The notes under the pieces: generated by a model | Seen by the model: only the letters and a program-made list of their open reading frames with translations | What the model was told of the DNA's origin: nothing | The model's database searches: none | Origin: an uncultured Candidatus Saccharibacteria bacterium | GTDB taxonomy: Bacteria > Patescibacteriota > Minisyncoccia > Phycocordibacterales > Phycocordibacteraceae | DNA length: 64,000 bases | NCBI GenBank assembly: GCA_964569655.1 | Contig: CAZMTN010000001.1 | Coordinates: forward strand, 64,542 to 128,541 | Direction: 5' to 3' | Shown: piece after piece, positions 1 to 64,000 of the stretch | Layout of the letters: every line of letters starts with the position of its first letter | Position numbering within the stretch: the stretch's first letter is position 1 | Made by a program: the position numbers and the translations under genes

Positions 1-622
1 ATTCGGCTCAGGAGCCGCTACCACGAATGTCGGCCCCGGAGCCGTCCAGCCGTCTGCAGCGGACATCGAGAAGGTGGACGTCTCGGATTCGCCGTACGTA
101 GGAGCGGATAACGCTCCGGTAACCATGGCGCTCTATTTCGACTACCAGTGCCCGTTCTGCAAGCAGTTCGATCAGGTAGTCCTCCCGCAGCTCGCCGAGT
201 ACGTGGACAACGGCACGCTCAAGGTGGTATTCAAGGATTTCCAGTTCCTCGGCCAGGATTCCCAAGTAGCCGCTGAGTTCTCTCGCGCGGTGTGGGAGCT
301 CTACCCGGACCAGTACAGCGCATGGCTTACCGCTATGTTCGGCGCGCAGGACCATGAGGGAGACCAGGGCTTCGGGGACCTCGCTTCCATCGAGGAGCTC
401 ACGAAGACCATCCCGGGCATCGACGTGGCGAAGGTCACCGCGCTCATGAATGAGAAGAAGGCTGAGTACAACGACCTCATGAACGCCGATCGCGCGGAAG
501 GCGCGAGCCTCGGCGTGAACGGCACGCCGGCGGTCGTGATCGGCAAGAAGCTCCTCTACGCGATGACGCCGGCCCAGTTCTATGCCGAGATCGTCGCGGA
601 GATTAAGGCGCAGACCGAGTAG
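1..622 (+). CDS. DsbA-family thiol:disulfide oxidoreductase (thioredoxin fold), 5' end truncated by window
   Basis: ORF 74..622 with CPFC active-site motif (YFDYQCPFCKQF) and DsbA-like layout. Reading frame stays open back to nt 2, so the gene starts upstream of the window. Confidence 0.7.
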   Translation, partial: FGSGAATTNVGPGAVQPSAADIEKVDVSDSPYVGADNAPVTMALYFDYQCPFCKQFDQVVLPQLAEYVDNGTLKVVFKDFQFLGQDSQVAAEFSRAVWELYPDQYSAWLTAMFGAQDHEGDQGFGDLASIEELTKTIPGIDVAKVTALMNEKKAEYNDLMNADRAEGASLGVNGTPAVVIGKKLLYAMTPAQFYAEIVAEIKAQTE

Positions 623-686
623 TCAGGAAGGATCGGTTCGCCAATGCACGCGCCCGCAAGGGCGCGTGCCGCGTTATACTTGCCGC

Positions 687-1304
687 ATGATCGGCATCGA
701 GGCCCTGCTCCTCAAGGAACTCAGCTACGCGGGCATGTCCCTGTCTCTCATCGGTTCGGGGCTCGTGCTCCCGATCCCCGAGGAGCTCATCATCCTCACC
801 GGGGGCTACTTCACCGCGAAGGGGCTCCTCTCCGCGCATATCGGCATCCCGCTCTGCATTATGAGCCTCCTCATCGGGGATTCCATCCTCTTCTATCTCG
901 CGCGCGTCGGCTCCAATTACGCGACCGGCATCCATGACCGCTTCGTGAAGCTCGGCCTCGAGCGCACCTGGGTGTTCTCTCCGGACCATCCGCTCAGAGC
1001 CGTGTTCATCATGCGGTTCATTACGGGCCTCCGCATGATCGCGCCCGTGTACGCCGGGCTCAACCGCGCGTCCTGGGGACCGTTCCTCCTCGTGGACTTC
1101 GTCGCGCTCTGCATCTACATCCCGATCGTCTACTATCTCGGCATGCGCTACCACGAGTCGTTCCTCCTGTTCGTCGCCGGCTTCGAGGTCGCGCGCCACG
1201 TGTTCTTCTGGGGGCTCCTCGCGATCGTGGGCGGCGGCGTGTTCGCCGCCTGGCACGAGCGCTGGAGGGCGCGCTTCAGGAAGGATGCCGAACCTTATGG
1301 ATGA
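687..1304 (+). CDS. DedA/VTT-family membrane protein
   Basis: ATG at 687 inside track ORF 582..1304. Multi-TM protein with a DedA-type core (LIGDSILFYLAR, FITGLRMIAPVYAG). The overlapping minus ORF 603..1448 is R/E-rich antisense junk. Confidence 0.7.
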   Translation: MIGIEALLLKELSYAGMSLSLIGSGLVLPIPEELIILTGGYFTAKGLLSAHIGIPLCIMSLLIGDSILFYLARVGSNYATGIHDRFVKLGLERTWVFSPDHPLRAVFIMRFITGLRMIAPVYAGLNRASWGPFLLVDFVALCIYIPIVYYLGMRYHESFLLFVAGFEVARHVFFWGLLAIVGGGVFAAWHERWRARFRKDAEPYG

Positions 1305-1719
1305 GAGAACGTTCAGGAGGGTAGTGGAAGGGGAATGGAGCCGGGTCCCAGAGAAGTTCCGGGGGCGCATAGATAACGTCGCGCTCCTCATCGAGGATGA
1401 GCCGGACGAGGCGACGCGGAAGGAGGAGGCGCTCGAGGGAGGAGACACGCTCCTCGGCCTCTATCGCGGGATCCCGGCGAGCGAGCGCGGGGAACTGTAC
1501 GGCATCGGGATGACGTTGCCGGACACCATCACGCTCTACCGCCTCCCGCTCCTTGCGGAAGCGGAGCGGCTCAGGGAGGCGAGGAATCTTTCATACGAAG
1601 ACGCAGTGGCGGAAGCCGTGCGTGAGACCGTATGGCACGAGGTCGGCCACTACTTCGGCCTCCACGAGCACGAGGTGCAAGGAAGGGAGGACACGGGGAC
1701 CAACCATTTCACTATATAA
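1285..1719 (+). CDS. zincin-like metallopeptidase family protein (HExxH)
   Basis: HEVGHYFGLHEH zinc-binding motif near the C-terminus in a small soluble protein. Resembles the DUF1025/zincin_1 family. Confidence 0.55.
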   Translation: MPNLMDERTFRRVVEGEWSRVPEKFRGRIDNVALLIEDEPDEATRKEEALEGGDTLLGLYRGIPASERGELYGIGMTLPDTITLYRLPLLAEAERLREARNLSYEDAVAEAVRETVWHEVGHYFGLHEHEVQGREDTGTNHFTI

Positions 1720-1726
1720 AGCGATA

Positions 1727-1750
1727 GGCCGAACCATATATGGTTCGGCC
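1727..1750. terminator. perfect 24-nt palindrome between convergent genes (bidirectional terminator candidate)
   Basis: GGCCGAACCATATATGGTTCGGCC starts 8 nt after the stop at 1719 and ends 9 nt before the minus-strand stop at 1759. Confidence 0.55.
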
Positions 1751-1758
1751 GTGCGCGG

Positions 1759-1941
1759 TTATTCTTCGGGGAATCGGATGGCAGCGGCGGATCCTGCGAT
1801 CTGGGCGGCTGCTTCTGCGGAGATGCGGGCGCCAGTGAGGAATGCGACGGCGGTGCGTTCGAGTTCTACGAAGACCGGATGCATGAACGTGCTGAGGACG
1901 AGTAACATAAGGCCGAAACCGATAGCAGAGAATATAGGCAT
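1759..1941 (-). CDS. small hydrophobic hypothetical protein (about 60 aa)
   Basis: ATG at rc 1939-1941 (MPIFSAIGFGLMLLVLSTF...). Single TM segment. Divergent from msrA with a 118-nt intergenic region. The track's longer N-terminal extension looks spurious. Confidence 0.35.
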   Translation of the reverse strand: MPIFSAIGFGLMLLVLSTFMHPVFVELERTAVAFLTGARISAEAAAQIAGSAAAIRFPEE

Positions 1942-2059
1942 ATATTTTCTGTGATGAGTAAGTCGCGAGCGGATGCTTGCGACAAGATACCGAGGGGTAT
2001 CTTCAGGCAGGTGCCTCGTCCTCAGAAAGGGCTGACTGTCCGGATGGTACGATAGCCGC

Positions 2060-2527
2060 ATGGAGAAAGCAATCTTCGCGGCCGGCTGCTTCTGGGGCGT
2101 CGAGAAGGCGTTCCGGGACGTCTCGGGCGTCACGGACGCGGTGTCGGGCTATACGGCCGGCAGCACCGAACACCCGACGTACGAGCAGGTCTGTTCAGGC
2201 GCCACCGGGCATGCCGAAGCGGTGGAGGTCGCCTATGATCCGGAGCAGGTGAGCTACGAGCGCCTGGTCCGCCGTTTCTTCGCCATCCACGACCCGACGC
2301 AGCTCAACCGGCAGGGACCGGACGTAGGAACCCAGTACCGTTCCGGCATCTACTATTTGGATGATTCACAAAGGGAGATCGCCGAGAAGGTGAAGGTGGA
2401 GCTCCAGGAGCAGGCGTACCCGAAGACCGTCGTCACCGAGATCATGCCGGCCTCGACGTTCTGGAAGGCAGAAGAATACCATCAGCGGTACTTCGAGAAG
2501 CATCCGAACGCGGTGTGCCATATCTAG
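2060..2527 (+). CDS. msrA: peptide-methionine (S)-S-oxide reductase
   Basis: GCFWG active-site motif (AAGCFWGVE) and a full-length MsrA architecture of 155 aa. Confidence 0.9.
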   Translation: MEKAIFAAGCFWGVEKAFRDVSGVTDAVSGYTAGSTEHPTYEQVCSGATGHAEAVEVAYDPEQVSYERLVRRFFAIHDPTQLNRQGPDVGTQYRSGIYYLDDSQREIAEKVKVELQEQAYPKTVVTEIMPASTFWKAEEYHQRYFEKHPNAVCHI

Positions 2528-2528
2528 C

Positions 2529-4235
2529 ATGGAAGGATTGCCCGGAGCATCTAAGAAGGAACTGAAGGACGCGCCGGCGTTCATACGTCAGTTCTCTCGC
2601 GAGACTGACCCGAAGGGGCGGCAGGTCGTGGCCGAGCATATCCGGGATCAGCGCCGGATGAAGGGGCATGCGAAGGAGATGGTCAAGGCCAGAGGCGAGC
2701 AGGTCGCGGCCCTCAATAGAGCGCTCGATGAGTACAACAGCGGCTCGTATGTCGTGAAGGTACTCGATTATTTCAAGATGAAGAAAGTGCGGGAATCGCT
2801 GAAGATCGCGAAGCAGGAGAGGGAGGAGACTTCCACCATCTTTCGCGCATATAATAGCAATGAGCAGAACCAGAAGTATATCGACTCGTTCTATGAGCGC
2901 GAGAAGCGCCGCTGGGCTGAGACGCCGTATTCGAAGGAGGAGGTGAGCGCGCTTTTCACCGAGGAGCATCTCGCGTCTCTCTCTACAGAAGAGTACGGCC
3001 TCCTCATGAGGCGGTTCCCCTCCGAGATGGTGACGCACGTCACGCGGCAGGGCATCCGGGATCATAACGGCATGGCGTACCACTTCGAAGGGAAGAGCGA
3101 ATTTCATGACGGCTTCGAGAAGATGCTTGAGACCGGCCGTCTCCATGCGCCGCTTGCGGTTGCGCTTGCCGAAGCGCAGAAGCAGGATGCGCTTATCGGC
3201 CTCATAGGCCGGGAGGTGGGAGGTCCTCCGCAGAACAGGAAGCAGGCGCTCGAGGCGCTCGATCGCGAGCTCTACCGGTATCCGGACCGGAATGCGGCGC
3301 ACTTCGCCGCGGAGGAGGTAGCAGATCATTTCTACGGATCGGAGCGCGGGAACGAAATATTCGTGGCGTACCCGTCCGCGTTCATCGCGTCTCAGTACCG
3401 GTTCCAGAACCGGCTTACCGCGGGCAACGAGACCATGCATAACGACGTGTCTGTCTGGGATAAGGAGCAAAAGGGCATGGACCTCGATGCGGGGCTGGTC
3501 TTCATACCTAAGGACGCGCGCGTGGACGCGGCTACCGGTTCTCGCTACCACCTCACCCCGGACAAGGAGCCGAAGCCGAACGAGGCTATCCCGCTCATCA
3601 AGCAATGGATCAACCGACCTGAATTCGTGCCGCTCGCGGAGAGGATGACGGAAGCGCTCGCCGGGATACATGAGTCGGACATTCCATCGCCGGATGCGTG
3701 GGATTCGCTCAAGGAACATTCCTTCAAGACCCGGGGAGAGAAGGTTGCCGAGACCATGATCCCGCTGCGCGAAGAGCTTAAAGCGATGGGCATCACCGAC
3801 GTGCGCCTTCAGAGCGCGCTCCTCTCCTATGGGGCTTTCTTCTCCTTCGCGATCGGCTTAGGCAAGGACGACGCGGAGCACGCGATCGAGGAGGCGATCG
3901 ACTCGCTCCTGGAGCAGGAAGGGATCCGCTTCGTCGAGGCCAAGGATGCGATCTCATCGGAGGAGTACTGGGAACGGTATTTCGCGAAGCACCCGGACCG
4001 GAGGCCGTCGAAGATCATCTACTACAAGGGCGCTGACCCCAGCTTGGCGCTCCGGGTCTGGAAGAAGCAGAACGGCCTCAGCCTCAAGGCCGAGGACGAG
4101 ACTCTCGGCTTCGCAGAGCATCAGGTCAACGGTGAGCACCCGGCTGCCCAGCAGGGGAAGGGCCGCTTCGAATCCCTTGTGCGCGAAGCGATAGACCGGG
4201 AATTTCCTGCGGGAAAGGCTGGCGTGGTAGATTAG
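2529..4235 (+). CDS. uncharacterised soluble protein, 568 aa, no recognised domain
   Basis: ATG at 2529 lies 1 nt after the msrA stop (TAGcATGGAAGG). Balanced amino-acid composition unlike antisense artefacts, no TM segments, no catalytic motif I can recognise. The competing minus ORF 2442..3719 is R/L-rich junk. Confidence 0.6.
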   Translation: MEGLPGASKKELKDAPAFIRQFSRETDPKGRQVVAEHIRDQRRMKGHAKEMVKARGEQVAALNRALDEYNSGSYVVKVLDYFKMKKVRESLKIAKQEREETSTIFRAYNSNEQNQKYIDSFYEREKRRWAETPYSKEEVSALFTEEHLASLSTEEYGLLMRRFPSEMVTHVTRQGIRDHNGMAYHFEGKSEFHDGFEKMLETGRLHAPLAVALAEAQKQDALIGLIGREVGGPPQNRKQALEALDRELYRYPDRNAAHFAAEEVADHFYGSERGNEIFVAYPSAFIASQYRFQNRLTAGNETMHNDVSVWDKEQKGMDLDAGLVFIPKDARVDAATGSRYHLTPDKEPKPNEAIPLIKQWINRPEFVPLAERMTEALAGIHESDIPSPDAWDSLKEHSFKTRGEKVAETMIPLREELKAMGITDVRLQSALLSYGAFFSFAIGLGKDDAEHAIEEAIDSLLEQEGIRFVEAKDAISSEEYWERYFAKHPDRRPSKIIYYKGADPSLALRVWKKQNGLSLKAEDETLGFAEHQVNGEHPAAQQGKGRFESLVREAIDREFPAGKAGVVD

Positions 4236-4239
4236 CAGT

Positions 4240-4977
4240 ATGAAAGAAACATTCCTCAATAACCAGTTCGTGCCGCTCGGCATCTTGCTCGCATCGGGCC
4301 TCATCGTCGTTGGCCTCATCGCGTCGGGGACAGCCCTGTCCATCAAGAACGCGAATAATACGCTCTCGGTGACGGGTTCCGCAGAGATTGAGGCCACCGC
4401 GGATACCGTGAAGTGGACGGTGACGGCCCAGCGTTACGCAACCGAAGGCGGGGTGGGCGCGGCTACCGCGCAGGTAGGCAGCGACGTGCAACGCGTCATC
4501 GCGTATCTCACGAATGCGGGAGTGGCGGAAGCCGACATCCAGATCGGCACTCTCCACACGGATCAGGATTATTCATACAACCAGGACGCGAACGCGCCGA
4601 AGCGCTACGCGGTCCGCCAGGACGTGACGGTGAACTCAAGCGATCCGGAGGGTATCCAGCGCCTCTCGCAGAACATCACCTCGCTCTCGAGCCAGGGAAT
4701 CCTCCTCCAGGTCTACGATCCCCAGTACTACATCTCGACGCTTCCGGAGATACGCGTATCGCTCGTCGGCAAGGCGGTCGAGGATGCGAAGGCGCGCGCC
4801 GAGCAGATCGCCGAGAGCACGGGGCAGTCCGTCGGCCGCCTCCAGTCCGCATCTACCGGCGTGGTGCAGGTGCTCGCACCTAATTCCACCGATGTCGCCG
4901 ACTACGGCAGCTACGACACAATGACCATCGAGAAGCGGGTGATGGTCACGGTCCGGGCGACGTTCTTCGTCCGTTAG
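4240..4977 (+). CDS. SIMPL-domain (DUF541) protein with N-terminal membrane anchor
   Basis: N-terminal TM (FVPLGILLASGLIVVGLIASG) followed by a SIMPL-like repeat pattern. This is a family of periplasmic oxidative-stress-associated proteins. Confidence 0.7.
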   Translation: MKETFLNNQFVPLGILLASGLIVVGLIASGTALSIKNANNTLSVTGSAEIEATADTVKWTVTAQRYATEGGVGAATAQVGSDVQRVIAYLTNAGVAEADIQIGTLHTDQDYSYNQDANAPKRYAVRQDVTVNSSDPEGIQRLSQNITSLSSQGILLQVYDPQYYISTLPEIRVSLVGKAVEDAKARAEQIAESTGQSVGRLQSASTGVVQVLAPNSTDVADYGSYDTMTIEKRVMVTVRATFFVR

Positions 4978-4978
4978 C

Positions 4979-5416
4979 ATGGAAGGGCCGGAGAAAAAGG
5001 CGGCCAGTACGGATCTCGGAGAATACGCACGCAAGAAGCGGGAAGAAGGTGAGCGGCCCTATAGCAAGTCTCCGGAGCTCAAGATGATCTGCGACCAGAT
5101 GCGCCCGTCTTTCGAAAAGCCCGAGGTGCGCGAAGCATACCCGGGCCTTACTCCAGAAGCGCTTATGCAGGTGTACATGGAAGCATTGGTCATCATGCGG
5201 GACTGCACCGCCATCCAGCATGCCGAATCCGAGAAGATCGCGGAAGGTGCGAGTACGCAAGAGCTCGCTGCAGCGATCATCAGGGCCCATCAGTACGGCA
5301 TGAACCCGCAGACAGCCCCGCAATATCTCGCATACGCGGTCCAGATTTTTGCCGACATGAATATTCCGGATCTCGAGCCTACGCCTCCTTCTCGAACGCC
5401 AGACACACCGAATTGA
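4979..5416 (+). CDS. hypothetical protein (145 aa)
   Basis: Starts 1 nt after the SIMPL gene stop with the same TAGcATGGAAGG junction as ORF 2529. E/K/A-rich soluble protein. Its 3' end overlaps the msrB 3' end by 38 nt in convergent orientation. Confidence 0.4.
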   Translation: MEGPEKKAASTDLGEYARKKREEGERPYSKSPELKMICDQMRPSFEKPEVREAYPGLTPEALMQVYMEALVIMRDCTAIQHAESEKIAEGASTQELAAAIIRAHQYGMNPQTAPQYLAYAVQIFADMNIPDLEPTPPSRTPDTPN

Positions 5417-5750
5417 TGCAGTAGCGCTTCCCGCCGGTTTCCGCCGGGCCGTCGTCGAAGACGTGTCCAAGATGGCTGCCGCAGCGTTTGCAGAATACCT
5501 CGGTACGATTCCCGTCTGGACGCGTCCCTACGTTCTCCGCGACCGCCGGGTCCGTGAAGGACGGCCAGCCGGTGCCTGAATCGAATTTCGTGTCAGAGCC
5601 GAAGAGCTCGTTCCCGCATACCTTGCAGCGGTACGCGCCTTTCTCATGGTTGTCGACATAGGCGCCGGAGAAAGGGGCTTCCGTGCCTCGTTCGCGAAGC
5701 ACGTGATACTCCTCGGCGCTCAGCTTCCGCTTGATTTCTTCCTCATCCAT
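5379..5750 (-). CDS. msrB: peptide-methionine (R)-S-oxide reductase
   Basis: SelR domain with CxxC zinc pairs (CKVCGNELF ... CKRCGSHLGHVF) and the conserved C-terminal RYCINS. Confidence 0.9.
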   Translation of the reverse strand: MDEEEIKRKLSAEEYHVLRERGTEAPFSGAYVDNHEKGAYRCKVCGNELFGSDTKFDSGTGWPSFTDPAVAENVGTRPDGNRTEVFCKRCGSHLGHVFDDGPAETGGKRYCINSVCLAFEKEA

Positions 5751-5804
5751 ACCCTGATTTTACCATTTGCCCGCGCTCAAATTGCGGGATACCATACCCT
5801 CTAC

Positions 5805-6275
5805 ATGGCCAACCGAATCCTCCTCACGCTTATCCTGGTCCTCGCGTTCCTCGGCATCGCCGATTCCTGGTACTTGACCCAGAGCGCGCTCTCGGACACG
5901 CCGCTCGTCTGCAACGTGGGCGGGGTCATGGACGGCTGCAACATCGTCGCCCAGAGCCCGTACTCGAACCCGTTCGGCATCCCGCTCGCCTTGTACGGCG
6001 TCTTCTTCTACGGCCTCATGTTCGTGCTTGCCGCGCTCGCGTTCTGGAGGCCGCGTCAGGTGATCTTCCGCAGCATGAATGCGCTCGGCATACTCGGGCT
6101 CCTCGCTTCCATCGTCTTCGTCTGCATCCAGGTCTTCCTCATCAAGGCGGTATGCATGTATTGTTTCGCTTCCGCGGTCATCTCGCTCTTCATCTGCCTT
6201 CTCGCGGGCATGCTGGTGCGCCGGGCCCCGGCCCCGGTGGTACAGGAGTGGGAGGTAACCCGTCTCGAATCCTAG
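5805..6275 (+). CDS. vitamin K epoxide reductase (VKOR) family membrane protein
   Basis: ATG at 5805 (MANRILLTL...). Loop cysteines (CNVGGVMDGC) and TM-embedded CMYC CxxC motif in a 4-5 TM core. The track's 5' extension from 5646 is unlikely to be real. Confidence 0.8.
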   Translation: MANRILLTLILVLAFLGIADSWYLTQSALSDTPLVCNVGGVMDGCNIVAQSPYSNPFGIPLALYGVFFYGLMFVLAALAFWRPRQVIFRSMNALGILGLLASIVFVCIQVFLIKAVCMYCFASAVISLFICLLAGMLVRRAPAPVVQEWEVTRLES

Positions 6276-6276
6276 T

Positions 6277-7425
6277 ATGAAGCGTCTCCTCCTTGCCGTG
6301 CTCGCGCTCCTCCTTCTCCCGGGAGCGGCATCCGCCGCGACCGTAGAAGGCGCGCGGACCATGGTGGTGTCCGAAACGCCGGAAGGCAACGGCTACTTCT
6401 TCGCGGCAGACCTCACCGTCGCAGCTCCGGTTGCGGGAGACCTGAGCGCGCTCGCCGGAGGTCTCGTGGTCTCGGTACCGGTTACGGGGGACGCGACGCT
6501 CATCGGCGGATCGGTAGACGTGCGCAAGGCGATCGGCGGGGACCTGCGCATTGCCGGCGCGCGCGTCACCATCGATGAGGACGTAGCCGGAGACATCGTC
6601 GCGGTCGGCGGCTCAATCACGGTGCACGCCTCTCCCGCATACGCATGGATCGGCGGCGCGAATGTCACCATGGACCGAGGAGCACAGGGGCCGGTCACGG
6701 TCTACGCCGGGAACCTCACGCTCTCCGGCACCTTCGACGGGGACGTGGACGTCGTCGCATCGGACCGCATCACGCTCCTTCCGGGCACGGTGATAGCAGG
6801 GAACCTGAGCTACGACGCCCCGCAGCAGATCGAGATCCCTGAGGGCGCGAGCGTCGCGGGGACCGTGACGTACACCGGGCGCTCGTACCTGCCTACGACC
6901 GAGGAGGCGCAGACCTTCGCCATCGCCGGCGCGCTCCTCTTCTTCCTCGTGCGCATCCTTGCGGCAGTAATCGCGGCCGGCCTCGTCGCCGGGCTCTTCC
7001 CGTCGTTCGCGCAGGCGGTCGCGGACCGTACGCTCTCGTCGTCCGTCAACCGCTTCCTCATCCTTACGCTGCTCGGGTTCGGGGTGCTCGTTGCGTCGCC
7101 GGTGCTCATCCTGCTGCTCCTCGTCTCCTTCGCTGGGGCGATCGTCGCGTTCATCCTGCTTGCCGCGTACATCCTCCTGCTCCTCCTTTCATACCTTTAC
7201 GCGGCCGTCATCGCTGGAGCCGCGCTCTCGCGCACCATCTCGAAGCGCACGGCCTTCCTCTGGCGCGATGCCGTCTTCGGTATGCTCGCGCTCGCGGTCG
7301 TAGGGCTCATCCCCGTCCTCGGCTGGCTCGTCCTCTCCGTGCTCATGGCCGCTGCAGCCGGCACCATCGTCTCCTTCGCGTACACGCTCGCATTCGGCAG
7401 GGACGACGAGCTCTCGTTCGAATGA
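6277..7425 (+). CDS. secreted/membrane protein with bactofilin-like (DUF583-type) beta-helix repeats and a C-terminal multi-TM region
   Basis: Signal peptide (MKRLLLAVLALLLLPGAASA). Repeated G-D/V-containing beta-strand units (GDLRIAGARVTIDEDVAGDIVAVGGSITV...). Four or five C-terminal TM helices. Confidence 0.5.
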   Translation: MKRLLLAVLALLLLPGAASAATVEGARTMVVSETPEGNGYFFAADLTVAAPVAGDLSALAGGLVVSVPVTGDATLIGGSVDVRKAIGGDLRIAGARVTIDEDVAGDIVAVGGSITVHASPAYAWIGGANVTMDRGAQGPVTVYAGNLTLSGTFDGDVDVVASDRITLLPGTVIAGNLSYDAPQQIEIPEGASVAGTVTYTGRSYLPTTEEAQTFAIAGALLFFLVRILAAVIAAGLVAGLFPSFAQAVADRTLSSSVNRFLILTLLGFGVLVASPVLILLLLVSFAGAIVAFILLAAYILLLLLSYLYAAVIAGAALSRTISKRTAFLWRDAVFGMLALAVVGLIPVLGWLVLSVLMAAAAGTIVSFAYTLAFGRDDELSFE

Positions 7426-8084
7426 AGCAGGAAGAACGGAAAGCCCGCGCCCGGAAGATCGTCTCGTACCTGAAGCGCGCATACCCGCGCCCGGAGACCG
7501 AGCTCCATTACAAGACGCCCATACAGCTCGTGGCGGCGGTGATGCTTTCCGCGCAGTGCACGGATAAGCTCGTGAACCGGGTGACGGATGCGCATCTCTT
7601 CAAGAGATACAAGACGGTGGAGGATTTTGCCTCGGCAGAGTATGCAGAACTGGATAGGGAGATCGGTTCCATCTCGTTCCACCGAAACAAGGCGAAGGCG
7701 ATCATCGCCATGGCGAAGCTGGTGCGGGATGAGTTCAAAGGGAAGGTGCCGCGCACGGAAGCGGAGCTCGTCACGTTGCCCGGCATCGCGTACAAGACCG
7801 CCCACGTGGTGCTCGGCGAGCTCTACGAGATATACGAGGGCATCCCGACCGACACCCACGTGAAGCGGTTCGCGAAGCGCTTCGACCTTACCGATTCGAA
7901 TGATCTGAAGAAGATCTCGAAAGATCTCGAAGCGCTCATCCCGAAGAGGGACTGGAAGTACGTGAACAACGGCTTCGTGCTCTACGGGCGCTACGTATGC
8001 CCGGCGCGCCCGCACGATTGCGCGCAGCATCCGCTTACGAAGATCTGGCCGAAGGCGCTTACGCGCTGGCCGAAGGCGACTTGA
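7422..8084 (+). CDS. nth: endonuclease III (HhH-GPD DNA glycosylase/AP lyase)
   Basis: HhH-GPD core (LPGIAYKTAHVVLG, catalytic K/D region). The C-terminal region has only two Cys (CPARPHDC), not the usual four-Cys Fe-S loop. Confidence 0.85.
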   Translation: MKQEERKARARKIVSYLKRAYPRPETELHYKTPIQLVAAVMLSAQCTDKLVNRVTDAHLFKRYKTVEDFASAEYAELDREIGSISFHRNKAKAIIAMAKLVRDEFKGKVPRTEAELVTLPGIAYKTAHVVLGELYEIYEGIPTDTHVKRFAKRFDLTDSNDLKKISKDLEALIPKRDWKYVNNGFVLYGRYVCPARPHDCAQHPLTKIWPKALTRWPKAT

Positions 8085-8115
8085 CGTTATTGTCGGTCGA
8101 GCTTAGGCTGTCGCT

Positions 8116-8277
8116 AGAGGTTCCGGGATTTAGGGATGTCGGTACAAGCAACCCCGGGGACGATTTTCAGTCTTCTGTGTCGAGTGGTGGTCCGAGTGGA
8201 TGTCATTGCTCCCTAATGAAGGCAATCGTCGTATGCATGCTAGTGCACTTACCCGGCCTCCTGATCCCGGAACCTCT
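8116..8277 (+). ncRNA. candidate structured RNA of unknown class (three-way junction closed by a 14-bp helix)
   Basis: AGAGGTTCCGGGAT (8116-8129) is perfectly complementary to ATCCCGGAACCTCT (8264-8277). A nested helix pairs TTAGGGATG (8130-8138) with CATTGCTCCCTAA (8204-8216). A terminator follows at 8303-8334. No ORF is present, GC is lower than in the flanks, and it lies 30 nt after the nth stop. Confidence 0.35.
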
Positions 8278-8302
8278 CCGTCCTTTATAGCTTTTCTAAA
8301 GA

Positions 8303-8334
8303 CAGACCCCGCCTTTGGTGGGGTTTTCTGTTTT
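8303..8334 (+). terminator. rho-independent terminator
   Basis: Stem CCCCGCC / GGTGGGG (one G-U pair), 3-nt loop, then TTTTCTGTTTT. It ends 17 nt before the HAD gene ATG at 8351. Confidence 0.55.
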
Positions 8335-8350
8335 GGGGTACCATGGGGGT

Positions 8351-9046
8351 ATGGATAAGAAGCGCCCGGTAGCGGTATTCGATATAGACGGCACCATCTT
8401 CCGTTCGTCCCTATTCCTCGAGCTCCTCGAGCGCCTGATCGAGAACGGCGTCTTCCCGAAGGAGACGCGGCACGCGTTCGAGAGCGAACGCATGCGCTGG
8501 CTGGACCGCAAGGGGGACTACCAGACCTACATCGAGAAGGCCGTCGCCGTGTTCAGCAAGCAGCTCAAGGGCGTGAAGTACGAGGATGTCGCCTTCGCTG
8601 CCGGAGAGGTGGTAGAGGAGCGGAAGGACCGCGTGTATCAGTACACGCGCGATCTCGTGAAGAAGCTCCGGAAGAAAGGCTACTTCCTCCTCGCCATCTC
8701 GCACTCCCCGAAATTCATCGCGGACGGCTTCGGCTTCGAGGTAGGGTTCGACAAAATCTATGGCTATTTCTACGAGACCGGCGCGACCGGCCGCTTCACG
8801 GGGGCCGTCGAGGACGAGGATTTGATACGCAACAAGGCCGCGATACTGCAGCGCGCGGTGCGGAAGGAGAATCTCACGCTCGAAGGATCCATCGGCGTCG
8901 GAGATACCGAGAGCGACATCAGCATGCTCGAGCTCGTCGATTCGCCGATCGCGTTCAATCCGAACCAGAAGCTCTACGCGCATGCGAAACGCCGCAAGTG
9001 GAAGATCGTCGTCGAGCGCAAAGATGTCGTCTACGAACTCAGCTAG
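8351..9046 (+). CDS. HAD-superfamily subfamily IB hydrolase (phosphoserine-phosphatase-like)
   Basis: ATG at 8351 (MDKKRPVAVFDIDGTIF) gives the DxDGT motif I. HAD motifs II and III are present (LLAISHSP ... GVGDTESD). Confidence 0.75.
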   Translation: MDKKRPVAVFDIDGTIFRSSLFLELLERLIENGVFPKETRHAFESERMRWLDRKGDYQTYIEKAVAVFSKQLKGVKYEDVAFAAGEVVEERKDRVYQYTRDLVKKLRKKGYFLLAISHSPKFIADGFGFEVGFDKIYGYFYETGATGRFTGAVEDEDLIRNKAAILQRAVRKENLTLEGSIGVGDTESDISMLELVDSPIAFNPNQKLYAHAKRRKWKIVVERKDVVYELS

Positions 9047-9851
9047 GGCGAAGCTCTTCCGGAAGACGGTATGGGGCTTCCATAAGGCCCACGGCCGGCA
9101 CGGGCTCCCGTGGAGGAAGACCCGCGACCCGTACCGGATCCTCGTCTCGGAGGTGATGCTGCAGCAGACGCAAGTGGACCGCGTCATCCCGTACTACCAG
9201 AAGTTCCTGAAGGCATACCCGACGGCAAAGCGCCTTGCGGCTGCATCGCTCGCCGACGTGCTCGCGCTCTGGCAGGGCCTCGGCTATAACCGACGCGCGA
9301 AGATGCTCCACGAAGCCGCGAAGCGGATCGTGGAGGAGCATAAAGGCAGGTTCCCGAGCACCATCGAGGGCATAGAGAGCCTCCCGGGCGTCGGGCCATA
9401 CACGGCTCGGGCCGTCGCGGCATTCGCGTACGATACCGATTCCGTTTTCATAGAGACGAACATACGCACGGCGGTCATCAGGCACTTCTTCCGCAGCAGG
9501 AAGACCGTATCCGATGCGGACATCGAGAAGGCGCTCCTGTCCGCGAAGCCGAAGGGGAGGGCGCGGGAATGGAACGCGGCCCTCATGGATTACGGCTCCT
9601 ATCTGAAGCGCGCGGGTGTGCGCACCAACGCGCGCGTGAAAGGGTACGCCAAGCAGTCCGCGTTCAAGGGTTCGTTCAGGGAGACCCGTGGCCTCTTGCT
9701 CCGTCATCTCCTTGACGGCCCCATGAAGGCGGAAGAGCTCATCTCGAGCATCGCCTCGACAGACAGCGTGCGCGTTAAATCGGCACTCGCTTCCTTAGTG
9801 AAGGACGGGCTGGTGGAGCTCAAGAGCGGCCGATTCAGGCTGCCGCGCTAG
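9024..9851 (+). CDS. HhH-GPD DNA glycosylase, MutY-like N-terminal domain, lacking Fe-S cysteines and the NUDIX domain
   Basis: LPWRKTRDPYRILVSEVMLQQTQV and LPGVGPYTARAVAAFAY motifs. There are no Cys in the C-terminal region. ATG at 9024 overlaps the HAD gene end by 23 nt; the alternative track start is 8982. Confidence 0.7.
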   Translation: MSSTNSARAKLFRKTVWGFHKAHGRHGLPWRKTRDPYRILVSEVMLQQTQVDRVIPYYQKFLKAYPTAKRLAAASLADVLALWQGLGYNRRAKMLHEAAKRIVEEHKGRFPSTIEGIESLPGVGPYTARAVAAFAYDTDSVFIETNIRTAVIRHFFRSRKTVSDADIEKALLSAKPKGRAREWNAALMDYGSYLKRAGVRTNARVKGYAKQSAFKGSFRETRGLLLRHLLDGPMKAEELISSIASTDSVRVKSALASLVKDGLVELKSGRFRLPR

Positions 9852-11002
9852 CGGATGTCGAGGATCTTATAGGAAACGAGGACGCCGACCACTGCGATGC
9901 CGGCTCCGGTGATGAGGAAGAGCGGGCCGTAGCCGCCGTAGAAGAGGAGGATGCTGCCGGCGATGGGCGCGGTGAGCGCCGCTACCGGACGGCACATGCG
10001 GAACACGCTCACCGTATTCACGTCTCGCTCTGATACGCACCGGAAGAAGTGGCCTTCGATGGTCGCCTCGGCGAGCGCCGCGCCGACGCGCGATGCGATG
10101 AGGATGAAGAGGATGATGAGCAGCGGCGTCTGCAACGTGACGAGGCCGAGTGCCGCGAATGCGACGCCCATGATGAGGAATCCGGAGATCATGATTTCCT
10201 TGTCCCCGAGCCAGCGGTCCGCGATCATGCCGGCCGGGTACTCGATGAGCACGAACGGCAGGAGCATCACCGTGAACATCCAGCCGAGCGTGCTCCATGG
10301 GAGCCCGATGACCTCATGCAGGTAGAGAGAGATGAAGAACGGCGCCGCATGGTAGAAGAACTGCAGGATGTACGCCGCAAGCACGGTGTAACGCTCGTTG
10401 CGATCGTACCAAATGCAGACGAGCGTAGACCACATGTGCCGCAACCGCGGCATGGTTTTCTCCGGGAGCGGCGAGAGTGCGAAAAGCGCGATGAACGGCA
10501 TGAGGGACGCGGACGCCGCGAGGAACACGAGCTCGTATCGTTCGGTGCCGTCGAGGATCCAGCCCATGAGGAGCGGGGAGAGGATGAGCGCGGCGCTGCC
10601 CCAGGTGATGAACGCGGTGCGGACGCGGCCGGTCTCCGATTCCTCCGCTACCGTCGCCTCGAGCAGGATATCGAGCTGGTACGCGATGAGCGGGGAGATG
10701 GCGCACGCGAGCGCGACAAGGACGATCGCGAGCGGGACGATTGGCGCGTGCGCAAGGATGAGGAGGATCACTGCTTCCGCGAAGGAGAGCGCGACCGCTG
10801 CCTTGCGTGCGCCGGTCATGCGCATGAGGCGCGGTGCGAACGGGAAGACGCCGAGCGTCACGACCGCTCCTGCCGCAATCACGATGCCTGCGAACTCGGC
10901 CGGGATAAGCGTCGCCAGGTACGGCGACAGGATATAGAGAATTAAATAGAAGTGGAGACAGGAAAAGAAATTTCCCAGCGAAAGAACTCGGCGTGGATGC
11001 AT
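9848..11002 (-). CDS. MFS transporter
   Basis: Twelve predicted TM helices with MFS-like loops. ATG at rc 11000-11002 (MHPRRVLSLGNFF...). The track's 5' extension to 11119 is R-rich and unlikely to be real. Confidence 0.75.
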   Translation of the reverse strand: MHPRRVLSLGNFFSCLHFYLILYILSPYLATLIPAEFAGIVIAAGAVVTLGVFPFAPRLMRMTGARKAAVALSFAEAVILLILAHAPIVPLAIVLVALACAISPLIAYQLDILLEATVAEESETGRVRTAFITWGSAALILSPLLMGWILDGTERYELVFLAASASLMPFIALFALSPLPEKTMPRLRHMWSTLVCIWYDRNERYTVLAAYILQFFYHAAPFFISLYLHEVIGLPWSTLGWMFTVMLLPFVLIEYPAGMIADRWLGDKEIMISGFLIMGVAFAALGLVTLQTPLLIILFILIASRVGAALAEATIEGHFFRCVSERDVNTVSVFRMCRPVAALTAPIAGSILLFYGGYGPLFLITGAGIAVVGVLVSYKILDIR

Positions 11003-11067
11003 CGGGAGTATTGTAGCAGGTAAAAAACGAAAGCCGCCCGCGTGAACGAGAGACTTCCGTCTTTCAT

Positions 11068-11481
11068 TCACTCGAGCGGCGGATTCATCGGCGTGTACTT
11101 CACGAGTCTCAGGAGCCACTCCTGGGTCTTTTGGCTCGGCACGTCCGCATGGGCGGCTTCGTAGACCATGCGCTTGGCTTTCGCCAGGTCGTCAGCCGGT
11201 TCCTGGTTCCAGCCGCTGAGGTTAACGATATGCGGGACACGATCCTTGTCCAGGATCATGGTCCGGAACGCGGCTCTCGCCCGGCTCACGCGCGACTTGA
11301 GCGTGCCCTTTTTGACGTTGAGCAGGGCAGCGGTATCGTCGTAGCTCTTGCGGAGGATGGCGGTCAGGAGGAGCGGCGACAGGTGTTCCTTATCCAGCGC
11401 GACGAGGAGGGGCAGGCTCTTCTTTACGTCTTCAGGGGATGGCTTCGCAGCCTTCCTATCGGTGCTCAGAACGGCGTCCAT
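11068..11481 (-). CDS. small protein with only a sigma-70 region-4-like HTH (no region 2)
   Basis: ATG at rc 11479-11481 (MDAVLSTDRK...). LSPLLLTAILRKSYDDTAALLNVKKGTLKSRVSRARAAFR resembles the sigma70_r4_2 HTH. About 60 further residues have no recognisable domain. Confidence 0.5.
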   Translation of the reverse strand: MDAVLSTDRKAAKPSPEDVKKSLPLLVALDKEHLSPLLLTAILRKSYDDTAALLNVKKGTLKSRVSRARAAFRTMILDKDRVPHIVNLSGWNQEPADDLAKAKRMVYEAAHADVPSQKTQEWLLRLVKYTPMNPPLE

Positions 11482-11537
11482 GGGGTACCTCTTTGAAAGT
11501 TGATCCGTATGCTGTATACGCCAAGGCCTGGGTAAAC

Positions 11538-11567
11538 GCAACCGCCGCCCTCTCGGGCGGCGGTTGC
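11538..11567 (-). terminator. GC-rich 13-bp hairpin between rnj and the sigma-r4 gene (terminator or attenuator candidate)
   Basis: GCAACCGCCGCCC-TCTC-GGGCGGCGGTTGC is a perfect stem with a 4-nt loop. Only a short U-tract (GCGUUUAC) follows on the minus strand. Confidence 0.4.
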
Positions 11568-11584
11568 GGTAACTGCTGGGCACC

Positions 11585-13510
11585 TTACACCCCGATGAGC
11601 ACCGGGATCACCATCGGCGCCTTGTTGGTCCTCGTGAAGAGGAAGCCGGCAAGAGTATCCGAGAGCGCGTTCTTCACGTGATCGAGGTCCACCGGGTTCA
11701 TGCCCTGGGTCGTGTCCTCCACGGTCTTCTTGATGAGGAGACGCGCCTGGTTGAGCATCTCCTGGGATTCCCGGAGGTACACGAAACCGCGGGAGATGAT
11801 GTCCGGAGACTTGCGGAGCTTGCCGGTCTTCAGGTTCACGGTCGCGATGACCACGAACATGCCGTCCTTGGCGAGCATCTGACGGTCGCGGATGACGACC
11901 TCCTGCATGTCGCCGATGGAGAAGCCGTCCACGACGAGCGGGGAAGACGGCACCTTCTCCTTATGTACGAAGAGGCGCTCGCCATCGATGATGTCGATCA
12001 CCGTGCCGTTGTCTGGGATGATGATCTGATCCCGCGGGCGTCCTGCCTGCTCGACCGCCTTCGCGTGGCAGGAGAGCATCGAGTAGTAGCCGTAGCCCGG
12101 CATGAAGAACTTCGCATTGACCTGCTTGTTGATCCACACGAGCTCTCCCGTGTTGCCGTGTCCGGTCGAGTGGACGTCGCTCGAGCGGTAATGGATGAGC
12201 GTCGCACCGTTTCGGTAGAGGTTGTCCTTCAGGCGCTGCACCGAGATCTCGTTGCCCGGGATGACGGAAGACGAGAGGACGACGGTGTCGCGGTCGTTCA
12301 GCTGGATGGACTTGTGCTGCTTGGTCGCGATGCGCATGAGCGCCGCGAACTCCTCGCCCTGCGCGCCGGTCGCGAGGATGACGATCTTATCGGGCGGGTA
12401 GTCGCCGATCTCGGTCGACGGCACGAGCGTGCCCTTGTCGATCTTGAGGAGGCCGGTCTTCTGCGCGATCTCGAGGTTGGTCTTGATCGAGCGGCCCTCG
12501 GTGACGATCTTCTTGCCGAGCTTCTCGGAGATCTCGATGATCTTGATCATGCGCTCGAACTGGGACGCGAAGGTGCCGATGATGAGACGGCCAGGCACCG
12601 TCTTCACGATGTCCTCGAGCGTCTGGTTCACGCGGCGCTCCGGAATGGAGAAGCCGTCCTTCTCGGCGTTGGTCGAGTCCGCGATGAAGATGAGGTTCTT
12701 CTCCGCGCCGAGCGCGCCCCATTTCTTCTTCTCATGCTCTGCCGGGTCGCCGTTCTCATGGTCGAGCTTCAAGTCTCCCGTGAAGACGACATTGCCGTAC
12801 GGGGTCTCGATAGCGATGCCCATGGAATCCGGGATCGAGTGGGTGACCGGGAAGAACTTAACTTTGGTCGAGCCGACCGTGACCGAAGTCCCTACCTCGA
12901 CGACGACGAGCTGGGGAGCCGGCATGTCCGGGTACTCCTCCTGGCGCTTCGCGATCATGATCGCGGTCAGGTTCTGCGTATAGATCGGCGGATTGCCGAA
13001 GCGGTTCATGATGAACGGGATGCCGCCGATGTGGTCCAGGTGGCCGTGCGTGATGAAGACGGCGCGGACGCGGTCCGCGTTCATCTCGAGGTACTTGGTG
13101 TTCGGCAGGATGTAGTCGACGCCCGGGTTCGCGTCCTCGGACACGAACTGGAAGCCCGCATCGACGACGAAGATGTCGTTGCCGACTTCGACGGCGCACA
13201 TGTTGCGGCCCACTTCCTCCACGCCGCCGAGCGGAACGACGCGGACGACGTTCGGCGCGACAGGCTCGGGGATGTAATCCGCGGTCTTCTTGGCGGTCGG
13301 AGGACCTGGACGGCGGAGCATGCGGCGGATATCGCGGCTGCGCCCGCCTGGGCGGCCCCCTCCGCCACCGCCTCCTCGGCGATTGCGGTTACCGCCTCCT
13401 CGGCGCTCTCCTCCGCGATTCTCGCGGGGCGGGCGCCCGCTGTCTGGACGAGGGCCCATGGGGCGGGACGGCTGGTGGGGTGCCGGAGCCGGTGCTGGTG
13501 CTGGTGACAT
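11585..13510 (-). CDS. rnj: ribonuclease J (metallo-beta-lactamase/beta-CASP) with an N-terminal Pro/Ala- and Arg/Gly-rich extension of about 85 aa
   Basis: HxHxDH motif (ITHGHLDHIGG), beta-CASP region and RNase J C-terminal domain. The N-terminus is SPAPAPAPAPH...RGGERRGGGNRNRRGGGGGGGRPGGRSR. An alternative start at rc 13459 (MGPRPDSG) would remove the first 17 residues. Confidence 0.9.
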   Translation of the reverse strand: MSPAPAPAPAPHQPSRPMGPRPDSGRPPRENRGGERRGGGNRNRRGGGGGGGRPGGRSRDIRRMLRRPGPPTAKKTADYIPEPVAPNVVRVVPLGGVEEVGRNMCAVEVGNDIFVVDAGFQFVSEDANPGVDYILPNTKYLEMNADRVRAVFITHGHLDHIGGIPFIMNRFGNPPIYTQNLTAIMIAKRQEEYPDMPAPQLVVVEVGTSVTVGSTKVKFFPVTHSIPDSMGIAIETPYGNVVFTGDLKLDHENGDPAEHEKKKWGALGAEKNLIFIADSTNAEKDGFSIPERRVNQTLEDIVKTVPGRLIIGTFASQFERMIKIIEISEKLGKKIVTEGRSIKTNLEIAQKTGLLKIDKGTLVPSTEIGDYPPDKIVILATGAQGEEFAALMRIATKQHKSIQLNDRDTVVLSSSVIPGNEISVQRLKDNLYRNGATLIHYRSSDVHSTGHGNTGELVWINKQVNAKFFMPGYGYYSMLSCHAKAVEQAGRPRDQIIIPDNGTVIDIIDGERLFVHKEKVPSSPLVVDGFSIGDMQEVVIRDRQMLAKDGMFVVIATVNLKTGKLRKSPDIISRGFVYLRESQEMLNQARLLIKKTVEDTTQGMNPVDLDHVKNALSDTLAGFLFTRTNKAPMVIPVLIGV

Positions 13511-13579
13511 AAATGAAAATGCTAAATGTTTTTAATTAACTAACAGTGAGCAGGAGGCAATGCGTCTGCATTCACCCTA

Positions 13580-15304
13580 CTACTTGCTATCAGCTAGGAA
13601 TGGCCAGACCTTCTCCGTCCTAAGATACCAGGTCGCGACGCTGGCGAAGCGATCCGATGGCGCGGTTATCTGGGGAAGCTCGACGCCGCGGAGCCCTTCG
13701 GGTACCGCGAAGAGGAAATCAGGGGCGTGCGTGAAGGCTGCCGGGTAGTCTGCCGCGACGAGCTCGTTGATCTTCGCGAGGTCCGCCGTAACGGCGTCCG
13801 GATCGCTCTCTGCGCGGGCCTTCTCGAGAAGCTCGTCCACGTTCTTGTTCGTGTACATCGCGATGTTGAGTCCCGGATCGTTGCGCTCCGCCGAATCCCA
13901 GAATGCGTAGAGGTCGCGGTCCCGGCCGACCACCATCCCGAAGAGGAGGGCGTCGTACTGGCGGGGGCGGATGACGTTCTGCGTGAGATCGCCGGGCTCG
14001 TAGAGCTCGATCGCGACCGGCACGCCGAGCGTCTCCCAGTCCTGCTTCACCGCGCTCGCGACCGCCTTCAGCTCCGGCACGTTCGACGTCTTGATGGTCA
14101 TCGAGAGAGCCAGGTTCGCCTTCTCGTTCTTCCATGCGAACTGCTCCTCGTCATATGCCCAGCCGTTGCGCTCGAGGATGTCGGTCGCTTCCTCGATGCG
14201 GGTCTCCGCGGCCGGGATCGGGATCTCCGGCACGCCCGAGCCTGGAGGCACAGGGCCCATGAGCGGCGACGCGTATCCGCCGAGGATGCCGTTCACGATG
14301 TGATGCCGGTCGATCGCGATCGAGAGCGCTTTCCTGACCTCTATCCGGGCGAGCGCGGCATTCTCGTTCGGATTGAAGAAGACGCCGAAGACGCGGGAAT
14401 ACGGGGCCTGGATCGAGTGCTCGCCCGGGATGCCGTACGCGCTCTCGACGGTGCCGTCGGCGAGCGCCTCCGCGAGGTCCTCCTGGTCCGAGAAGAAGAG
14501 GAAGTCGATGCGGGAGAGGTACGGCCTGCCGAGCGCATACTTCTTGTTCGCGCTGAGCTCGTACTCCTTGATGATGCCGCTCGCGTTGCGGCCGACATCG
14601 TTCACGACGAACGGCCCTGCGCCGACCGGCTCCGTATTGAGCGTCGAGAAGGGGAACTGCTCCACCGGCACGTCCTTCCAGAGGTGGGCCGGCAGGATGC
14701 CGAGCGTGGTGTTCTCGAGGAACGGGGCGTACGGCTTCGCGAGCGTGAACTTCACGGTGCGCGTATCCGTCGCCTGCACGAGGACGCCGGCCCAGTTCGC
14801 GTATTCCGGAGACTTCAGTGCCGGGTCCTGCGCCTTCTCGATGGTGAAGACCACGTCCTCCGCCGTCACCGGGGAGCCGTCCGAGAACACCGCGTCCGCC
14901 CGGATGACGAACGTGTATGCCTTCCCGTCTTCAGAAACGCTATAGCTCTCCGCGAGCACCGGGATCAGCGTGCCGTCTCCGTCTTCCTTCAGGAGGCCGG
15001 CGTAGGTGAGGGTCACCATGTCGCGGTCCGCGTCAGAGAGCGCGAGCAGGGGATTCACGAATCGCGGAGACCCGATGATGCCCTGCGTGAGCGTCCCGCC
15101 ATAGGCGGGCTCGGAGACGAGCACTGATTGTTCGAGCGCATAGAGGCTGCCGACGCTCGAAAGCATCACGAGCCCGCCGAGCACCCCGGCGATGAGCGCA
15201 TCCCCCTTGGAGAGCGTGCCGATGTATGCGGAAAGCGAGTCGAGCGGGCGTACCGGGTACGCGCGCGTAAGCACCTGACGTATGCGCGAGAAAGTATCTC
15301 GCAT
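13580..15304 (-). CDS. ABC-transporter substrate-binding protein, family 5 (oligopeptide/nickel type), membrane-anchored
   Basis: SBP_bac_5-like architecture of 574 aa with an N-terminal TM anchor. No cognate permease or ATPase genes are adjacent. Confidence 0.8.
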   Translation of the reverse strand: MRDTFSRIRQVLTRAYPVRPLDSLSAYIGTLSKGDALIAGVLGGLVMLSSVGSLYALEQSVLVSEPAYGGTLTQGIIGSPRFVNPLLALSDADRDMVTLTYAGLLKEDGDGTLIPVLAESYSVSEDGKAYTFVIRADAVFSDGSPVTAEDVVFTIEKAQDPALKSPEYANWAGVLVQATDTRTVKFTLAKPYAPFLENTTLGILPAHLWKDVPVEQFPFSTLNTEPVGAGPFVVNDVGRNASGIIKEYELSANKKYALGRPYLSRIDFLFFSDQEDLAEALADGTVESAYGIPGEHSIQAPYSRVFGVFFNPNENAALARIEVRKALSIAIDRHHIVNGILGGYASPLMGPVPPGSGVPEIPIPAAETRIEEATDILERNGWAYDEEQFAWKNEKANLALSMTIKTSNVPELKAVASAVKQDWETLGVPVAIELYEPGDLTQNVIRPRQYDALLFGMVVGRDRDLYAFWDSAERNDPGLNIAMYTNKNVDELLEKARAESDPDAVTADLAKINELVAADYPAAFTHAPDFLFAVPEGLRGVELPQITAPSDRFASVATWYLRTEKVWPFLADSK

Positions 15305-15314
15305 AAAGCGTAAT

Positions 15315-15566
15315 TTAGATGAGGAAGCCCGCGATAGCGCCCGCGACGTAGAGGATAGCGACTACGATGGTCGCGATGAAGATGAACCTCTCTGCGCCGC
15401 GTCGCTTGTAGAACGTCGAAGCGTAATTGTCACCGCCAAAAGCCCCTCCCAGGCTCGCTCCTCGCTGCTGGAGGACGATGCCGATGATGAGGAGTAGGGA
15501 AAGCGCAATTAATGTGTAGGGCAATACTGCCGCAAGTGCCTGCATCTGTAGGCCCAAGGATAGCAT
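15315..15566 (-). CDS. secG: preprotein translocase subunit SecG
   Basis: Two TM helices flanking the Gly-rich loop (LQQRGASLGGAFGGDN). 83 aa. Confidence 0.8.
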   Translation of the reverse strand: MLSLGLQMQALAAVLPYTLIALSLLLIIGIVLQQRGASLGGAFGGDNYASTFYKRRGAERFIFIATIVVAILYVAGAIAGFLI

Positions 15567-15592
15567 GGGGGGAGGAGGCGGGCAAGCAACGG

Positions 15593-15621
15593 AAAAAGGC
15601 GCGCAGGGTATGCTGCGCGCC
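15593..15621 (-). terminator. rho-independent terminator (minus strand) after ORF 15626..15850
   Basis: GGCGCGCAG-GGTATG-CTGCGCGCC on the plus strand. The minus-strand reading is the hairpin followed by UUUUUCCGUUG. It sits between the hypothetical gene stop and the secG start. Confidence 0.5.
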
Positions 15622-15625
15622 CTCC

Positions 15626-15850
15626 TTACCTATGCTTCTGCTTGGATTCGAGGTCGAGCGAATGGGCAGCCGTCATCATGAGGTCATTGCCATAATGGGC
15701 CTTGACCTTGCTTCTTGCTTGCTCCCAGATCGGCCCCTCTCCGCCAGTCTGCTTCCAGGCGGGCTTGAGCGCCTTCTTCGCGTCCTCATGGTCTAACATG
15801 AATGCACTCATCGCACCCTCCATGTACTGTTTCGGGCTCCACCATACCAT
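15626..15850 (-). CDS. hypothetical small protein (about 75 aa)
   Basis: ATG at rc 15848-15850 (MVWWSPKQYMEGAMSAFMLDHEDAKK...). Followed by a terminator. Divergent from groES. Confidence 0.35.
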   Translation of the reverse strand: MVWWSPKQYMEGAMSAFMLDHEDAKKALKPAWKQTGGEGPIWEQARSKVKAHYGNDLMMTAAHSLDLESKQKHR

Positions 15851-15872
15851 AACTTGCGGGAATGCTCGCGCG

Positions 15873-15900
15873 TTGCGCACAATGCCCGTAAGCGTATAAT
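15873..15900 (+). promoter_or_regulatory. sigma70-type promoter of groES-groEL
   Basis: TTGCGC (15873-15878), 16-nt spacer, TATAAT (15895-15900). AAGGA ribosome-binding site before the ATG at 15940. No CIRCE (HrcA) palindrome found. Confidence 0.5.
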
Positions 15901-15939
15901 TCCGGCATCTGGGCGCTTTAATAAAATAAGGATCAAAAC

Positions 15940-17884
<1,945 letters not shown>

Positions 17885-17897
17885 TGTAAAAAAGATG

Positions 17898-17928
17898 CAG
17901 CCGCTCGCGAGAATATCGCGGGCGGCTG
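17898..17928. terminator. bidirectional rho-independent terminator after groEL
   Basis: CAGCCGCTCGCG-AGAATAT-CGCGGGCGGCTG (12-bp stem, one mismatch). TTTCCTT follows on the plus strand and AAAAAA lies upstream, which is the U-tract for the convergent minus gene ending at 17934. Confidence 0.6.
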
Positions 17929-17933
17929 TTTCC

Positions 17934-18299
17934 TTATGCAACCAGGCCTTCAGTGAAGGGCGTCAGGTCTTCGGCGGGGATGGTGGTCACGGTTTCGATC
18001 GAATCCATCGGGACCGTCGCCGACCAGATGCCGTGCGAGCTCTGAATGACGCTCTGGTAGGTGTGGTCGTCGACCGCGCACTGGAAGAGGACTTTTCCGC
18101 CCTTCATCGCAGATTGCAACGTCGGTGCCCCATACTGGTCAAGATCCCGTTTGGGCATTCGCCTCCAGTATTCGTCGATGAACCTCTGCCGCGCCCGCTC
18201 GTTTTGATGGAGCGTGCAGAACTCGCCTTGGATCTTTCCCGGCTTGTTCTCCTGGATGGTCCAGAGCTGGCACCACACCAGCTTCTTCGCTTCTGTCAT
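17934..18299 (-). CDS. hypothetical protein (121 aa)
   Basis: Varied composition (W/Q/C-containing) and convergent with groEL. No recognised domain. The overlapping plus ORF 17895..18893 is Arg-rich artefact. Confidence 0.4.
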   Translation of the reverse strand: MTEAKKLVWCQLWTIQENKPGKIQGEFCTLHQNERARQRFIDEYWRRMPKRDLDQYGAPTLQSAMKGGKVLFQCAVDDHTYQSVIQSSHGIWSATVPMDSIETVTTIPAEDLTPFTEGLVA

Positions 18300-18372
18300 G
18301 AGGTACTCCTATGCTTGGCTGCTACCGCTATACCACAGTTGCCTTTCCCCCTCAACGTTATAAAATGTAGGC

Positions 18373-18930
18373 ATGACCACCATTTACATTATCCTGGGCA
18401 TCGTCGCCGTGCTCGTGCTCTGGGCGGTATTCTCGTACAACCGCTTCGTGAGCCTCGTGAACCGCGCGAAGGAAGCCTGGTCCGACATCAACGTGCAGCT
18501 GAAGCGCCGTTACGACCTCATCCCGAACCTCGTGGAGACGGTGAAGGGATACGCGACCCACGAGGCTGCGACCTTCCAGAAGGTCACCGATGCGCGCACC
18601 GCCGCTATGGGCGCCGCGGGCGACCCGGCGCACAAGGCCGAGGCCGAGAACATGCTCACGGACGCGCTCAAGTCACTCTTCGCTGTTTCCGAGGCGTACC
18701 CGGACCTCAAGGCGAATCAGAACTTCCTCGAGCTCCAGCGCGAGCTCTCCGACACCGAGAACAAGATCCAGGCGTCCCGCCGCTTCTACAACTCGACCGT
18801 CATGAGCCTCAATACGGCCATCGAGTCGTTCCCGGGGAACCTCATCGCGAACACATTCTCGTTTGCTACCATGGACCTCTTCGAGCTCGCTAATCCTTCC
18901 GAAGCCGAGCCGGTGAAGGTTGCCTTCTAA
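18373..18930 (+). CDS. LemA-family protein
   Basis: N-terminal TM plus LemA core (YNRFVSLVNRAKEAWSDINVQLKRRYDLIPNLV). Canonical partner of the downstream htpX. TATAAAAT ends 8 nt before the ATG. Confidence 0.85.
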   Translation: MTTIYIILGIVAVLVLWAVFSYNRFVSLVNRAKEAWSDINVQLKRRYDLIPNLVETVKGYATHEAATFQKVTDARTAAMGAAGDPAHKAEAENMLTDALKSLFAVSEAYPDLKANQNFLELQRELSDTENKIQASRRFYNSTVMSLNTAIESFPGNLIANTFSFATMDLFELANPSEAEPVKVAF

Positions 18931-18959
18931 ACGTTCCTGCGGCATCGCCGCTCCAATCC

Positions 18960-19856
18960 ATGCCTTCTCTCTACCACGAACGTTCATCGAATCTCTGGAA
19001 GACGTGGTTCCTCATGGCCGCGTTCCTCATCCTCGTCATCCTCATCGGGTACGGGGTGTCGTGGTACTACGATACGTCCGTTTTCCTCTACGTCGCGGTG
19101 GCGATCGCCGTCTTCACGAATTTCTTCAGCTACTGGTTCTCGGACCGGGTGGCGCTCTCGCTCACGGGCGCCAAGCCCGCAACTCGTGCTGAGCACTTCG
19201 ACCTCTACACGGTGACGGAGAACCTCTCCATCGCGGCCGGCATGCCGATGCCGCGCATCTACGTGATCCAGGACCCCGCGCCGAACGCCTTCGCGACCGG
19301 GCGCAACGAGAAGCACGCGGTGGTAGCCGTAACCACCGGCCTCCTCTCCATGATGGATCGGGCGGAGCTCGAGGGCGTGATCGCGCACGAGCTCTCGCAT
19401 ATCCGTAACCGCGACATCCTCCTCATGACGGTCGCCGTGGTGCTCGCGGGCTTCATCGCCATCGTCGCGGATATCTTCCTCCATATGGCGCACATGGGCG
19501 GCGGCAAGGGGAACGAGAAGGGGAGCGCGCTCTTCATGGTGTTCGCGGTGGTGGGCTTCATCCTGGCGCCGATCGCAGCGCAGCTCATCCAGATGGCCAT
19601 CTCGCGCCGCCGCGAGTACCTCGCGGATGCGTCCGGCGCCTTGCTTACGCGCTATCCGGACGGCCTTGCGCGCGCGCTCGTGAAGATCGGCAGCTACGGC
19701 ATGCCGATGAAGAAGGCCAATCACGCGACCGCGCACCTTTTCATAGGAGACCCGTTCGGCGCGCGCGCGGGAAAGTGGGTGGAGCGCCTCTTCGCGACGC
19801 ACCCGCCGGTGAAGGACCGCGTGAGCGCGCTTATCGGCGGGAAGCAAGGGGCCTAG
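18960..19856 (+). CDS. htpX: M48 zinc metalloprotease HtpX
   Basis: HELSHI zinc motif, HtpX TM topology, 298 aa. Confidence 0.9.
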   Translation: MPSLYHERSSNLWKTWFLMAAFLILVILIGYGVSWYYDTSVFLYVAVAIAVFTNFFSYWFSDRVALSLTGAKPATRAEHFDLYTVTENLSIAAGMPMPRIYVIQDPAPNAFATGRNEKHAVVAVTTGLLSMMDRAELEGVIAHELSHIRNRDILLMTVAVVLAGFIAIVADIFLHMAHMGGGKGNEKGSALFMVFAVVGFILAPIAAQLIQMAISRRREYLADASGALLTRYPDGLARALVKIGSYGMPMKKANHATAHLFIGDPFGARAGKWVERLFATHPPVKDRVSALIGGKQGA

Positions 19857-19876
19857 CCATAAAGAAGCAAGGCCTG

Positions 19877-20206
19877 GTGATCCCTGATTGGATACATGCT
19901 GATCCCGATTTTCGCGTCGCGTGTGTCCGCGGACTTGTCGATACAGATGGCTGCCTTTACGTGCATAGACACAAGATCGGGGAGAAGGTGTATAAGAACA
20001 TAGGCTTCTGCTTCTCAAGCCGCTCCCCGCGACTCCTGGGCCAGGTATTCGAGATGTTTGAAGAATTTGGACTTTTCCCGCATATTGATAAGCGAGGACA
20101 GAATATCTATCTGTACCGGGCTGAATCAGTGGCACGGTATCTGGACATTTTCGGAACCTCGAATGACCGCATAGGGAAGGTATATAGAAACTGGAGAGGT
20201 GGCTGA
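19877..20206 (+). pseudogene. LAGLIDADG homing-endonuclease-like ORF fragment (single motif), low GC, running into tRNA-Ser
   Basis: GLVDTDGCLYV matches the LAGLIDADG consensus. The downstream helix pattern (IGFCFSSRSPRLLGQVFEMFEEFG) is typical of this fold. It is about 110 aa from a GTG at 19877, and its last 4 codons and stop lie inside tRNA-Ser. Local GC is about 50% against about 62% in the flanks. There is no in-frame ATG after the htpX stop. Confidence 0.45.
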
Positions 20207-20279
20207 GTGGTCGAAAGCACCACCTTGGAAAGGTGGCAGGCGGGAAACTGCCTCGAGGGTTCGAATCCCTCCCTCTCCG
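20193..20279 (+). tRNA. tRNA-Ser (anticodon GGA), type II with long variable arm
   Basis: GGAGAGG acceptor, anticodon loop TTGGAAA, variable arm CAGGCGGGAAACTGCCTC, T-arm GAGGGTTCGAATCCCTC, 3' acceptor CCTCTCC. CCA is not encoded. Confidence 0.9.
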
Positions 20280-20348
20280 CATTAGATTCATTGTACCCAC
20301 AGCCGAGGAATGGTAGGTTCTCGGTAGTCTGAACCTTAGGAGGCAGCC

Positions 20349-20843
20349 ATGATGGACGTGCATTTGTCTGCACGCCCACGCGTGCAGATTCCCTCAACGA
20401 TAACGTCGATAGCGCAGAAAGCCGTGGAGGCCGGATGCGATGTCGCTCCGGTTCCCAGGTACAGGAAGAAAGGGAGGCTGACGGCTATGAAGACGAGGCA
20501 ACTGCTCGTGAACGGGCATGCGTGCGCCGTCTTCACCGTCAAGTCGAAGCGAAGGACGAACGGCAGCGTCCGTCTGACGACCGGATTCAGCACTAAGCCG
20601 AGCGTACTCCAATCATTCGAAACGCTCATCGTGCATACGAAGGTCGAAGGATATCCGGAGCACGTGTTCGTCGTCCCGACGACAGTGCTGTGCTCGAAGC
20701 ACTTCAGGCCGGGTATGGGCGAGATTTCGTTCCGCCTCCCCCTCGAGAAGCTGCCCGAATACCATGGTGTTAAACAGCGCATCGATTGGTGGAGCTATGA
20801 GGATGCGTGGCATCTCCTGTCCAAGGCGCCCGTCTCGCAATGA
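20349..20843 (+). CDS. hypothetical protein (164 aa)
   Basis: Strong SD (AGGAGG) 6 nt before the ATG. Its own terminator overlaps the stop. No recognisable domain. Confidence 0.55.
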   Translation: MMDVHLSARPRVQIPSTITSIAQKAVEAGCDVAPVPRYRKKGRLTAMKTRQLLVNGHACAVFTVKSKRRTNGSVRLTTGFSTKPSVLQSFETLIVHTKVEGYPEHVFVVPTTVLCSKHFRPGMGEISFRLPLEKLPEYHGVKQRIDWWSYEDAWHLLSKAPVSQ

Positions 20844-20862
20844 GACGGGCGTTCCTCTTTGC
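20827..20862 (+). terminator. rho-independent terminator
   Basis: CGCCCGTCTC-GCAAT-GAGACGGGCG is a perfect 10-bp stem containing the TGA stop, followed by TTCCTCTTTGC. Confidence 0.6.
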
Positions 20863-20895
20863 TACAATGCCCGCATTACCCTCTAGATTTTCCGT

Positions 20896-21339
20896 ATGCA
20901 GAAAGTAAGCACGTACCTCAATTTCCCAGGAAAGACCGAAGAAGCTTTCAATTTCTATAGATCAGTGTTCGGCGGGGAATTCGTCGGCGGCATCAACCGA
21001 TTCGGGGATATCCCGGCTGAGGCGCAGCAGGGCATGCCGCCGATGACGGAAGCGGACAAGAACCTCGTCATGCACATCCAGCTCGACATCCTCGATGGCC
21101 ACGCGCTCATGGGCACGGATGCATCCGAGTCGATGGGGCAGAAGATTGTGGTGGGCAACAACGTGAGTGTGAGCCTCCACCCGGATACTCGCGAGGAAGC
21201 AGACCGCCTCTTCAAGGCGCTCTCCGAGGGAGGGAAGATAGAGATGCCGATGCAGGATATGTTCTGGGGCGACTACTTCGGCGCCTTCTCCGACAAGTTC
21301 GGCATCAACTGGATGGTGAATTGCACCGCGAAAGCATAA
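20896..21339 (+). CDS. VOC-family protein (PhnB-like glyoxalase/bleomycin-resistance fold)
   Basis: MQKVSTYLNFPGKTEEAFNFYRSVFGGEF and 147-aa length fit the PhnB/3-demethylubiquinone-9 3-methyltransferase-domain family. Confidence 0.75.
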   Translation: MQKVSTYLNFPGKTEEAFNFYRSVFGGEFVGGINRFGDIPAEAQQGMPPMTEADKNLVMHIQLDILDGHALMGTDASESMGQKIVVGNNVSVSLHPDTREEADRLFKALSEGGKIEMPMQDMFWGDYFGAFSDKFGINWMVNCTAKA

Positions 21340-23918
21340 TGATCGAGACCCGCGCATCAGAGAGCCGGTTCTGGAGCCTCACTCCTGCGGAGACGGCGAA
21401 GATGCTCGGGACGGACACCGAATCCGGCCTGTCAGAGGCCGAGGCTAAGGATCGGCTGGACGCGCACGGCAGGAACGCCATCCGCACTTCGAAGAGGACG
21501 GCATGGTTTTTCATACTCCTCAGTCAGCTCAAGAGCCCGCTCATCCTCGTGCTCATCCTGGCGGGCATCATCACGCTGATTATCTCCCATTACCGCGACG
21601 CGGCTTTCATCTTCATCGCCGTCATCGTGAATTCCGCGCTCGGCTTCTATCAGGAGAACAAGGCTGAGCAGGCGCTCGCGCAGCTCAAGACCTACTTGCG
21701 CCAGCGGGCCCGGGTCATCCGCGGCGGCAGGGAGCATGAGGTAGACGCGGAGGAACTGGTGCCGGGCGACGTCATCCGGCTCGCGCAGGGCGATCGCGTG
21801 CCGGCGGACGGCCGCCTCATCTTCGCGAACGATTTCCAGGTGGACGAGGCCATCCTCACCGGCGAATCCCTCCCGGTCATAAAGGCGGAAGCCAGCGTGC
21901 CGGAAGCCGCTCCGCTCACTGACCAAGCGCCTATGGTCTTCGCGGGCACGCTGGTCACGCAGGGAGTATGCGCCGCTATCGTATGCCGCACCGGCTCCGT
22001 GACCGAGCTCGGCAAGATCGCATCGCTCATCGCCGATGCGGAGAACGAGGAGACGCCGCTCCAAGCGGCCATAACGCGATTCAGCATCTACTCGAGCCTC
22101 GCCCTCACGGGCCTGACGCTCGTCGTATTCTTCGTCGGCCTCCTCGCCGGTCAATCAGTCCTCGATATGTTCCTCACCTCCGTCGCGATCGCCGTGTCGG
22201 CTATCCCGGAGGGACTGCCGATCTCCATGACGGTGATCCTCGCGGTCGGGGTAGAGCGCATGGCCAAGCGCAAGGGCGTGGTGCGGAAGCTGGTCGCGGC
22301 CGAGGCGCTCGGCAGCACCACCCTCATCCTCACGGATAAGACCGGAACGCTCACGATGGCGGACATGGTGCTGTCGCAGATAGTTCCGTTCGGCCTCACC
22401 GATACCCGGCTCATCGAGCGAGCGCTCACGAACGCGAACGTGCTCGTCGAGAATCCGGAGGATCATCCGCAGGCGTGGCGCATGAACGGCAGGATCATGG
22501 AGCGGGCGCTGGTGCGCGCTTCGGCGCTCCGGGGCATGTCGTACGCGGACATCATGAAGAAGGAGCACGTGCTCGAAGGCGCGCCCTTCAACGCGGTGCA
22601 GAAGTTCTCTGCCTCCCGCATTCTCGAGGAGGGGAAGCAGCTGCTCGTCGTATTCGGCGCTCCGGACATCCTGCTCTCGCATTCGGCGCTCGACCCTGAA
22701 GAGAAGCGGCGGCTCAGGGACCAGATAGCAGCGCTCGCGTCTTCCGGCGAGCGCGTGCTCGGCGTCGCATCGAAGGAGATTCAGGACAGCGCCATCAGCG
22801 CGCACCTGCCGCTCTCCGGCCTGTCCTTCGACGGGCTCATCACGTTCCATGACCCGATCCGCCCCGGTATCAGGCATGCGATCGGGCGCGTTGCCGGTGC
22901 CGGCATCAGGACGGTGATCATGACGGGCGACCATCAGGGGACTGCGGTCGCGGTCGCGAGGGAGCTCGGCCTTCCGTCCGAGGGACGCGCGGTCCTCGAC
23001 GCAGCAGAGCTCGCTGAGCTTTCCGAAGAGGAACTCAAGGCACGCCTCTCCGGGCTCTCCGTCATCTCCCGCGTGACGCCGTTCGACAAGCTCCGCATCG
23101 CCCGGCTCTATCAGGCTGCAGGCGAGATCGTCGCCATGACAGGCGACGGCGTGAACGACGCGCCGTCCATCAAGCAGGCGAACGTCGGCATCGCGATGGG
23201 TTCGGGCACGGAGGTCGCGCAGAGCGTCGCCGACCTCGTGCTCCTCGACGACAATTTCGAGACCATCGTCGCGGCAGTGGAGGAGGGAAGGCAGATCCTC
23301 GCCAATATACGGAAGGTGCTCGTATACCTCCTCTCGAATGTCGCCGACGGCCTCATCCTCATCGGCGGGTCCCTGCTTCTCGGGCTCCCGCTCCCGATGA
23401 ACGCGCTCCAGATTCTGTGGGTCAATTTCTTTACGGACAGCTTCCCGGCAGTCGCGTTCGCGTTCGAGAAGGATCCGGACAGCCTCTCGCGCCGCCCGAG
23501 GCGGCTTAAGGACGGCCTGTTCGACCCGCTCATGAAATTCCTCATCGTCGTCATCGGCCTCTCGACGAGCGCATGCCTCTTCGTGCTCTATGCGACCCTG
23601 CTCAAGCTCGGATTCGACGAGGCGACGGTGCGCACGTTCACGTTCGCCGCGTTCGGTACCTATACGCTTCTCGTGGCGCTATCCGTGCGCAGCCTCGAAC
23701 GCAGTATCCTCTCGTATCCGCTGTTCTCTAACCGATACCTCACGGGCGGTATCCTCATCGGCTTCGTGCTCATGGTCGCGGCCGTATACCTGCCGCCGCT
23801 CCAGGCGCTCTTCGGGACGGTGCCGCTGCCGCTCGCCTGGGTCCTCGGCGTGCTCCTTGTCGGCGCGCTCAACATCCTCTTCATCGAGCTCGGCAAGGCG
23901 TTCTTCAGGTCGCGCTAG
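21339..23918 (+). CDS. cation-transporting P-type ATPase (type II, Ca2+/Mg2+-like)
   Basis: DKTGTLT phosphorylation motif, TGDGVNDAPS hinge, 10 TM layout. ATG at 21339 overlaps the upstream stop (TAATG). An alternative TTG start is at 21321. Confidence 0.9.
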   Translation: MIETRASESRFWSLTPAETAKMLGTDTESGLSEAEAKDRLDAHGRNAIRTSKRTAWFFILLSQLKSPLILVLILAGIITLIISHYRDAAFIFIAVIVNSALGFYQENKAEQALAQLKTYLRQRARVIRGGREHEVDAEELVPGDVIRLAQGDRVPADGRLIFANDFQVDEAILTGESLPVIKAEASVPEAAPLTDQAPMVFAGTLVTQGVCAAIVCRTGSVTELGKIASLIADAENEETPLQAAITRFSIYSSLALTGLTLVVFFVGLLAGQSVLDMFLTSVAIAVSAIPEGLPISMTVILAVGVERMAKRKGVVRKLVAAEALGSTTLILTDKTGTLTMADMVLSQIVPFGLTDTRLIERALTNANVLVENPEDHPQAWRMNGRIMERALVRASALRGMSYADIMKKEHVLEGAPFNAVQKFSASRILEEGKQLLVVFGAPDILLSHSALDPEEKRRLRDQIAALASSGERVLGVASKEIQDSAISAHLPLSGLSFDGLITFHDPIRPGIRHAIGRVAGAGIRTVIMTGDHQGTAVAVARELGLPSEGRAVLDAAELAELSEEELKARLSGLSVISRVTPFDKLRIARLYQAAGEIVAMTGDGVNDAPSIKQANVGIAMGSGTEVAQSVADLVLLDDNFETIVAAVEEGRQILANIRKVLVYLLSNVADGLILIGGSLLLGLPLPMNALQILWVNFFTDSFPAVAFAFEKDPDSLSRRPRRLKDGLFDPLMKFLIVVIGLSTSACLFVLYATLLKLGFDEATVRTFTFAAFGTYTLLVALSVRSLERSILSYPLFSNRYLTGGILIGFVLMVAAVYLPPLQALFGTVPLPLAWVLGVLLVGALNILFIELGKAFFRSR

Positions 23919-23924
23919 TCCCGT

Positions 23925-24281
23925 ATGGAATTCAGCGGCACGGTCGGGAAGGGAAACGGCGCAGGGACGAAGCTCGGTTTCCCGACGGCGAACATCCCGT
24001 TGGACGATCCTGGATGCTCAGGGATCTATGCGGGCGTGGTGGAGTTCGAAGGGAAGTCGCACCCGGCAGCGATCTATGCCGATCAGCGGCGGAATCTGCT
24101 CGAGGCTCATCTTTTGGATTTCTCGAATGACTTGTACGGCAAGCGGATAACCGTGACGCTGCATGAAAAGCTCCGCGAGGATACGACGTTCAGCGACATC
24201 GAATCCTTGATCCGTCAAATCAGCGAGGATGTGCTTAGCGCGCGTTCATTTTTCGCGCGGAAGGCACCTGTGGATAACTAG
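23925..24281 (+). CDS. monofunctional riboflavin kinase
   Basis: GxGxG...LGFPTAN motif (GTVGKGNGAGTKLGFPTANI). 118 aa, matching the RibF C-terminal kinase domain only. Confidence 0.75.
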   Translation: MEFSGTVGKGNGAGTKLGFPTANIPLDDPGCSGIYAGVVEFEGKSHPAAIYADQRRNLLEAHLLDFSNDLYGKRITVTLHEKLREDTTFSDIESLIRQISEDVLSARSFFARKAPVDN

Positions 24282-24458
24282 GGAAGCGGATTCTTTTCCA
24301 GACGAGATTTCGCGACACGGCGGCAGGTGCTCCAGTGCTCCGGGATCGGCCCTCAGCCCCCCTCGTGTGCTCCCGATGAAGCCCTCGGCGGCTTACCGCC
24401 GTGAGACGGATGCATCCGCGCACCAGCTACGGACCCTCAGCATGCATTGTGCGGTAAA

Positions 24459-24935
24459 ATGGGGCGGTCGCACTTCCCTATTTCCATGGCGCTCAAACCT
24501 GTCCTTTATGCATCGGTCGCAATTTTCCTCCTCGGGGGCGCCTGTCTTTTAGTCCTCTATAAAGGACAGCCGACTTCCCTGCCTCCGGAGGTCTTCGAAG
24601 TCCCAGTCCTCGAGCTTGCAGACACGCCTGAGGAGCGTGAACAGGGATTATCAGGCAGGACCAGTCTCGAGCCGGGGTACGGCATGCTGTTCGTATTCGA
24701 GGACGAGGACGCGTACGGCTTCTGGATGAAGGATATGCATATCCCGATCGATATCCTCTGGCTATCAGACACTGGCGTGATCCTGGGCATCGAGCATTCG
24801 GTGTCGCCGGATACGTACCCCGCTGTCTTTTACCCTCCTCAGCCGGTCATGCTTGTCCTTGAAGTCGCCGCGGGAACCGCGCGTGCGAACGGATGGGACA
24901 CGGGCGACGCGATCAGGATTCCCTTGCAGAATTGA
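24459..24935 (+). CDS. DUF192 (COG1430) domain protein with N-terminal membrane anchor
   Basis: DUF192-like core (GLSGRTSLEPGYGMLFVFEDEDAYGFWMKDMHIPIDILWL). An alternative start at 24486 (MALKPVLYASVAIFLL). Confidence 0.65.
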   Translation: MGRSHFPISMALKPVLYASVAIFLLGGACLLVLYKGQPTSLPPEVFEVPVLELADTPEEREQGLSGRTSLEPGYGMLFVFEDEDAYGFWMKDMHIPIDILWLSDTGVILGIEHSVSPDTYPAVFYPPQPVMLVLEVAAGTARANGWDTGDAIRIPLQN

Positions 24936-25041
24936 GCGAACGTTTCGTCGTGCGCTATCCCCAAGACACCTGCGACGAACGGGAGTAAAATGAATCTCCA
25001 ATTGAGGTCACTTCGCCTTCTTATTAATAGCCTTCCTTGCC

Positions 25042-27423
25042 ATGTCAAAAGCCGCTAAATCGTCGACCGTCACCAAGAAGAAAGCTGTAGCCGTTGTCGT
25101 ACCTGAGGTCGTGAAGATCGAATCGAAGGAGACGAAGCGCTACCGCGAGAACATCCCGCAGATCGAGAAGCGCGACGGGCGGCTCGTCGCGTTCGAGTTC
25201 GAGAAGATCGTGAACGTGATCCACAAGGCGATGCAGGCAGGCAACGAAGGCAGCTATGAGGACGCGACGCTCGTCGCGCACCAGGTGGCTGGCGAGCTCG
25301 CGCGCTTCGCGAAGAAGTACAAGAATTTCCTCCCCACCGTCGAAGGCATCCAGGACTCGGTCGAGAAGCAGCTCATGCTGAACGACTACGTCTCCACGGC
25401 CAAGTCCTACATCCTCTATCGAGACAAGCGCGCGCAGATGCGCAGCGAAGAAGTGGAAGTGCCGGCGCACGTCCGCGATCTCGCGGAGAAGAGCGCGCGC
25501 TATTTCAAAGACAACCAGCTCGGCGAATTCGTCTACCTCCGCACGTACTCCCGCTGGATCCCGCTCGAGGGACGGCGCGAGACCTATGTCGAGACCGTAG
25601 AACGCTACGTCGCGTTCATGAAGGAGAACCTCGGCAACAAGCTCACGGAAAAGGAATACAACGAGGTGCGCGACGCCATCCTGAAGCAGCAGGCCATGCC
25701 AAGCATGCGCCTCCTCCAGTTCTCCGGCGACGCTGCGCGCCGCTGCAACGTCTGCGCCTATAACTGCTCGTTCATCGCGCCGACCAAGGTCCGCGATTTC
25801 GCGGAGATCATGTACATCTCCATGTCCGGCACCGGCGTCGGATTCTCGGCTGAGAGCCGGTTCGTCGAGCAGCTCCCGCAGATCGGCAATCAGACCGGCA
25901 AGAAGCGTCCTACCTTCGTGGTGCCTGACTCCACCATCGGCTGGTGCGACTCTCTCGTCGCCGGCATGGAGGCGTGGTACGCAGGCGAGGACATCGACTT
26001 CGATTTCTCCCAGGTCCGCCCCGCGGGAACCCGCCTCACGACCAAAGGCGGCAAGGCCTCGGGCCCGGAGCCGCTCCAGAACCTGCTCGCCTTCACCCGC
26101 AGCAAGATCCTCTCGCGCCAGAACCGCCGCCTCCGCACCATCGACGTGCACGACATCATCTGCAAGATCGGCGAGAACGTGGTCTCCGGCGGCGTCCGCC
26201 GCTCGGCGCTCATCTCGCTCTCTGATCTCGACGATAACGATATCCGCCATGCGAAGGACGGCCAGTTCTACCTGACCGAAGGCCAGCGCTCGCTCGCGAA
26301 CAATTCCGCGGTGTACGAGCAGAAGCCGACCGTCGAGGAATTCATGGACGAGTGGTTTGCGCTCGTGAAGGGCAAGACCGGTGAGCGCGGCCTCTTCAAC
26401 CGCGGCGGCCTCGCTACCGCGCTCCCGGAGCGCCGCGTGAAGCTCTTCGAGAAGAAGGGCTACATCGTGAACGGCCGCGTCATGGGCCCGATCGGCACCA
26501 ACCCGTGCGGCGAGATCATCCTGCAGAGCAAGCAGTTCTGCAACCTCACTGAAGTCGTCTGTCGCGCGGAAGACACCGTCGAGACGCTGAAGCACAAGGT
26601 CCGCATGGCGAGCCTCATCGGCACGTACCAGGCGTCCCTCACGAACTTCAGGTACCTCTCTCCGGAGTGGAAGCAGAACTGCGAGGAGGAAGCCCTCCTC
26701 GGCGTATCGATCACGGGCCAGTGGGACTGTCCGGTCGTCCGCGACGAGAAGACGCTCCGCATCCTCCGCGACGAAGCGCTGAAGACCAATAAGAAGTTCG
26801 CGAAGCGCTTCGGCATCAAGGAGTCGACCTGCATCGAGACCGCGAAGCCGTCCGGCAACCTGTCCCAGACCGCGAACTGCTCGAGCGGCATGCACCCGCG
26901 CTTCGCGCCGTACTACATCCGCCGCGTGCGCATCAGCGCGACCGACTCGCTCTTCAAGATGCTCCGCGACCAGGGCGTGCCGCACCATCCTGAGGTGGGT
27001 CAGAACGCCGAGAACGCGACCACGTACGTGATCGATTTCCCGGTGAAGGCTCCGGAAGGCTCGACGGTGTTCTCTAATTCGCTCTCGGCGCTCGAGCAGC
27101 TCGAGCACTGGAAGAAGGTGAAGCTCAACTGGACCGAGCACAACCCGTCGCAGACCGTCTACGTGGGCCCGACCGAATGGCTCGAGGTCGCGAACTGGCT
27201 CTACTCGAACTGGGATATCGTCGGCGGCCTCTCGTTCCTCCCGCGCGAGGACCACGTCTACCGTCTTGCGCCGTACGAAGCCATTACGAAGGAACGCTAC
27301 GAGGCTCTCGTGAAGGCGTTCCCGCAGGTGGACTTCGGAAAGCTCTACGCGTACGAGCGCCGGGACGAGACCGACCTCAAGGCGCAGCTCGCATGCGCGG
27401 GCAATACCTGCGAGATCATCTAG
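25042..27423 (+). CDS. nrdJ: ribonucleotide reductase, class II (adenosylcobalamin-dependent) with N-terminal ATP-cone
   Basis: ATP-cone (KRDGRLVAFEFEKIVNVIHKA), active-site NPCGEI, C-terminal Cys pair (CAGNTCEII), 793 aa. The antisense ORF 25045..27255 is an artefact. Confidence 0.8.
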   Translation: MSKAAKSSTVTKKKAVAVVVPEVVKIESKETKRYRENIPQIEKRDGRLVAFEFEKIVNVIHKAMQAGNEGSYEDATLVAHQVAGELARFAKKYKNFLPTVEGIQDSVEKQLMLNDYVSTAKSYILYRDKRAQMRSEEVEVPAHVRDLAEKSARYFKDNQLGEFVYLRTYSRWIPLEGRRETYVETVERYVAFMKENLGNKLTEKEYNEVRDAILKQQAMPSMRLLQFSGDAARRCNVCAYNCSFIAPTKVRDFAEIMYISMSGTGVGFSAESRFVEQLPQIGNQTGKKRPTFVVPDSTIGWCDSLVAGMEAWYAGEDIDFDFSQVRPAGTRLTTKGGKASGPEPLQNLLAFTRSKILSRQNRRLRTIDVHDIICKIGENVVSGGVRRSALISLSDLDDNDIRHAKDGQFYLTEGQRSLANNSAVYEQKPTVEEFMDEWFALVKGKTGERGLFNRGGLATALPERRVKLFEKKGYIVNGRVMGPIGTNPCGEIILQSKQFCNLTEVVCRAEDTVETLKHKVRMASLIGTYQASLTNFRYLSPEWKQNCEEEALLGVSITGQWDCPVVRDEKTLRILRDEALKTNKKFAKRFGIKESTCIETAKPSGNLSQTANCSSGMHPRFAPYYIRRVRISATDSLFKMLRDQGVPHHPEVGQNAENATTYVIDFPVKAPEGSTVFSNSLSALEQLEHWKKVKLNWTEHNPSQTVYVGPTEWLEVANWLYSNWDIVGGLSFLPREDHVYRLAPYEAITKERYEALVKAFPQVDFGKLYAYERRDETDLKAQLACAGNTCEII

Positions 27424-27443
27424 GTTTTTATAGAAAAGAAATC

Positions 27444-27469
27444 AAAAACCCGCCTCTCAGCGGGTTTTT
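27444..27469. terminator. bidirectional rho-independent terminator
   Basis: AAAAACCCGC-CTCTCA-GCGGGTTTTT. It terminates nrdJ on the plus strand and rnpB on the minus strand. Confidence 0.7.
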
Positions 27470-27470
27470 G

Positions 27471-27810
27471 ACGTATTGCGGACCGGATCATAAGCCGAAT
27501 TCTGTCCTGCCTTGCGGCATGGACGGCTATCTATCTGGGGTGAACATTGCTGATCACCTCGAGCGGCGCTCCGACACTAAGATCGGCACGGCCTTGCACA
27601 GCGGTAAGGATTTAGCCGTTTCACCTCTCCGGTCGTCCGGAGAATTCATCTCAGAGAGATGTCCTCGGCTTTCGCGTCGGACGTCACTGCTCGCACCTCG
27701 CGCCTTGCGGCGGACGGGCGTTACCCGCTACCAGACTCCTGTTTCCAGGCTGTGTTCGGACTTTCCTCTGGGTTTCCCCAGCAGCCGTCACGTCCGGTCC
27801 GGGACGCATG
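27471..27810 (-). ncRNA. rnpB: RNase P RNA (bacterial type A-like)
   Basis: The minus strand carries AGGAAAGUCCGAACACAGCC (CR-I/P4 5' strand, rc of about 27741-27760). It also carries AGAGGUGAAACGG (CR-II, rc near 27620-27632). GCAAGGCC (CR-III) and ACAGAAUUCGGCUUAU (CR-IV/V, rc of 27490-27505) are present in the canonical order. Spacing between CR-I and CR-IV is about 250 nt. The P1 candidate is CGGACCGGA with UCCGGUCCG. The 5' end is uncertain and could reach about 27845. Confidence 0.8.
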
Positions 27811-27904
27811 ATGACACGAAAATGCTCTCAACACAATACGGCTTCCGGATAGGAAGAGGAGCGAGCTATACTTGAGGCATTACCATCTGTTTCATTCACG
27901 CACT

Positions 27905-30286
27905 ATGGATATAGTCAGCCGAGGAGAGTCTCGAGGGTTCTCGTTCGATGTCGCAGCGACGTGGTCGCTCGCGGTCACGATCGGGCTCGCCATCATCGCC
28001 ATCATCCCGTTCGGGAACATCCCGTTCCTCTATACGAAAGTATCGCTTCTTGCCGTAGGCACAATCATCACCCTCGCGCTCTTCATCCTTGCGCGGCTCA
28101 CCCGTGGCAACATCATCCTCCCGCCGCTCACGCTTCTCGGCGCTATGTGGCTCGTGCCGGTAGCCTACGGGCTCTCGGCGCTCTTCGCGGATGCGAGCTT
28201 CGGCCAGTCGTTCTTCGGCGCGGAGCTTGAGACCGACACCTTCGGCTTCGTCCTGCTCTCGGCGCTCCTCGGTACGCTCGCAGCCGTGGTGCTCAGGAGG
28301 CGCGAGCAGCTCTCGCTCTTCTTCAAGGTCGGCACCATCGTCGCAGCCGTCGTGCTCGTCGCCGAGCTCGGCTTCATCATCGCTGGCCAGATCATGCCCG
28401 AAAGCGTTTCCGCTACCGCGAACCTGGTCGGCTCCTTCGCGGACCTCGGCATGCTGATAGGCCTTGCGATCTCCATCGCGCTGCTTGCGCTCCGGTTCCT
28501 CCCGGTATCTTCTCGAATGACCACCGTCCTCTATGTAGGCGGCGTGTTCGGGCTCTTCATCCTCGCGCTCGTGAACTCGTCAGTGCTCTGGGTGCTCGTC
28601 GGCCTCGTGGCGCTCGGCCTCTTCATCGAGGGAATCATGAGCCGCCGCGGCATGGATTCGGACGATGAGCTCTCTGGCGTCATCACGCCGTCTGCAGAGT
28701 CTTCTGGCGGCGAGCAGGGAAGCTCCATGGTGCTTCCGCTCATCGTGCTCGTCGTGTCGCTCTTCTTCCTCATCGGAGGAGCGACCATCGGCAACGCGCT
28801 TACCAATACCTTCAACGCATCCCTCATCAATGTGACGCCGTCCTGGTCTTCCACCTTCGCGACGGGCGGCCACACCTACGCCTCATCTCCGCTCTTCGGC
28901 ACCGGTCCTGGCTCCTTCGGCGAAGAATGGCTCAAGTACCGCGATGCGGCTCTCAATGACACCGTGTTCTGGAGCCTCGACTTCAACTCGGGCGTCGGCT
29001 TCATCCCGACCTCGTTCGTGACGACCGGAGCCATCGGCGCGCTCGCGTGGCTCGCCTTCCTCGGGCTCCTGCTGTTCCTCGGCATCCGCTTCCTCCTCAT
29101 GCGTGCGCCGGAAGATCCGACCGCCCGCTTCGCGGCGCTCGCCTCGTTCGTCGCTGCCGTCTACCTCTTCACGCTCCTCACGTTCGCCGTGCCGGGACCT
29201 ATCGTCACCGTGCTGGCGTTCGTCGCAGTCGGCGTGTTCATCTCGTCGATGCGCTACGGCATGGGCGCGCAGGAATGGGGAGTAGCGTTCGCGAGGAGCC
29301 CTCGTATCGGCTTCCTCATCGTGTTCTGCCTCACGCTCCTCCTCCTCGGCTCCGTGCTCGGCGTCTATGTCGTCACCGAGCGCTACCTGGCGAACGTATC
29401 CTATGCGAACGGTTCGGCAGCGCTCTCAAGCGGCAACCTCGAAGGAGCCGCGCGCGCGACCTCGCAGTCCATCATGTTCGCTCCGTCGGATCGCGCGTAC
29501 CGCCTCATGAGCTCGGTCGGCATCGCCCGCCTCAATCAGATCGCGGCGGATGAGAACCTCTCGCAGGACCAGGCGCGCACCGAATTCCAGGCAGCGCTCT
29601 CCGGCGCCGTCTCTGACGCTCTCACGGCGACCCAGCTCGGCCCGAACAACTATCTGAACTGGACCGCGCTCGGCGACGTCTACAGCGCCGTCGTACCGCT
29701 CGGCATCGATCAGGCGTACGAGAACGCGAAGACCGCGTACGAGAAGGCGGTGAGCCTCAATCCGACCAATCCGGTGCTCCCGTACATCCTCGCGCAGCTC
29801 GAGATCGCGAACGAGGATACGGTGGCGGCTGAGGCATACCTCAACCAGGCCATCAGCCTCAAGAACGATTACACCCAGGCGATCTTCCTCCTTTCCCAGC
29901 TGCAGGTGCAGCAGGGCAAGGCTGCGGAGGCGCTCCAGGCAGCGGAAGCGGCAGCGTACTTCGCGCCGAATGACCCGGTAGTCCTCTTCCAGGTAGGACT
30001 CCTGCGTCTTGGCACCGATGACGCCGAGGGCGCCGTCGCGGCTCTCTCGACCGCCGTAAGCCTCAATCCGGAATACGCGAACGCGCATTACTTCCTCGCC
30101 ATCGCGCACGCGACGCTCGCGCAGTACGAGGAAGCGATCGCGGAGCTCGAGATCGTATCGTCGCTCTCTCCGGAGAACGCCGAAGCGGTAGCCGGCTTCA
30201 TCGCGACGCTGCGCACCAACAAGAACCCGTTCCCGCCGACCACCTTCGCTGAACAGCCTCTCGCAGAGACCACCACGGCGCAGTAA
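27905..30286 (+). CDS. large polytopic membrane protein (O-antigen-ligase/Wzy-like N-terminal part) with C-terminal TPR repeats
   Basis: About 12 TM helices over the first 500 aa. The C-terminal 250 aa contain TPR-like repeats (AYENAKTAYEKAVSLNP..., YANAHYFLAIAHATLAQYEEAIAELE). ATG at 27905; the track start at 27872 is in frame. Confidence 0.55.
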   Translation: MDIVSRGESRGFSFDVAATWSLAVTIGLAIIAIIPFGNIPFLYTKVSLLAVGTIITLALFILARLTRGNIILPPLTLLGAMWLVPVAYGLSALFADASFGQSFFGAELETDTFGFVLLSALLGTLAAVVLRRREQLSLFFKVGTIVAAVVLVAELGFIIAGQIMPESVSATANLVGSFADLGMLIGLAISIALLALRFLPVSSRMTTVLYVGGVFGLFILALVNSSVLWVLVGLVALGLFIEGIMSRRGMDSDDELSGVITPSAESSGGEQGSSMVLPLIVLVVSLFFLIGGATIGNALTNTFNASLINVTPSWSSTFATGGHTYASSPLFGTGPGSFGEEWLKYRDAALNDTVFWSLDFNSGVGFIPTSFVTTGAIGALAWLAFLGLLLFLGIRFLLMRAPEDPTARFAALASFVAAVYLFTLLTFAVPGPIVTVLAFVAVGVFISSMRYGMGAQEWGVAFARSPRIGFLIVFCLTLLLLGSVLGVYVVTERYLANVSYANGSAALSSGNLEGAARATSQSIMFAPSDRAYRLMSSVGIARLNQIAADENLSQDQARTEFQAALSGAVSDALTATQLGPNNYLNWTALGDVYSAVVPLGIDQAYENAKTAYEKAVSLNPTNPVLPYILAQLEIANEDTVAAEAYLNQAISLKNDYTQAIFLLSQLQVQQGKAAEALQAAEAAAYFAPNDPVVLFQVGLLRLGTDDAEGAVAALSTAVSLNPEYANAHYFLAIAHATLAQYEEAIAELEIVSSLSPENAEAVAGFIATLRTNKNPFPPTTFAEQPLAETTTAQ

Positions 30287-30289
30287 TCC

Positions 30290-31948
30290 ATGGTCGGGCG
30301 CATCTTCGAAACGCTACGTAAACCGGTACGCGGCCTCCATGAGGCCGCGTACGTGCTTGCCGGCCTCACGCTCTCCTCTCAAGTGCTCGCGCTCCTGCGC
30401 GATCGCCTGTTCGCGCATGAGTTCGGCGCGAGCGAGCTCCTCGACATGTACTACGCGGCGTTCAAGGTGCCGGACCTCGTGTTCGCGCTCGTCGCCTCCC
30501 TCGTCTCCGCCTACGTGCTCATCCCGCGCATCGCCGCAGCGGAGAAGAGCGAGGCCAGGCGCATCATCTCGGAGACGGTCATGTTCCTTGCGGCAGCGGG
30601 CGGCGTTATCTGCGCCGGGCTCGCGCTCGCCGCGCCGGACATCATGTTCTATCTCTTCCCGGCGTTCGCGGATTCCCCGAATGCGGACGCGTTCATCTGG
30701 CTTACGCGCCTGCTCCTCATCCAGCCGATACTGCTCGGCCTCTCGTCCATCGTGATGTCGGTCACGCAGGTGGAGCGGCGCTTCTTCGTGTTTGCGTTCT
30801 CGCCGGTGCTCTATAACCTCGGCATCATCGGAGGCGTCATCTTCCTGTATCCCGTATGGGGGCTGCCGGGCATCGGCATCGGCGTGGTCGCGGGAGCCGT
30901 GCTTCACGTAGGTATCCAGCTGCCGACTCTCTCTCGCGCGCGCCTCTTCCCGCAGTTCGTCATCCCGTCCGCGCGCAGCCTGCTTTCCATCATGAAGGAT
31001 TCCGTACCGCGCTCGCTCGCGCTCGGCATGGGATCGGTGGTCACGCTGCTCCTCACCGCGCTCGCGGTGCGCACGGGAGCAGGCGGCGCAAGCATCCTCG
31101 CGCTGGCCTCTAACCTCGAGGCGGTCCCGCTCGCGCTCATCGGAGCGTCCTACGCTACCGCCGCGTTCCCGGCGCTCGCGGAGTACGCAGGGAAGAAGCA
31201 GCAGGAAGAATTCCAGCTCACGCTCACGGCAGCGGCACGGCACCTCATCTTCTGGTCCGCGGTGGTACTGGTGCTTACTATCGTGCTGCGCGCGCACATC
31301 GTGCGCGCATTGCTAGGTACCGGCGCGTTCGACTGGGATGCGACGCGGCTTACGGCTGCGGCGCTCGCTATCCTCGTGATCGGCCTCGTCGCGCAGGGCA
31401 TCACGCTCCTGTCCTCGCGGGCGTTCTACGCAGCCCAGCGTTCCTGGACGCCATTCCTCATCCAGGTATTCGGCGCGATAGTGTCCTGCGCGGGTGCCGT
31501 GTACCTGCTCCATCTTTCGGCCGCCGTCCCCGAGTTCCGGTACTTTATCGAAGCCATGTTCCGCGTCTCTGATATTCCCGGAACGGAGATACTCATGATC
31601 GCGCTCGGTGCGACGGCGGGCCAGGTGCTCATGGGAATCGCCGCGCTTGCCTCCATGCGTCTCGTCGCCCCCGGGACGCCTTCGAGCCTCATCCGCCCGC
31701 TCTGCGAAGGCCTTGCTGCGGCTATCCTCGGCGGGGTGGCGGCGTACGGGGTGCTCGTCCTTGGCGGCACCATAGCGCCGCTCACTACGCTCGTCGCGGT
31801 CTTTGCGGAGGCGCTCGCGGCTGGTATGGTTGGGTTAGCCGTATCGGCGGGCGTCCTCTTCCTCCTTGAGAACAAGGAATTCCGCGATCTCTATGAAGCG
31901 CTCCGGCGCATCAAGGACCGGGTGCTGCCTCCGCTATCGGAATTCTAA
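30290..31948 (+). CDS. murJ: lipid II flippase MurJ/MviN
   Basis: MurJ family N-terminus (LLALLRDRLFAHEFGASELLDMYYAAFKVPDL), 14 TM, 552 aa. Confidence 0.85.
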   Translation: MVGRIFETLRKPVRGLHEAAYVLAGLTLSSQVLALLRDRLFAHEFGASELLDMYYAAFKVPDLVFALVASLVSAYVLIPRIAAAEKSEARRIISETVMFLAAAGGVICAGLALAAPDIMFYLFPAFADSPNADAFIWLTRLLLIQPILLGLSSIVMSVTQVERRFFVFAFSPVLYNLGIIGGVIFLYPVWGLPGIGIGVVAGAVLHVGIQLPTLSRARLFPQFVIPSARSLLSIMKDSVPRSLALGMGSVVTLLLTALAVRTGAGGASILALASNLEAVPLALIGASYATAAFPALAEYAGKKQQEEFQLTLTAAARHLIFWSAVVLVLTIVLRAHIVRALLGTGAFDWDATRLTAAALAILVIGLVAQGITLLSSRAFYAAQRSWTPFLIQVFGAIVSCAGAVYLLHLSAAVPEFRYFIEAMFRVSDIPGTEILMIALGATAGQVLMGIAALASMRLVAPGTPSSLIRPLCEGLAAAILGGVAAYGVLVLGGTIAPLTTLVAVFAEALAAGMVGLAVSAGVLFLLENKEFRDLYEALRRIKDRVLPPLSEF

Positions 31949-33744
31949 TGACTGAACGAATCCGCAACTTCTCGATCATCGCCCATATCGACCACGGAAA
32001 ATCGACCCTCGCGGATCGGCTCTTGGAGCACACGGGCACCATCGAGGCGCGCAAGATGCGCGACCAGGTGCTCGACCGCATGGACCTCGAGCGCGAGCGC
32101 GGCATCACGATCAAGATGCAGCCGGTGCGCATGAAGTACAAGGCGCGCGACGGGAAGGACTACATCCTGAACCTCATCGATACACCTGGCCACATCGATT
32201 TCTCGTACGAAGTATCCCGCGCGCTCGGCGCCGTGGAGGGCGTGATCCTGCTCGTCGACTCCACGCAGGGCGTGCAGGCGCAGACGCTCACCACGCTCGG
32301 CATGGCGCGCGCTGCAGGCTGCACCATCATTCCCGTGATCTCGAAGATCGATTCTCCGTACGCGCGCCCGGACGAGATCAAGGAAGCGGTATCGACGCTC
32401 CTTTCCATAGACCCGAGCACCATCCTCGCGGTATCCGGACGCACTGGAGAGGGCGTGGACGAGCTCCTTGCGGCCATCATCGAGCGCGTGCCGCCGCCGC
32501 GCCCGGCTGTCGCGAACGAACCGCGTGCCACCATCTTCGACTTTTCATACTCGACGCACCGCGGCGTGGCCGTCTACGCCCGCATCCTCGACGGCTCTTT
32601 CAAAAGGGGCGTGCCGTTCGAGTTCAAGGCGGCAGACCGGACCTTCACTGCGCTCGAAGTAGGCGTGTTCATGCCGGACGAGACGCCTGCGGAGTCGCTC
32701 TCTGCAGGAGAGATCGGCTACATCGTGACGGGCATCAAGGAGCCGGGCGTGGTGGCGGTCGGAGACACTATCGGCATCCCGCGCGGCACGCTCCCGCCGC
32801 TCGAGGGCTTCACCCGCCCGCGCCCGGTCGTCTGGGCATCGGTATACCCGGAAGACCAGAACGACCTCCCTGAGCTGCGCCAGGCGCTCGAGCGTCTGCG
32901 GCTTTCCGACTCCTCGCTCTCGTTCGAGGAGGAGTCCTCGGGCGTGCTCGGCCGCGGGTTCCGCTGCGGCTTCCTCGGCATGCTCCATCTCGAGATCATC
33001 ACGGAGCGCCTTCGCCGCGAGTTCAATCTGACCCTCATCGTCACCATCCCGACCATCGAGTACACCGTGACCGATAAGCAGGGCGTGAAGCAGACCGTGT
33101 ACACCCCGTCCCGGTTCCCGTCTTTCGGGGACATCGCGCTCATCGAGGAGCCGTGGGTGAAGGTGATCCTCATCACGCCGCAAGAGTCGCTCTCGGGGCT
33201 CATCCAGCTCTTCCACGACCACGAGGCGAACGTGACCGGCACCGAGACCTATAACGACGGCCGCATCGAGCTCGTCGCGGAGATGCCGCTCCGCGAACTC
33301 ATGCGCGGGTTCTTCGACCGCGTGAAGAACGTCTCCTCTGGCTACGCGTCCCTTTCATACGAATTCCTCGACGAGCGCCCGGCAGACGTGGTCCGCCTCG
33401 ACATCCTCGTCGCGGAGGAGGCCGTGCCTGCGTTCGCGCGCATCATCTCCCGCCGCCGCGTCGCGGAGGAGGCCAATAAGATGGTGGAGAAGCTCCATGA
33501 CGTGCTCCCGCGTCAGCTCTTCGTGACCAAGATCCAGGGAGAAGCCCTGGGACGCATCATCGCGTCGAAATCCCTCTCTGCGATGCGCAAGGATGTCACG
33601 GGGTATCTCTACGGCGGCGACGTCTCCCGCAAGAATAAGCTCCTCCAGAAGCAGAAGAAGGGAAAGAAGAAGCTCCAGTCGAACGCGAAGGTGGACATCC
33701 CGGAGGAGGTGTTCATGAAGATGGTCCAGGACAGCGACCGTTAG
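31948..33744 (+). CDS. lepA: elongation factor 4 (LepA)
   Basis: NFSIIAHIDHGKSTLADRL G-domain plus the LepA-specific C-terminal domain. Its ATG overlaps the murJ stop (TAATG). Confidence 0.95.
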   Translation: MTERIRNFSIIAHIDHGKSTLADRLLEHTGTIEARKMRDQVLDRMDLERERGITIKMQPVRMKYKARDGKDYILNLIDTPGHIDFSYEVSRALGAVEGVILLVDSTQGVQAQTLTTLGMARAAGCTIIPVISKIDSPYARPDEIKEAVSTLLSIDPSTILAVSGRTGEGVDELLAAIIERVPPPRPAVANEPRATIFDFSYSTHRGVAVYARILDGSFKRGVPFEFKAADRTFTALEVGVFMPDETPAESLSAGEIGYIVTGIKEPGVVAVGDTIGIPRGTLPPLEGFTRPRPVVWASVYPEDQNDLPELRQALERLRLSDSSLSFEEESSGVLGRGFRCGFLGMLHLEIITERLRREFNLTLIVTIPTIEYTVTDKQGVKQTVYTPSRFPSFGDIALIEEPWVKVILITPQESLSGLIQLFHDHEANVTGTETYNDGRIELVAEMPLRELMRGFFDRVKNVSSGYASLSYEFLDERPADVVRLDILVAEEAVPAFARIISRRRVAEEANKMVEKLHDVLPRQLFVTKIQGEALGRIIASKSLSAMRKDVTGYLYGGDVSRKNKLLQKQKKGKKKLQSNAKVDIPEEVFMKMVQDSDR

Positions 33745-33765
33745 GCCCACTGATATACTGGGCCT

Positions 33766-34119
33766 ATGGCCCGCAGTCCCCGCTCCGCCTCGATGAAGGA
33801 GATAGCGCTCATCGCGCTGTTTATGCTCGGCATCGTATGGTTCGGGTATCTCATCTGGGGCATCGTGCCGAAGGAAGAGCGCGCGCGGCTGCAAGTGCAG
33901 GAGACCGAGTCCCAGCTCGCCTCCTTGGAGGCGAGGGAAGCGGAGCTCCGGATGAGCCTCGACGAGCTCAACACGGAGCGGGGCAAAGAGGCGGTGCTCC
34001 GGGACACCAAGGGCGTTGCGCTTCCTGGCGAGGAGGTTATCATCGTCGTGCCGCCCGAGGAGCAGCTGCCGCCGCTCGCTCCGCGACCGTGGTGGAAGAA
34101 GCTGTTCGATTGGTTCTGA
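33766..34119 (+). CDS. septum-formation initiator (FtsB/DivIC-like) protein
   Basis: N-terminal TM, a coiled-coil (LQVQETESQLASLEAREAELRMSLDEL) and a C-terminal beta region. TGATATACT extended -10 ends 6 nt before the ATG. Confidence 0.5.
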   Translation: MARSPRSASMKEIALIALFMLGIVWFGYLIWGIVPKEERARLQVQETESQLASLEAREAELRMSLDELNTERGKEAVLRDTKGVALPGEEVIIVVPPEEQLPPLAPRPWWKKLFDWF

Positions 34120-34121
34120 AC

Positions 34122-34192
34122 GCGGGATTGGTTTAGTGGTAGGACGCGACCTTCCCAAGGTTGAGGCAGGAGTTCGATTCTCCTATCCCGCA
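34122..34192 (+). tRNA. tRNA-Gly (anticodon CCC)
   Basis: GCGGGAT acceptor, anticodon loop TTCCCAA, T-arm AGGAGTTCGATTCTCCT, 3' acceptor ATCCCGC, discriminator A. CCA is not encoded. It starts 2 nt after the ftsB-like stop. Confidence 0.9.
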
Positions 34193-34224
34193 CTAATGAC
34201 GCATTACTCTATAAAAGAAACTGC

Positions 34225-35208
34225 ATGAGCGACCCAGCAACCGCATTGGCTGCATTCCCGATAGGATCGGTCCGCGGGATCACGGCACTGAAGACGGGCC
34301 TCATCCACGCTACCTACCGCGTGGAGGCCGAGCAGGGCACCTTCGTGCTCCAGCGCATGAACAAGATCTTTGAGGATTCCGTCCTCGCGGACATGATGCA
34401 CGTCACCGAGCACCTCGCGAAGAAGGGTATGCAGACTTTCGCGCTGGTCCGCACGAATGACGGCGCATTGTCCCATTTCGACGGCTCCTCCCATTGGCGC
34501 CTCCTCACGTATATCGAAGGCATCAGCGTGCATAGCCCGAGCATGGCGCAGATCGAAAGCGCCGGCGAGCTCGTGGGCCGTTTCCATGAGGCTATGGCCG
34601 ACGCGTCCTTCGAGTTCCAGCACACGCTGAAGGCCTTCCACAACACCGAGAGGTACATCGAACGCCTCAAGGCGCTCGACGAGTCTGAGAAGGGCACAGA
34701 GAAGCACCAGGCGCTCGCTGAGATGACGAGCTACGTCCTCGAACGCCTCGCTGCGCTCCCCTTCCTCTTCAAGGAGGAGCCGACTCATGTGATGCACGGG
34801 GACCCGAAGCTCGAGAACGTCTTGTTCGAGAGCGAGACCGGGAAGGCGGTCGCGCTCATCGACCTCGATACCGCCGGGCGCTATTCCCACGCGATTGAGA
34901 TCGGGGACATGCTCCGCAGCTGGACCATGGTGCCGGGCGCGGCGGAGTTCAGCGCCGAGCGCTGGAAGGCAGCGCTTACGGGCTACCGGAAGGCCTCGCC
35001 GTTCGCGCTCGATGACGCCACCTGCATGCAGGCCATGATCCAGATCTCGCTCGAGCTCACGGCCCGCTTCATCATCGACGCGTACGAGGAGAAGTACTTC
35101 CTCCATAACCCGGCCAAGTACCCGACCCTCTACGAGCAGAACCTCGAGTTCGCGGGCCATACCCTGGGGGTCCTCAAGGATTTCGACCAGAAACGGCGCC
35201 TCCTGTAG
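34225..35208 (+). CDS. phosphotransferase-family protein kinase-like enzyme (APH/choline-kinase fold)
   Basis: Brenner motif HGDPKLENVLF and DLDTAG Mg-binding motif. 327 aa. Confidence 0.7.
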   Translation: MSDPATALAAFPIGSVRGITALKTGLIHATYRVEAEQGTFVLQRMNKIFEDSVLADMMHVTEHLAKKGMQTFALVRTNDGALSHFDGSSHWRLLTYIEGISVHSPSMAQIESAGELVGRFHEAMADASFEFQHTLKAFHNTERYIERLKALDESEKGTEKHQALAEMTSYVLERLAALPFLFKEEPTHVMHGDPKLENVLFESETGKAVALIDLDTAGRYSHAIEIGDMLRSWTMVPGAAEFSAERWKAALTGYRKASPFALDDATCMQAMIQISLELTARFIIDAYEEKYFLHNPAKYPTLYEQNLEFAGHTLGVLKDFDQKRRLL

Positions 35209-35210
35209 AG

Positions 35211-35239
35211 TTGCATTTATATAAGAAATGTGTTATAGT
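35211..35239 (+). promoter_or_regulatory. sigma70-type promoter for the ABC exporter gene
   Basis: TTGCAT (35211-35216), 17-nt spacer, TATAGT (35234-35239). SD AGGAGG lies 5 nt before the ATG at 35275. Confidence 0.45.
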
Positions 35240-35274
35240 CATAGCAGGTAATTTCTAAACCCTAGGAGGGGGAA

Positions 35275-37089
35275 ATGTCGTACATTGGCATTCAGCAATC
35301 GCTTACGGACCTGCGCTCTGCGTTTGCTGGCATCCTCCGGGATGCTTGGCACACAGAACGGAGGCAGCTCCTCATGCTTGTCGCGCTCGCCGGCCTCATG
35401 GGGCTCATGCCCTATGTCTCGAATGGCGTGCTCGCGCTTCTCATCAATGAGCTGATAGCTGCTTCGTCCACACATGCGTGGACTGGCATGCTTGTCACCC
35501 TGCTGGTTGTGCTCGGCGCTGTCATGCTCATCAGGGACGCGCTGAACGACTTCTCGGCCCATTTCGAGCGTATCGCATGGATCGATCGGCGGCAGCGCTA
35601 CGAAATAGGGTTTACCCAGAAGCTCGCTTCCCTCGACGTCGCAACCCATGAGGATCGCGCCTTCAAGGACGAGGTTCAGGTGCTCCACGAGGAGGGAGTG
35701 TCGTACACTCTTGCCGATTACGTCAGCAAGATCATCGACAACGCCCAGAACGTCGTCGGCCTCGTGTCGGCGTCACTCATCGTGCTCGCCATCGATTGGC
35801 GATACTTCATCGCGACCTGCATCGCGGTCTCGCCTCAGCTCTATATCGAGCTGAGGTACGGCCGCGGCATCTGGAGCATCCATCAGTCCCAATCGACTGA
35901 CCGGAGGCTCTATACCGAGCTCTCAAGCCATACGACGAGAGCCGAGAGCATCCGGGAGCTGCAGTCGCTTCAGGCGGTCAATCACTTCGTCGGCCGCCAA
36001 CGCGAACTGCTCTCGAAGTTCCTCAATGCGCAGAAGGGCGAGGAGCGATGGAAATTCCTCCTGATGCTCCTTTCCCAGCTGCTCCTGTCGACGGTCATGA
36101 TCACCATCCTGTGCCTTCTCGTACGGGACGTGGTGGCCGGTTCGATGCAGGTGGGCACGCTCACCTTCGCGTTCGCGACCATCGCGGGCCTTGAAGGGAC
36201 GCTGACGGCATTCCTCGTGAATGCCGCTTCGTTCCGGACTAAGGCGCGCCCGGTGGCGGCATACTTCGCCATCCTCGGACGGGAGCCGGTCGTGAAGAAG
36301 CCGGCTAACGGGTTCCGCATGCCTGGAGGGAAGACGCCGCGGATAGAATTCCGCGACATCGCCTTCGCGTATCCGACGACCCCGGAGCGGCCTATCCTCG
36401 ACGGCTTCTCGCTCGCGATCGAGCCTGGAGAGCGCCTCGCCATCGTCGGCGCGAATAGCGCCGGTAAGACGACGCTCATGAAGCTGCTCCAGCGGTTCTA
36501 TGACCCGACCCGCGGGAGCATCCTCATCGACGGCATCGACATGCGCACCGTTGATCTCGACGACTGGTATGGCCACCTGGCTATCCTGCCGCAAGAGTTC
36601 AACGTCTTCGATCTCACGATCGAAGAGAACATCAAGCTCGGCCGGATCACATCCGAGTCGGGGAAGGATGTGATAACGCATGCGGCTGAACGGGCGGAGA
36701 TAAGCGAGTATATTGCGTCTCTGCCCGGACAGTATGGCCAGCAGCTCGGCAACGAGTTCGGTGGCGTGGAGTTGTCCGGCGGCATGCGGCAGAAGCTTGC
36801 GCTCGCGCGAACGCTCTATCGCCATGCTTCCGTCACCATCCTTGATGAGCCTACGGCGCACGTGGATGCCGATGCGGAACAGCGTATCTTCGAGCGGCTC
36901 GAGCGCGAACTGGGACGGGATCAGACTCTGATCCTGATCTCGCATCGCTTCTCGACCGTCCGGAATGCCGACCGCATCTGCGTCATCGACGAGGGGAGGG
37001 TAGCTGAGTTGGGTTCCCATGACGAGCTTATGACTCTGAATGGGACCTATGCCCGGCTGTTCACCCAACAGGCGAAAGCGTACCGTTGA
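35275..37089 (+). CDS. ABC exporter, fused permease/ATP-binding protein (MsbA-like)
   Basis: Six-TM domain, then Walker A (GANSAGKTTLMKLL), signature LSGGMRQKLALAR and Walker B ILDEPTAHVD. Confidence 0.85.
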   Translation: MSYIGIQQSLTDLRSAFAGILRDAWHTERRQLLMLVALAGLMGLMPYVSNGVLALLINELIAASSTHAWTGMLVTLLVVLGAVMLIRDALNDFSAHFERIAWIDRRQRYEIGFTQKLASLDVATHEDRAFKDEVQVLHEEGVSYTLADYVSKIIDNAQNVVGLVSASLIVLAIDWRYFIATCIAVSPQLYIELRYGRGIWSIHQSQSTDRRLYTELSSHTTRAESIRELQSLQAVNHFVGRQRELLSKFLNAQKGEERWKFLLMLLSQLLLSTVMITILCLLVRDVVAGSMQVGTLTFAFATIAGLEGTLTAFLVNAASFRTKARPVAAYFAILGREPVVKKPANGFRMPGGKTPRIEFRDIAFAYPTTPERPILDGFSLAIEPGERLAIVGANSAGKTTLMKLLQRFYDPTRGSILIDGIDMRTVDLDDWYGHLAILPQEFNVFDLTIEENIKLGRITSESGKDVITHAAERAEISEYIASLPGQYGQQLGNEFGGVELSGGMRQKLALARTLYRHASVTILDEPTAHVDADAEQRIFERLERELGRDQTLILISHRFSTVRNADRICVIDEGRVAELGSHDELMTLNGTYARLFTQQAKAYR

Positions 37090-37109
37090 ATGAAATAGCT
37101 TGATCCTTA

Positions 37110-37143
37110 GGCCGCGCATCACCCATGCGCGGCCTCTCTTTTT
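37110..37143 (+). terminator. rho-independent terminator
   Basis: GGCCGCGCAT-CACCC-ATGCGCGGCC is a perfect 10-bp stem, followed by TCTCTTTTT. Confidence 0.7.
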
Positions 37144-37200
37144 ACCCTCGACTTATCCCCAGGGGCCCTATGCTATACTTCGAAAACCTAAAAAATAAGT

Positions 37201-37443
37201 ATGGATAAACAAGTAACCATCTACAGCACGCCGACCTGCCACTTCTGCCAGATGAGCAAGGAGTTCTTCAAGGAGAACAACATCGCCTTCACCGAGCACA
37301 ACGTGGCAGCTGACCTCGAGAAGCGCCAGGAGATGATCCAGAAGTCCGGCCAGATGGGCGTCCCGGTCATCACGATCGGAGAGGAGCTTGTCGTCGGGTT
37401 TGATAAGGCCCAGCTCTCGACCCTCCTCGGTATCGGAGCATAA
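37201..37443 (+). CDS. glutaredoxin-like protein (YruB/NrdH-like small thioredoxin-fold protein)
   Basis: 80 aa with a CHFC active site (VTIYSTPTCHFCQMSKEFF) and a GVPVI motif. The TGcTATACT extended -10 lies upstream. Confidence 0.75.
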   Translation: MDKQVTIYSTPTCHFCQMSKEFFKENNIAFTEHNVAADLEKRQEMIQKSGQMGVPVITIGEELVVGFDKAQLSTLLGIGA

Positions 37444-37454
37444 GGGAAGCAGCC

Positions 37455-37482
37455 AAAGCCGCCCGAAGGGGCGGCTTTGTTC
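37455..37482 (+). terminator. rho-independent terminator
   Basis: AAAGCCGCCC-GAAG-GGGCGGCTTT followed by GTTCG. Confidence 0.6.
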
Positions 37483-37539
37483 GTACATTGCGGACATAGC
37501 TAACTCCTACTAGTAAAGAGATGATATATTCTGTATTGA

Positions 37540-38217
37540 ATGAACCGAATCAATAGAAAATCTCAAGAGAGGATTATTGCGCTGAGAAAGACAGGGCACA
37601 GCATCCTTGAAATAGTGGCCATAACGGGAATCGCTCAAAGCACTGTCCGCCGATATGTGCTTGGCGTAGAAGTACCAGAGGAACACCGGATGGCTCTCCG
37701 CCAGAAGCAGGGAGGGGCGAAAGACCGAGCAGAGGGTCGGAGGGCGAGTGTGCGAGCGGAGATCATACCTATGCTAGGGAGCGTAGCTACGCGAGACCTG
37801 TTCTTCCTGCTCATAGGCATTTACTGGGGCGAAGGGACTAAGAAGGATTTGTCCCTCATTAACTCGGATCCACGTCTCATCCAGACATTTATTCGATGCC
37901 TGATCGAAATCGGAATCACGCGAAGCCGCATCACTCTCTCCCTAAGAGTCCATAAGGACATTCCTCTTGATAGGGCCAAGAAATTCTGGTCCGAGGCGAC
38001 GGGTCTATCGGAGGATCGCATAACGAGGATCGAAGTCATAGAAGGCAAGAAGAAGGGAAAGCTCCCCTTCGGCATGTGCCGAGTTCGTGTTAGCTCCGGC
38101 ATACGGGAGAGGCTCAGGATCCAGACCGCGATATCCATAGTTGGCGCGGAATCAGAAAGGTGGTTAATATCACCAGGACGCTCCCGTCGTTCAATGGATA
38201 GGACAGAGGTTTCCTAA
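37540..38217 (+). CDS. HTH + LAGLIDADG-like homing-endonuclease-like protein, low GC, 3' end overlapping tRNA-Arg
   Basis: N-terminal transposase/Psq-like HTH (ERIIALRKTGHSILEIVAITGIAQSTVRRYV). A degenerate LAGLIDADG-type motif LLIGIYWGEGTK is followed by the fold's typical hydrophobic pattern. Local GC is about 48%. The last 12 codons and the stop lie inside tRNA-Arg. Confidence 0.45.
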   Translation: MNRINRKSQERIIALRKTGHSILEIVAITGIAQSTVRRYVLGVEVPEEHRMALRQKQGGAKDRAEGRRASVRAEIIPMLGSVATRDLFFLLIGIYWGEGTKKDLSLINSDPRLIQTFIRCLIEIGITRSRITLSLRVHKDIPLDRAKKFWSEATGLSEDRITRIEVIEGKKKGKLPFGMCRVRVSSGIRERLRIQTAISIVGAESERWLISPGRSRRSMDRTEVS

Positions 38218-38254
38218 ACCTCTAATCTAGGTTCGACTCCTAGCGGGAGCACCA
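38180..38254 (+). tRNA. tRNA-Arg (anticodon CCT), CCA encoded
   Basis: GCTCCCG acceptor, anticodon loop TTCCTAA, T-arm CTAGGTTCGACTCCTAG, 3' CGGGAGC-A-CCA. Confidence 0.9.
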
Positions 38255-38274
38255 GTACGGTATAATCGAGCCAT

Positions 38275-38529
38275 ATGGACCAAGAACTCAAGGACCTCCT
38301 CGAAGAGAATCTCCGCGTCTCCCGGGAGACGAATAAGATATTGCGCTCCCTGCGCTCGCAGGCGCGCTGGAGCCTCGTAGGAAAGATCATCCTCTGGGTG
38401 GCGCTCATCATCGTGCCGCTCTACTTCCTCATCCCGTTCATCAACACCTATATGGACGTCCTCGAGAACTCTGCCCAGAGCAATCCGGACATCCAGAAGC
38501 TCATCGACCAGTACCGGGAGCTCCAGTAG
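38275..38529 (+). CDS. hypothetical small membrane protein (84 aa)
   Basis: Coiled N-terminus plus one TM (IILWVALIIVPLYFLIPF). TATAAT at 38261-38266 ends 8 nt before the ATG, suggesting a leaderless mRNA. Flanked by tRNA-Arg and tRNA-Phe. Confidence 0.4.
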   Translation: MDQELKDLLEENLRVSRETNKILRSLRSQARWSLVGKIILWVALIIVPLYFLIPFINTYMDVLENSAQSNPDIQKLIDQYRELQ

Positions 38530-38565
38530 TGAAGGAAAAGGAGGGCTGTGGTACGATGCACGCAC

Positions 38566-38641
38566 GCTTGGATAGCTCAGTTGGTAGAGCACTTCCCTGA
38601 AGAGGAAGGGGTCCCCGGTTCGAGCCCGGGTCCAAGCACCA
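38566..38641 (+). tRNA. tRNA-Phe (anticodon GAA), CCA encoded
   Basis: GCTTGGA acceptor, D-arm GCTCAGTTGGTAGAGC, anticodon loop CTGAAGA, T-arm CCGGGTTCGAGCCCGGG hmm-free manual fold gives T-stem CCGGG/CCCGG, 3' TCCAAGC-A-CCA. Confidence 0.9.
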
Positions 38642-38662
38642 AAGGCAGGGTATAGTAGGGGA

Positions 38663-39736
38663 ATGAAGCAGTGGTTCGACTGGATCGCGCGCAACGAAGC
38701 GCGGCTCTCAACGGCGGTATTCGTCGCCGGTTTCGTCGTGGACAACGTGGTCTACACCCGCATCGACCTCCCGTGGGTGCACTCGTTCTTCGTCTCGTTC
38801 CTCATCGGGGCGGCCCTCTGCATACTTATCAGCCACGTGTTGCGCCACGAGCAGCCGGATGCGGCGCCCTCATACCGACGCCCATTCCATACGCTCGTCC
38901 CAATCGCTGGGCAGTTCTTTATCGGGGGACTTCTCTCCGGCTGCGTGATCTTTTACCTGAGGAGCGCCAGCCTCGTCACGAGCTGGCCCTTCCTCCTCAT
39001 TCTCGCGGTGGTCTTCATCGGCAACGAGGTCTTCAGGAAGTACCACCAGCGCCTTGAGTTCCAGGCCATGCTCTTCTTCTTCACGCTCTACGCGTACGCG
39101 ATCTTCGCCCTCCCGATCTCGTACGGCAAGATGGGGTCATTGGTATTCCTCGGCAGCGGGCTCGCCGCGGTCACCGTCTTCGCGGTCTTCCTGGGTCTCC
39201 TGTGGATCGTCGGATCGAAGCGGCTCATGCAGAGCATGAAGCGCATGCTCTTCGCTACCGTTGGCATCCTGATCATCGTGAACGCCTCCTACTTCGCCGG
39301 CATCCTCCCGCCGCTCCCGCTCGTGCTCAAGGACGCGGGCATCTACCACTCCCTCACTCGCGTTGGAGCGGACTACCAGGTAGGGGCCGAATCCCAGGAC
39401 TGGAACCCGCTTACGCGGACGCTCATCCATCACGTCCCAGGGCGCCCGCTCTACGCCTACAGCGCCGTATTCGCGCCCGTGAAGCTCAATACGCCCATCG
39501 TGCACCGCTGGCAGCGCTACGACGATGCGAGCGGCTGGGTGACCGTAGCGGCCCTCAGCTTCTCCATTTCGGGCGGCCGGGACGGGGGCTACCGCGGCTA
39601 CAGCATCGTGACCCCGACGGAGCCCGGCTACTGGCGCGTATCCATAGAGACGGAGAACGGCTCGGTTCTCGGGAAGGAGCGGTTCTACATAGAGAGCGTC
39701 CCGGCTCCGGTACCGGTGCACCTCGAGACGAAGTAA
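38663..39736 (+). CDS. polytopic membrane protein with a C-terminal beta-rich extracytoplasmic domain (DUF2914-like, tentative)
   Basis: Six or seven TM helices, then RWQRYDDASGWVTV...GYWRVSIETENGSVLGKERFYIE. TATAGT ends 6 nt before the ATG. Confidence 0.5.
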   Translation: MKQWFDWIARNEARLSTAVFVAGFVVDNVVYTRIDLPWVHSFFVSFLIGAALCILISHVLRHEQPDAAPSYRRPFHTLVPIAGQFFIGGLLSGCVIFYLRSASLVTSWPFLLILAVVFIGNEVFRKYHQRLEFQAMLFFFTLYAYAIFALPISYGKMGSLVFLGSGLAAVTVFAVFLGLLWIVGSKRLMQSMKRMLFATVGILIIVNASYFAGILPPLPLVLKDAGIYHSLTRVGADYQVGAESQDWNPLTRTLIHHVPGRPLYAYSAVFAPVKLNTPIVHRWQRYDDASGWVTVAALSFSISGGRDGGYRGYSIVTPTEPGYWRVSIETENGSVLGKERFYIESVPAPVPVHLETK

Positions 39737-39757
39737 AAGCCCCTTCCGGGGCTTTTT
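39735..39757. terminator. bidirectional rho-independent terminator
   Basis: AAAAGCCCC-TTCC-GGGGCTTTT lies between the convergent stops at 39736 (plus) and 39760 (minus). Confidence 0.65.
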
Positions 39758-39759
39758 AC

Positions 39760-40251
39760 TTATCCTGCCTTCACCTTTATCTTAGTTTGGCGGGCTTTAT
39801 CGTGCTGGGGGAGGATGATGGTAAGCAAGCCGTCCTTCGCGGTAGCGGAGGAGTTCTCCACGTCGATCTCCTGCGGAAGGAGGATGGTGCGCGAGAACGC
39901 GCCCCAGAAGAGCTCGCGCGTGAAATAGTCTGCCTCGGAGACCTGTGTGCGTTCCTCGCGGGATCCCTCGATGACCACCATGTCGCGGCTGATGGAGACG
40001 TTGAGCTCGTCCGCTTTGACGCCTGCGACGAATGCGCGGATGACGATATCGTCCGCGGTCTGGTACACGTCCACCGGCAGCTGGCCCTCGCTGCTATCGT
40101 CGTCGTGTATCGCGCGAGAAGGGGCCGAAGAGCGGCTCATGACGACCTCTCGCGGCTGTGCCGGCATGTCATCGTCGAACGGATCGTACTCTCCCGCCGG
40201 CACGGAGCCGGAGAGTCGTTCGAAGAAGGAGCGTTTTTTGTTAGGAGCCAT
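39760..40251 (-). CDS. Hsp20/alpha-crystallin small heat-shock protein
   Basis: Alpha-crystallin domain (VDVYQTADDIVIRAFVAGVKADELNVSI ... GLLTIILPQ). 163 aa. Confidence 0.85.
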   Translation of the reverse strand: MAPNKKRSFFERLSGSVPAGEYDPFDDDMPAQPREVVMSRSSAPSRAIHDDDSSEGQLPVDVYQTADDIVIRAFVAGVKADELNVSISRDMVVIEGSREERTQVSEADYFTRELFWGAFSRTILLPQEIDVENSSATAKDGLLTIILPQHDKARQTKIKVKAG

Positions 40252-40257
40252 GCAGGT

Positions 40258-40977
40258 TTAGGGATTGTCTTTTAATACGTACCGGTACTCGTAGGATTTC
40301 AGTACTTCAAACAGGGCGAAGAATACGATGATCCCGGTCCAGACGGTGAAAAAGGCGGCGATGGTGGTCGAGCCGTCTTCAGAAATTATAAGGAAATTGA
40401 ATATCGCATGCAACGCGACCGCAAGGATAAGTCCCGCGGACGCGAAGAGCACGCGCACGGAACGCGGCTTCCCGAACGAGAATCCCATGGCGAATCCGAT
40501 GGCAGAAGACGCCACCACATGGAGGAGCGTCGAGCCGACGAAGCGCAGGTTCCCGGTCATGAGGCCGTCCACCCAGTTGCCGGCGGCAAGCGGCGAGAGG
40601 AGGAAGAGCGCGTTCTCGAGCGCGGCGAAGCCGAGCGCGCCCGTGAGCATGTAGATCACGAGGTCTATCGGCTCATCCACGCACTTGCGCCAGAGCACCA
40701 CGGCACCGACCATGCCGTACTTGAGGACCTCCTCGAGGATGGCCCACGCGAGGATGACGTTCGAAGGGGTAGGCTGCGCGCAGCCGCTCAGAAGCATGCA
40801 CGCGAAGCGCTCGAGCGGGAGCGCGAGCAGAACCGCACCCATGCCGGCGAGGAAGGTGAGCGCGATCATATGCTTCGGCTCAGGCGCGCGCGCGTCCTCC
40901 CGTAACAGGAAGAGCAGCCAGAAGAGCGCCGGCAGTATCCCTCCGATCGAGGCATACATGATGACGGAGGCGGTCAT
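40258..40977 (-). CDS. PrsW-family intramembrane protease
   Basis: Conserved EEVLKYG, FAALENALF and HAIFNF motifs in a 6-7 TM protein. Confidence 0.75.
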   Translation of the reverse strand: MTASVIMYASIGGILPALFWLLFLLREDARAPEPKHMIALTFLAGMGAVLLALPLERFACMLLSGCAQPTPSNVILAWAILEEVLKYGMVGAVVLWRKCVDEPIDLVIYMLTGALGFAALENALFLLSPLAAGNWVDGLMTGNLRFVGSTLLHVVASSAIGFAMGFSFGKPRSVRVLFASAGLILAVALHAIFNFLIISEDGSTTIAAFFTVWTGIIVFFALFEVLKSYEYRYVLKDNP

Positions 40978-41008
40978 GCCTCCATTCTAGCAGGGGTGCG
41001 TTGCGGAA

Positions 41009-43156
41009 TTACTGCGGCCACTGTGCAGTCATGAGGAGATCGCTGCGCTCTGCGAGCCGCGCTTCCTCAGGAAGGGACTGCCAGATCTCTTCCGTGATGA
41101 ACGGCATGAACGGATGGAGCGCCTTGAGGAGCATGTCGAGGATGTGCGCGAGCGCGGCCTGGCGGGACGCCTTCGCTGCCATGTCGTTCCCGTACAAAAT
41201 AGGCTTCGACTCCTCGAGGATGGTATCCGCGAGGCGATGCCAGGCGTAGTGGTAGAGCTTCTCGCTCGCGAGGTAGAGGCGGTAGCTCTCCATGTCGGCG
41301 GTGACGTCCTTGATCACCTCGAGGCACTCCTGCTTGAGCGTCTCGTCCGCCGCGGTGAGCGGAGCAGATACATCCATGCCCTTGCTGTTCTCGAGGATGA
41401 AGCGGGTGATGTTCCAGAGCTTGTTGCCGAAATGCTTGTATCCCTTGATGCGGTCCTCGGAGAGCTTCAGATCGGTTCCGGGCGTGTTGCCGACCAGAAG
41501 CGCCATGCGGGCCGCGTCCGCGCCGAACTTCGCGGTGATATCGAGGGGATCCAGGTTATTGCCCAAGGACTTGGACATCTTGCGCCCTTGCGCGTCCCGG
41601 ACGAGGCCGTGGAAGTAGACCGTCTTGAAGGGAATGTCCTCGAGCGCGTACTGCGTCATGAGGATCATGCGGGCTACCCAGAAGAAGATGATGTCGTGGC
41701 CGGTCTCCAGAAGATCGGTCGGGTGGTAGTCCTTCAGGTCAGCAGTCTCTTCCGGCCAGCCGAGCGTGGAGAAGGTCCAGAGGCCCGAGGAGAACCACGT
41801 ATCGAGCGTATCCTCATCCTGGCTCCAGCCCTCTCCGCTCGGCGCCTCGCCGACCGCGATCTCATCGCCCTTGTACCAGACTGGAATACGGTGTCCGTAC
41901 CAGATCTGGCGGCTGATGCACCAGTCTCGGAGGTTCCCGATCCAGTGGAAGTACGTCTTATCGAAATAGTCCGGCAAGATGACGATCCTGCCGTCTTTCA
42001 CCGGCTCGAGCATGAGCTCCTTCAGCGACTTGCCGCGTCCCGGGACCTCCTTGCTCACGTCGATGAACCACTGGAGCTTCGGGAGCGGCTCGATGATGCC
42101 GCCCGTGCGCTCCGCGGTGGAGACGCTCTGCTTGATGTCCTCCTCCTTCTCGAGGAGGCCTTCGCTCCGGAGCCACTCGGCAACCAGCTCACGCGCATCG
42201 GTGGTTTTCTTGCCGCTCAGGCGGCCCTCGACGGTCATCTTCGCGTACTCATTGATGACCACCTTATCCTTCGGGAGGCCGTGGCGCTCCGCGATATCCC
42301 AGTCCGCCTGGCTGTGCGCGGGCGTCACGCCGAGCGCGCCTGTGCCGAATTCCGGATCTACCTCCTTGTCCGCGACGATCTTCACGCGGATGGGGACGTC
42401 GCAGAAGACCGCGTCGTATTCCTTGCCGACAAACTCGGTATAGCGCTTGTCATCCGGGTGGACGGCAACGGCGACGTCGCCGACTTTCGTTTCGAGGCGC
42501 GTGGTGGCTACAGGGATAGGGAAGTCCTTCGAATATTTAAAGGTATAGAGCTTGCTGGCGCGCTCTTCGTAGACGATCTCATCGTCCGAGATGGTGGTCT
42601 GGCCCTTCGGGTCCCAGTTCACGATGCGGTTGCCACGGTAGATGAGACCGTCGTCGTACATCTTCTTGAAGACCGTGCGGACGGCCTTCGAGCGCTTCTC
42701 GTCGAGCGTGAACGCCTCGCGGGACCAGTCGAGCGAAGTGCCCATCACCTTCATCTGGCTCACGATGGTGTCGTGGCTCTGAGTAGCGAACTCGCCGATA
42801 CGCTTCAGAAGCTCCTCGCGGCCGAGGTCGTGGCGGCTCTTATCCTCATCCTTCTTGATCTGCTTCTCGACTACCGACTGCGTCGCGATAGCGGCATGAT
42901 CGGTGCCGGGCACCCAGAGCGCGCGGAAGCCCTTCATGCGCTTGTAGCGGATGACGGTGTCCTCGACCGCGAGCATGAGTGCATGGCCCATGTGCAGGCG
43001 TCCGGTGACGTTCGGGGGAGGCAGCACCATGGAGAAGGTGGGGGCGTCCTTAGGCGCCGTATCCGGGTTGAATGCGCCGCTCTCCTCCCACTGGGCGTAG
43101 ATGCGTGCCTCAGTCTCGTGCGGCTGGTAGGGCTTTAGGAATTTCTCAGGCACCAT
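41009..43156 (-). CDS. valS: valine--tRNA ligase (short form lacking the C-terminal coiled-coil)
   Basis: HMGH (PNVTGRLHMGHA) and KMSKS motifs, editing domain, 715 aa. The antisense ORF 41114..43138 is an artefact. Confidence 0.95.
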   Translation of the reverse strand: MVPEKFLKPYQPHETEARIYAQWEESGAFNPDTAPKDAPTFSMVLPPPNVTGRLHMGHALMLAVEDTVIRYKRMKGFRALWVPGTDHAAIATQSVVEKQIKKDEDKSRHDLGREELLKRIGEFATQSHDTIVSQMKVMGTSLDWSREAFTLDEKRSKAVRTVFKKMYDDGLIYRGNRIVNWDPKGQTTISDDEIVYEERASKLYTFKYSKDFPIPVATTRLETKVGDVAVAVHPDDKRYTEFVGKEYDAVFCDVPIRVKIVADKEVDPEFGTGALGVTPAHSQADWDIAERHGLPKDKVVINEYAKMTVEGRLSGKKTTDARELVAEWLRSEGLLEKEEDIKQSVSTAERTGGIIEPLPKLQWFIDVSKEVPGRGKSLKELMLEPVKDGRIVILPDYFDKTYFHWIGNLRDWCISRQIWYGHRIPVWYKGDEIAVGEAPSGEGWSQDEDTLDTWFSSGLWTFSTLGWPEETADLKDYHPTDLLETGHDIIFFWVARMILMTQYALEDIPFKTVYFHGLVRDAQGRKMSKSLGNNLDPLDITAKFGADAARMALLVGNTPGTDLKLSEDRIKGYKHFGNKLWNITRFILENSKGMDVSAPLTAADETLKQECLEVIKDVTADMESYRLYLASEKLYHYAWHRLADTILEESKPILYGNDMAAKASRQAALAHILDMLLKALHPFMPFITEEIWQSLPEEARLAERSDLLMTAQWPQ

Positions 43157-43177
43157 ATCTCCGGACTATACCAGATT

Positions 43178-44341
43178 CTAAGCCGTTTTCCCGAGGGAGA
43201 GATTGCCGTTCGCCTTGAGGGCGCCTGGGTCTGCGAAATCCTGCCTCAAGGCCCGATAGAAGCCAGCAAGCGCGATCATGATGGCGTTATCAGTAGTGAG
43301 GTCAGCGGACGGGATGCGCAGCGATACGTCGGTGAGCTGCTCCTCGAATACGCGACGGATATGGATGTTAGCGGAAACGCCGCCGCCAATGACTACGGTC
43401 CTCGCTCCCGTCTCCTCGACCGCACGCTCGGTCTTCTTGAGCAGCACTTCTGCTACCGCGTTCTCGAACTCATGCGCGACATGCTGCTTGTTCGCGTCCG
43501 GATTATTCTTCAGAAGGTAAAGCACGGCAGTCTTGAGGCCGGCGAAGGAGAAGTCGCAGGAATTCGAATCCAGCATCGGACGGGGAAGCGCGATCGGGTT
43601 GATTCCGCCGCACATGCGCGCATCTTCCGCGAGCTTCGAGATCTCCGGCCCGCCCGGGTACGGGAGCCCAAGCATGCGGGCGACCTTATCGAACGCTTCG
43701 CCGACAGCATCGTCTCGCGTCTGTCCGATCATCTCGTATGAAAGCCACTCCTTCATGAGCACGAGCTCCGTGTGCCCGCCGGAGATGAGGAGGGCGAGCA
43801 CAGGCATCTCGATATCCCTGATAGCGAGGCCTGTGTCAGTCTTCTTCGCGAGCGCGGAGAGTATGTGCCCCTCCATATGATTCACGGCGACAAGCGGCTT
43901 GTTCCAGAGTATCGAGAGCGCACGCGCGAAATTGATGCCCACCCAGAGCGCCGGCTCCAGTCCTGGACCTGCGGTTACCGCGATGGCGTCTATGTCCGGC
44001 ACCTCGCACTCCTCGACGAACTCGAAGAACGCAGCTTCGAGCCCCGGCTCCCGCTCAAGGAGCCGGATTATCTCCGCACGCGTTTCATCCGCGATGATCT
44101 GTTTGTCTTCATGCAAAAGCTCCGCTTCCTCGAGGGCGGCTTCAAGCAGCGGCACGAGGTTCTTCGCATGCTCGCGCTTGGCGAGCGCCGGGAAGACGCC
44201 GCCGTATTCCTTATGGATATCTATCTGGGAGAGGAGTGCGTTCCCGAGGACGCGGAACTCCGCAGCCTGCTCGTCGCCGGTCCCCTCAAGGATGGCGATC
44301 GCGGTCTCGTCGCAGGAGGTCTCTATCGCGAGGACTTTCAT
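43178..44341 (-). CDS. tsaD: tRNA N6-adenosine threonylcarbamoyltransferase TsaD (Kae1/YgjD family)
   Basis: MKVLAIETSCDETAIAIL start at rc 44339-44341, HxxH-type metal site (AVNHMEGHI) and the Kae1 fold. The ATG overlaps the upstream stop (ATGA). Confidence 0.9.
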   Translation of the reverse strand: MKVLAIETSCDETAIAILEGTGDEQAAEFRVLGNALLSQIDIHKEYGGVFPALAKREHAKNLVPLLEAALEEAELLHEDKQIIADETRAEIIRLLEREPGLEAAFFEFVEECEVPDIDAIAVTAGPGLEPALWVGINFARALSILWNKPLVAVNHMEGHILSALAKKTDTGLAIRDIEMPVLALLISGGHTELVLMKEWLSYEMIGQTRDDAVGEAFDKVARMLGLPYPGGPEISKLAEDARMCGGINPIALPRPMLDSNSCDFSFAGLKTAVLYLLKNNPDANKQHVAHEFENAVAEVLLKKTERAVEETGARTVVIGGGVSANIHIRRVFEEQLTDVSLRIPSADLTTDNAIMIALAGFYRALRQDFADPGALKANGNLSLGKTA

Positions 44342-45195
44342 CAGTCGTCGACAGGTTTGCCCTTGATGAACTTCCACGGCATCGGCTTATCGAAGCCGAG
44401 GCGGAAGCCGGCGCTGTTCGGGTGCCCGCTGCTGCCGTACTTGGCGGCGATGTCGGCGACGTTCACCGTCCCGTCCCCGCGGATGGAGACGCCGAGCCCT
44501 TCCGGGTGCGCGGACACGACGAGCGCGAACGGGCCCTTCTTCTTTGCGAGAATATTCCCGATGAGGGACTTGAGCGGCTTCAGCGGGTGCGCGGTAGCGA
44601 AGTAGACCTCGTGACCCTCGAATTCGACGAGCTCCGCGTTCTCGACCGCGATCTCAGCGAGGAGCTCGAAGTACTCCTTGTACGCGTTCGCGACCCCGAG
44701 GAGCTCTTTGCGGCTCGAATCGCCGGCGAGCGCCTTCGCGACGCTATCCCAGAACGCGAACGAGAGCGGATGCGCGGTGAGGTACGTGAGTACCGCGCGG
44801 GTATCTTGCAGTTTGAAACGGAAGAGATCATCGTCCTCGACGTAGCGGATCAGCTCCGGGATCTCGGTATCCGGATGGAAATACGCCCACGCGATGGACG
44901 CGCCCGAGCGGTTCGGGTCGTAGACATGGTTCGGGTAGGAGGTGGCGACGCTCTCCACGCCCTCGTGGTGGTCGAGCACGGTGAAGGACGCCGCCTGGGC
45001 GGCGATAGCGTCCATCTGATCCTTCGGGAAGCAGAAGTCGATCATATAGACATCCTTTCCAGAGACGTCTCCCTCGAACGGCTTGCCGTGCTTCTGCGGC
45101 AGGTATTCCGCCTCGTCCCCGAACTTCTTCCAGGCGCTGTATGCGCCCCCGAATCCGTCTGGGCAGTCTCCGTGGTAGAGGATCGCGGTCTTCAT
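44341..45195 (-). CDS. DHH/DHHA1 phosphoesterase (NrnA-like nanoRNase/pAp phosphatase)
   Basis: ATG at rc 45193-45195 (MKTAILYHGDCPDGFGG). DHH motif VLDHHEG and DHHA1 GGHPNSAG. The long 5' extension of the track ORF (to 45735) is R-rich artefact. Confidence 0.8.
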   Translation of the reverse strand: MKTAILYHGDCPDGFGGAYSAWKKFGDEAEYLPQKHGKPFEGDVSGKDVYMIDFCFPKDQMDAIAAQAASFTVLDHHEGVESVATSYPNHVYDPNRSGASIAWAYFHPDTEIPELIRYVEDDDLFRFKLQDTRAVLTYLTAHPLSFAFWDSVAKALAGDSSRKELLGVANAYKEYFELLAEIAVENAELVEFEGHEVYFATAHPLKPLKSLIGNILAKKKGPFALVVSAHPEGLGVSIRGDGTVNVADIAAKYGSSGHPNSAGFRLGFDKPMPWKFIKGKPVDD

Positions 45196-45203
45196 ATCGA
45201 TAA

Positions 45204-46067
45204 CTATCGCACGAACCGTACGTAAATGCCGGCGGGTATGACGCGTTCGGAGCCACTCTCCTTGATAAGGAGCTCTCCCGATTCTCCCTCCACCTTCCCG
45301 AAGACGCTCTCCACCGCCTGCGCGAAGGAGCGGGACGCGTAGCCTGCCGCATACCCGTTCACGAGGAAGAATGCGCCCGGCTTCTCGGCAAGGAGCTCCT
45401 TCAGTACCGGAAGGAGTTCCGGCAGATGCTCCTCGATGTGCCACACCTCTCCTTTGGCTCCGCGGCCGAACGCAGGCGGATCGAGGATGATGCCGTCGTA
45501 CTTCACGCCGCGGCGCACTTCGCGTTTCGCGAAGGCGAGCGCGTCGTCGAGGATCCAGCGGATGCTGTCTCCCGGGATTCCGGAGAGTGCAGCGTTCTCC
45601 TTCGCCCACGTGATCGACTGCTTCGACGCGTCCACGTGCGTTACGAATGCGCCTGCTTTCGCGGCCGCTACGCTCGCGATGCCGGTGTACCCGAAGAGGT
45701 TCAGTACCTGCGGCTTCTCGAGCTTCTGGATGCATCCCGTCGCCCAGGCCCAGTTAGGCGCCTGCTCGGGGAAGATGCCGGTATGTTTGAAGGCCGTGAG
45801 CTTCGCATGCGCGCGGATATCGCCGTAGGGGACTTCCCAAGACTCAGGAACCGCTTTGCGCTTATCCCACGATCCGCTCTTATCGCGGAACATGAAGGCA
45901 GCATGCGCGGCTTCCCAGGCTTCCGGATCCCGCTTCAGCCAGACCGCCTGGGTCTCAGGACGAGCGACGATCACCTCGCCGAAACGCTCGAGCTTCATGT
46001 TGTCTCCGGAATCGAGGAGCTCGTACCCGGCAGAGGTCTCAGTGATGAGGTGCTTGTCGTAGATCAT
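45204..46067 (-). CDS. class I SAM-dependent rRNA methyltransferase (RlmI/RlmK-like, PF10672-type)
   Basis: SAM-binding VLNLFGYTGIASVAAAKAGA...HVDAS and DPPAFG motifs. Confidence 0.7.
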   Translation of the reverse strand: MIYDKHLITETSAGYELLDSGDNMKLERFGEVIVARPETQAVWLKRDPEAWEAAHAAFMFRDKSGSWDKRKAVPESWEVPYGDIRAHAKLTAFKHTGIFPEQAPNWAWATGCIQKLEKPQVLNLFGYTGIASVAAAKAGAFVTHVDASKQSITWAKENAALSGIPGDSIRWILDDALAFAKREVRRGVKYDGIILDPPAFGRGAKGEVWHIEEHLPELLPVLKELLAEKPGAFFLVNGYAAGYASRSFAQAVESVFGKVEGESGELLIKESGSERVIPAGIYVRFVR

Positions 46068-46825
46068 AGGGACTCAGGATGGCGCGCGCTCCACGCGAAG
46101 AAGACGATGCCCGCTGATACGGCGGCATTCAGGGACTCGGTGCGCGCATGCATCGGGATGGAGAGCGTGATATCGCAGGCCTCGAGCGTCTTCTCTCGGA
46201 TGCCTTTGCCCTCGTTGCCGATCACGATCGCGGTCGGCGCATCGAATTGCTCGTCGGAGAGCTTCACCGAGCCCTCCATGTCGAGGCCATAGATCCAGAA
46301 GCCCTTCTTCTTCAGCACTTCGAGCGTGTTATTCACGTTCCCGATGGAGACGAGCGGGATGCGGAAGGTCATGCCGGCTGAGGTCTTGATGACCGTGCCC
46401 GTAATGCCTGCTTGGTTGTGTTCCGGGATGAGGACGCCTGCGAAGCCGAACGCCGCCGCCGAGCGGATGATGGCGCCTACGTTATGCGGGTCCTGCACTT
46501 CGCCGAGTACCGCGACGGCCGGCTGCTTAGACATATCGAGCGTGTCCAAGAAGTCGTGCAGGGAAAGGAGGAGCTTGCTCGGGTCGATGGTGGCGATGAC
46601 GCCCTGGTGGCTCGCGTCGCGTCCGACGGCATCGGTAGCTGCGCCCTTCGAGAGCTCCGCTACGGGGATATCGTGCTCCTTGAGGAGCGCGTGGAGCTCG
46701 GGATCGGTGATGTCCGGCGCGAGGAACGCCTTCTTCACGACGTCCGGACGGCTCAAAAGCGCCTCGGCGAGGGCATGCTTTCCGTAGAGATACACCTTCT
46801 CGCTCCGACCCTCTTTCGATTTCAT
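46064..46825 (-). CDS. SpoU/TrmH-family RNA 2'-O-methyltransferase (RlmB-like)
   Basis: SPOUT motifs (LGEVQDPHNVGAIIRSAAAFG, IVIGNEGKGIR, SLNAAVSAGIVFF). The true ATG (MKSKEGRS...) at rc 46823-46825 shares its A with the CCA of tRNA-Val. The track's 5' extension is the tRNA itself. Confidence 0.8.
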   Translation of the reverse strand: MKSKEGRSEKVYLYGKHALAEALLSRPDVVKKAFLAPDITDPELHALLKEHDIPVAELSKGAATDAVGRDASHQGVIATIDPSKLLLSLHDFLDTLDMSKQPAVAVLGEVQDPHNVGAIIRSAAAFGFAGVLIPEHNQAGITGTVIKTSAGMTFRIPLVSIGNVNNTLEVLKKKGFWIYGLDMEGSVKLSDEQFDAPTAIVIGNEGKGIREKTLEACDITLSIPMHARTESLNAAVSAGIVFFAWSARHPESL

Positions 46826-46900
46826 GGTGCGCGGTGAGGGACTTGAACCCCCGACATCTTCAACGTCAATGAAGCGCTCTACCAACTGAGCTAACCGCGC
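46825..46900 (-). tRNA. tRNA-Val (anticodon GAC), CCA encoded
   Basis: Minus strand reads GCGCGGTTAGCTCAGTTGGTAGAGCGCTTCATTGACGTTGAAGATGTCGGGGGTTCAAGTCCCTCACCGCGCACCA, which gives a canonical cloverleaf. Confidence 0.9.
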
Positions 46901-46946
46901 ATTGCTGTCGCAGAATACCGCGATTCACGTTACTATTCAACCCACC

Positions 46947-47567
46947 ATGGAAATCGTGAAAGTCGAGGAACTAGGCATAGACGCGGCTGCTGCCCGGGCC
47001 GCCGACGTGATATCTAAGGGCGGCATCGTAGCCTACCCGACCGATACCCTGTATGGCCTCGGCGTGAACGCGCTCGATGCAGACGCCCTCAGGCGTCTCA
47101 AGGAGCTCAAAGGCCGGGAAGAAGGGAAGCCCATCTCCATCATGGTCCCGAGTGCCGAAGCTATCTCCTGGCACGCGGAGCTCACGCCAGGAGCCCGCGT
47201 GCTCGCGGAGAAATTCCTTCCGGGGCCGCTCACGCTCGTCGTGCCGGCGAAGGATCATCTCCCGAAGGAGCTCGCGCCGGACGGCACCGTCGGCATCCGC
47301 GTGCCAGATGACGCCTTCACTCGAGCGTTCTCCGCCATGTCCGAGTACCCGATCACCTCGACCTCCGCGAACCTGGCCGGCATGGAGACGCCGCATACGG
47401 TCAGAGACCTCCTCGCGCACTTCGGCCCGAAGATGGGCGATATCGACCTCTATATAGATGACGGGCCGCGCAGCGGAGGCGTCGGCTCGACCGTCGTTTC
47501 CTGTCTTTCTACGTTGCCGGTGCTGCTGCGCGAGGGCGCTATCTCGAAGAAGGACTTAGGGCTATAG
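46947..47567 (+). CDS. tsaC: L-threonylcarbamoyladenylate synthase (TsaC/YrdC/Sua5 family)
   Basis: YrdC domain (GGIVAYPTDTLYGLGVNALDADALRRL ... STSANLAG). ATG at 46947 inside track ORF 46902..47567. Confidence 0.85.
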   Translation: MEIVKVEELGIDAAAARAADVISKGGIVAYPTDTLYGLGVNALDADALRRLKELKGREEGKPISIMVPSAEAISWHAELTPGARVLAEKFLPGPLTLVVPAKDHLPKELAPDGTVGIRVPDDAFTRAFSAMSEYPITSTSANLAGMETPHTVRDLLAHFGPKMGDIDLYIDDGPRSGGVGSTVVSCLSTLPVLLREGAISKKDLGL

Positions 47568-47573
47568 GATGGT

Positions 47574-47819
47574 ATGCTATCGACCATGAAAACCAACCTT
47601 ATCGCCGCCATCTGCCTGGCTTTCGGAGTGCTGTTCTCTTTCTCCATCGGTACCGCGCTCCTGTTCGGGTATATGTACTTCGTTGAAGGCGATCCTATGA
47701 CAGGCATTATCGCGCTCATTGCTCTCGGCATCATAGCTATCGGACTGATCATCATGAGCTTCAGCAAGAAAGCTCGGGAGGTTGTGAACGTCGCGATCGA
47801 GCACGTCGGCATCGGTTAG
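47574..47819 (+). CDS. hypothetical small membrane protein (81 aa, 2 TM)
   Basis: Two hydrophobic helices. No known domain. Confidence 0.35.
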   Translation: MLSTMKTNLIAAICLAFGVLFSFSIGTALLFGYMYFVEGDPMTGIIALIALGIIAIGLIIMSFSKKAREVVNVAIEHVGIG

Positions 47820-48112
47820 TACATCCGGTCGCGGATAGTAGCAAGCGCTGCAGTGACCGCAGAGTCAGTGATCCTCGTAAAGCGGGGAAGGCGTCTGCCG
47901 TCAACTTCAACCTCTTCGAAGAACATCTCGAGCGGGCGCGCCTGGTACTTCGCGGGCGGCATCCATTCGCTCTCGTAGAGTGGGCGGTAGAGGACCATCA
48001 GGGACTTATCCTCGGTGTTCCGCGCGATGCCGACCACCTCGTAGGTGTAATTGTGCGGCTTGCCGCTCGGGTCGTGCTTGTAGTGCGTATAGAAACCGGG
48101 CTCAGGGTGCAT
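47816..48112 (-). CDS. DUF1653-family protein
   Basis: YTHYKHDPSGKPHNYTYEVVGIARNTEDKSLMVLYRPLY matches the DUF1653 signature. 98 aa. Confidence 0.6.
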   Translation of the reverse strand: MHPEPGFYTHYKHDPSGKPHNYTYEVVGIARNTEDKSLMVLYRPLYESEWMPPAKYQARPLEMFFEEVEVDGRRLPRFTRITDSAVTAALATIRDRMY

Positions 48113-48124
48113 AAGAATATTCTA

Positions 48125-48742
48125 TCAAGCGTAATTCTCGCCATCCACGGACCGCCAGAGGTAGAGCGACGCCACCGTCCGATGCGGCGCCCACTGCTTT
48201 CCGATCTTCTCCATCTGCTTGACCGTAGGCAGCTTCTTGAACCCGTAGATCCTCTGAAACCCTTTCTGGATGGCGAGGTCTCCGGTAGGGAGTACGTCGG
48301 GGCGCAACAGCGTGAACATGAGGAACATGTCCGCTGACCAGCGGCCGATGCCTTTCACTACGATGAGATGCGCGCGTATCTCCTCGTCTGTCATATTCGG
48401 GAACTTCCGCGGATTGATGGTGCCGTCGAGGAACCGCTCGGCGAGGTCCCGCACGTATACCACCTTAGAGTTCGAGAGCCCAGCAGTGCGCAGCTGCTCC
48501 GGACTGAGCTTGACCAGCTCATTGGGAGAGAGCCTGCCGCCTGGAAAAAGCGCCTTGAAGCGCTTCATGATCGCGGCAGCGGCTTTGCCGGACACCTGCT
48601 GGTAGATGATCGCCTGGGCCAGGGCAGCGAACGCCTGCTTCGGATACGCGTACGGCTTAAGCGTGAGCTTCTTCATCGCTTCGCGCATCCTCAGATCCTT
48701 GCGAAGATGCCGATGAGCTTCTTCCAGCGCGTAATCCTTCAT
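48125..48742 (-). CDS. DNA-3-methyladenine glycosylase II-like HhH-GPD protein (AlkA/Mag-like)
   Basis: HhH-GPD motifs (LVKLSPEQLRTAGLSNSKVVYVRDLA ... VKGIGRWSADMFLMFTL ... D). ATG (MKDYALEE...) at rc 48740-48742 shares its A with the CCA of tRNA-Ser(CGA). The track's 5' extension is the tRNA. Confidence 0.7.
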   Translation of the reverse strand: MKDYALEEAHRHLRKDLRMREAMKKLTLKPYAYPKQAFAALAQAIIYQQVSGKAAAAIMKRFKALFPGGRLSPNELVKLSPEQLRTAGLSNSKVVYVRDLAERFLDGTINPRKFPNMTDEEIRAHLIVVKGIGRWSADMFLMFTLLRPDVLPTGDLAIQKGFQRIYGFKKLPTVKQMEKIGKQWAPHRTVASLYLWRSVDGENYA

Positions 48743-48831
48743 GGCGGAGAGGGAGGGATTCGAACCCTCGAGGAACTTTCGCCCCTGCCGGTTTTCGAAA
48801 CCGGTGCATTCGACCACTCTGCCACCTCTCC
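48742..48831 (-). tRNA. tRNA-Ser (anticodon CGA), type II, CCA encoded
   Basis: Minus strand reads GGAGAGGTGGCAGAGTGGTCGAATGCACCGGTTTCGAAAACCGGCAGGGGCGAAAGTTCCTCGAGGGTTCGAATCCCTCCCTCTCCGCCA. The acceptor and T-arm are identical to tRNA-Ser(GGA) at 20193. Confidence 0.9.
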
Positions 48832-49153
48832 AGTTCCCGCTATCCTAGCACCCGTCTCATATAAATGCGATACGAGCCCCGGAAGGGGCTCGTAGGGGCT
48901 TGCTTACGCAGGCGCCTGTTCGGTCGGAGCAGCTTCGGTCTCCGGAGCCGCTGGCTCTGCAGCAGGGTCCATCGGCACTGCTGCCGGGTTGGTGTTCTCT
49001 TCCATGGTTGATGTGGGAGGCATGCGGGTTCATGAGAATCCGCACGACGCTCTGTATAAGCTGGCAAAGGTTCGACCTTGTAGCTAAGTATACCAGAAGA
49101 TGCCGGATTCCTAGATGGCGCTTTCGAAGAAAGATGCTATGGTTTCTCCACAC

Positions 49154-49225
49154 GGCCTCATCGTCTAACGGTTAGGACAGCGCCCTTTCACGGCGTAAAT
49201 CGGGGTTCGATTCCCCGTGGGGTCA
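49154..49225 (+). tRNA. tRNA-Glu (anticodon TTC)
   Basis: GGCCTCATCGTCTAACGGTTAGGACAGCGCCCTTTCACGGCGTAAATCGGGGTTCGATTCCCCGTGGGGTCA. The acceptor has two G-U pairs. CCA is not encoded. Confidence 0.85.
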
Positions 49226-49280
49226 CATACACAGCACCGCAAGCATTCATTGATGCTTGAAAGGTATACTTTCGCTAAGC

Positions 49281-49790
49281 ATGAGGATCTATATAACCGG
49301 AGTCTCTGGCACAGGGAAGACAACAACTATAGAAAAGTTGAGGGAGAGGGGCATCCATACTATCGACCTGGATGGCGTGCCTGGCCTGTGCCGCTGGGTG
49401 CACAAGGTGACGAAGGAAACCCACCTCTGGCACCCAGGTATCGGGCAGGAATTCTTCGACAGCCATGACTACATCTGCGACAAACAGAGGCTCATCGAGC
49501 TCATGGGCAGCGGCAACGCTGTAGTTGCAGGCCTGGCGGACAATCAGTCGGGATTTTTCGACTTGTTCGATAAGCTCTTCCTTTTCCATTGCGACGAGGA
49601 GATCTTCCTGCAGCGCGTGCGCGACCGGACGAACCATGACTTTGGAAAGGATGACTCTGAGCAGGAAATGATCCGGGGGTGGTACAAGGAATTCGAACAG
49701 GAGATGCTGGATGCGGGAGCCATCTCTGTAGATGCATCCCAGCCCACGGACGTGATCGTTGCGCAGCTGCTGAGCGAGCTTGCTTCCTAA
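49281..49790 (+). CDS. P-loop NTPase (AAA_33/AAA_18-like putative kinase)
   Basis: Walker A MRIYITGVSGTGKTTT and Walker B-like LFLFHCDEE. ATG at 49281, with TATACT 10 nt upstream. The track start at 49257 is a TTG. Confidence 0.6.
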   Translation: MRIYITGVSGTGKTTTIEKLRERGIHTIDLDGVPGLCRWVHKVTKETHLWHPGIGQEFFDSHDYICDKQRLIELMGSGNAVVAGLADNQSGFFDLFDKLFLFHCDEEIFLQRVRDRTNHDFGKDDSEQEMIRGWYKEFEQEMLDAGAISVDASQPTDVIVAQLLSELAS

Positions 49791-50287
49791 CGTCGGACCG
49801 CAAACCTAAGTTCGCGCGCAAGCCCGAGATCAGCATCGGACCGCAATTCGAGACGATCATCGTATGCGTTGTCGAATACAGGCTTCCCCTCACCAAGTTC
49901 GTCCGGAAGCTGATGGAAGATGATCTCATCGATAAGTCCTCGGGAAAGAAGATAGTTGTTCATGGTCTCTCCTGAACAGACCAAAACGCGTTCCTTAGCA
50001 CGAACGGCCTCCTCGGGAGAAGTCATCAGCTCATACCCGCCGGCTACCGTATAGCTATTCTCATTCGATACGACTATTTTCCTAACCGGCATCTCATTGA
50101 ATGAGCCCAGCAGCTCCTCAGCATACGCCTGTATAGCCTCGTATGCCTTACTGCTCAGTACGATCGCATCGAACTGCTGCATAAGTTCGAGTGTCTTCGG
50201 CCAAAGCCCATCGGGGATAAAATCCTCCTCGCCGTCCTTGTCCGTAATGAACCAGTCCGCGGAGACCACGTTGTAGAGCGTTACCAT
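49787..50287 (-). CDS. dihydrofolate-reductase-like (RibD C-terminal domain family) protein
   Basis: RibD_C pattern (LYNVVSADWFITDKDG...AIVLSSKAYE...VAGGYEL...GLIDEIIFHQLPDELGEGKPVF). Confidence 0.7.
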   Translation of the reverse strand: MVTLYNVVSADWFITDKDGEEDFIPDGLWPKTLELMQQFDAIVLSSKAYEAIQAYAEELLGSFNEMPVRKIVVSNENSYTVAGGYELMTSPEEAVRAKERVLVCSGETMNNYLLSRGLIDEIIFHQLPDELGEGKPVFDNAYDDRLELRSDADLGLARELRFAVRR

Positions 50288-50342
50288 CGCCTGAAGTATA
50301 CCTCTTCATCCAAACGCCACGCCCTTTTCCTATACTGAGGGC

Positions 50343-50642
50343 ATGCTCACCAACGGACAGCACCTGTTGAACGTCGCCGACGCCGGCCTCAACCTATCAA
50401 TGGGCAACACGCAGCATTACAAGGAAATCCTCGTCATGGTGCTGCTCGACATCGAGGAGGTACTCGATCGCGGCCGCCACCTGACTTTCGATTCCCCGGA
50501 GCTCGTGGACGAGATCAGCTCAAAGCTCGATCTTGTGCGCGCCCGCATCCAGGACCTGCTTGCCGCGCTCGGCCGGGAGCGGTCTGCGCGCATCCTCGAA
50601 TACCACGGCGAATACCTGAAACACCAGTTCGTACCGGTCTGA
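50343..50642 (+). CDS. hypothetical protein (99 aa), translationally coupled to nfi
   Basis: TATACT lies 11 nt before the ATG. Its stop overlaps the nfi ATG (TGATG). No recognisable domain. Confidence 0.45.
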   Translation: MLTNGQHLLNVADAGLNLSMGNTQHYKEILVMVLLDIEEVLDRGRHLTFDSPELVDEISSKLDLVRARIQDLLAALGRERSARILEYHGEYLKHQFVPV

Positions 50643-51316
50643 TGCGCTGGAATGTCACGCCCAAGGAAGCTATAGAGCTCCAGAAGACGCTCCGCGCCGA
50701 GATTCGCTTGGAGCCGCTCCGGAGGAAACCGGTCCTCATCGGCGGTTGCGACGTATCAATGAACCGTTTCGCTGCAGAAGGCTTCGCGGGATTCGTCACG
50801 CTCGATGCATCATTGAACATGGTGGATTACGCGGTGGTGAGGGACACCATCCCATTCCCGTATATCCCAGGCTTACTCTCATTCCGAGAGATCCCCATGC
50901 TGCTCAAGGCTTGGGAGAAGCTCGAACGGAAGCCGGACGTCATCGTGGTGGATGGCGTCGGCATCGCGCACCCGAGGAGGCTCGGCATCGCCACGCACCT
51001 CGGCCTCACGCTCAACGTTCCGACCATCGGGTGCTCCAAAAGCGTGCTTACGGGCATATACGAGGAGCCGAGCCCGACAGCGGGCTCCTGCTCCTACCTG
51101 TACGACCCCAAGCACCCGGGCGAGGTCATCGGGGCGGCGCTCCGGAGCAAGGACCGCGTAGCCCCGGTGTTCGTGTCTCCGGGCCACCTCATCACGCTCG
51201 AGGAATCCATCGAGCTCGTGCGCTCATGCATACGAAAACATCGGCTCCCCGAGCCGACGCGCTACGCCCATAACGTAGTGAATGCCTATCGCATCAAGGA
51301 CGCCGAGGCCCACTGA
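50642..51316 (+). CDS. nfi: endonuclease V (deoxyinosine 3' endonuclease)
   Basis: Conserved GCDVS, PYIPGLLSFRE, VVDGVGIAHPRRLGIATHLG and IGCSKS motifs. Confidence 0.85.
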   Translation: MRWNVTPKEAIELQKTLRAEIRLEPLRRKPVLIGGCDVSMNRFAAEGFAGFVTLDASLNMVDYAVVRDTIPFPYIPGLLSFREIPMLLKAWEKLERKPDVIVVDGVGIAHPRRLGIATHLGLTLNVPTIGCSKSVLTGIYEEPSPTAGSCSYLYDPKHPGEVIGAALRSKDRVAPVFVSPGHLITLEESIELVRSCIRKHRLPEPTRYAHNVVNAYRIKDAEAH

Positions 51317-52473
51317 TCCCAGACGGCTGCAGAGAGGTCCTGCGGTTCGCCATAGAAGGGAGAGGCGTGGAGATCGATCCAAGGGAGCGAGTTCGCCTCG
51401 ATGAAGCCCCAGCGCTGCTCGCTAGCTGGCTTCATAGGGTCCGGGATGATGATATCGAACCCGACGATGGAAAGGCCGGTGAGCTTCGCCGCCTGTTCGA
51501 TGATCGGTACGAACGACGGATGCACCGTCCTCCCGTGCTCGCGGTTGCTCCCGCCGAGCGCCGAGCCTGCGCGGTATGAGATGGGGAAGCGCATGCCGGT
51601 CGGGAGCACGGAGTCGAGGCTGTAGCCGCGGCGTTTGAGCTGTCCGGCGTAGGAGGTATTCATCACGATATCGCCCACGCCGTCGGGCTTTGCCGCGTTC
51701 GTCTTCTCGATAAGCTCCGCGATCGTAGAGACGCCGTCCCCGATGACGGTCGGGTACTGAGACTCGAGGAATCCGAGCATCTTGCCGCCCACGCAGGTGG
51801 CGCGGCAGAGGTTGCCCTCAAGCTGCTCCTCCACTGACGCGAACGCGCAGATCTCTTTCACGCTCGCAAGCGCTTCGCGTAGATCCTCCTCAGTCTTCAC
51901 ATAGGTATAGGTATGGCGGCCGTTCGAGCCCGTGCGCGGCTTCACGCAGGCAACCCCGACCTCCTTAAGCGCCTCCAGGGCGCCTTTCATAGTAGATACG
52001 CCGAAGCTCTTGGGCACCGGAAGCCCGGCCTTCTCCATGGCCCGCTTGAACCAGACCTTGTCGTCCATGCGGAGCACGGCTACGTCCAACGGCGGGAAGG
52101 GAAGGCTCTTGAAGAAATGCTCCTTCCCGCTGGTTTCCACGCGGAAAGTGTCGCTCGGCTTCCCGAGGAACATGAGCTGCTGCATCGGGATGGAGCGCTT
52201 CTTCGCTTCGAGCCAAAGCAGACGAGAACGGTCCGATACCGCCATTTCCGTGTCATCCGAGAGCGTGATGACGCCCAGCATCTTGCACACGAAGAACGCG
52301 CTCTTCCCGAGCACGGTCAGTACCGCGTCTCCGAGCTTCGTGAGCAGGCGATAGACGCGCCACTCATGCGTCGGGACGGAGAGCATGATCGTGTCTACGG
52401 TGGTCGTGATGCGCAGGGGAAGGTGCGGGACGGACGCCGATCCGCACGCTTCGCAGCCGAGTGTGCCGTTCAT
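51286..52473 (-). CDS. ATP-grasp domain protein (cyanophycin-synthetase N-terminal/RimK-like)
   Basis: ATP-grasp core (KVWFKRAMEKAGLPVPKSF ... ACVKPRTGSNGRHTYTYV ... GFDIIIPDP ... FIEANSLPWIDLH). ATG (MNGTLG...) at rc 52471-52473, with TATACT 9 nt upstream. The track's N-terminal extension is unlikely to be real. Confidence 0.6.
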   Translation of the reverse strand: MNGTLGCEACGSASVPHLPLRITTTVDTIMLSVPTHEWRVYRLLTKLGDAVLTVLGKSAFFVCKMLGVITLSDDTEMAVSDRSRLLWLEAKKRSIPMQQLMFLGKPSDTFRVETSGKEHFFKSLPFPPLDVAVLRMDDKVWFKRAMEKAGLPVPKSFGVSTMKGALEALKEVGVACVKPRTGSNGRHTYTYVKTEEDLREALASVKEICAFASVEEQLEGNLCRATCVGGKMLGFLESQYPTVIGDGVSTIAELIEKTNAAKPDGVGDIVMNTSYAGQLKRRGYSLDSVLPTGMRFPISYRAGSALGGSNREHGRTVHPSFVPIIEQAAKLTGLSIVGFDIIIPDPMKPASEQRWGFIEANSLPWIDLHASPFYGEPQDLSAAVWDQWASASLMR

Positions 52474-52708
52474 GTGGAGATGAGTATACCTGAAATGAAA
52501 AAGACCCGTGAAGGGTCCTTTTCCAGACGAGCTAGTGGTGTGCACCGGTCATAGGCTGGTATCGATTACGAATACCCCTATAGTATAGACCCGTCAAAAA
52601 AAGCTATCCCGAGTTATCACCAGCCCTTTTCTTTGACCATACGAGCAGGTCCGGCATATCATTCGATTCAGGAGCATTCGTTTTGGCCTTTAACACAGGG
52701 GACAGGGC

Positions 52709-53086
52709 ATGAGCATACGAGGCAATAACGTTGTGCCGCTTCATCCGAAGCGGAAGTTTCGCGCAACAACACAGCAGCTTTTCGAATTGAACGAGATCAG
52801 CGACCGTCTTTGCGTGGACGCTGTTCGCACGGTCGTTTCTTTGTCGGCAGCGCTCGAATTCATGAAGAAGAAGCTTGCTTCGCAGGGAAGCCCTTTCTCG
52901 CTGAATCCGTGCGTGACGGAAGCACCGCTTCCCGAGGACAAATGGATCCTCGAAAGACTGATCCTGCTGGCGATCTCGCAGATGCCGGAAGTCAGCGAGA
53001 ACGACAAGTACGCGCTTCTCGATATACTCCATAGGAAAGTCGAGCGCCGCATCAAGCATGCAGCGCCTCAAGCTAAATACGCCTAA
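52709..53086 (+). CDS. hypothetical protein (125 aa) in an AT-richer islet
   Basis: K/E-rich balanced composition and a strong downstream terminator. Surrounding DNA at 52550-53135 is distinctly lower in GC than the genome average. Confidence 0.45.
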   Translation: MSIRGNNVVPLHPKRKFRATTQQLFELNEISDRLCVDAVRTVVSLSAALEFMKKKLASQGSPFSLNPCVTEAPLPEDKWILERLILLAISQMPEVSENDKYALLDILHRKVERRIKHAAPQAKYA

Positions 53087-53102
53087 CGTCCGCAGGCCGA
53101 GC

Positions 53103-53134
53103 AAGGCGCGATCCACCGGGATCGCGCCTTTTCA
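53103..53134 (+). terminator. rho-independent terminator
   Basis: AAGGCGCGATCC-ACCG-GGATCGCGCCTT is a perfect 12-bp stem, followed by TTCAATT. Confidence 0.7.
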
Positions 53135-53135
53135 A

Positions 53136-54065
53136 TTACCTCGTCTTCACCCACTGATAGATATCCTCGAGGGCCTTCACCGCATCCCCGGCGGCGATAT
53201 TGTTCTGATGATAGAGCTCGTCCGTGCAGTCTCCGGCGGCCCAGATGCCCTCGACGGAAGTGCGCTGGTTCCGCGGGTTCGTTACCACGCGCTTCACCTC
53301 ATCGAGCTCGACGATGCCGTCCGCGTAGTCCGTATTCGGGAGGACGCCGATCTCCACGAAGATGCCCTGGACGGAGAGCTCCGTGACCTCTCCCGTCTCT
53401 CGATTCCTGATCGAGAGCCCCGAGACGAACCTGTCTCCCTTGACCTCAACCGGCTCGTATCCGCCGAGCGCCTTCATATTGGGATGCGCGAGCACCTTCT
53501 CGACGGTGATGGCGTCCGCCTTGTAGGTCTTGTGCTTGTGGATGAGCGTCACGGATTTCGCGTACGCGAGGAGCTGTGCGGCCGTCTCGAATCCGGCGTT
53601 GCCGCCGCCGACGACCGCCACATCCATGCCTGCGAAGAGCGGGCCGTCGCAGGAGGCGCAGTAGGTGAGACCCTTGTTCTCGAAAGCGTCCGCGCCCGGC
53701 ACGGTGAGCTTCCGGCGCGTCGCGCCTGAGGCGATGAGCACCGCTCTCGCGGTCACGGTCTTGCCGCTCTTGGTCGTCACAGAGAACCCGCCCTCTACCT
53801 TCTCGAGCTTTGCTGCGCGCTCTCCCTCGTGTATATCGAGCATGTCCCGCTTGTACGCGTGAAGATGCTCCTTGAGCGCCTTCGCGAGATCCGCGCCCGG
53901 GATCTTAACGGTGCCGATCCAATTCTCGATGCCCTCGGACACGGTGGACTGTCCGCCGAACTCCTCCGCGATGACCGCGCTCTTGAGGTGCTTGCGGGCG
54001 GCATAGACGCCTGCTGCGACGCCTGCAGGCCCGCCGCCGATGATGATGAGGTCCAACATATGCAT
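53136..54065 (-). CDS. trxB: thioredoxin-disulfide reductase
   Basis: FAD motif IIGGGPAG, NADPH motif VVGGGNAG and redox CASCDG (CxxC). 309 aa. Confidence 0.9.
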   Translation of the reverse strand: MHMLDLIIIGGGPAGVAAGVYAARKHLKSAVIAEEFGGQSTVSEGIENWIGTVKIPGADLAKALKEHLHAYKRDMLDIHEGERAAKLEKVEGGFSVTTKSGKTVTARAVLIASGATRRKLTVPGADAFENKGLTYCASCDGPLFAGMDVAVVGGGNAGFETAAQLLAYAKSVTLIHKHKTYKADAITVEKVLAHPNMKALGGYEPVEVKGDRFVSGLSIRNRETGEVTELSVQGIFVEIGVLPNTDYADGIVELDEVKRVVTNPRNQRTSVEGIWAAGDCTDELYHQNNIAAGDAVKALEDIYQWVKTR

Positions 54066-54131
54066 GCATTGTACCCCTCCCGCATTTGCATGGATAGGGG
54101 AGAACGAGAAACGCCCCCGAAGGGGCGGTTC

Positions 54132-55379
54132 CTACTTCTTGTGGCGCCGCAGGAAGGACGGGATGGCTCCCCATGCCTCTTCCTCTTCTGCCTCAGGAGG
54201 CGGCTTTACCGCTGTCTCCTCACGCTTCTGTGGTTGCGCGGTGACGATCGGCTCGCTCTTCTCCTTTCGGGGCGGGATGAGCGGCTCCTCGCTGATGACC
54301 GACTTCTCCTCCTCCGGGCGCTTGAGTTCATTGTAAATCTTGCCGCGCGTGTCCGACTGCTCCTTCTGCGGGAGCGAGAAGAGCGAGCGCTCGGCTGCCG
54401 GGACGGTGACATCTCCCATGCGCTCCGGGAAGCCGGTGGCGATGACGATGATGCGGATCTGGCCCTTCTTGAGCTTCTCGTCCTTCATCATACCGAAGAT
54501 AACCTTCGCTTCCTTGTCCACGGACTCGTTGATGACCTTCGCCGCCTCCTGCACCTCGAGGATGCCGAGGTCGTCTGAGCCGGCCACCACGAAGAGGATG
54601 CCCTTCGCGCCGGTGATGGATACGTCGAGGAGCGGGGAGTTGACCGCGCGCTGCGCAGCCTCCTTCGCGCGTCCGTCGCCGTCCGCGACGCCAATGCCCA
54701 TGAGCGCCGGGCCTGCGTCCTCCATGATGGTCTTGATGTCGTTGAAGTCGGTGTTGATGTCGCCGGCGGTGGTGATGATGTCGGAGACGCCCTCGACCGC
54801 TTGGCGGAGGATCTCATCGGCGAGCGCGAACGCGTTCTTTGCCGTCATATTCGGGTCCGCGATGGTGAGGAGCTTGTCGTTCGGGATGATGATGAACGCA
54901 TCCACTTCCTTCTTGAGGTCCGCAAGGCCGCGGTTCGCGATGTCTCCGCGCTGCGCGCCCTCGAACGCGAACGGGCGGGTGACCACCGCGATGGTGAGCG
55001 CGCCGACCTCCTTCGCGATCTTCGCGATGGTAGCGGACGCGCCGGTGCCGGTGCCGCCGCCCATGCCGCAGGTGATGAACACCATGTCGGAACCCTGGAG
55101 CGCTTCCTGGATCTCCTGGCGGGTCTCCTCAGCTGCGCGCCGTCCGAGGTCCGGATTCATACCGGCGCCGAGGCCGCGGGTCACGTTCTTGCCCACGTGG
55201 ATCTTCCGCTTCGCGAGGGAGCGGTGGAGGTCCTGCGCATCGGTGTTCACCGCGATGAATTCAACGCCCTTCACCTTCGAATTCACCATGTGGTTCACTG
55301 CGTTGCCGCCGGATCCGCCGACACCGACCACCCTGATCCGGGCGAAGGTCTCGATAGCTGGTTCGACGCGCTTTGACAT
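54132..55379 (-). CDS. ftsZ: cell division protein FtsZ
   Basis: Tubulin signature GGGTGTG (ITCGMGGGTGTG) and the FtsZ core, plus a disordered C-terminal linker. Confidence 0.95.
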   Translation of the reverse strand: MSKRVEPAIETFARIRVVGVGGSGGNAVNHMVNSKVKGVEFIAVNTDAQDLHRSLAKRKIHVGKNVTRGLGAGMNPDLGRRAAEETRQEIQEALQGSDMVFITCGMGGGTGTGASATIAKIAKEVGALTIAVVTRPFAFEGAQRGDIANRGLADLKKEVDAFIIIPNDKLLTIADPNMTAKNAFALADEILRQAVEGVSDIITTAGDINTDFNDIKTIMEDAGPALMGIGVADGDGRAKEAAQRAVNSPLLDVSITGAKGILFVVAGSDDLGILEVQEAAKVINESVDKEAKVIFGMMKDEKLKKGQIRIIVIATGFPERMGDVTVPAAERSLFSLPQKEQSDTRGKIYNELKRPEEEKSVISEEPLIPPRKEKSEPIVTAQPQKREETAVKPPPEAEEEEAWGAIPSFLRRHKK

Positions 55380-55461
55380 ATAAAAGTATTAGTTGGTTGT
55401 ACGTATCATACTCCTCTGAGGGAGTCTGCAAATATTGACATTCCCCGCGACTATTACGCGC

Positions 55462-56628
55462 TTACGGCATGAATTGCTTGAAGAATTTCTCGATAACGGA
55501 GCCGAGCTTCGGCATTTTGGACGGCCGGGAGGCCTCGGTCTCCCCGGTGAGGCCCCAGATGGCGAGTCCGTAGGATACGGCCCAGGTGGCGTCGCGGATT
55601 TTGCCGTTGTCCGCTGTCTTCAGGTCCGCGATGCGGGACGGGAGATTGAGCGCATGCTTCGCGATGTCCACTACGGAGCCCTGTCCCGAGCCGCCGCCGG
55701 AGAGGATGATGCCTGCCGGCAGCATGCCGCGGCGTCCGAGCGATTTCACGTGCTTCTCGACGAGATCGAACATGTGCTCGAAGCGGCCGACGATGATGTC
55801 GTCCACCTTGCGGCGCGGATACATCGCTCCCGAGAGCTTGCCGAGCTTGAGGCGCTCCGCATCCTCGAGCGAGACCTTGAATCCGAGTGCGAGGTCGTCG
55901 GTGACGTTGGTGGAGCCGATCGGGAACACCTTCACGGATACTGGGATGCCCTCGTCGTAGACCACGATAGAGACGGTCTCAGCGCCGATATTGGCGAGCA
56001 CGCATCCTTTGGTCTTCTGGTCGCGAGTGAGCGTCACGTAGGAGCCCGCGAGCGGGGAAGCCATGTAGTCGATGACGGCGATGTCCGCGTCCTCGACCGC
56101 GCTCGTGAGCGCGTCCGCATGCTGCGAGAGACAGGTGACGAAGAGATAGTCCGCCTCGAGGCGCGTGCCCTTCATGCCGACCGGATCGCCGAGCACCTTC
56201 TGGCCGTCTATGCGGTATTCGAGCGGGATCTCGTGCAATACCTTTCTATTTAAAAAAGCCGCGCCGGCAGCGCTCTTCGCCGCCTCGCGCGCCTTATCGA
56301 TATCGAGGTCGGTGATCTCCTGGTCCGCGCGCGAGATGACGGTCTCTCCGGACGTGCGGCATTCGTCGAGGCTGATGCCTCCGACCGCGAGGAAGCCCGC
56401 GGATACGCGGACGCCCGCGATGGATTCCGCCTGGGCTTTGGCCGAGCGCACGCTCTCCGCTACGTCCTCCTTGTTGACGACATATCCGTGGCGCAATCCT
56501 TTGGATTCCGCGAGGCCGGTACCGATGATGTGGGGAACAAGTCCGCTTGGTCCGCGGACTTCCTCAACGATGACGACCTTTATCTGGCTGGTGCCGAGGT
56601 CGATGCCGGTTGCGATTCTTCGTTTCAT
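55462..56628 (-). CDS. ftsA: cell division protein FtsA
   Basis: Actin-like ATPase (RRIATGIDLGTSQIKVVI...) with FtsA domain order. ATG (MKRRIATG) at rc 56626-56628; the track M1 is at 56646. Confidence 0.9.
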   Translation of the reverse strand: MKRRIATGIDLGTSQIKVVIVEEVRGPSGLVPHIIGTGLAESKGLRHGYVVNKEDVAESVRSAKAQAESIAGVRVSAGFLAVGGISLDECRTSGETVISRADQEITDLDIDKAREAAKSAAGAAFLNRKVLHEIPLEYRIDGQKVLGDPVGMKGTRLEADYLFVTCLSQHADALTSAVEDADIAVIDYMASPLAGSYVTLTRDQKTKGCVLANIGAETVSIVVYDEGIPVSVKVFPIGSTNVTDDLALGFKVSLEDAERLKLGKLSGAMYPRRKVDDIIVGRFEHMFDLVEKHVKSLGRRGMLPAGIILSGGGSGQGSVVDIAKHALNLPSRIADLKTADNGKIRDATWAVSYGLAIWGLTGETEASRPSKMPKLGSVIEKFFKQFMP

Positions 56629-57055
56629 GGGAATAGTGAGGAGCAATGCGGAAAAGCAATTCCCGCTCTGCTCTCTCCATTGTAGCCCCGTGTCGCTGTC
56701 CCTTCAAATGTAAGAGTGCGTGGATAAAGAGGAATCCCACGAATCCGGCGGCCGGCAGCTTGTAATCCGGGGCCTGCTCTTTCGCCACCGAGAGGCAGAT
56801 AATCACCTCGCCGCTCTTCTTGCCGGAGACGTACGAGAGCACGTTCGGCGTATAGGTCTTGCCGCGCAGCGACACGTTGAGCGCCTGCGCTTCCTTGGGT
56901 CCCGCGAACGCGAGAGAGATGTCCCAGCCGGGCAGGATCTGAGCTGCAGCCTCTTTGAAAGGGAAGCTCGGCGCCTTAGAACGGGTGCGGTTATTGATAG
57001 CAAAATCCCCGCCTGCAGGAAGCATTCGGGGAGTTGTCGCTCTGGCTTTCGCCAT
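56564..57055 (-). CDS. ybeY: rRNA maturation endoribonuclease YbeY
   Basis: HxxxHxxGxxH zinc motif (FIHALLHLKGQRHG) and N-terminal TYTPNVLSY region. The ORF as read overlaps the ftsA 5' end by about 65 nt. Confidence 0.7.
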   Translation of the reverse strand: MAKARATTPRMLPAGGDFAINNRTRSKAPSFPFKEAAAQILPGWDISLAFAGPKEAQALNVSLRGKTYTPNVLSYVSGKKSGEVIICLSVAKEQAPDYKLPAAGFVGFLFIHALLHLKGQRHGATMERAERELLFRIAPHYSHETKNRNRHRPRHQPDKGRHR

Positions 57056-57059
57056 GGAG

Positions 57060-57323
57060 TTACTTGCGCTTGCCGCGCTTGCCGATGGTGGCCGGGTCGA
57101 TCTTGCCGAGCTTCACGAGCTCGGAGAAGTTCGCCTTCCGCTCGCCGCGGATCATGGCGCGCATGTGGTCCACGTTCTTGGACTTCTGGCGCTCGTAGTA
57201 GCGGCGGTTGCGCATCTCGCGCACGACGCCGAGGGACTGGGCGCGGCGGCTGAAACGGCGAATAAGAGAGGCAGAGCTCTCGTTCTTGCTGCGCTTCACC
57301 TCCACGCGGGTAGCGTTGATCAT
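57060..57323 (-). CDS. rpsU: 30S ribosomal protein S21
   Basis: LIRRFSRRAQSLGVVREMRNRRYYERQ matches bS21. ATG (MINATRVEV) at rc 57321-57323. Confidence 0.8.
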   Translation of the reverse strand: MINATRVEVKRSKNESSASLIRRFSRRAQSLGVVREMRNRRYYERQKSKNVDHMRAMIRGERKANFSELVKLGKIDPATIGKRGKRK

Positions 57324-57404
57324 GCAGGGACAATACCATATGCGGCCTATATAAGACAAGCGGCCCCTCGTGAGAGGAGCCGCTTCTAGGCTGTCGTTAT
57401 AGAG

Positions 57405-57908
57405 CTATATCCTGGCAGCCCCTTTGTACGGGACAGCGAACAGGAGGCCGGCGAAGCATTGGGCGAACAGGCTGCAGAGCCCGAGCGTCATCGCCGTATC
57501 CCAGGACGCGAGGCCGGGGATGTAGAGCCCATAGAACACGAGGATGTACAGGGAGCAGGACGCGAGCGCCTTCTCCCAATCACCCCAGTCCTGGAGGCCA
57601 GGAAAGCCGCCGATCCGCCCGTTTCCGAAGACCGCCTCGAAGAAGATGGCGGCAGGGAAGACGGTCGAGACTAGCACTGTCCCGGACGGGTCCGCGGACA
57701 AACGTTTCGGGAGCACGAGCGCGACCAGGTACCAGCCGCAGCCGATCAAGGCGAAGGTGACCGCCGCCGAGAAGAGCTTCAGCCAGGGAGTCATGACGTT
57801 GCCCGCACTCTCCGCCATCCCGATAGTCCATGAATAGGCGCCGAGATGGAGGGTGAGCGCAACGATGCCGAAAAAACAGAGCAAGGCGAAACCGACCACT
57901 GTCTTCAT
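57405..57908 (-). CDS. hypothetical polytopic membrane protein
   Basis: Five or six hydrophobic helices. ATG (MKTVVGFALL) inside track ORF 57405..57932. Confidence 0.4.
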   Translation of the reverse strand: MKTVVGFALLCFFGIVALTLHLGAYSWTIGMAESAGNVMTPWLKLFSAAVTFALIGCGWYLVALVLPKRLSADPSGTVLVSTVFPAAIFFEAVFGNGRIGGFPGLQDWGDWEKALASCSLYILVFYGLYIPGLASWDTAMTLGLCSLFAQCFAGLLFAVPYKGAARI

Positions 57909-57958
57909 TGTGAAAGACCTCCTTCGTTTCAAAGGAAGTATTACTCCCCTAGGCCGCT

Positions 57959-59101
57959 TTACGCAACCTTCTTGAGCCGCTCGATGAGGTCTGCGAGCGG
58001 GATGAACGTCTCTGTGTGGGTGGAGCGCTCGCGAAGAATCACGGAGCGCTCAAGCGCCTCCTTGCGCCCCATGATGAGAAGGTACGGCGCGTTCACGGTC
58101 TCGGCGAAGCGCATCTGCTCGGTCAGGGATTCGGTGCCGATGCTCTGCGCGAGCGGGATGCGCGCGTGGCGCAGCAGGTCCACCATCTTGATGCTCTCGC
58201 GCTTCGCTTCCTCGCCGATATGCACGAACACGAAGCGGGGCTTAGCGCTCGCCTTGATGACCGGGATAGCGGAGGCGTTGGTGGTGATGCGGATCACGGC
58301 GCCGACAGACGGTACCGCCGTCTTGAAGAATGGGCGGGCGAGCTCGGAGTAGCGCGAGCCCCATACCTTGATGTGCTCGTTGCCGTTGATCTCGAAGCAG
58401 GTCTCCGTCCAGGTGCTGCCGCGGGAAAGGAGATCCGAGGCGAGCTCGTATGGGGTATCGGTAGATTCCAAGTATTCCAGAAGGTCCTCGAAGTGCTTGC
58501 GGCTGGTCTCCGAGAGGTGGTCGGTCGGGGAGGGGAGCACGTCCCGTGCCTCCCCGTTCGCGAGAATCTCCGCGGCCTCGAATACGTCCTTCTTCGCGCA
58601 GGCGACGCAGTCGGCCGGGAGCGCCGCTCCTTGCTTGCGGAAGAACTGGGTGAGCTCGCGCGCGAAGCGTCCGCGGGTCTCCTTGTCTCCCATGCTGTTG
58701 AGGCGGAGCGTGCTCTCTCCCTTCGTGATGTCCGAGACGAGGGCGCGCACGGTGCGGATGAGCACGGCGTCCGCGATGGCGCGGTCCGCGCCGAGCGCAT
58801 GGAACTGGAGCGTGATCACCTTAGGGGACGCACGTCCGGCTGCCGCGTTGGTGTGCCAGGTGAAGATCGGGCGCTGCACGGAGGGCGAGAGGCCCGCATC
58901 GCGCACCTGCTTCAGGAACGCGACGACGTCCTTGCCCGCGGGGTCGAGCGTGTCCACGTTGATGCCCTCCGGATACGGCCCCTTCGCTCCATGGCCCTTC
59001 CTCGCCGCGGCGAGGACCGAGAACGGCGTGAATCCGTAGTACGTGCCTACGGCATGCGCGCGGCGGAGTACGTCGTCAGTACGGAAAGCGTCGGTTTTCA
59101 T
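57959..59101 (-). CDS. histidyl-tRNA-synthetase-like protein (class II core with divergent motif 2, plus anticodon-binding domain)
   Basis: The LRLNSMGDKETRGRF...DCVACAKK...EHFEDLLEYLES segment aligns with the HisRS insertion region, and a C-terminal class II anticodon-binding domain is present. The motif-2 region (IFTWHTNAAAGRASPKVITLQFHALG) lacks the usual FRxERPQ...R...Q arginines. 380 aa. Confidence 0.55.
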   Translation of the reverse strand: MKTDAFRTDDVLRRAHAVGTYYGFTPFSVLAAARKGHGAKGPYPEGINVDTLDPAGKDVVAFLKQVRDAGLSPSVQRPIFTWHTNAAAGRASPKVITLQFHALGADRAIADAVLIRTVRALVSDITKGESTLRLNSMGDKETRGRFARELTQFFRKQGAALPADCVACAKKDVFEAAEILANGEARDVLPSPTDHLSETSRKHFEDLLEYLESTDTPYELASDLLSRGSTWTETCFEINGNEHIKVWGSRYSELARPFFKTAVPSVGAVIRITTNASAIPVIKASAKPRFVFVHIGEEAKRESIKMVDLLRHARIPLAQSIGTESLTEQMRFAETVNAPYLLIMGRKEALERSVILRERSTHTETFIPLADLIERLKKVA

Positions 59102-59649
59102 TCTCGAGATTGGATAGCGCCCGGATTGAGGCCTGCCTGGCCGGGCGGCAGGAGACGGAGCACCGGCTTGCCCATGATGTCGTCCGCCGGCAGCGCGCCC
59201 CAGATGCGGGAATCGGAGCTGTTCGGCCGGTTGTCTCCGAGCACGTAGTATTCGTCCGCGCCAAGGTGCGTCGGCTTCGAGTAGGTAGCGTCTTCCGCGA
59301 CCACGTACGGCTCGTCGAGGACGATCTTCTCGCCAGCAGTCGTCGTGACGGTCACTTCGCCGCGGCTGATGATGACGCTCTCGTTCGGGAGGCCGACAAT
59401 GCGCTTTATGTAGAAGACGGCAGGATTCGCCGGGCTCTTGAATACGATGACGTCGCCGCGCTCGGGCGGATTGAAGCGGTACGAGATCTCGTCGACGATG
59501 AGGTAATCGCCGTTCTCGAACGTCGGCTGCATGGATTCTCCTTCCACGACGAACGGCTGGGCGAGGAAGAGACGGATAGGGAGCACGATGAGCACCGCGA
59601 GGATAACGAAGATCGCTATCTCCTTGAACGCATGCTCAAGAAACTTCAT
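59098..59649 (-). CDS. lepB: signal peptidase I
   Basis: Catalytic Ser box GESMQPTF, Lys box KRIVGLPNE and GDNRPNSSDSR. ATG (MKFLEHAF) at rc 59647-59649. Confidence 0.85.
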   Translation of the reverse strand: MKFLEHAFKEIAIFVILAVLIVLPIRLFLAQPFVVEGESMQPTFENGDYLIVDEISYRFNPPERGDVIVFKSPANPAVFYIKRIVGLPNESVIISRGEVTVTTTAGEKIVLDEPYVVAEDATYSKPTHLGADEYYVLGDNRPNSSDSRIWGALPADDIMGKPVLRLLPPGQAGLNPGAIQSRE

Positions 59650-59693
59650 GCACGCATTGTACGCTTCGCTTTTCGCCGCGCAAGTTTTCAAAG

Positions 59694-59725
59694 AAAAACG
59701 CCTCGCTCATTGAGAGAGCGAGGCG
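59694..59725 (-). terminator. rho-independent terminator (minus strand)
   Basis: Plus strand reads AAAAA CGCCTCGCTC-ATTGAGA-GAGCGAGGCG. The minus-strand reading is the hairpin followed by UUUUUCUUUG. It sits just downstream of the small minus-strand ORF ending at 59740. Confidence 0.6.
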
Positions 59726-59739
59726 CGGATAGGCGCAGG

Positions 59740-59970
59740 TCAGCTGATCCAGGCGGCCTTGATGAGCGCTGCCTGGACGTCATCGAAGCGTATGAGGCAT
59801 ATCTCCCAGCCCTTAACGAGGCCGGTGTCGATCGCCGCCTTGTCCGGGTACCGGATGCGCTCGTGCAGCTCCATCTCCTTGAGCTGGTTCACGATGCCGC
59901 GGGCCGTGTACTGCGGGGAGATCCATATGGCATCCGGATGCCTCTCCTCGGACACGACGCGGCAGGTCAT
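59740..59970 (-). CDS. hypothetical small protein (about 76 aa, possibly longer with a non-ATG start)
   Basis: The C-terminal part of track ORF 59740..60549 (MTCRVVSEERHPDAIWISPQYTARGIVNQLKEMELH...) has protein-like composition and is followed by a terminator. The N-terminal two-thirds of the track ORF are S/P/R-rich artefact. Confidence 0.3.
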   Translation of the reverse strand: MTCRVVSEERHPDAIWISPQYTARGIVNQLKEMELHERIRYPDKAAIDTGLVKGWEICLIRFDDVQAALIKAAWIS

Positions 59971-60178
59971 CGGCGCATCCTTATAGGCAGAGGAATAGCA
60001 GAACCGGTCGCCTACCTTCTGTAATGCGTGTGTGAGATCGAGAATAGCGGCGGAAGCGCAGAGGAATTCTGCTCGCGGGAGCTGGCTAAAGAGCATGCAA
60101 AGCCTCGGTGAAAAACAGGTTGCCCCATGAGCGTACTCGCGTCGATTGCCTCCGTCAAACGTGCTACCATCCCGGCAT

Positions 60179-60775
60179 ATGGCAATCGTCATCGTCGGCA
60201 TCGGGAACCCCGGCAAGGAATACGAGAAGACCCGGCATAACGCAGGTCGCATGGCGGTCGCGCTCCTCGCGAAGCAGGAGGGCTTCGACGAGTTCGAATT
60301 GAAGAAGGGCGCGAACGCCTTCATCTCAGAAGGGACCATAGATGGAGAGAAAGTCGTCCTCGCGCTTCCAGAAACGTACGTGAACCTGTCCGGAAAGTCC
60401 GTATCTGCGCTTGTTAAGTCCGTGAAGGCGGCGAAGAACCTCATCGTCGTGCGCGACGATCTCGACCTCCCGCTCGGCGTCACCAAGATGACCTTCGCTC
60501 GCGGAAGCGGCGGACACAAGGGCGTGGAGTCCATCATGCGCGCCATCAAGACCGATCAGTTCGCGCAGCTGAAGATCGGCATCTCAGGAGCCGGTAAGCG
60601 CAACCAGGCGAAGAAGGTCTCCGGAGACGAGAAGGTGATGAAGCACGTGATCGGGAAGTTCAAGCCGACGGAAGAGTCCGCGCTCAAGAAGTCGCTCAAG
60701 AAGGCCGCAGGAGCGCTGCGCACCTTCGTCACCGACGGCATCGAGAAGGCGACGATGGAGGCGAATACGAGGTAG
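60179..60775 (+). CDS. pth: peptidyl-tRNA hydrolase
   Basis: MAIVIVGIGNPGKEYEKTRHNAG N-terminus with the catalytic His, and the Pth fold. ATG at 60179 inside track ORF 60146..60775. Confidence 0.9.
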   Translation: MAIVIVGIGNPGKEYEKTRHNAGRMAVALLAKQEGFDEFELKKGANAFISEGTIDGEKVVLALPETYVNLSGKSVSALVKSVKAAKNLIVVRDDLDLPLGVTKMTFARGSGGHKGVESIMRAIKTDQFAQLKIGISGAGKRNQAKKVSGDEKVMKHVIGKFKPTEESALKKSLKKAAGALRTFVTDGIEKATMEANTR

Positions 60776-60832
60776 CTTGCTATAAGTCCGGGCTCCAGTA
60801 TCCTACGCTCGGAACTGGCACAGGAGGCCCGC

Positions 60833-61378
60833 ATGGGCGAGACCAGAGTAAATCGAATCGAGTCTTATCAATACGTCGGGGCAGCGCTTCACGCCTACCT
60901 CGCATCTCTTGTAGATCAGGGGAAGCAGCTCGACCGCTGGACCAGTGAAGAGCGTTCGCCGCTCCAGCTGCTTACACTTGGAATGTTTCTTGCAAGCAAC
61001 GACCTCTATCGCAAAGTGCATGCCTCGTCGCCGTCTGCCGAGGCGACGATAGAGAAGGTCAATGTGAGCGAATTGCGCGTGTCCATACGCGGGCATCGTA
61101 TGGATCCGCCGCATATGGTCGGCCAGGAATTCCTGAGCCGGAACGCGGAATCGTACGGCATCGATTACTGTTCATCCTACGTTCGCGGCAATAGCTGGTT
61201 CGAATTCGTGCTGGAGCCCTTCCAATACAAGGGGTTCCTGCAGAAGTATCAGCCAGAGCTTGTCGCGTTCGGCGAGAATGCGCTCATGAAGATCGTTGCG
61301 CTCGCCGAGCCCCGGGTCTACGAAGCGGCCATGGATGCTTGGTGGGAGAATAAGTATCCTGATCCAGACGAAGCCTAA
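60833..61378 (+). CDS. hypothetical protein (181 aa)
   Basis: Soluble with balanced composition. A terminator follows immediately. No recognised domain. Confidence 0.45.
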   Translation: MGETRVNRIESYQYVGAALHAYLASLVDQGKQLDRWTSEERSPLQLLTLGMFLASNDLYRKVHASSPSAEATIEKVNVSELRVSIRGHRMDPPHMVGQEFLSRNAESYGIDYCSSYVRGNSWFEFVLEPFQYKGFLQKYQPELVAFGENALMKIVALAEPRVYEAAMDAWWENKYPDPDEA

Positions 61379-61380
61379 AC

Positions 61381-61420
61381 AAAAAAACCGCCGGATAAAT
61401 ATCCGGCGGTTTTTCTCTTT
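61381..61420. terminator. bidirectional rho-independent terminator
   Basis: AAAAAAA CCGCCGGAT-AAAT-ATCCGGCGG TTTTT sits between the convergent stops at 61378 (plus) and 61423 (minus). Confidence 0.7.
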
Positions 61421-61422
61421 GC

Positions 61423-62568
61423 TTACTTCTTCTTCGCGCCTCCCGCGAACGAGAGCGTCATGCGCTGATCCTTCGGTTCGAAGAGAGTGATCTTGAACGG
61501 ATAGCTCTTGCCGAGCTCGAGCGCATCGCGCAGGGCCTGCGGCGTCTCGAATTCCGAGATGTGCACGAGGCCGGCGACGCCTTCCTCCACCGACGCGAGC
61601 GCGCCATGCTTGTTGTACTTGATGACAACGCCCTCCACGTCCTGGCCCTTCTGGTAGCGGTCTCCCGCGGTCTTCCAAGGGTTCTCCTTGAGCGCCTTGA
61701 TGGAGAGGGAGATCTTGCCCTCCTTGATCTCGATAACCTTCACCTTCACGCGCTCGCCGACCTTGAAGAGTGAGCGAGGGTCCTCCACGAGACCCCAATC
61801 GAGCTCGCTGATGTGGACGAGGCCTTCGAGGCCCTGTTCGAGCTTCACGAAGACGCCGAAGTCGACGACGCCCGTGACCTCGCCCTCAACGGTATCGCCG
61901 ACGACATACTTGTCGATGAGGTTAGCCTTCTCGGTATCCTCTTCGCCGGTGCGCTCGGAGAAGATGAGCTTACCTTCGCGGGCGTCCGCGGTGATGATGC
62001 GGACCGGGACCGATACGCCGATGAGCTTCTTGAGCTCGCCGAGGATCTTCTCCTTGTCTCCCTCAGGCACGCGCGGGTAGTGCTCCTTCGCGAGCTGGGA
62101 AGCCGGGAGGAAGCCCTGGATGCCCTGCCACGAGAGCATGAGGCCACCCTTGTTGGCTTCCTCGATGGTGAGGTTGTAAATAGTCTGCGCGGCGATAGCC
62201 TGCTCAGCCTCGCCCCAGATAGCCGCCTGCCGAGCTTCCTTGAGGGAGAGCTCGATGTATCCTTCGCGGCCGGCGACATCCACCACCTTCGCGGTGATGG
62301 TGTCTCCGATGTTCGCCTTGCGGAGCACGTCTGCGGCGTTCAGGTACTCGCGGCCGTAGATGAGGCCGGTGCCGAACGGCGGGAGGTCGATATAGAGGCG
62401 ACCGCGCCCGAGCGCGATGATCTTGCCTTCGATAAGGTCGCCGGGACTCGGCGGGGTAGGGATCGAGTCCGCGAGCGACGCCATGGCGTTGTTCGCGTCG
62501 ATCACCAATGCTGGCGCCGGCGAAGCCGGGCGCTTTGCTACTTCTTCCATATAAATTGCGGTGCGCAT
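61423..62568 (-). CDS. rpsA: 30S ribosomal protein S1 (short form, about 4 S1 domains)
   Basis: Repeated S1 OB-fold motifs (GDLIEGKIIALGRGRLYIDL, GDTITAKVVDV, GDTVEGEVTGVVDFGVFVKL, GQDVEGVVIKYNKHGALASV). The N-terminal start is uncertain, with candidate Met codons at M1, M7 and M29. Confidence 0.8.
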   Translation of the reverse strand: MRTAIYMEEVAKRPASPAPALVIDANNAMASLADSIPTPPSPGDLIEGKIIALGRGRLYIDLPPFGTGLIYGREYLNAADVLRKANIGDTITAKVVDVAGREGYIELSLKEARQAAIWGEAEQAIAAQTIYNLTIEEANKGGLMLSWQGIQGFLPASQLAKEHYPRVPEGDKEKILGELKKLIGVSVPVRIITADAREGKLIFSERTGEEDTEKANLIDKYVVGDTVEGEVTGVVDFGVFVKLEQGLEGLVHISELDWGLVEDPRSLFKVGERVKVKVIEIKEGKISLSIKALKENPWKTAGDRYQKGQDVEGVVIKYNKHGALASVEEGVAGLVHISEFETPQALRDALELGKSYPFKITLFEPKDQRMTLSFAGGAKKK

Positions 62569-63020
62569 TTTCCGGAGCGGGTGTCGGTTTCCCGAGGGTT
62601 AAGCCGTCCGTACTTCTTTGCACTCGATATGAGGAATCTACCACGGCCTATATAAAAGGAAAAGGGCGCGTCGATCTATTGATCGTACGCGCCCTAGGCC
62701 CTTCCTGGCGGCTTTATCGGTTCACCGCTCTCTTGACCGGATTCCGGGCAATCGGCGGCGATGGGCCCACACGGATGCCCGTGCGGGGCGGGTTCAGATG
62801 CAGGAACGGGGTCCTCCCTTGCTGCGGGTACTCATCCTGGGACTCTCCCAGGGATTCTTGCGTCCTCTCGGACATGTTCTTCTCCTTGCGAGAAACAGAG
62901 GGGAAAAATGCAGCCGCCTCGGGTGAGGCGGATTAGCCGTAATATAACCCGTGGGGCAGATGTAGTCAACAGCCAATCGCAGGCGCAGACACACACTTTC
63001 ATGCTATAATCAGGGTACAA

Positions 63021-63662
63021 ATGGTCATCACCCACCACGGCGGACAGTGCTTCAAGATCACCTTCGGCGACCTCACCATCGCCTTCGACCCTATCTCGAA
63101 GAACGGCACCCTCCCGAGCGTGAAGTTCGGCGCGGACATCGCCATCGTATCGAGGAATCATCCGGACATGAACGGCGTCGCGGAAGTCACCTACGGAGAG
63201 CGCGAGCCGTTCGTCGTGAGCGGCCCCGGAGAATACGAGCTCGGCGGCGTCACCGTGCAGGGCTTCTACACGAAGTCGAAGTACGGCCTCCAGAAGGGCG
63301 AGACGGAGGCGGCGAACACCATCTACGCGCTCGGCCTCGAGGATATGAACCTCGTGTTCCTGGGCGCCCTCAGCGACAAGACTCTGCCCGCAGACGCGCG
63401 CGAAGCTATCGACGAGATCGACATCCTCTTCGTGCCGGTCGGCGGAGACGGCGTGCTCTCGCCTGCGGACGCGCATGAGCTCGCGGTATCGCTCGAGCCG
63501 AAGATCATCATTCCGATGCACTGGAGCGGCATGGGCGCCGATACCGCGCTCAAGGCCTTCCTCAAGGAGGAAGGCGGGGAAGCCGAGACGGTAGAGAAGC
63601 TCACCCTCAAGAAGAAGGACGCCGCCGCGAAGGACGGTGCTATCATAGTGGTGAAGCCATAG
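63021..63662 (+). CDS. MBL-fold metal-dependent hydrolase (UPF0173-like)
   Basis: IITHHGGQCFKI start and His/Asp metal ligands (HPDMNG, PMHW) in a 213-aa beta-lactamase fold. TATAAT lies 13 nt before the ATG. Confidence 0.7.
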   Translation: MVITHHGGQCFKITFGDLTIAFDPISKNGTLPSVKFGADIAIVSRNHPDMNGVAEVTYGEREPFVVSGPGEYELGGVTVQGFYTKSKYGLQKGETEAANTIYALGLEDMNLVFLGALSDKTLPADAREAIDEIDILFVPVGGDGVLSPADAHELAVSLEPKIIIPMHWSGMGADTALKAFLKEEGGEAETVEKLTLKKKDAAAKDGAIIVVKP

Positions 63663-63665
63663 CCT

Positions 63666-64000
63666 ATGTTCGAATACATCGAAAAACTCAAGGTGAAGCC
63701 GGCCCACGCGCGACAGCGCATCGCGTTCGCTTCAGCGACCGGCATCACTGCGGTCGTCGCGGTCGGCTGGGTGGCTGTGACGGCCACGAGCGGCACCTTC
63801 GCCCTCAATAGCGAGTTCTCGCCGAGTCCGGACATGCCAGCTGATTTCAACGAGGCCTTCGCGGATACCCGTTCCGGATTCGACAGCCTCCTCGGCGCCG
63901 TCGGCGCGTTCCAGTCCGGGGAGCAGCAGGGCCGGATCATCGTCGAGACCGAAACCTCTACCTCGCTCGACAAGGGCGAGGCTACCGTCATCCCGTTCTA
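63666..64000 (+). CDS. hypothetical membrane-anchored protein, 3' end truncated by window
   Basis: ATG at 63666 (MFEYIEKLKVKPAHARQRIAFASATGITAVVAVGWVAVTATSG...). The frame is open to the end of the window. Confidence 0.35.
   Translation, partial: MFEYIEKLKVKPAHARQRIAFASATGITAVVAVGWVAVTATSGTFALNSEFSPSPDMPADFNEAFADTRSGFDSLLGAVGAFQSGEQQGRIIVETETSTSLDKGEATVIPF

Follow-up and report, generated by a model that had tools for sequence, protein, structure and literature searches.

A candidate family of structured small RNAs upstream of a HAD-IB hydrolase gene in Kaiserbacteria-like bacteria

Among the known systems closest to the element described here, 6S RNA (SsrS; RF00013) mimics an open promoter and sequesters the sigma-70 RNA polymerase holoenzyme, purine and TPP riboswitches are examples of transcription-terminating leaders, and MITE/REP-like elements are miniature inverted-repeat elements. 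A large part of bacterial diversity belongs to the CPR/Patescibacteria, and we found little published on their noncoding RNAs; the literature searched on 6S or structured RNAs in CPR returned nothing relevant, and that on leaderless genes in CPR gave no help.

The initial annotation of the 64-kb stretch of DNA analyzed here (the window) had proposed a structured noncoding RNA with a long-range closing helix and its own terminator between an nth gene and a HAD hydrolase gene. This core of the proposal held up, and the RNA was kept with compensatory changes in related genomes. The element is best read as a new family of structured small RNA (sRNA), with four model-supported members and a patchy, narrow distribution in what appear from their sequences to be Kaiserbacteria-like bacteria.

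The nth/HAD locus and the layout of the element

The RNA element was located on the same strand as its two neighbors, with an endonuclease III-like gene upstream and a HAD-IB hydrolase gene downstream; a second HhH-GPD glycosylase gene was also nearby. The order bactofilin-like gene, nth, HAD, second HhH-GPD glycosylase and MFS transporter was repeated in related MAGs, and the nth protein shared 64–74% identity with proteins from MAGs that carry the label Kaiserbacteria, Paceibacteria or Patescibacteria. The host appears to be an uncultured Kaiserbacteria/Paceibacteria-like (Patescibacteria, CPR) bacterium. The contig of the window belongs to SRR15237806, and relatives occur in SRR16915460, SRR28624411 and ERZ27271442. 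The features of the locus, all on the forward (+) strand, are as follows.

7422–8084, +: nth, endonuclease III-like (HhH-GPD) gene, upstream neighbor (ORF and protein annotation)
8081–8086, +: predicted -35-like hexamer TTGACG, overlapping the nth stop codon (TGA, 8082–8084) (motif at six loci)
8104–8109, +: -10-like hexamer TAGGCT, separated from the -35 by a 17-nt spacer, with a predicted start at about 8116 (motif at six loci)
8116–8129, +: 5' arm of the closing helix P1 (pair probability 0.72–1.0; 6 of 14 pairs changed on both sides)
8133–8142, +: 5' strand of P2, consisting of GGGA (8133–8136), U (8137) and GUCGG (8138–8142), pairing with 8253–8262
8148–8158, +: conserved 5' junction strand, GCAAC CCCGGG; family consensus GCAA[C/A]CC..GGGG (alignments)
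8159–8164, +: 5' strand of P4, GACGAU (pair probability 0.98–1.0)
8165–8224, +: variable apical domain, 60 nt in the window copy, an insertion in the model that is not alignable between homologues
8225–8230, +: 3' strand of P4, AUCGUC (pairing and covariation)
8231–8240, +: 3'-side hairpin HpA, GUA-UGCA-UGC, carrying the GCATGC-type palindromes of the initial annotation (alignment)
8244–8252, +: conserved 3' junction strand, UGC ACUUAC; family consensus UGC[Y]AAACC (alignments)
8253–8262, +: 3' strand of P2, consisting of CCGGC (8253–8257), C (8258) and UCCU (8259–8262) (pairing and covariation)
8264–8277, +: 3' arm of the closing helix P1 (inverted repeat and covariation)
8278–8303, +: pyrimidine-rich single-stranded linker, CCGUCCUUUAUAGCUUUUCUAAAGAC (comparison of 3' tails)
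8304–8336, +: intrinsic terminator, a stem-loop at 8304–8326 followed by a T-run (hairpin search; equivalents at six loci)
8339–8344, +: TACCAT, -10-like box of the HAD gene, outside the RNA and 6 nt before the ATG at 8351 (comparison of HAD loci)
8351–9046, +: HAD-IB family hydrolase gene, downstream neighbor (ORF and protein annotation)

The core of the RNA measures about 162 nt (8116–8277), and the full RNA, with the 3' linker and terminator, about 220 nt. The two arms of P1 are formed by AGAGGTTCCGGGAT at 8116–8129 and its full complement at 8264–8277, with 134 nt between them, exactly as first noted. This closing helix was the only perfect inverted repeat of at least 14 nt with a spacing of 80–260 nt in the 64-kb window, where first-order Markov resamples gave an expectation of 0.1. 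The region 8085–8340 folded with z = -4.0 on the + strand, compared to -2.2 for the reverse complement, and the core 8116–8277 with z = -5.4 compared to -3.0. The hairpin search likewise recovered the terminator on the + strand, with one found against 0.3 expected. The element started 31 nt past the nth stop codon (8084) and its T-run ended about 17 nt before the HAD ATG (8351), in agreement with the position given at the outset, and the reported absence of an ORF was confirmed: the region contained none of note and the homologues had no peptide in common.

Inside the closing helix, the pair probability of P2 in the window copy was 0.62–0.88. HpA was weak in this copy, with a pair probability of 0.0, and the family structure lay 4.5 kcal/mol above the minimum free energy (MFE). 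A different second helix had been proposed, in which 8130–8138 pairs with 8204–8216. Seven bases there are complementary (TTAGGGA/TCCCTAA), but the ensemble pair probability of this helix was 0.00, forcing it cost +12.4 kcal/mol relative to the MFE, and it had no counterpart in the homologues at loci L162, L164 and L174. The three-way junction built on it was roughly right in shape, with the closing stem, P4 and the 3'-side hairpin meeting; the helices that form the junction differ from those proposed.

The anatomy of the RNA is conserved and covaries among related loci

Related elements were found directly upstream of HAD in L162, L164 and L174 by walking from HAD homologues, whose products were 89%, 79% and 76% identical, respectively, to that of the window copy. 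Similarity at the nucleotide level was detected with nhmmer from the window copy to L162 (E = 7e-7) and from L162 to L164 (E = 8e-7). The L174 member was spotted by eye and then confirmed by the models, its junction sequences being almost verbatim those of L162. To limit subjectivity, the covariance model R1 was built from the window copy and L162 only; it recovered L164 (35.7 bits, E = 1e-5) and L174 (25.9 bits, E = 2e-3). Neither the rest of the window nor the 31 related loci searched gave it any other match.

Covariation was assessed in an alignment of the four firm members fitted to the covariance model; MAFFT by itself misaligned the family. Standard pairs occupied 90.2% of the helix cells in this four-sequence, model-derived alignment, compared to 28–52% when the partners were slid by 1–3 columns. 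Changes on both sides were found in 16 of its 31 pairs, a number reached by none of 500 shuffles. P1, inner P2, P4 and HpA were each 91–100% paired in the same alignment. Every cell of inner P2 (8138–8142/8253–8257) was paired, with three of four pairs compensatory, the variants among members being GUCGG/CCGGC, GCCGG/CUGGU and GUCCG/CGGAC; outer P2 (8133–8136/8259–8262) was weak, with 62% of cells paired. P4 was paired in 95.7% of cells and compensatory in four of six pairs, reading GACGAU/AUCGUC in the window, GAUGGU/ACCAUC in L162, GAUGG/CCGUC in L164 and GCGAGG/CCUCGU in L174, or GCGAG/UUCGC for L174 in the model alignment. HpA, with 100% of cells paired and two of three pairs compensatory in the four-sequence alignment, took the forms GUA-UGCA-UGC (window), GCG-UGCA-CGC (L162 and L174) and GGC-UUAA-GCC (L164). 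The closing helix named in the initial annotation was supported by covariation among homologues, while its second helix was not conserved. The numbers of G.U and A.C cells in the helices were close (10 and 7), and wobble pairs are therefore no proof of strand.

P1, P4 and HpA were also recovered by RNAalifold on an unsupervised MAFFT alignment. A block alignment made by hand and fitted by eye, which included P1 of the loci L171 and L002, was 89% paired, with 23 of 30 pairs compensatory. The most conserved sequence of the family lay in the junction strands, whose motifs GCAA[C/A]CC..GGGG and UGC[Y]AAACC were kept in the four members and were not recognizable as a whole in L171 and L002; GCAA of the 5' strand was invariant in all six loci. 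The apical domain spanned roughly 75–100 nt in L162, L164 and L174, and the linker in these three loci read CUCUUUC.

L171 and L002 carried the same arrangement: a promoter-like motif, a closing helix of 9–12 bp around about 190–210 nt, GCAA[C/A] shortly after the 5' arm, a terminator, and then HAD. They had no significant sequence similarity to the members and were not recognized by the covariance model, and are therefore counted only as analogues or possible distant members.

The search for further members was extended with the covariance models R1 and R2 and with profile HMMs of the 5' and 3' halves, which found none in about 0.9 Mb. Neither nhmmer nor blastn detected a second copy of the element in the window or any similarity in the first 81 loci; metagenome loci retrieved via nth contained no further similar element, and viral contigs scanned with the most conserved 22-mer gave no matches. 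A descriptor combining the promoter, a 9-bp closing helix, GCAA[AC] and the terminator returned the known copies only, on both strands of all DNA compared. As the four model-supported members were all reached by walking from nth or HAD, the linkage to HAD and the absence elsewhere are biased by sampling.

At the nth/HAD locus itself, the element was missing in about 60% of close relatives (L004, L006, L087, L163, L169, L175, the P0018 contig, L165–168, L170 and L173). The gap between nth and HAD was just 15–45 nt in the first six of these loci and in the P0018 contig. Other loci carried other cargo at the junction: membrane ORFs of 197–205 aa in L164, L170 and L173; a 446-aa ORF in L165–168; and, in L007, a tRNA accompanied by repeated 3' fragments of tRNA. 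In L164, the upstream neighbor of the RNA element was the 205-aa ORF, and in L174 it was an oppositely oriented Mu Gam-like gene. The different cargo among relatives indicates that this junction is a variable hot spot.

Predicted transcription unit and competing explanations

A promoter-like motif, TTGnnn-16/17-TAnnnT, was found 4–10 nt before P1 in all six loci (window, L162, L164, L174, L171 and L002). T-T-G and T-A-...-T were kept, and the spacers were unrelated among the loci. TAGGCT of the window copy was missed by a simple promoter scanner because the scanner demands 4/6 matches in each hexamer, and TAGGCT has 3/6 (T1, A2 and T6). At the other end, a strong terminator followed the RNA past the pyrimidine-rich linker in six of six loci. 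The promoter and the transcript ends were placed from these consensus motifs and are thus putative.

The HAD gene has a -10-like box of its own. TA[C/G]NAT was located at -12 to -7 from the HAD start in 13 of the 15 loci compared; the remaining two had it one base further out. It was present whether the upstream neighbor was nth, an inserted ORF or the RNA terminator. Since this box is kept regardless of context, HAD would have its own promoter, the RNA would be a separate unit, and the terminator would insulate HAD. -10 elements just before start codons mark leaderless mRNAs in Actinobacteria and Deinococcus, and the HAD gene is probably transcribed as a leaderless mRNA. Across the window, a TAnnnT box stood 5–8 nt before the start of 14 of 53 long ORFs, compared to 2.7% of all ATGs.

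The explanation that we favor, with somewhat better than even confidence, is a stand-alone gene for a structured, probably trans-acting sRNA of an uncatalogued family present in a few Kaiserbacteria-like genomes. Transcription would be driven by the sigma-70-type promoter TTGACG-17-TAGGCT, would begin with the first base of the closing helix, and would stop at the strong intrinsic terminator just ahead of HAD, which would be transcribed separately from its own -10 box. The RNA would be built of a closing stem, P1 plus P2 (about 24 bp), a conserved asymmetric junction, and the apical stem P4 with a freely variable extension; in the junction, the 5' side would contribute GCAA[C/A]CC..GGGG, and the 3' side a small hairpin and UGC[Y]AAACC. 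That the helices are kept by compensation while the junction sequence is conserved points to the junction as the functional site, and we infer a stable protein- or ligand-binding RNA that would act in trans.

A broader claim, put forward tentatively and with clearly less confidence, is that the RNA represents a functional class specific to CPR/Patescibacteria, whose conserved three-helix junction would bind a protein or small molecule for which no known RNA family caters, and which would travel as a self-contained promoter-RNA-terminator cassette at the hot spot. In a variant of this proposal, the class would be a long-missed 6S-type polymerase regulator of reduced genomes. It is a matter of speculation that the CUCUUUC/CCUCC-like linker might serve as an anti-Shine-Dalgarno-type seed for base pairing.

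The RNA could instead be a cis-acting leader of the HAD operon, a riboswitch-like or protein-dependent attenuator in which transcription from the promoter of the RNA would get to HAD only by read-through of the terminator; we consider this unlikely. A leader would fit the place of the RNA, directly upstream of HAD and co-oriented with it in six of six loci across nth, 205-aa ORF and Mu Gam-like neighbors, with the T-run ending about 10–35 nt ahead of the HAD ATG, and would fit the conserved multi-helix junction closed by P1. However, P1 is 11–15 bp long and very stable, unlike switching helices; no conserved alternative pairing with the terminator was seen in the six tails inspected by eye; the HAD box lies 6 nt before the ATG in every context, also where the RNA is missing; and close relatives cope with the 15–45-nt gap between nth and HAD. 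An attenuator is therefore less likely given the stable P1, the lack of an antiterminator by eye and the dispensability in relatives, and of the two functional options offered in the initial annotation, the standalone small RNA is the better supported.

A more specific trans-acting version, in which the RNA is the 6S-type RNA of this lineage, is also improbable. The size class is right, with cores of 162–211 nt in the six loci; the RNA has its own predicted sigma-70-like promoter, and its helices are conserved with little sequence conservation. In topology it is similar to the 6S consensus of Rfam: behind the closing stem of about 24 bp comes a junction of 16 x 22 nt, with a hairpin on its 3' strand, and then the terminal stem with its variable tip. 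In the literature searched, moreover, no paper combined 6S RNA and the candidate phyla radiation. Against this, the 6S model RF00013, which scored 139.8 bits on E. coli ssrS as a positive control, hit neither the window copy nor any of five related loci, even with E values up to 10 allowed. The 5' strand of the junction is G/C-rich, compared to the A/U-rich consensus, and in the minimum-energy folds a large part of the "bubble" is base-paired. For the L171 analogue the predicted fold is a nearly uninterrupted rod, and the RNA is absent at the nth/HAD locus in most relatives.

The remaining families of Rfam 15 (4227 models in total) did not account for the RNA either. No family matched the window copy at the gathering score or at E up to 10, apart from one weak, terminator-like hit to rnk_pseudo (18 bits, E = 1.1), and nothing was found at E up to 10 in the RNA region of L162, L164, L171, L174 or L002. 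The covariance-model search bore out the earlier failure to assign the element to a known class by eye. ARAGORN and Rfam detected no tRNA and no tmRNA at the locus. Elsewhere in the window, Rfam 15 matched an RNase P RNA and seven tRNAs.

It is very unlikely that the element is a functionless passenger at a hot spot, such as a MITE-like palindrome or the decayed remnant of an insert, with a terminator that would serve nth. Its patchy presence among close relatives, the other cargo at the same junction (membrane ORFs, the 446-aa ORF, the Mu Gam-like gene and a tRNA) and a 14-bp terminal inverted repeat of the kind expected for a MITE would agree with such an origin. However, the window contains just one copy and about 0.9 Mb of DNA from related loci showed no multiplication either, the flanks of the arm ends (GTCGCT and CCGTCC) contain no target-site duplication, and compensatory changes hold the helices inside the element (P2, P4 and the hairpin), which together argue that the element is not a MITE. 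The promoter-like motif is conserved in position while the spacers drift, and the element shows no similarity to the ORFs inserted at the junction, a finding by which a remnant of those ORFs was also rejected. Translation of the six loci in all six frames gave no peptide that was consistently shared, and a coding RNA was rejected on this ground.

Comparison with known RNA classes

The sRNA favored here, with its covariation, predicted promoter and ends and conserved junction, offers metatranscriptomics and biochemistry something concrete to aim at. Should it prove to be the 6S-type RNA of these bacteria or another ribonucleoprotein RNA, a gap in what is known of the self-regulation of minimal cells would be filled; an sRNA restricted to one lineage would be a modest addition to the catalogues of RNA families. 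The -10 boxes 5–8 nt before many starts, that of HAD included, would imply leaderless mRNAs and bear on gene calling and promoter annotation.

Two other classes were considered and rejected. Retron noncoding RNA (msr-msd) also contains an inverted repeat, but no reverse transcriptase was present among the neighbors nth, HAD and the second HhH-GPD glycosylase gene. As for SRP RNA (4.5S/ffs domain IV), GUCGG..AAGCAAC of the window copy resembles GUCCGGAAGGAAGCAGCC of 4.5S RNA. No SRP model matched the window or the five related loci, and, unlike in SRP RNA, GUCGG pairs with the distant CCGGC, with covariation, and not in a local GNAR hairpin.

The perfect 14-bp terminal repeats flanking about 134 bp and the variable presence at an intergenic hot spot are shared with MITE/REP-like elements, whereas the single copy in the DNA compared, the lack of a target-site duplication, the compensatory helices and the predicted promoter and terminator set the RNA apart from them. 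Purine and TPP riboswitches have in common with it a multi-helix junction closed by P1, conserved junction nucleotides and a terminator before a co-oriented gene. They differ from it in that P1 of the RNA is perfect and 11–15 bp long, no antiterminator was found by eye and no Rfam riboswitch matched; the downstream HAD gene carries a -10-like box at -12 to -7 and probably yields a leaderless mRNA, and the element is dispensable in close relatives. 6S RNA differs by the lack of a covariance-model match, by the composition of its loop, which in the present RNA is predicted to be partly paired, and by the patchy presence of this RNA at the nth/HAD locus. It agrees with the predicted design of the present RNA in being a stand-alone RNA of about 160–210 nt with a sigma-70-type promoter, its 5' and 3' ends joined in a long closing stem, and a large asymmetric internal loop with a small 3'-strand hairpin ahead of the terminal stem, and in a structure kept far better than the sequence. 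Overall, the closest likeness of the RNA is to the stand-alone structured sRNAs exemplified by 6S and Y RNA.

Alternative cargo at the nth-HAD junction

The junction between the endonuclease III-like gene nth and the HAD-IB family hydrolase gene HAD, where the structured RNA lies, is a hot spot that carries alternative cargo among close relatives. Three types of protein-coding cargo were found: membrane ORFs of 197-205 aa (loci L164, L170 and L173), a 446-aa ORF followed by a terminator (L165-L168), and, on the opposite strand, a Mu Gam-like gene (L174). A Pfam search yielded no match for either the membrane ORFs or the 446-aa ORF. Locus L007 carried a tRNA gene instead:

L007 3751-3821, tRNA gene, immediately 3' of nth

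Within region 3751-3960 of L007, the tRNA gene was followed by two more copies of a tRNA 3'-end-like segment (GGTTCGAGTCCTAG and GGTTCGAATCCTAG), which look like remnants of DNA having integrated into a tRNA gene. In L164, the 5' arm of the closing helix and the promoter-like motif of the RNA (1746-1784) overlapped the final ~25 codons of the 205-aa ORF inserted there; the 3' end of this ORF was over-called, or else RNA gene and ORF truly overlap.

Repeats and palindromes

The 3' end of nth contained a 13-nt direct repeat, CTGGCCGAAGGCG (window 8045-8057 and 8066-8078), encoding a duplicated WPKA motif (…WPKALTRWPKAT) that was conserved in relatives with the consensus …LWPxAAxRWPKA. In the homologues, the DNA of the small hairpin on the 3' side of the RNA's junction formed a perfect palindrome (GCGTGCACGC for L162 and L174, GGCTTAAGCC for L164), and overlapping ATGCAT/GCATGC/GTGCAC palindromes were present at 8231-8248 of the window. 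The tetraloops (UGCA, UUAA) are therefore self-complementary, and they could allow dimerisation through the loops or indicate a binding site at the DNA level. Apart from the arms of the RNA's closing helix, just two perfect inverted repeats of at least 12 nt with 80-260 nt spacing occurred across the whole window, 47168-47179/47296-47307 and 54251-54263/54376-54388, both apparently within long ORFs; ~1.6 repeats of this kind are expected by chance.

Boxes before start codons and labels of relatives

A TAnnnT -10-like box was located 5-8 nt 5' of the start codon in 14 of the 53 long ORFs of the window, compared to 2.7% of all ATGs. Examples include:

8339-8344, -10-like box of HAD
near 2035, 4230, 40986 (-), 43165 (-), 49253 and 50305 (-), starts of further boxed ORFs

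TA..AT was found exactly 6 nt ahead of the HAD ATG in 13 of 15 related loci (those named for the box were L004, L006, L087 and L162-L175). These boxes suggest that leaderless mRNAs are widespread in the lineage. GG often preceded the box (GGTACGAT, GGTATACT, GGTAGATT).

L002 (CAZVJX010000005.1), which likewise has the nth-HAD arrangement, and L008 are labelled uncultured Candidatus Saccharibacteria. Their nth was 66-70% identical to that of the window, the same range as records labelled Kaiserbacteria or Paceibacteria, and the taxonomic labels may be loose.

RNase P RNA

27475-27801 (-), bacterial RNase P RNA class A, 123.6 bits

This RNA, with a score of only 123.6 bits where the gathering score is 100, spanned 327 nt compared to the 367 positions of the model, and so may be a reduced form.

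Follow-up and report, generated by a model that had tools for sequence, protein, structure and literature searches.

What is a low-GC reading frame with a LAGLIDADG motif doing between htpX and a tRNA-Ser gene, and why does it read into the tRNA? We address this question in a window of Candidatus Saccharibacteria DNA, by which we mean the whole 64,000-nt stretch that was analysed, and in related loci of other genomes. The feature in the window is, taken alone, an ordinary decayed homing endonuclease gene. We consider it likely that 19857-20192 represents the 3' half of a homing endonuclease gene (HEG) of the free-standing, double-motif kind, that its family replaces tRNA-Ser genes, and that the window copy has decayed.

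A LAGLIDADG frame between htpX and tRNA-Ser(GGA)

The locus is laid out as follows, with L086 denoting the closest relative found.

18339-18366: promoter-like site before lemA, TTGCCT-16-TAAAAT (simple consensus scan)
18373..18930, + strand: lemA, an ORF, first of the conserved lemA-htpX pair upstream; LemA-HtpX synteny is seen in relatives
18960..19856, + strand: htpX (M48 peptidase), Pfam PF01435 Peptidase_M48, E=3.9e-34, 118.5 bits; stop TAG at 19854-56
19846..19872, + strand: htpX/endonuclease deletion or fusion junction, read from the DNA against L086
19857..20192, + strand: LAGLIDADG endonuclease remnant, linker and complete C-terminal domain, residues about 100-217 of about 225
19877..19879, + strand: in-frame GTG, the sole candidate start 5' of the motif, with a weak AAGG 4 nt upstream
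19931..19963, + strand: second LAGLIDADG motif GLVDTDGCLYV with the family-invariant D-T-D-G (alignment columns)
20192..20206, + strand: overlap of endonuclease frame and tRNA; codons W-R-G-G and the TGA stop are tRNA nt 1-14
20193..20280, + strand: tRNA-Ser(GGA) with canonical type A D-arm GGAGAGGTGGCTGAGTGGTCGAAAGC (ARAGORN; Rfam 20193..20279, 62 bits)
20281..20901, + strand: variable segment 3' of the tRNA (comparison with L086; synteny is back at 20902)
20349-20843, + strand: orphan ORF of 164 aa inside the variable segment, with no Pfam match

The endonuclease frame, 19856..20203, has 116 codons (AIKKQGLVIPDW...GLVDTDGCLYV...VYRNWRGG), is followed by the stop TGA at 20204-06, and is out of phase with htpX. 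This agrees with the initial annotation, made from the sequence, which had described a frame with a LAGLIDADG motif adjoining the htpX stop and a stop codon 14 nt inside a tRNA-Ser(GGA); the tRNA starts at 20193 and the motif lies at 19931-19963. Two details needed revision. The frame does adjoin the htpX stop, but it does not begin there, being open back to 19775 within htpX; and the GTG at 19877 is present as described, but the frame is not devoid of ATG, one occurring in frame at 20054-56, 3' of the motif. GC content is 0.494 over 19857-20192 versus 0.613 for the whole window, and this value is the minimum among all 336-nt windows taken in 50-nt steps.

The tRNA-Ser(GGA) gene is itself uninterrupted (ARAGORN). 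In a simple consensus scan, the interval from htpX to the tRNA contained nothing resembling a promoter or a terminator, and the nearest promoter-like site upstream precedes lemA. The tRNA of the window is therefore probably made by read-through, most likely by transcription from lemA-htpX followed by release through normal 5' processing.

The fragment is the C-terminal half of a two-motif protein

The fragment matched Pfam PF14528 LAGLIDADG_3 with E=1.5e-7 and 32.0 bits (cut-off 22.5) over profile positions 2-80 of 82, and so carries the motif of a curated profile, ending in a conserved acidic residue. The HMM search suggested by the initial annotation was thus positive. A search of 5.8 billion proteins yielded 18 homologues at 49-71% identity; relative to homologues called at 190-203 aa, the fragment was 50-65% identical over 95-97% of its length. 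In an alignment of 15 sequences, columns G26 L27 V28 D29 T30 D31 G32 C33 are invariant. The window remnant keeps all 14 family-invariant residues, and its 116 codons are free of stops and frameshifts, which indicates that it is either recent or still constrained. With at most 65% identity to the nearest homologues, synonymous sites are saturated.

The longer homologues also have a first motif, LAEFxGIxxGDGGI, which is missing from the window copy in the alignment. Read from the DNA, the true ORFs of two relatives, L001 and L003, encode 225-237 aa, with GTG starts 5' of the called ATG. When these full-length proteins were compared by tblastn with the 64 kb, only their residues 110-235 matched, at 19865-20203. 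We therefore rejected a split gene with its second half elsewhere in the window. The idea of a decayed homing-endonuclease gene at a tRNA locus is upheld by these comparisons, as relatives have about 225 aa and two motifs and the window aligns only to residues 110-220. The initial annotation had reasoned that a full-length ORF with a normal start in relatives would speak against a remnant; such ORFs do exist, and they confirm the remnant, since it is the window that is without the N-terminal half.

The predicted structure points to the same family. An AF2 model of the fragment (pLDDT 92) shows the LAGLIDADG core fold (alpha-beta-beta-alpha-beta-beta-alpha), its elements being H-E-E-H-E-H-H with three strands, not four. 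The top Foldseek matches were I-Tsp061I (2dch, E=1.5e-5), I-SmaMI, I-AniI and I-CreI, and the best 24 PDB structure matches (E<=0.001) were LAGLIDADG endonucleases throughout; by sequence, the family profile found no relative in the PDB at E<=0.01. On this model, the window fragment is one complete C-terminal domain with half of an active site. An active enzyme of this kind has two motif-bearing domains, either in a single chain or through homodimer formation, and these are present in intact relatives, whereas the window copy has the second domain only. It is a gene fragment of the LAGLIDADG superfamily and not a functional member of it. With residues ~100-221 left, joined to the end of htpX, and neither promoter nor start codon nor N-terminal domain, the segment is a remnant, and it can hardly be a working nuclease.

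The open frame nevertheless calls for a second reading to be weighed, in which the truncated copy is expressed from the GTG at 19877, coupled to htpX translation, and acts as a single-domain protein, for instance by occupying the target half-site and so shielding the tRNA gene against incoming endonucleases, or as an I-CreI-like homodimer. Such a product would accord with 116 open codons at 49% GC, with the retention of all 14 invariant residues, with the compact AF2 domain at pLDDT 92, and with a GTG placed 21 nt past the htpX stop with no terminator between; another 5'-truncated copy, L166, has its own ATG and promoter-like sequence. However, the window has no ATG 5' of the motif, the AAGG before the GTG is weak and badly spaced, and remnants are truncated at varying points (residue ~84, ~100, ~113, ~122), with no conserved short form among them. 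We therefore consider an expressed short form improbable, and treat the window copy below as a decayed remnant. P0007 and P0013 were also considered as a pair of short copies and set aside, P0013 being split by a scaffold gap with its N-terminal half present upstream.

The N-terminal half is missing at a junction with htpX

L086 has an HtpX 93.6% identical to that of the window and is 85.7% identical in DNA over 3 kb. There, 41 nt separate htpX from the first in-frame ATG of a full-length endonuclease gene, and a tRNA-Ser(GGA) comes next. The two htpX genes end differently: GGA GGG AAG TAA in L086, and GGC GGG AAG CAA GGG GCC TAG, then CCATAAAG, in the window. The extra end in the window, CAA GGG GCC TAG (19845-19856), is absent from L086, where TAA replaces CAA. 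These added bases correspond to codons of the endonuclease around residue 97-105 (L086 3344-3365); thus, the last three codons and the stop of the window htpX came from the endonuclease gene. Missing from the window are the endonuclease leader, its start codon and about 100 codons. We propose that a deletion or illegitimate junction fused the end of htpX to about codon 97-105 of an endonuclease gene; this fusion would have cost the gene its leader, promoter and start codon, along with an N-terminal domain that bears the first half of the active site.

At the junction there is a 9-nt direct repeat, GAAGCAAGG, at 19842-50 and 19864-72. The alignment of the window with L086 breaks at 19848, and endonuclease homology is back at 19867, equivalent to L086 3374. 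The position of the junction cannot be fixed to the exact base.

The stump in the window is not the L086 gene with a part deleted. Against L086, the DNA is 90% identical over the final 144 nt of htpX but 66% identical over the stump and tRNA, the C-terminal endonuclease domains are 59.8% identical, and the tRNAs of the two loci are of different types.

The family is linked to tRNA-Ser across Patescibacteria

One genome per GTDB species was scanned, which gave 111 relatives; 80 of these were fetched for locus analysis, all from Patescibacteria as judged by record title or context. In 80 of these 80 loci the endonuclease gene lies directly 5' of a tRNA-Ser on the same strand. For 79 of them, ARAGORN placed the tRNA start no more than 20 nt before or 98 nt after the point where homology ends; in the 80th, L041, BLAST found the first 40 nt of a tRNA-Ser before the contig edge. 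The linked anticodons are 34 GGA, 37 GCT, 7 TGA and 1 ACT, plus 1 cut by a contig end. Upstream neighbours are varied, with LemA-HtpX upstream in one lineage only, and the MAG CAZSQP01 carries the gene twice, once at tRNA-Ser(GCT) and once at tRNA-Ser(TGA). The family thus appears strictly coupled to tRNA-Ser genes across the CPR. An exhaustive profile search places at least 343 protein clusters in it (50% identity, E<=1e-30). No relatives were found in IMG/VR or INPHARED, and a phage or viral vector was rejected for this reason.

Intact relatives are about 225 aa long (225-237 aa in the htpX/tRNA-Ser slot), with their own start codon and two LAGLIDADG motifs, and the acidic residues of both motifs are conserved in the alignment. 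GCT- and TGA-linked proteins are longer, about 335 aa, and have an additional HTH domain at the N-terminus (HTH_3, 29.9 bits). About 77 of the 80 ORFs are intact, a share that is biased, as is the apparent absence of N-terminal-only stumps, because every search started from the C-terminal motif or fragment and copies lacking that part would be missed. Gene GC is lower than flank GC in 83 of 85 loci, by a mean of 7.4 points, so that the GC drop in the window is a family trait.

How the frame ends depends on the clade. In the GGA clade, the first stop lies 12-143 nt inside the tRNA in 36 of 39 ORFs, mostly at 14 or 23 nt; in the GCT clade, the stop lies 3-35 nt before the tRNA in 30 of 37 ORFs. 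Reading into the tRNA, which the initial annotation had correctly noticed, is therefore no by-product of decay but the normal architecture of the GGA clade.

The initial annotation had also left the choice between a free-standing and an intron-derived gene. The first alternative holds: intact relatives are free-standing, lie outside the mature tRNA and have a promoter-like leader of their own. The second does not, as the check for a group I intron was negative, an Rfam search of 18500-21500 at E<=1 returning only the tRNA and two chance matches. A leftover of a group I intron or intein endonuclease, stranded at the tRNA locus after loss of the intron or intein, might still be entertained since tRNA group I introns do occur in Patescibacteria (PMC13011429). 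However, that survey reports only HNH endonucleases, in tRNA-Asn introns, and no LAGLIDADG enzyme in any tRNA intron of Patescibacteria. In addition, Pfam found no intein domain, and specifically no splicing domain, in the fragment or in the full-length relatives; with a frame also out of phase with htpX, an intein-associated endonuclease was ruled out. Together with the position of the intact relatives, these results make an intron or intein origin most improbable, and we proceed with a free-standing gene.

Empty sites and degenerate copies

Occupancy was assessed in 80 metagenome loci fetched by HtpX, of which 50 have a same-strand tRNA-Ser(GGA) within 2.5 kb downstream. The endonuclease gene is present in two of these 50, L086 and L108; the other 48 lack it and provide the empty sites that the initial annotation had suggested looking for. 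At eight of the 50, the tRNA is only 25-157 nt from htpX. Many empty sites have a tRNA -10 box (TATAAC, TATACT or TATAAT) 9-10 nt upstream, whereas occupied sites have none. The conserved VYKNW codons (TATAAA) of the endonuclease gene were considered as a -10 box for the tRNA and dropped, this hexamer lying in most loci just 4 nt before tRNA +1 versus 9-10 nt at empty sites.

Degenerate copies are common and of several kinds. The window copy, L042, L166/L167 and L168 are truncated at the 5' end, L170-172 have an internal deletion and a frameshift, and L036 has a frameshift. Presence/absence polymorphism at a defined site is thus found together with degenerate copies, as in a mobile gene. HtpX and endonuclease identities correlate moderately (rho +0.57, 55 pairs), and individual pairs are much less alike in the endonuclease than in HtpX: 93.6% for HtpX versus 59.8% for the endonuclease between the window and L086, and 85.0% versus 57.4% between L010 and L036. 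The correlation speaks against spread by horizontal transfer alone. With copies mostly intact and a rho of 0.57, the data also fit long vertical retention under selection.

Relics of resident tRNA-Ser genes

All tRNA-Ser sequences were compared with the loci by BLAST, with annotated tRNAs masked. 5' relics of tRNA-Ser, extending from nt 1 to nt 21-31, were detected in L006, L013, L015, L025, L027, L029, L036 and L042. They lie 35-75 nt upstream of the start of gene homology in L006, L013, L015, L025, L027 and L036, and about 140 nt upstream in L029. The matches are 27/27 nt in L015, 30/31 in L025 and 24/24 in L036; L042 has a relic of 26/26 nt that runs straight into an endonuclease copy whose truncation point is residue ~113. 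The relics bear a type B D-arm, GCATAGTGGTCTAGTGC, typical of element-free, htpX-linked tRNA-Ser(GGA) genes. The complete tRNA behind the endonuclease gene differs in type from the relic in all relic loci except L027. The type A tRNA of the window differs from the type B tRNA-Ser(GGA) present at most htpX-linked sites in related genomes.

L036 retains both ends of the former gene. Its order is native leader and 5' relic, frameshifted endonuclease gene, type-A tRNA, 128-nt spacer and 3' relic. The 3' relic, CGAATCTCTCCGCCTCTGCC, spans the T-loop to the acceptor strand, and both relics are of a type-B tRNA. The acceptor strand of the 3' relic pairs with the 5' relic and not with the new tRNA. 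This pairing indicates that a resident tRNA gene was split and that the cassette supplies its replacement.

The window contains neither a 5' nor a 3' relic of a second tRNA-Ser, and no recognisable relic was found in L001, L003 or L086. Moreover, linked tRNAs are identical to empty-site tRNAs elsewhere in L001 and L086 (100%) and nearly so in L003 (90%), a finding that we count against the cassette model.

The relics bear on a further alternative, that the family is a domesticated LAGLIDADG DNA- or RNA-binding protein, WhiA-like, which regulates the adjacent tRNA-Ser or aids its expression and has been lost in the lineage of the window. WhiA-like regulators have degenerate motifs without catalytic acids, and a C-terminal HTH. 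A domesticated role would suit the linkage to tRNA-Ser in 80 of 80 loci, the roughly 77 of 80 intact ORFs, the N-terminal HTH of the long forms (HTH_3, 29.9 bits), and an endonuclease identity that tracks that of the host HtpX (rho 0.57); the N-domain of L001 also matches LAGLIDADG_WhiA, but at 22.0 bits, below the cut-off of 23.2. However, most related htpX-tRNA-Ser sites do without the gene and have a tRNA promoter of their own, both motifs have kept their acidic residues, which those of WhiA have not, and the HTH is N-terminal and confined to the long forms. Relics of split resident tRNAs, a gene GC systematically below that of the host, several independent decayed copies, and a closest host pair with very divergent endonuclease copies likewise argue against domestication. 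We thus hold a domesticated regulator to be unlikely and favour a mobile endonuclease.

A proposed route of tRNA replacement

We read the family, from its sequences, as one that spreads as a free-standing homing endonuclease cassette replacing the resident tRNA-Ser, both cleavage and target being putative. The enzyme would cut an element-free tRNA-Ser gene roughly at the boundary of D-arm and anticodon stem, near nt 26/27; we infer this position solely from the ends of the relics, which vary between nt 21 and nt 31. Repair templated by an occupied allele would then copy in the leader, the endonuclease gene, an entire tRNA-Ser and in some cases a short spacer. In the process the resident tRNA would be lost except for a 5' relic and, at some loci, a 3' relic, and the tRNA-Ser of the cassette would restore function.

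In the GGA clade, the endonuclease ORF has no stop of its own and ends in the D-arm of the tRNA that it would deliver. Because the 3' end of the ORF is also the 5' end of the tRNA, gene and tRNA are inseparable and erosion can proceed only from the 5' side of the gene; such one-sided erosion leaves a C-terminal stump wedged against the tRNA, as in the window. The gene and tRNA would be co-transcribed and then separated by RNase P, which would remove the stop codon of the GGA-clade endonuclease.

A broader proposal, which we offer tentatively as a real possibility, is that Patescibacteria harbour an undescribed chromosomal class of HEG cassettes that replace tRNA-Ser, jointly marked by a shared transcript, isoacceptor diversification and a conflict over the host tRNA. 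Here, the first 14-23 nt of the cassette tRNA-Ser would double as the last codons and stop of the endonuclease, and a single transcript would give rise to either endonuclease mRNA or tRNA. Processing of the tRNA 5' end would yield an mRNA without a stop codon and might thereby limit endonuclease expression. Clades may have diversified onto GGA, GCT and TGA isoacceptors, and the type A and type B D-arms of host tRNA-Ser may have been shaped by conflict with the cassettes.

If the replacement model is true, a homing endonuclease would have an intron-free and intein-free route into an essential RNA gene, and the very different tRNA-Ser(GGA) sequences among closely related CPR genomes would be accounted for. 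Annotators would be alerted that endonuclease ORFs may legitimately extend into a tRNA. The family would also be a source of natural LAGLIDADG enzymes that are compact (about 225 aa) and whose target sites fall into a predictable class.

Relation to known systems

Intact relatives share the two acidic motifs of monomeric, two-domain LAGLIDADG enzymes such as I-DmoI, I-Tsp061I, I-AniI and I-SmaMI. In contrast to these enzymes, the present family lies outside introns and inteins and is tied to tRNA-Ser, with GGA-clade ORFs that have no stop of their own; the window copy differs further in having a single domain.

The free-standing endonucleases of T-even phages, the Seg and Mob proteins, promote intronless homing, and SegB lies in the T4 tRNA cluster. 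Their genes adjoin the target and spread by co-conversion of flanking DNA, much as we propose for the linked tRNA here. However, Seg and Mob nucleases are of the GIY-YIG or HNH type and phage-borne, whereas the present family is LAGLIDADG and chromosomal. Neither an overlap of ORF and tRNA nor relics are known from the T-even cases.

The closest known analogue is provided by the mORFs of fungal mitochondria, in which an essential gene is invaded without an intron, a foreign replacement is brought in, and a native relic stays alongside. As described in PMC3630166, these mORFs enter atp6, atp9, cox2 or nad3 and bring a duplicate of the C-terminus of the gene (Allomyces atp6; Glomus), while the displaced native part persists as a relic that is closer to the sequence of relatives. 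A native relic together with a divergent functional copy is likewise found in relatives including L015, L036 and L042; the window has no relic. Compared with the mORFs described there, the arrangement is mirror-image, with a 5' relic and the replacement downstream of the endonuclease gene; moreover, the target is a bacterial (CPR) tRNA gene, and the whole tRNA is replaced, not one end.

Within the phylum, the tRNA group I introns of Patescibacteria interrupt tRNA-Asn and tRNA-Asp in the anticodon loop and only rarely contain an endonuclease gene, then of the HNH type (PMC13011429). They share with the present locus the phylum and the theme of mobile elements at tRNA genes, but the present locus has no intron and its target is tRNA-Ser; the term 'tRNASer' is absent from that survey. 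A full-text literature search found no published account of a linkage between the endonuclease and tRNA-Ser, which is no proof of absence.

The segment 3' of the tRNA

Homology to L086, lost at the htpX stop, is back at window position 20902, and the variable segment 20281..20901 has no counterpart in L086. The 164-aa ORF inside this segment was considered as a piece of a larger conserved cassette and rejected, as it has no homologue in any fetched locus. The initial annotation was right to place a GC drop to about 50% over the endonuclease segment, where the minimum of about 49.4% lies, but the drop is not confined to exactly that segment, GC staying moderately low, at 0.52-0.60, until about 20900.

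Sequence around the remnant in the window

At the fusion junction between the 3' end of htpX and the endonuclease remnant, the htpX stop codon is flanked by two copies of a 9-nt direct repeat. This repeat is probably a trace of the KGL/QGL internal repeat of the endonuclease linker, or else microhomology used in the deletion.

Window 19842-19850 and 19864-19872: direct repeat GAAGCAAGG

Directly 3' of tRNA-Ser, the segment 20281-20901 holds an orphan ORF and a terminator-like hairpin, and a longer ORF lies further downstream.

Window 20349-20843: orphan ORF, 164 aa
Window 20825-20853: terminator-like hairpin
Window 21321-23918: 865-aa ORF, putative cation-transporting P-type ATPase (product read by eye)

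The 164-aa ORF had no Pfam hit and no homologue among the fetched loci. The same place in the closest relative, L086, is occupied by an unrelated 255-aa ORF. The 3' flank of tRNA-Ser is thus a second variable spot. The 865-aa ORF sits between window blocks 20902-21338 and 23925-24360, which correspond to L086 4597-5033 and 5049-5484 and are contiguous in that relative. This ORF was either gained by insertion in the lineage of the window or lost from that of L086.

Element-free sites

At htpX-linked sites that lack the endonuclease gene (L087-L164), the D-arm of tRNA-Ser(GGA) is unusual: it reads GTCGCATAGTGGTCTAGTGC or GTCGGATAGTGGTTTATTCC, where the canonical form has GCCGAGTGGTCGAAGGC. Nucleotides 23-30 of this tRNA form a perfect palindrome, GTGC|GCAC, and its centre is the point at which the relics, the tRNA-Ser fragments left beside the proposed endonuclease cassettes, end. 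In L087, the spacer that separates htpX from the tRNA contains a terminator and a small ORF. A comparison by length alone gives about 20 further loci without the element whose htpX-tRNA spacers are similar, at 550-700 nt, and which may share this arrangement.

L087 1436-1708: high-GC ORF for a small, very basic protein of about 90 aa (MSAKKKAKSAK...)

Possible boundaries of the proposed cassette

Many leaders of the GGA clade (endonucleases linked to tRNA-Ser(GGA)) contain GGTCTAGT(N15-33)ACTAGACC 5' of the endonuclease ATG (L009, L010, L011, L013, L014, L016, L036 and L170). The first arm, GGTCTAGT, comes from the tRNA relic, of which it is the D-arm portion, and the repeat could form a hairpin or serve as an operator for the endonuclease. 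It is followed by an extended -10-like TGnTATAAT; because this lies just 6-9 nt 5' of the ATG, the sequence suggests that the endonuclease mRNA in these loci is leaderless.

On the other side, tRNA-Ser 3' fragments, running from the T-loop to the acceptor end, were found 3' of the endonuclease-linked tRNA in five loci.

L016 5691-5723
L036 4860-4894
L052 ~4890-4917
L059 4808-4840
L083 ~4355-4384

A conserved ...GTGAC immediately precedes the fragment in L036, L016, L052 and L083. Exact copies of its longer form, AAATTATNCGTGAC, are present in L016, L036 and L059, although in L059 the copy follows the fragment. This sequence may mark the right end of the cassette, which would then be conserved, or else a second element with its insertion site in the T-loop.

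Forms of the endonuclease in relatives

The deposited 138-aa homologue P0013 was rejected as a truncated form of the endonuclease. It appears truncated because an N run followed by unrelated sequence (284-293 of L169; GCA_040384185.1, JAWVGY010140626.1) splits an otherwise full-length gene, an assembly artefact.

The GCT/TGA/ACT-linked clade comprises L037-L085 and L108. ARAGORN called anticodon ACT for tRNA-Ser genes in L068, L077 and L084, and only in L084 is this the endonuclease-linked tRNA. A34 in a serine tRNA would be unusual for bacteria, and these calls may be miscalls or a real oddity. Most ORFs of this clade stop shortly 5' of the tRNA rather than within it. Their proteins, of ~335 aa, have an N-terminal HTH domain and two LAGLIDADG domains, the latter preceded by a linker that is conserved, basic and rich in Trp (…KKYG.IGGD…RKKKW..WW).

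Follow-up and report, generated by a model that had tools for sequence, protein, structure and literature searches.

tRNA genes that end on start codons in a patescibacterial genome: possible release of a leaderless rlmB mRNA by tRNA excision

Introduction

What sets the 5' end of an mRNA whose start codon begins on the last nucleotide of a tRNA gene? The question is raised by a locus in the window, the whole 64-kb stretch of DNA analyzed here, in which a tRNA-Val gene runs without a gap into a gene for an RNA methyltransferase. An earlier reading of the letters alone (the original prediction) had noticed this junction, proposed that the methyltransferase is co-transcribed with the tRNA and suggested that tRNA 3' processing defines the mRNA 5' end. 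The window belongs to an ultra-small CPR bacterium, which we place in Candidatus Kaiserbacteria. We analyzed the genes on both sides of the junction, the signals around it and its counterparts in related genomes.

Results

Two tRNA genes share their last nucleotide with a start codon

The two junctions are formed by the following features:

46825..46900, minus strand: tRNA-Val(GAC), called by ARAGORN and Rfam (69.4 bits), with acceptor, D and T arms that form in a fold with the flanks; A73 (discriminator) at 46828, C74 at 46827, C75 at 46826 and A76 at 46825
46064..46825, minus strand: rlmB (23S rRNA Gm2251 2'-O-methyltransferase family), 253 aa, ATG at 46825-46823, from Pfam, TIGR00186 and homologue N-termini
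48742..48831, minus strand: tRNA-Ser(CGA), called by ARAGORN and Rfam (60.7 bits); G73 (discriminator) at 48745, C74 and C75 at 48744-48743 and A76 at 48742
48125..48742, minus strand: HhH-GPD DNA-3-methyladenine glycosylase II-like gene, 205 aa, ATG at 48742-48740, from Pfam HhH-GPD

Read on the minus strand, tRNA-Val(GAC) ends in ...GCGCACCA, and its A76 doubles as the A of the rlmB ATG; the junction is ...CACCGCGCACCA followed by TGAAATCG, with the A of the ATG at 46825. ARAGORN, Rfam and the minus-strand sequence thus bear out the predicted sharing of the terminal A of CCA with the methyltransferase ATG. The same geometry had been predicted to recur at 48740-48831, and it does: tRNA-Ser(CGA) is fused to the glycosylase gene (...CTCTCCGCCA followed by TGAAGGAT), with A76 (48742) as the A of the glycosylase ATG. 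The distance from discriminator to start codon is 2 nt at both junctions, and two of the seven tRNAs in the window adjoin a start codon.

Rfam RF00005 and ARAGORN identify both fused tRNAs as canonical elongator tRNAs: their scores exceed the RF00005 gathering score of 29, their acceptor stems have 7 bp and their anticodons are sensible. It is very improbable that the fused tRNA is a non-working 't-element' that processes or stabilises the mRNA while a functional copy sits elsewhere in the genome, although tRNA-like elements that serve only in processing are known in plant mitochondria (PMC1920247) and Haloferax (PMC4946936). The tRNA-Val(GAC) has the highest Rfam tRNA score in the window, its acceptor stem pairs 7/7 in all related loci, its sequence is strongly conserved among close relatives, and ARAGORN found no second tRNA-Val(GAC) within the 64 kb. 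Single-copy tRNAs are, moreover, usual in CPR genomes.

Homologue N-termini support the start codons at the tRNA ends

The rlmB operon and a competing start codon comprise these features:

45204..46067, minus strand: SAM-dependent RNA methyltransferase gene (RlmI/RlmK-like), from Pfam Methyltrans_SAM, NCBIfam and coordinates
45195-44341, minus strand: gene for a hypothetical protein in the rlmB operon, from the sequence
44341-43178, minus strand: tsaD in the rlmB operon, from Pfam TsaD, its start overlapping the preceding stop (TGATG)
46793..46806, minus strand: alternative rlmB start, rejected; GTG at 46795-46793 with GGAG at 46806-46803, seven nt upstream

The rlmB product matches the Pfam domains SpoU_sub_bind (E 4.9e-10) and SpoU_methylase (E 2.3e-40), and the RlmB equivalog model TIGR00186 with 204.2 bits (cutoff 160.15). 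By its domains and equivalog score we assign it as RlmB, a SpoU class IV RNA 2'-O-methyltransferase; of the earlier label SpoU/TrmH, the SpoU part holds, whereas TrmH gives way to the 23S Gm2251 enzyme RlmB. The ATG of the SAM-dependent methyltransferase gene overlaps the rlmB stop codon (ATGA), which places both genes in one operon.

The true rlmB start might lie downstream at GTG 46795, with the CCATG a coincidence within a 30-nt leader, and the original prediction had named a start further downstream as an outcome that would speak against it. The window does contain GGAG-N7-GTG, some window genes do carry SD sequences, and the Pfam and TIGR domain models begin only at residues 11-12. However, neither the GTG nor the GGAG is conserved in the three closest relatives (L162, L164 and L161), where the codon is GTA and the GGAG is changed. 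The rlmB N-terminus, MKSKEGRSEK, aligns with homologues: among the 120 best RlmB homologues most start with MRPKR or MKSK and go on with a basic extension that varies in length, and many have Ile instead of Val before YIYGKHAL. In about 24 loci the discriminator is followed, at exactly 1-3 nt, by an in-frame ATG or GTG. We consider the downstream start to have next to no chance of being correct. In the list of open reading frames, a TTG ORF of 273 aa runs the rlmB frame back into the tRNA.

The glycosylase matches PF00730 at 64.5 bits (cutoff 26.2) and falls below the cutoffs of the AlkA and Ogg equivalog models, so that only membership of the superfamily is assigned. Its homologues start with MKKxxLDAAHKHLRKD, and the MKDYALEEAHRHLRKD of the window stands in the same register. 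A start at Met19, which is preceded by AAGGA, was considered and rejected because homologues keep the 18 upstream residues in register. As judged by the alignment of homologue N-termini, both fused ATGs are real start codons.

The fused start codons lack the promoter signature that is common in the window

Five further features concern transcription:

46912..46940, minus strand: promoter of the tRNA-Val unit, read from the sequence; -35 TTGAAT at 46940-46935, 17-nt spacer, -10 TATTCT at 46917-46912
48842..48850, minus strand: promoter of the tRNA-Ser unit with the extended -10 TGcTAGGAT, lying 10 nt ahead of the tRNA 5' end
48871..48894, minus strand: hairpin TACGAGCCCC-TTCC-GGGGCTCGTA, read from the sequence, at the end of the upstream unit and directly ahead of the tRNA-Ser promoter
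47816..48127, minus strand: DUF1653 gene with its own promoter; ATG at 48112
48127-48119, minus strand: extended -10 TGaTAGAAT of the DUF1653 gene, 6 nt before the ATG

A TANNNT motif starts at -14 to -12 of 21 of the 63 first ATGs in the window; at -12 alone its frequency is 20.6%, compared with a background of 0.24% (binomial p = 4e-23). This signature, carried by about one third of the genes, argues that leaderless mRNAs are the norm in the window. The DUF1653 gene, judged by its extended -10 box, is a promoter-defined leaderless gene of this kind. An anti-SD motif was undetected in about half of Parcubacteria (PMC9297842).

The two fused genes do not follow this pattern. No TANNNT was found at -16 to -10 of ATG 46825 or ATG 48742, so that neither has the -10 box of a promoter-defined leaderless gene. 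The consensus promoter scan and the terminator scan found no promoter and no terminator between tRNA and ORF; because the conserved tRNA-Val promoter, with 8/12 matching positions, likewise escaped the strict consensus scan, the negative promoter result at the junctions rests mainly on the TANNNT scan. The earlier view that the junction leaves no room for a promoter agrees with these results. One might still imagine that rlmB is transcribed alone from a promoter inside the tRNA gene, starting at the A of the ATG, as a -10 box, which takes little space, is all that leaderless promoters in this genome require. We regard this as highly improbable: TANNNT is absent from the 16 nt upstream of the fused ATGs (GTCCCTCACCGCGCACC and AATCCCTCCCTCTCCGCC), the consensus scan is blank, and the stretch is constrained T-arm and acceptor sequence, with relatives differing by 1-2 nt in how far it lies from the ATG.

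Upstream of the tRNAs the picture is different. The tRNA-Val promoter precedes the mature tRNA 5' end by 11 nt, and neither of its hexamers varies in the relatives with RlmB identities of 95, 92 and 81%. This conserved promoter, together with the lack of a promoter or terminator in between, suggests that the tRNA and the ORF are co-transcribed. At the tRNA-Ser unit, the hairpin was not called in the terminator scan, owing to its weak T tract; the motif cGTGcTAGGAT of the promoter also occurs 7-10 nt before the leaderless rlmB ATGs of other Paceibacteria. Folding predicted the first ~14 nt of the mRNA to be unpaired; the folding z-scores were unremarkable and no special structure was seen at the junction.

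Fused and promoter-defined rlmB starts alternate among relatives

Conservation of the CCATG fusion had been proposed as a check, and the same junction is present in the three close relatives with the RlmB identities given above. More widely, rlmB starts 1-3 nt past the tRNA-Val discriminator in about 24 related genomes or contigs, including 7 GTDB species representatives, and the junction varies between C-ATG, CC-ATG, CCA-ATG, CC-GTG and others. JAHFMN01 (L017) and GCA_964541515.1 (L161) are among the genomes with the fusion. On the strength of this recurrence the Val-rlmB junction is, in our judgement, beyond chance, bearing in mind that most of the fused loci share one ancestral junction and are not independent events. 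An independent case is L037, in which a tRNA-Tyr is followed by rlmB after 8 nt. The tRNA-Ser-glycosylase fusion was absent from every related locus examined, and in L161 a spacer of 22 nt separates the glycosylase gene from the 262-aa ORF that precedes it. This distribution indicates that the Ser fusion is a separate, recent and lineage-specific event.

The distance from the Val discriminator to rlmB is 1 nt in 6 loci, 2 nt in about 14 and 3 nt in 4, and otherwise 22-83 nt; no related locus has a distance of 4-21 nt. Nearly all of the long spacers carry an extended -10 box, TGnTATAnT, 7-8 nt before the rlmB ATG, and spacers with this promoter measure about 27-83 nt. Fused and promoter states are interspersed on the RlmB tree and span its deep splits, which indicates that the fusion and a promoter-defined leaderless start are interchangeable and that the states interconvert. 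The original prediction had counted a spacer with its own promoter in related genomes as evidence against it. About nine loci are of this kind, but the idea stands: the mRNA from their promoters is leaderless as well, and the tree shows interconversion of the two states.

The relatives also qualify the encoded CCA of the original prediction. The CCA letters are present, but they are probably C or CC plus ATG rather than a functional encoded CCA; the same tRNA-Val in related loci usually reads A73-C-ATG, without CCA. The apparent overlap of CCA and ATG is probably for the most part a by-product of placing the start codon after the C or CC that follows the discriminator in nearly all tRNA genes of this clade. 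Four of the seven tRNA genes in the window encode CCA. Among the 51 non-Val tRNA genes of related loci, 48 encode C74 and only 9 the full CCA. Because CCA is missing from 3/7 tRNA genes in the window and from 42/51 of these related genes, a CCA-adding enzyme must exist. Neither this enzyme nor RNase Z was found in the 64-kb window, in which 37 ORFs, including all long ones, were scanned with Pfam and 10 of these with NCBIfam.

The fusion might instead be tolerated compaction, a by-product of streamlining without precise punctuation. The transcript would then either mature into tRNA, with exonucleolytic trimming to CCA and loss of the mRNA start, or persist as a poorly translated chimera that relies on internal SD-independent initiation. 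This would suit the full CCA encoded by the window variants, the lack of an RNase Z gene among the ORFs scanned, the far lower amounts in which RlmB is needed relative to tRNA, and the PNPase, RNase J and RNase III that CPR genomes are reported to retain (PMC12641178). Yet many relatives with A73-C-ATG have no CCA for trimming and keep the geometry. Spacing is bimodal, and where the fusion is missing only a promoter that starts the mRNA at the ATG stands in for it; both observations argue for selection for an AUG at the 5' terminus. For binding of the 30S subunit, an AUG that lies 2-3 nt from an acceptor stem of 7 bp and lacks an SD makes a poor internal initiation site. Taking both sides together, we think compaction the less plausible account, and rather unlikely.

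Discussion

Our preferred reading, to which we assign a probability of roughly 60%, is that excision of the tRNA releases a leaderless rlmB mRNA: the tRNA promoter would drive both genes, and an endonuclease processing the tRNA 3' end would leave the mRNA a leader of 0-3 nt. A 5' end set by tRNA processing would fit both the leaderless habit of the window (21/63 genes) and the alternation of fusion and promoter in relatives. We infer that tRNA and mRNA share one transcript, that an endonuclease cuts it and where, that CCA is re-added and that the product is translated; these steps may be pictured as follows. tRNA-Val(GAC) and the rlmB operon (rlmB, the SAM methyltransferase gene, the hypothetical gene and tsaD) would be transcribed as one unit from the promoter ahead of the tRNA; the glycosylase gene and its tRNA-Ser(CGA) would make up a second unit of this kind. 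RNase P would trim a very short 5' leader, and an endonuclease would cut at the tRNA 3' end, most likely in an RNase Z-type reaction after the discriminator or after C74. The freed tRNA would be completed by the CCA-adding enzyme. The same cut would free a 5'-monophosphate mRNA with its AUG 0-3 nt from the 5' end, which could be translated by the leaderless route already used for about a third of the genes.

Some enzymology bears on this scheme. CCA at positions 74-76 inhibits RNase Z, as seen for the Bacillus subtilis and eukaryotic enzymes, and this would argue against cleavage of the CCATG variants. Exonucleolytic 3' maturation up to an encoded CCA would destroy the mRNA. RNase J, a 5'-3' exonuclease, is encoded in the window, and a 5'-monophosphate mRNA would be a substrate for it.

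A bolder extension, which we offer tentatively and consider doubtful, is that Kaiserbacteria and other Paceibacteria use mitochondria-like tRNA punctuation as a regular, selectable route to leaderless mRNAs, with an unusual rule of tRNA 3' processing. The endonuclease might cut after C74 or ignore the CCA anti-determinant, which would fit the non-Val genes of related loci with their near-constant C74 and rare CCA. Under a cut after C74, a C-ATG junction would yield a perfectly leaderless mRNA and the CC and CCA variants leaders of 1-2 nt, and the tRNA promoter would double as the promoter of RNA-modification operons.

A full-text literature search (leaderless mRNA in Patescibacteria/Parcubacteria, tRNA punctuation, RNase Z in CPR, and tRNA-start codon overlap) returned no prior description of an mRNA defined by tRNA excision in bacteria, and on such junctions nothing relevant beyond mitochondrial, archaeal and actinobacterial analogues. 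tRNA punctuation is considered a hallmark of animal mitochondria. If confirmed by RNA mapping, the junction described here would be, to our knowledge, the first bacterial case in which tRNA excision sets the translatable 5' end of an mRNA, and CPR leaderless translation would accept processed 5'-monophosphate ends. Sister species in which the rlmB 5' end is defined either by a tRNA or by a promoter offer a natural experiment on what leaderless mRNAs need. The junctions also matter for CPR annotation, as gene callers carry such ORFs on into the tRNA (the TTG ORF of 273 aa is an example) or may truncate them. They further raise the question of how CPR tRNA 3' ends mature when C74 is almost always encoded and CCA rarely.

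How does the proposed arrangement compare with known systems? The E. coli thrU-tyrU-glyT-thrT-tufB operon is a mixed tRNA-mRNA operon, and as proposed here its protein gene is co-transcribed downstream of tRNAs from the tRNA promoter. In the E. coli mixed operons, however, a spacer of roughly 100 nt with an SD intervenes, and tRNA processing sets no translatable 5' end.

Promoter-defined leaderless mRNAs are found in Actinobacteria and in Deinococcus, for example D. deserti (PMC4007540). The mode of translation would be the same, and 21 of 63 window genes have the corresponding TAnnnT -10 box about 6-7 nt before the start. In the fused genes, by contrast, the tRNA occupies the place of the -10 box, so that the 5' end would come from processing and carry a monophosphate rather than a triphosphate.

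Leaderless mRNAs are also made post-transcriptionally in E. coli by the MazF endonuclease, in the account of Vesper et al. (2011) as cited in PMC3848588. As we propose here, an endonucleolytic cut near the AUG turns a longer transcript leaderless. The MazF system is stress-induced, toxin-mediated and sequence-specific (ACA) and leaves a 5'-OH, whereas the cut proposed here would be constitutive and tied to tRNA maturation. With tRNA-mimic elements the junctions would share the making of mRNA termini by tRNA-processing enzymes; those elements are degenerate, whereas the element in the window is a canonical and presumably essential tRNA.

The closest parallel is with mitochondria, where the excision of tRNAs by RNase P and RNase Z/ELAC2 from polycistronic transcripts leaves leaderless mRNAs, a tRNA punctuation reportedly described by Ojala, Montoya and Attardi in 1981. 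Unlike mitochondria, the host is a bacterium with an ordinary promoter for each operon and only some of its tRNA junctions fused (2/7 in the window); the transcript would begin with the tRNA, which does not lie between two coding regions; and rlmB can instead use a promoter with transcription starting at the ATG. What the two have in common is that the tRNA 3' end adjoins the start codon with 0-3 nt between them and that CCA is generally unencoded and must be added, and, as proposed here, that an mRNA without an SD is translated leaderless, its 5' end set by excision of the tRNA.

Two tRNA genes ending within a start codon

The original prediction held that the terminal A of the tRNA-Val CCA is also the A of the ATG of a SpoU/TrmH methyltransferase gene, here rlmB (23S rRNA Gm2251 2'-O-methyltransferase family), and that this geometry recurs at 48740-48831. 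Both junctions were borne out by the sequence, with the tRNAs confirmed by ARAGORN and Rfam, the second junction being formed by tRNA-Ser(CGA) and a glycosylase gene:

46900-46825, minus strand: tRNA-Val(GAC) (ARAGORN; Rfam 69.4 bits, gathering score 29)
46825-46064, minus strand: rlmB ORF, 253 aa (SpoU_sub_bind and SpoU_methylase; RlmB equivalog TIGR00186 204 bits, cutoff 160)
48831-48742, minus strand: tRNA-Ser(CGA) (ARAGORN; Rfam 60.7 bits, gathering score 29)
48742-48125, minus strand: HhH-GPD glycosylase ORF, 205 aa (domain match)

As read from the sequence, the tRNA-Val gene ends in ...CACCGCGC-A-CCA and continues immediately with TGAAATCG, and the tRNA-Ser gene ends in ...CTCTCC-G-CCA followed by TGAAGGAT; in both, A76 doubles as the A of the ATG. 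Besides the tRNA-Ser-fused gene, the window carries a second HhH-GPD glycosylase gene at 8982-9851 on the plus strand (Nth/MutY-like, HHH motif). Coding and promoter signals are very tightly packed at 48119-48127, where the TGA stop of the fused glycosylase supplies the TG of a DUF1653 extended -10 box (TGaTAGAAT) and the DUF1653 ATG follows 6 nt on.

Start codons of the fused genes

The sole alternative candidate for the rlmB start was a GTG at 46795, which is preceded by GGAG at a distance of seven nt. It was rejected: the codon is GTA in the three closest relatives (related loci L162, L164, and L161, with 95%, 92%, and 81% protein identity to the window RlmB), GGAG is changed there, and CCATG is unchanged in all three. 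Many RlmB homologues have Ile where the window has Val at this position. The N-termini of the best 120 homologues, which come from Kaiserbacteria, Paceibacterota or Patescibacteria wherever named, read MRPKR, MKSK or MKP; a basic extension that varies in length then leads into the conserved (K)[VI]YIYGKHAL. In ~24 related loci, a start codon in frame (ATG or GTG) lies exactly 1-3 nt past the tRNA discriminator (position 73). Glycosylase homologues start with MKKxxLDAAHKHLRKD in the register of the window's MKDYALEEAHRHLRKD, so the residues before the internal Met19 are coding, and Met19 was rejected as a start. The ORF listing showed that both ORFs are open back into the tRNA (273-aa and 230-aa versions); relatives with CATG and CCATG differ by 1 nt, which shifts the ORF frame relative to the tRNA, so that these genomes do not conserve translation from within the tRNA. 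The methyltransferase thus starts at the ATG of CCATG, as proposed, rather than at a downstream codon, and both fused ATGs are almost certainly the true start codons.

Conservation of the first rlmB codons extends to the nucleotide sequence (ATG CGA CCA AAA CG, encoding MRPKR), third positions included, in L001-L017, L081-L103, and the window (46825-46800), in fused and own-promoter genes alike. The cause may be a sequence that leaderless initiation needs, or else a basic tail at the N-terminus that has a function.

Spacing between tRNA-Val and rlmB in related loci

We searched a species-representative genome collection and a metagenome collection with an RlmB alignment, placed tRNAs by ARAGORN and used pairing of the acceptor stem to fix the discriminator. 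In 33 loci from relatives of at least 61% identity, rlmB comes directly after tRNA-Val(GAC).

Distance (d) from the tRNA-Val discriminator to the rlmB start codon
d = 1 nt: A-C-ATG, CCA not encoded; L003, L004, L010, L087, L089, L092
d = 2 nt: A-CC-ATG, window type; L001, L006, L008, L017, L083/L146, L088, L093, L095, L098, L161, L162, L164, window
d = 2 nt: A-CC-GTG; L100
d = 3 nt: CAA-ATG; L091
d = 3 nt: CCA-ATG; L096
d = 3 nt: CTT-GTG; L101
d = 3 nt: CCT-GTG; L103
d = 4-21 nt: none of the 33 loci
d = 22 nt: A-rich spacer without a clear -10 box; L011
d = 27-37 nt: spacer with extended -10 promoter; L097, L094, L081, L086, L151, L007
d = 58 nt: spacer with extended -10 promoter; L002
d = 83 nt: spacer with extended -10 promoter; L104

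The CCATG observation is real and conserved. The extended -10 promoter (TTGATTTCGTGCTATAAT or similar), present in all long-spacer loci but L011, ends 7-8 nt before the ATG. The same promoter-N7-8-ATG layout is found where no tRNA precedes rlmB (L005, L009, L082, L084, L090) and in nearly all more distant Paceibacteria. Since rlmB has either this layout or a d of 1-3 nt, its mRNA in this clade appears always arranged to begin at the AUG or beside it; judging from these layouts, a promoter sets the 5' end in some loci and the tRNA-Val 3' end in the others. The main rival explanation takes the fusion to be no more than tolerated, the transcript yielding the tRNA by exonucleolytic trimming or remaining a poorly translated chimera. 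This would leave unexplained both the bimodal spacing and the substitution of a promoter for the tRNA.

On a rough neighbour-joining tree of RlmB the d = 1, 2, 3 and promoter states are interspersed, and the fused state crosses the deepest splits (window subclade, GTG-start subclade, and large MRPKR clade), which argues for long persistence and repeated switching. Most fused loci go back to a single ancestral junction and so do not count as independent events. In no related locus is tRNA-Ser(CGA) fused to the glycosylase gene, other sequence following tRNA-Ser(CGA) there; in L161, the nearest long contig, 22 nt separate the glycosylase gene from the 262-aa ORF that precedes it. The window lineage has therefore made the CC-ATG geometry a second time. 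In the more distant L037 (56% identity; 2407-2500), 5 nt separate tRNA-Tyr-CCA from the rlmB ATG, which is 8 nt past the discriminator, and ORFs of at least 80 codons begin with an ATG 6 nt past the discriminators of a tRNA-Glu (L004, 1633-1706, minus strand) and a tRNA-Ser(CGA) (L010, 2117-2204, minus strand).

Transcription of the fused genes

Candidate promoters precede both tRNA genes:

46940-46912, minus strand: TTGAAT-N17-TATTCT, 11 nt before the mature 5' end of tRNA-Val
48850-48842, minus strand: extended -10 TGcTAGGAT, 10 nt before tRNA-Ser

Both hexamers of the former are unchanged in the three closest relatives, and a hairpin closing the previous unit sits upstream of the latter. 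The -10 box ends just 8-11 nt from the mature tRNA 5' end in the window (46901-46917, 48832-48850) and in L003, L005, L010, and L083; at such proximity RNase P would have 5' leaders of only ~1-5 nt to cut from the primary transcripts. The 16 nt preceding each fused ATG are tRNA T-arm and acceptor sequence. The absence of a promoter between tRNA and methyltransferase ATG, part of the original prediction, held up: the window scan found no TANNNT at leaderless distance before either fused ATG, and a consensus promoter scan of 45900-49300 returned no promoter. The stop codon of rlmB shares the sequence ATGA with the start of the next gene, which encodes a SAM-dependent RNA methyltransferase; a hypothetical gene and tsaD come after it, again with overlapping stop and start. 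The simplest reading is one transcript that starts a few nt before tRNA-Val and continues into the rlmB operon; co-transcription of tRNA-Val and rlmB is very probable.

The region 41009-47567 is an RNA-modification and decoding cluster, with tRNA-Val(GAC), rlmB, the RlmI/K-like methyltransferase gene, the hypothetical gene, tsaD, and valS on one strand. valS is next on the tRNA-Val strand with its own TGGTATAGT promoter, and tsaC/Sua5 is transcribed divergently. The valS product (valine-tRNA ligase; NF004349, 896 bits) lacks the usual C-terminal part, since its 715 aa cover only profile positions 2-697 of 860.

Leaderless gene starts in the window

The window has 61% G+C and, going by its homologues and related contigs, belongs to a Candidatus Kaiserbacteria (CPR) genome. 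From ORFs whose codon-position G+C is coding-like we selected 63 first ATGs; for 21 of them a TANNNT hexamer, often preceded by TGn, begins at -14 to -12. At -12 alone it precedes 20.6% of the 63 ATGs versus 0.24% of all other ATGs (binomial p = 4e-23). This signature marks leaderless transcription in Deinococcus and Actinobacteria (PMC4007540). Leaderless architecture is the dominant kind in the window, with examples at 2060, 4240, 18373, 33766, 38275, 38663, 40977 (minus), 48112 (minus), 50343, and 59649 (minus). Clear Shine-Dalgarno sequences occur in a minority of window genes (e.g., 20349, 57908, 15940, 18299), and the anti-Shine-Dalgarno motif was reported undetected in about half of Parcubacteria (PMC9297842). 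Two further window tRNAs have a promoter-plus-ATG unit ~20 nt downstream (TATAAT-N8-ATG after tRNA-Arg, TATAGT-N6-ATG after tRNA-Phe). A short ribosomal protein S1-like protein (381 aa; 61423-62568, minus strand) scores below all rpsA equivalog cutoffs.

The encoded CCA and a proposed processing route

CCA is encoded by 4 of 7 window tRNA genes and by 9 of 51 distinct non-Val tRNA genes in the CPR loci. Position 74 is C in 48 of these 51, CAA being the commonest 74-76 triplet, and in 31/31 tRNA-Val genes, whose CCA cases are almost all ATG fusions. The tally drew on L001-L164 and on window tRNAs including those at 20193-20280, 34122-34193, and 49154-49226; the non-CPR control tRNAs (n = 2) are too few for comparison. 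The near-universal C74 may reflect contact with RNase P (L15 loop) or a 3'-processing site after C74. Given the rarity of encoded CCA, the constancy of C74 and the concentration of CCA at ATG fusions, the window CCA is best seen as C74-C75 plus the start-codon A, and not as an encoded 3' end that is functional. These organisms must possess a CCA-adding enzyme; neither it nor RNase Z is among the 37 window ORFs scanned, which include all long ORFs. Other processing components are encoded in the window:

27475-27801, minus strand: RNase P RNA class A (123.6 bits)
11585-13510, minus strand: RNase J (TIGR00649, 490 bits)

We propose that tRNA and protein gene would be co-transcribed from the tRNA promoter, the tRNA trimmed at its 5' end by RNase P, and its 3' end released by an RNase Z-type endonucleolytic cut. 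Cutting after the discriminator or C74 would give a repairable tRNA, to which CCA would be added, and an mRNA whose leader is 0-3 nt long; one nucleotide serving two RNAs would then no longer be a paradox. The 5'-monophosphate mRNA, whose first ~14 nt are predicted by folding to be unpaired, would be translated leaderlessly. It would also be exposed to RNase J, and this could hold RlmB production far below that of the tRNA. CCA at positions 74-76 inhibits RNase Z in B. subtilis and eukaryotes. If this applied here, CCATG variants would be processed differently from CATG variants; that the two interchange freely on the tree argues weakly for an enzyme indifferent to CCA. We place the probability of the full route, from tRNA processing to leaderless mRNA, at about 0.6, and the original interpretation, that tRNA 3' processing sets the mRNA 5' end, has the support of the comparative evidence and is the most economical one.

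Comparison with known systems

Full-text searches of open-access papers turned up no account of bacterial leaderless mRNAs defined by a tRNA, and none of leaderless gene architecture for Patescibacteria. Mitochondrial tRNA punctuation, which likewise yields leaderless mRNAs, is the closest system, and translation would proceed as in bacterial leaderless genes. Operons of the E. coli tufB type, which combine tRNA and mRNA, share the co-transcription but retain a normal leader containing a Shine-Dalgarno sequence. In the t-elements of plant mitochondria and haloarchaea, tRNA-processing enzymes act on tRNA mimics, and MazF makes leaderless mRNAs as a different nuclease. The tRNA-defined leaderless mRNA would thus be a bacterial (CPR) form of an already known mechanism.
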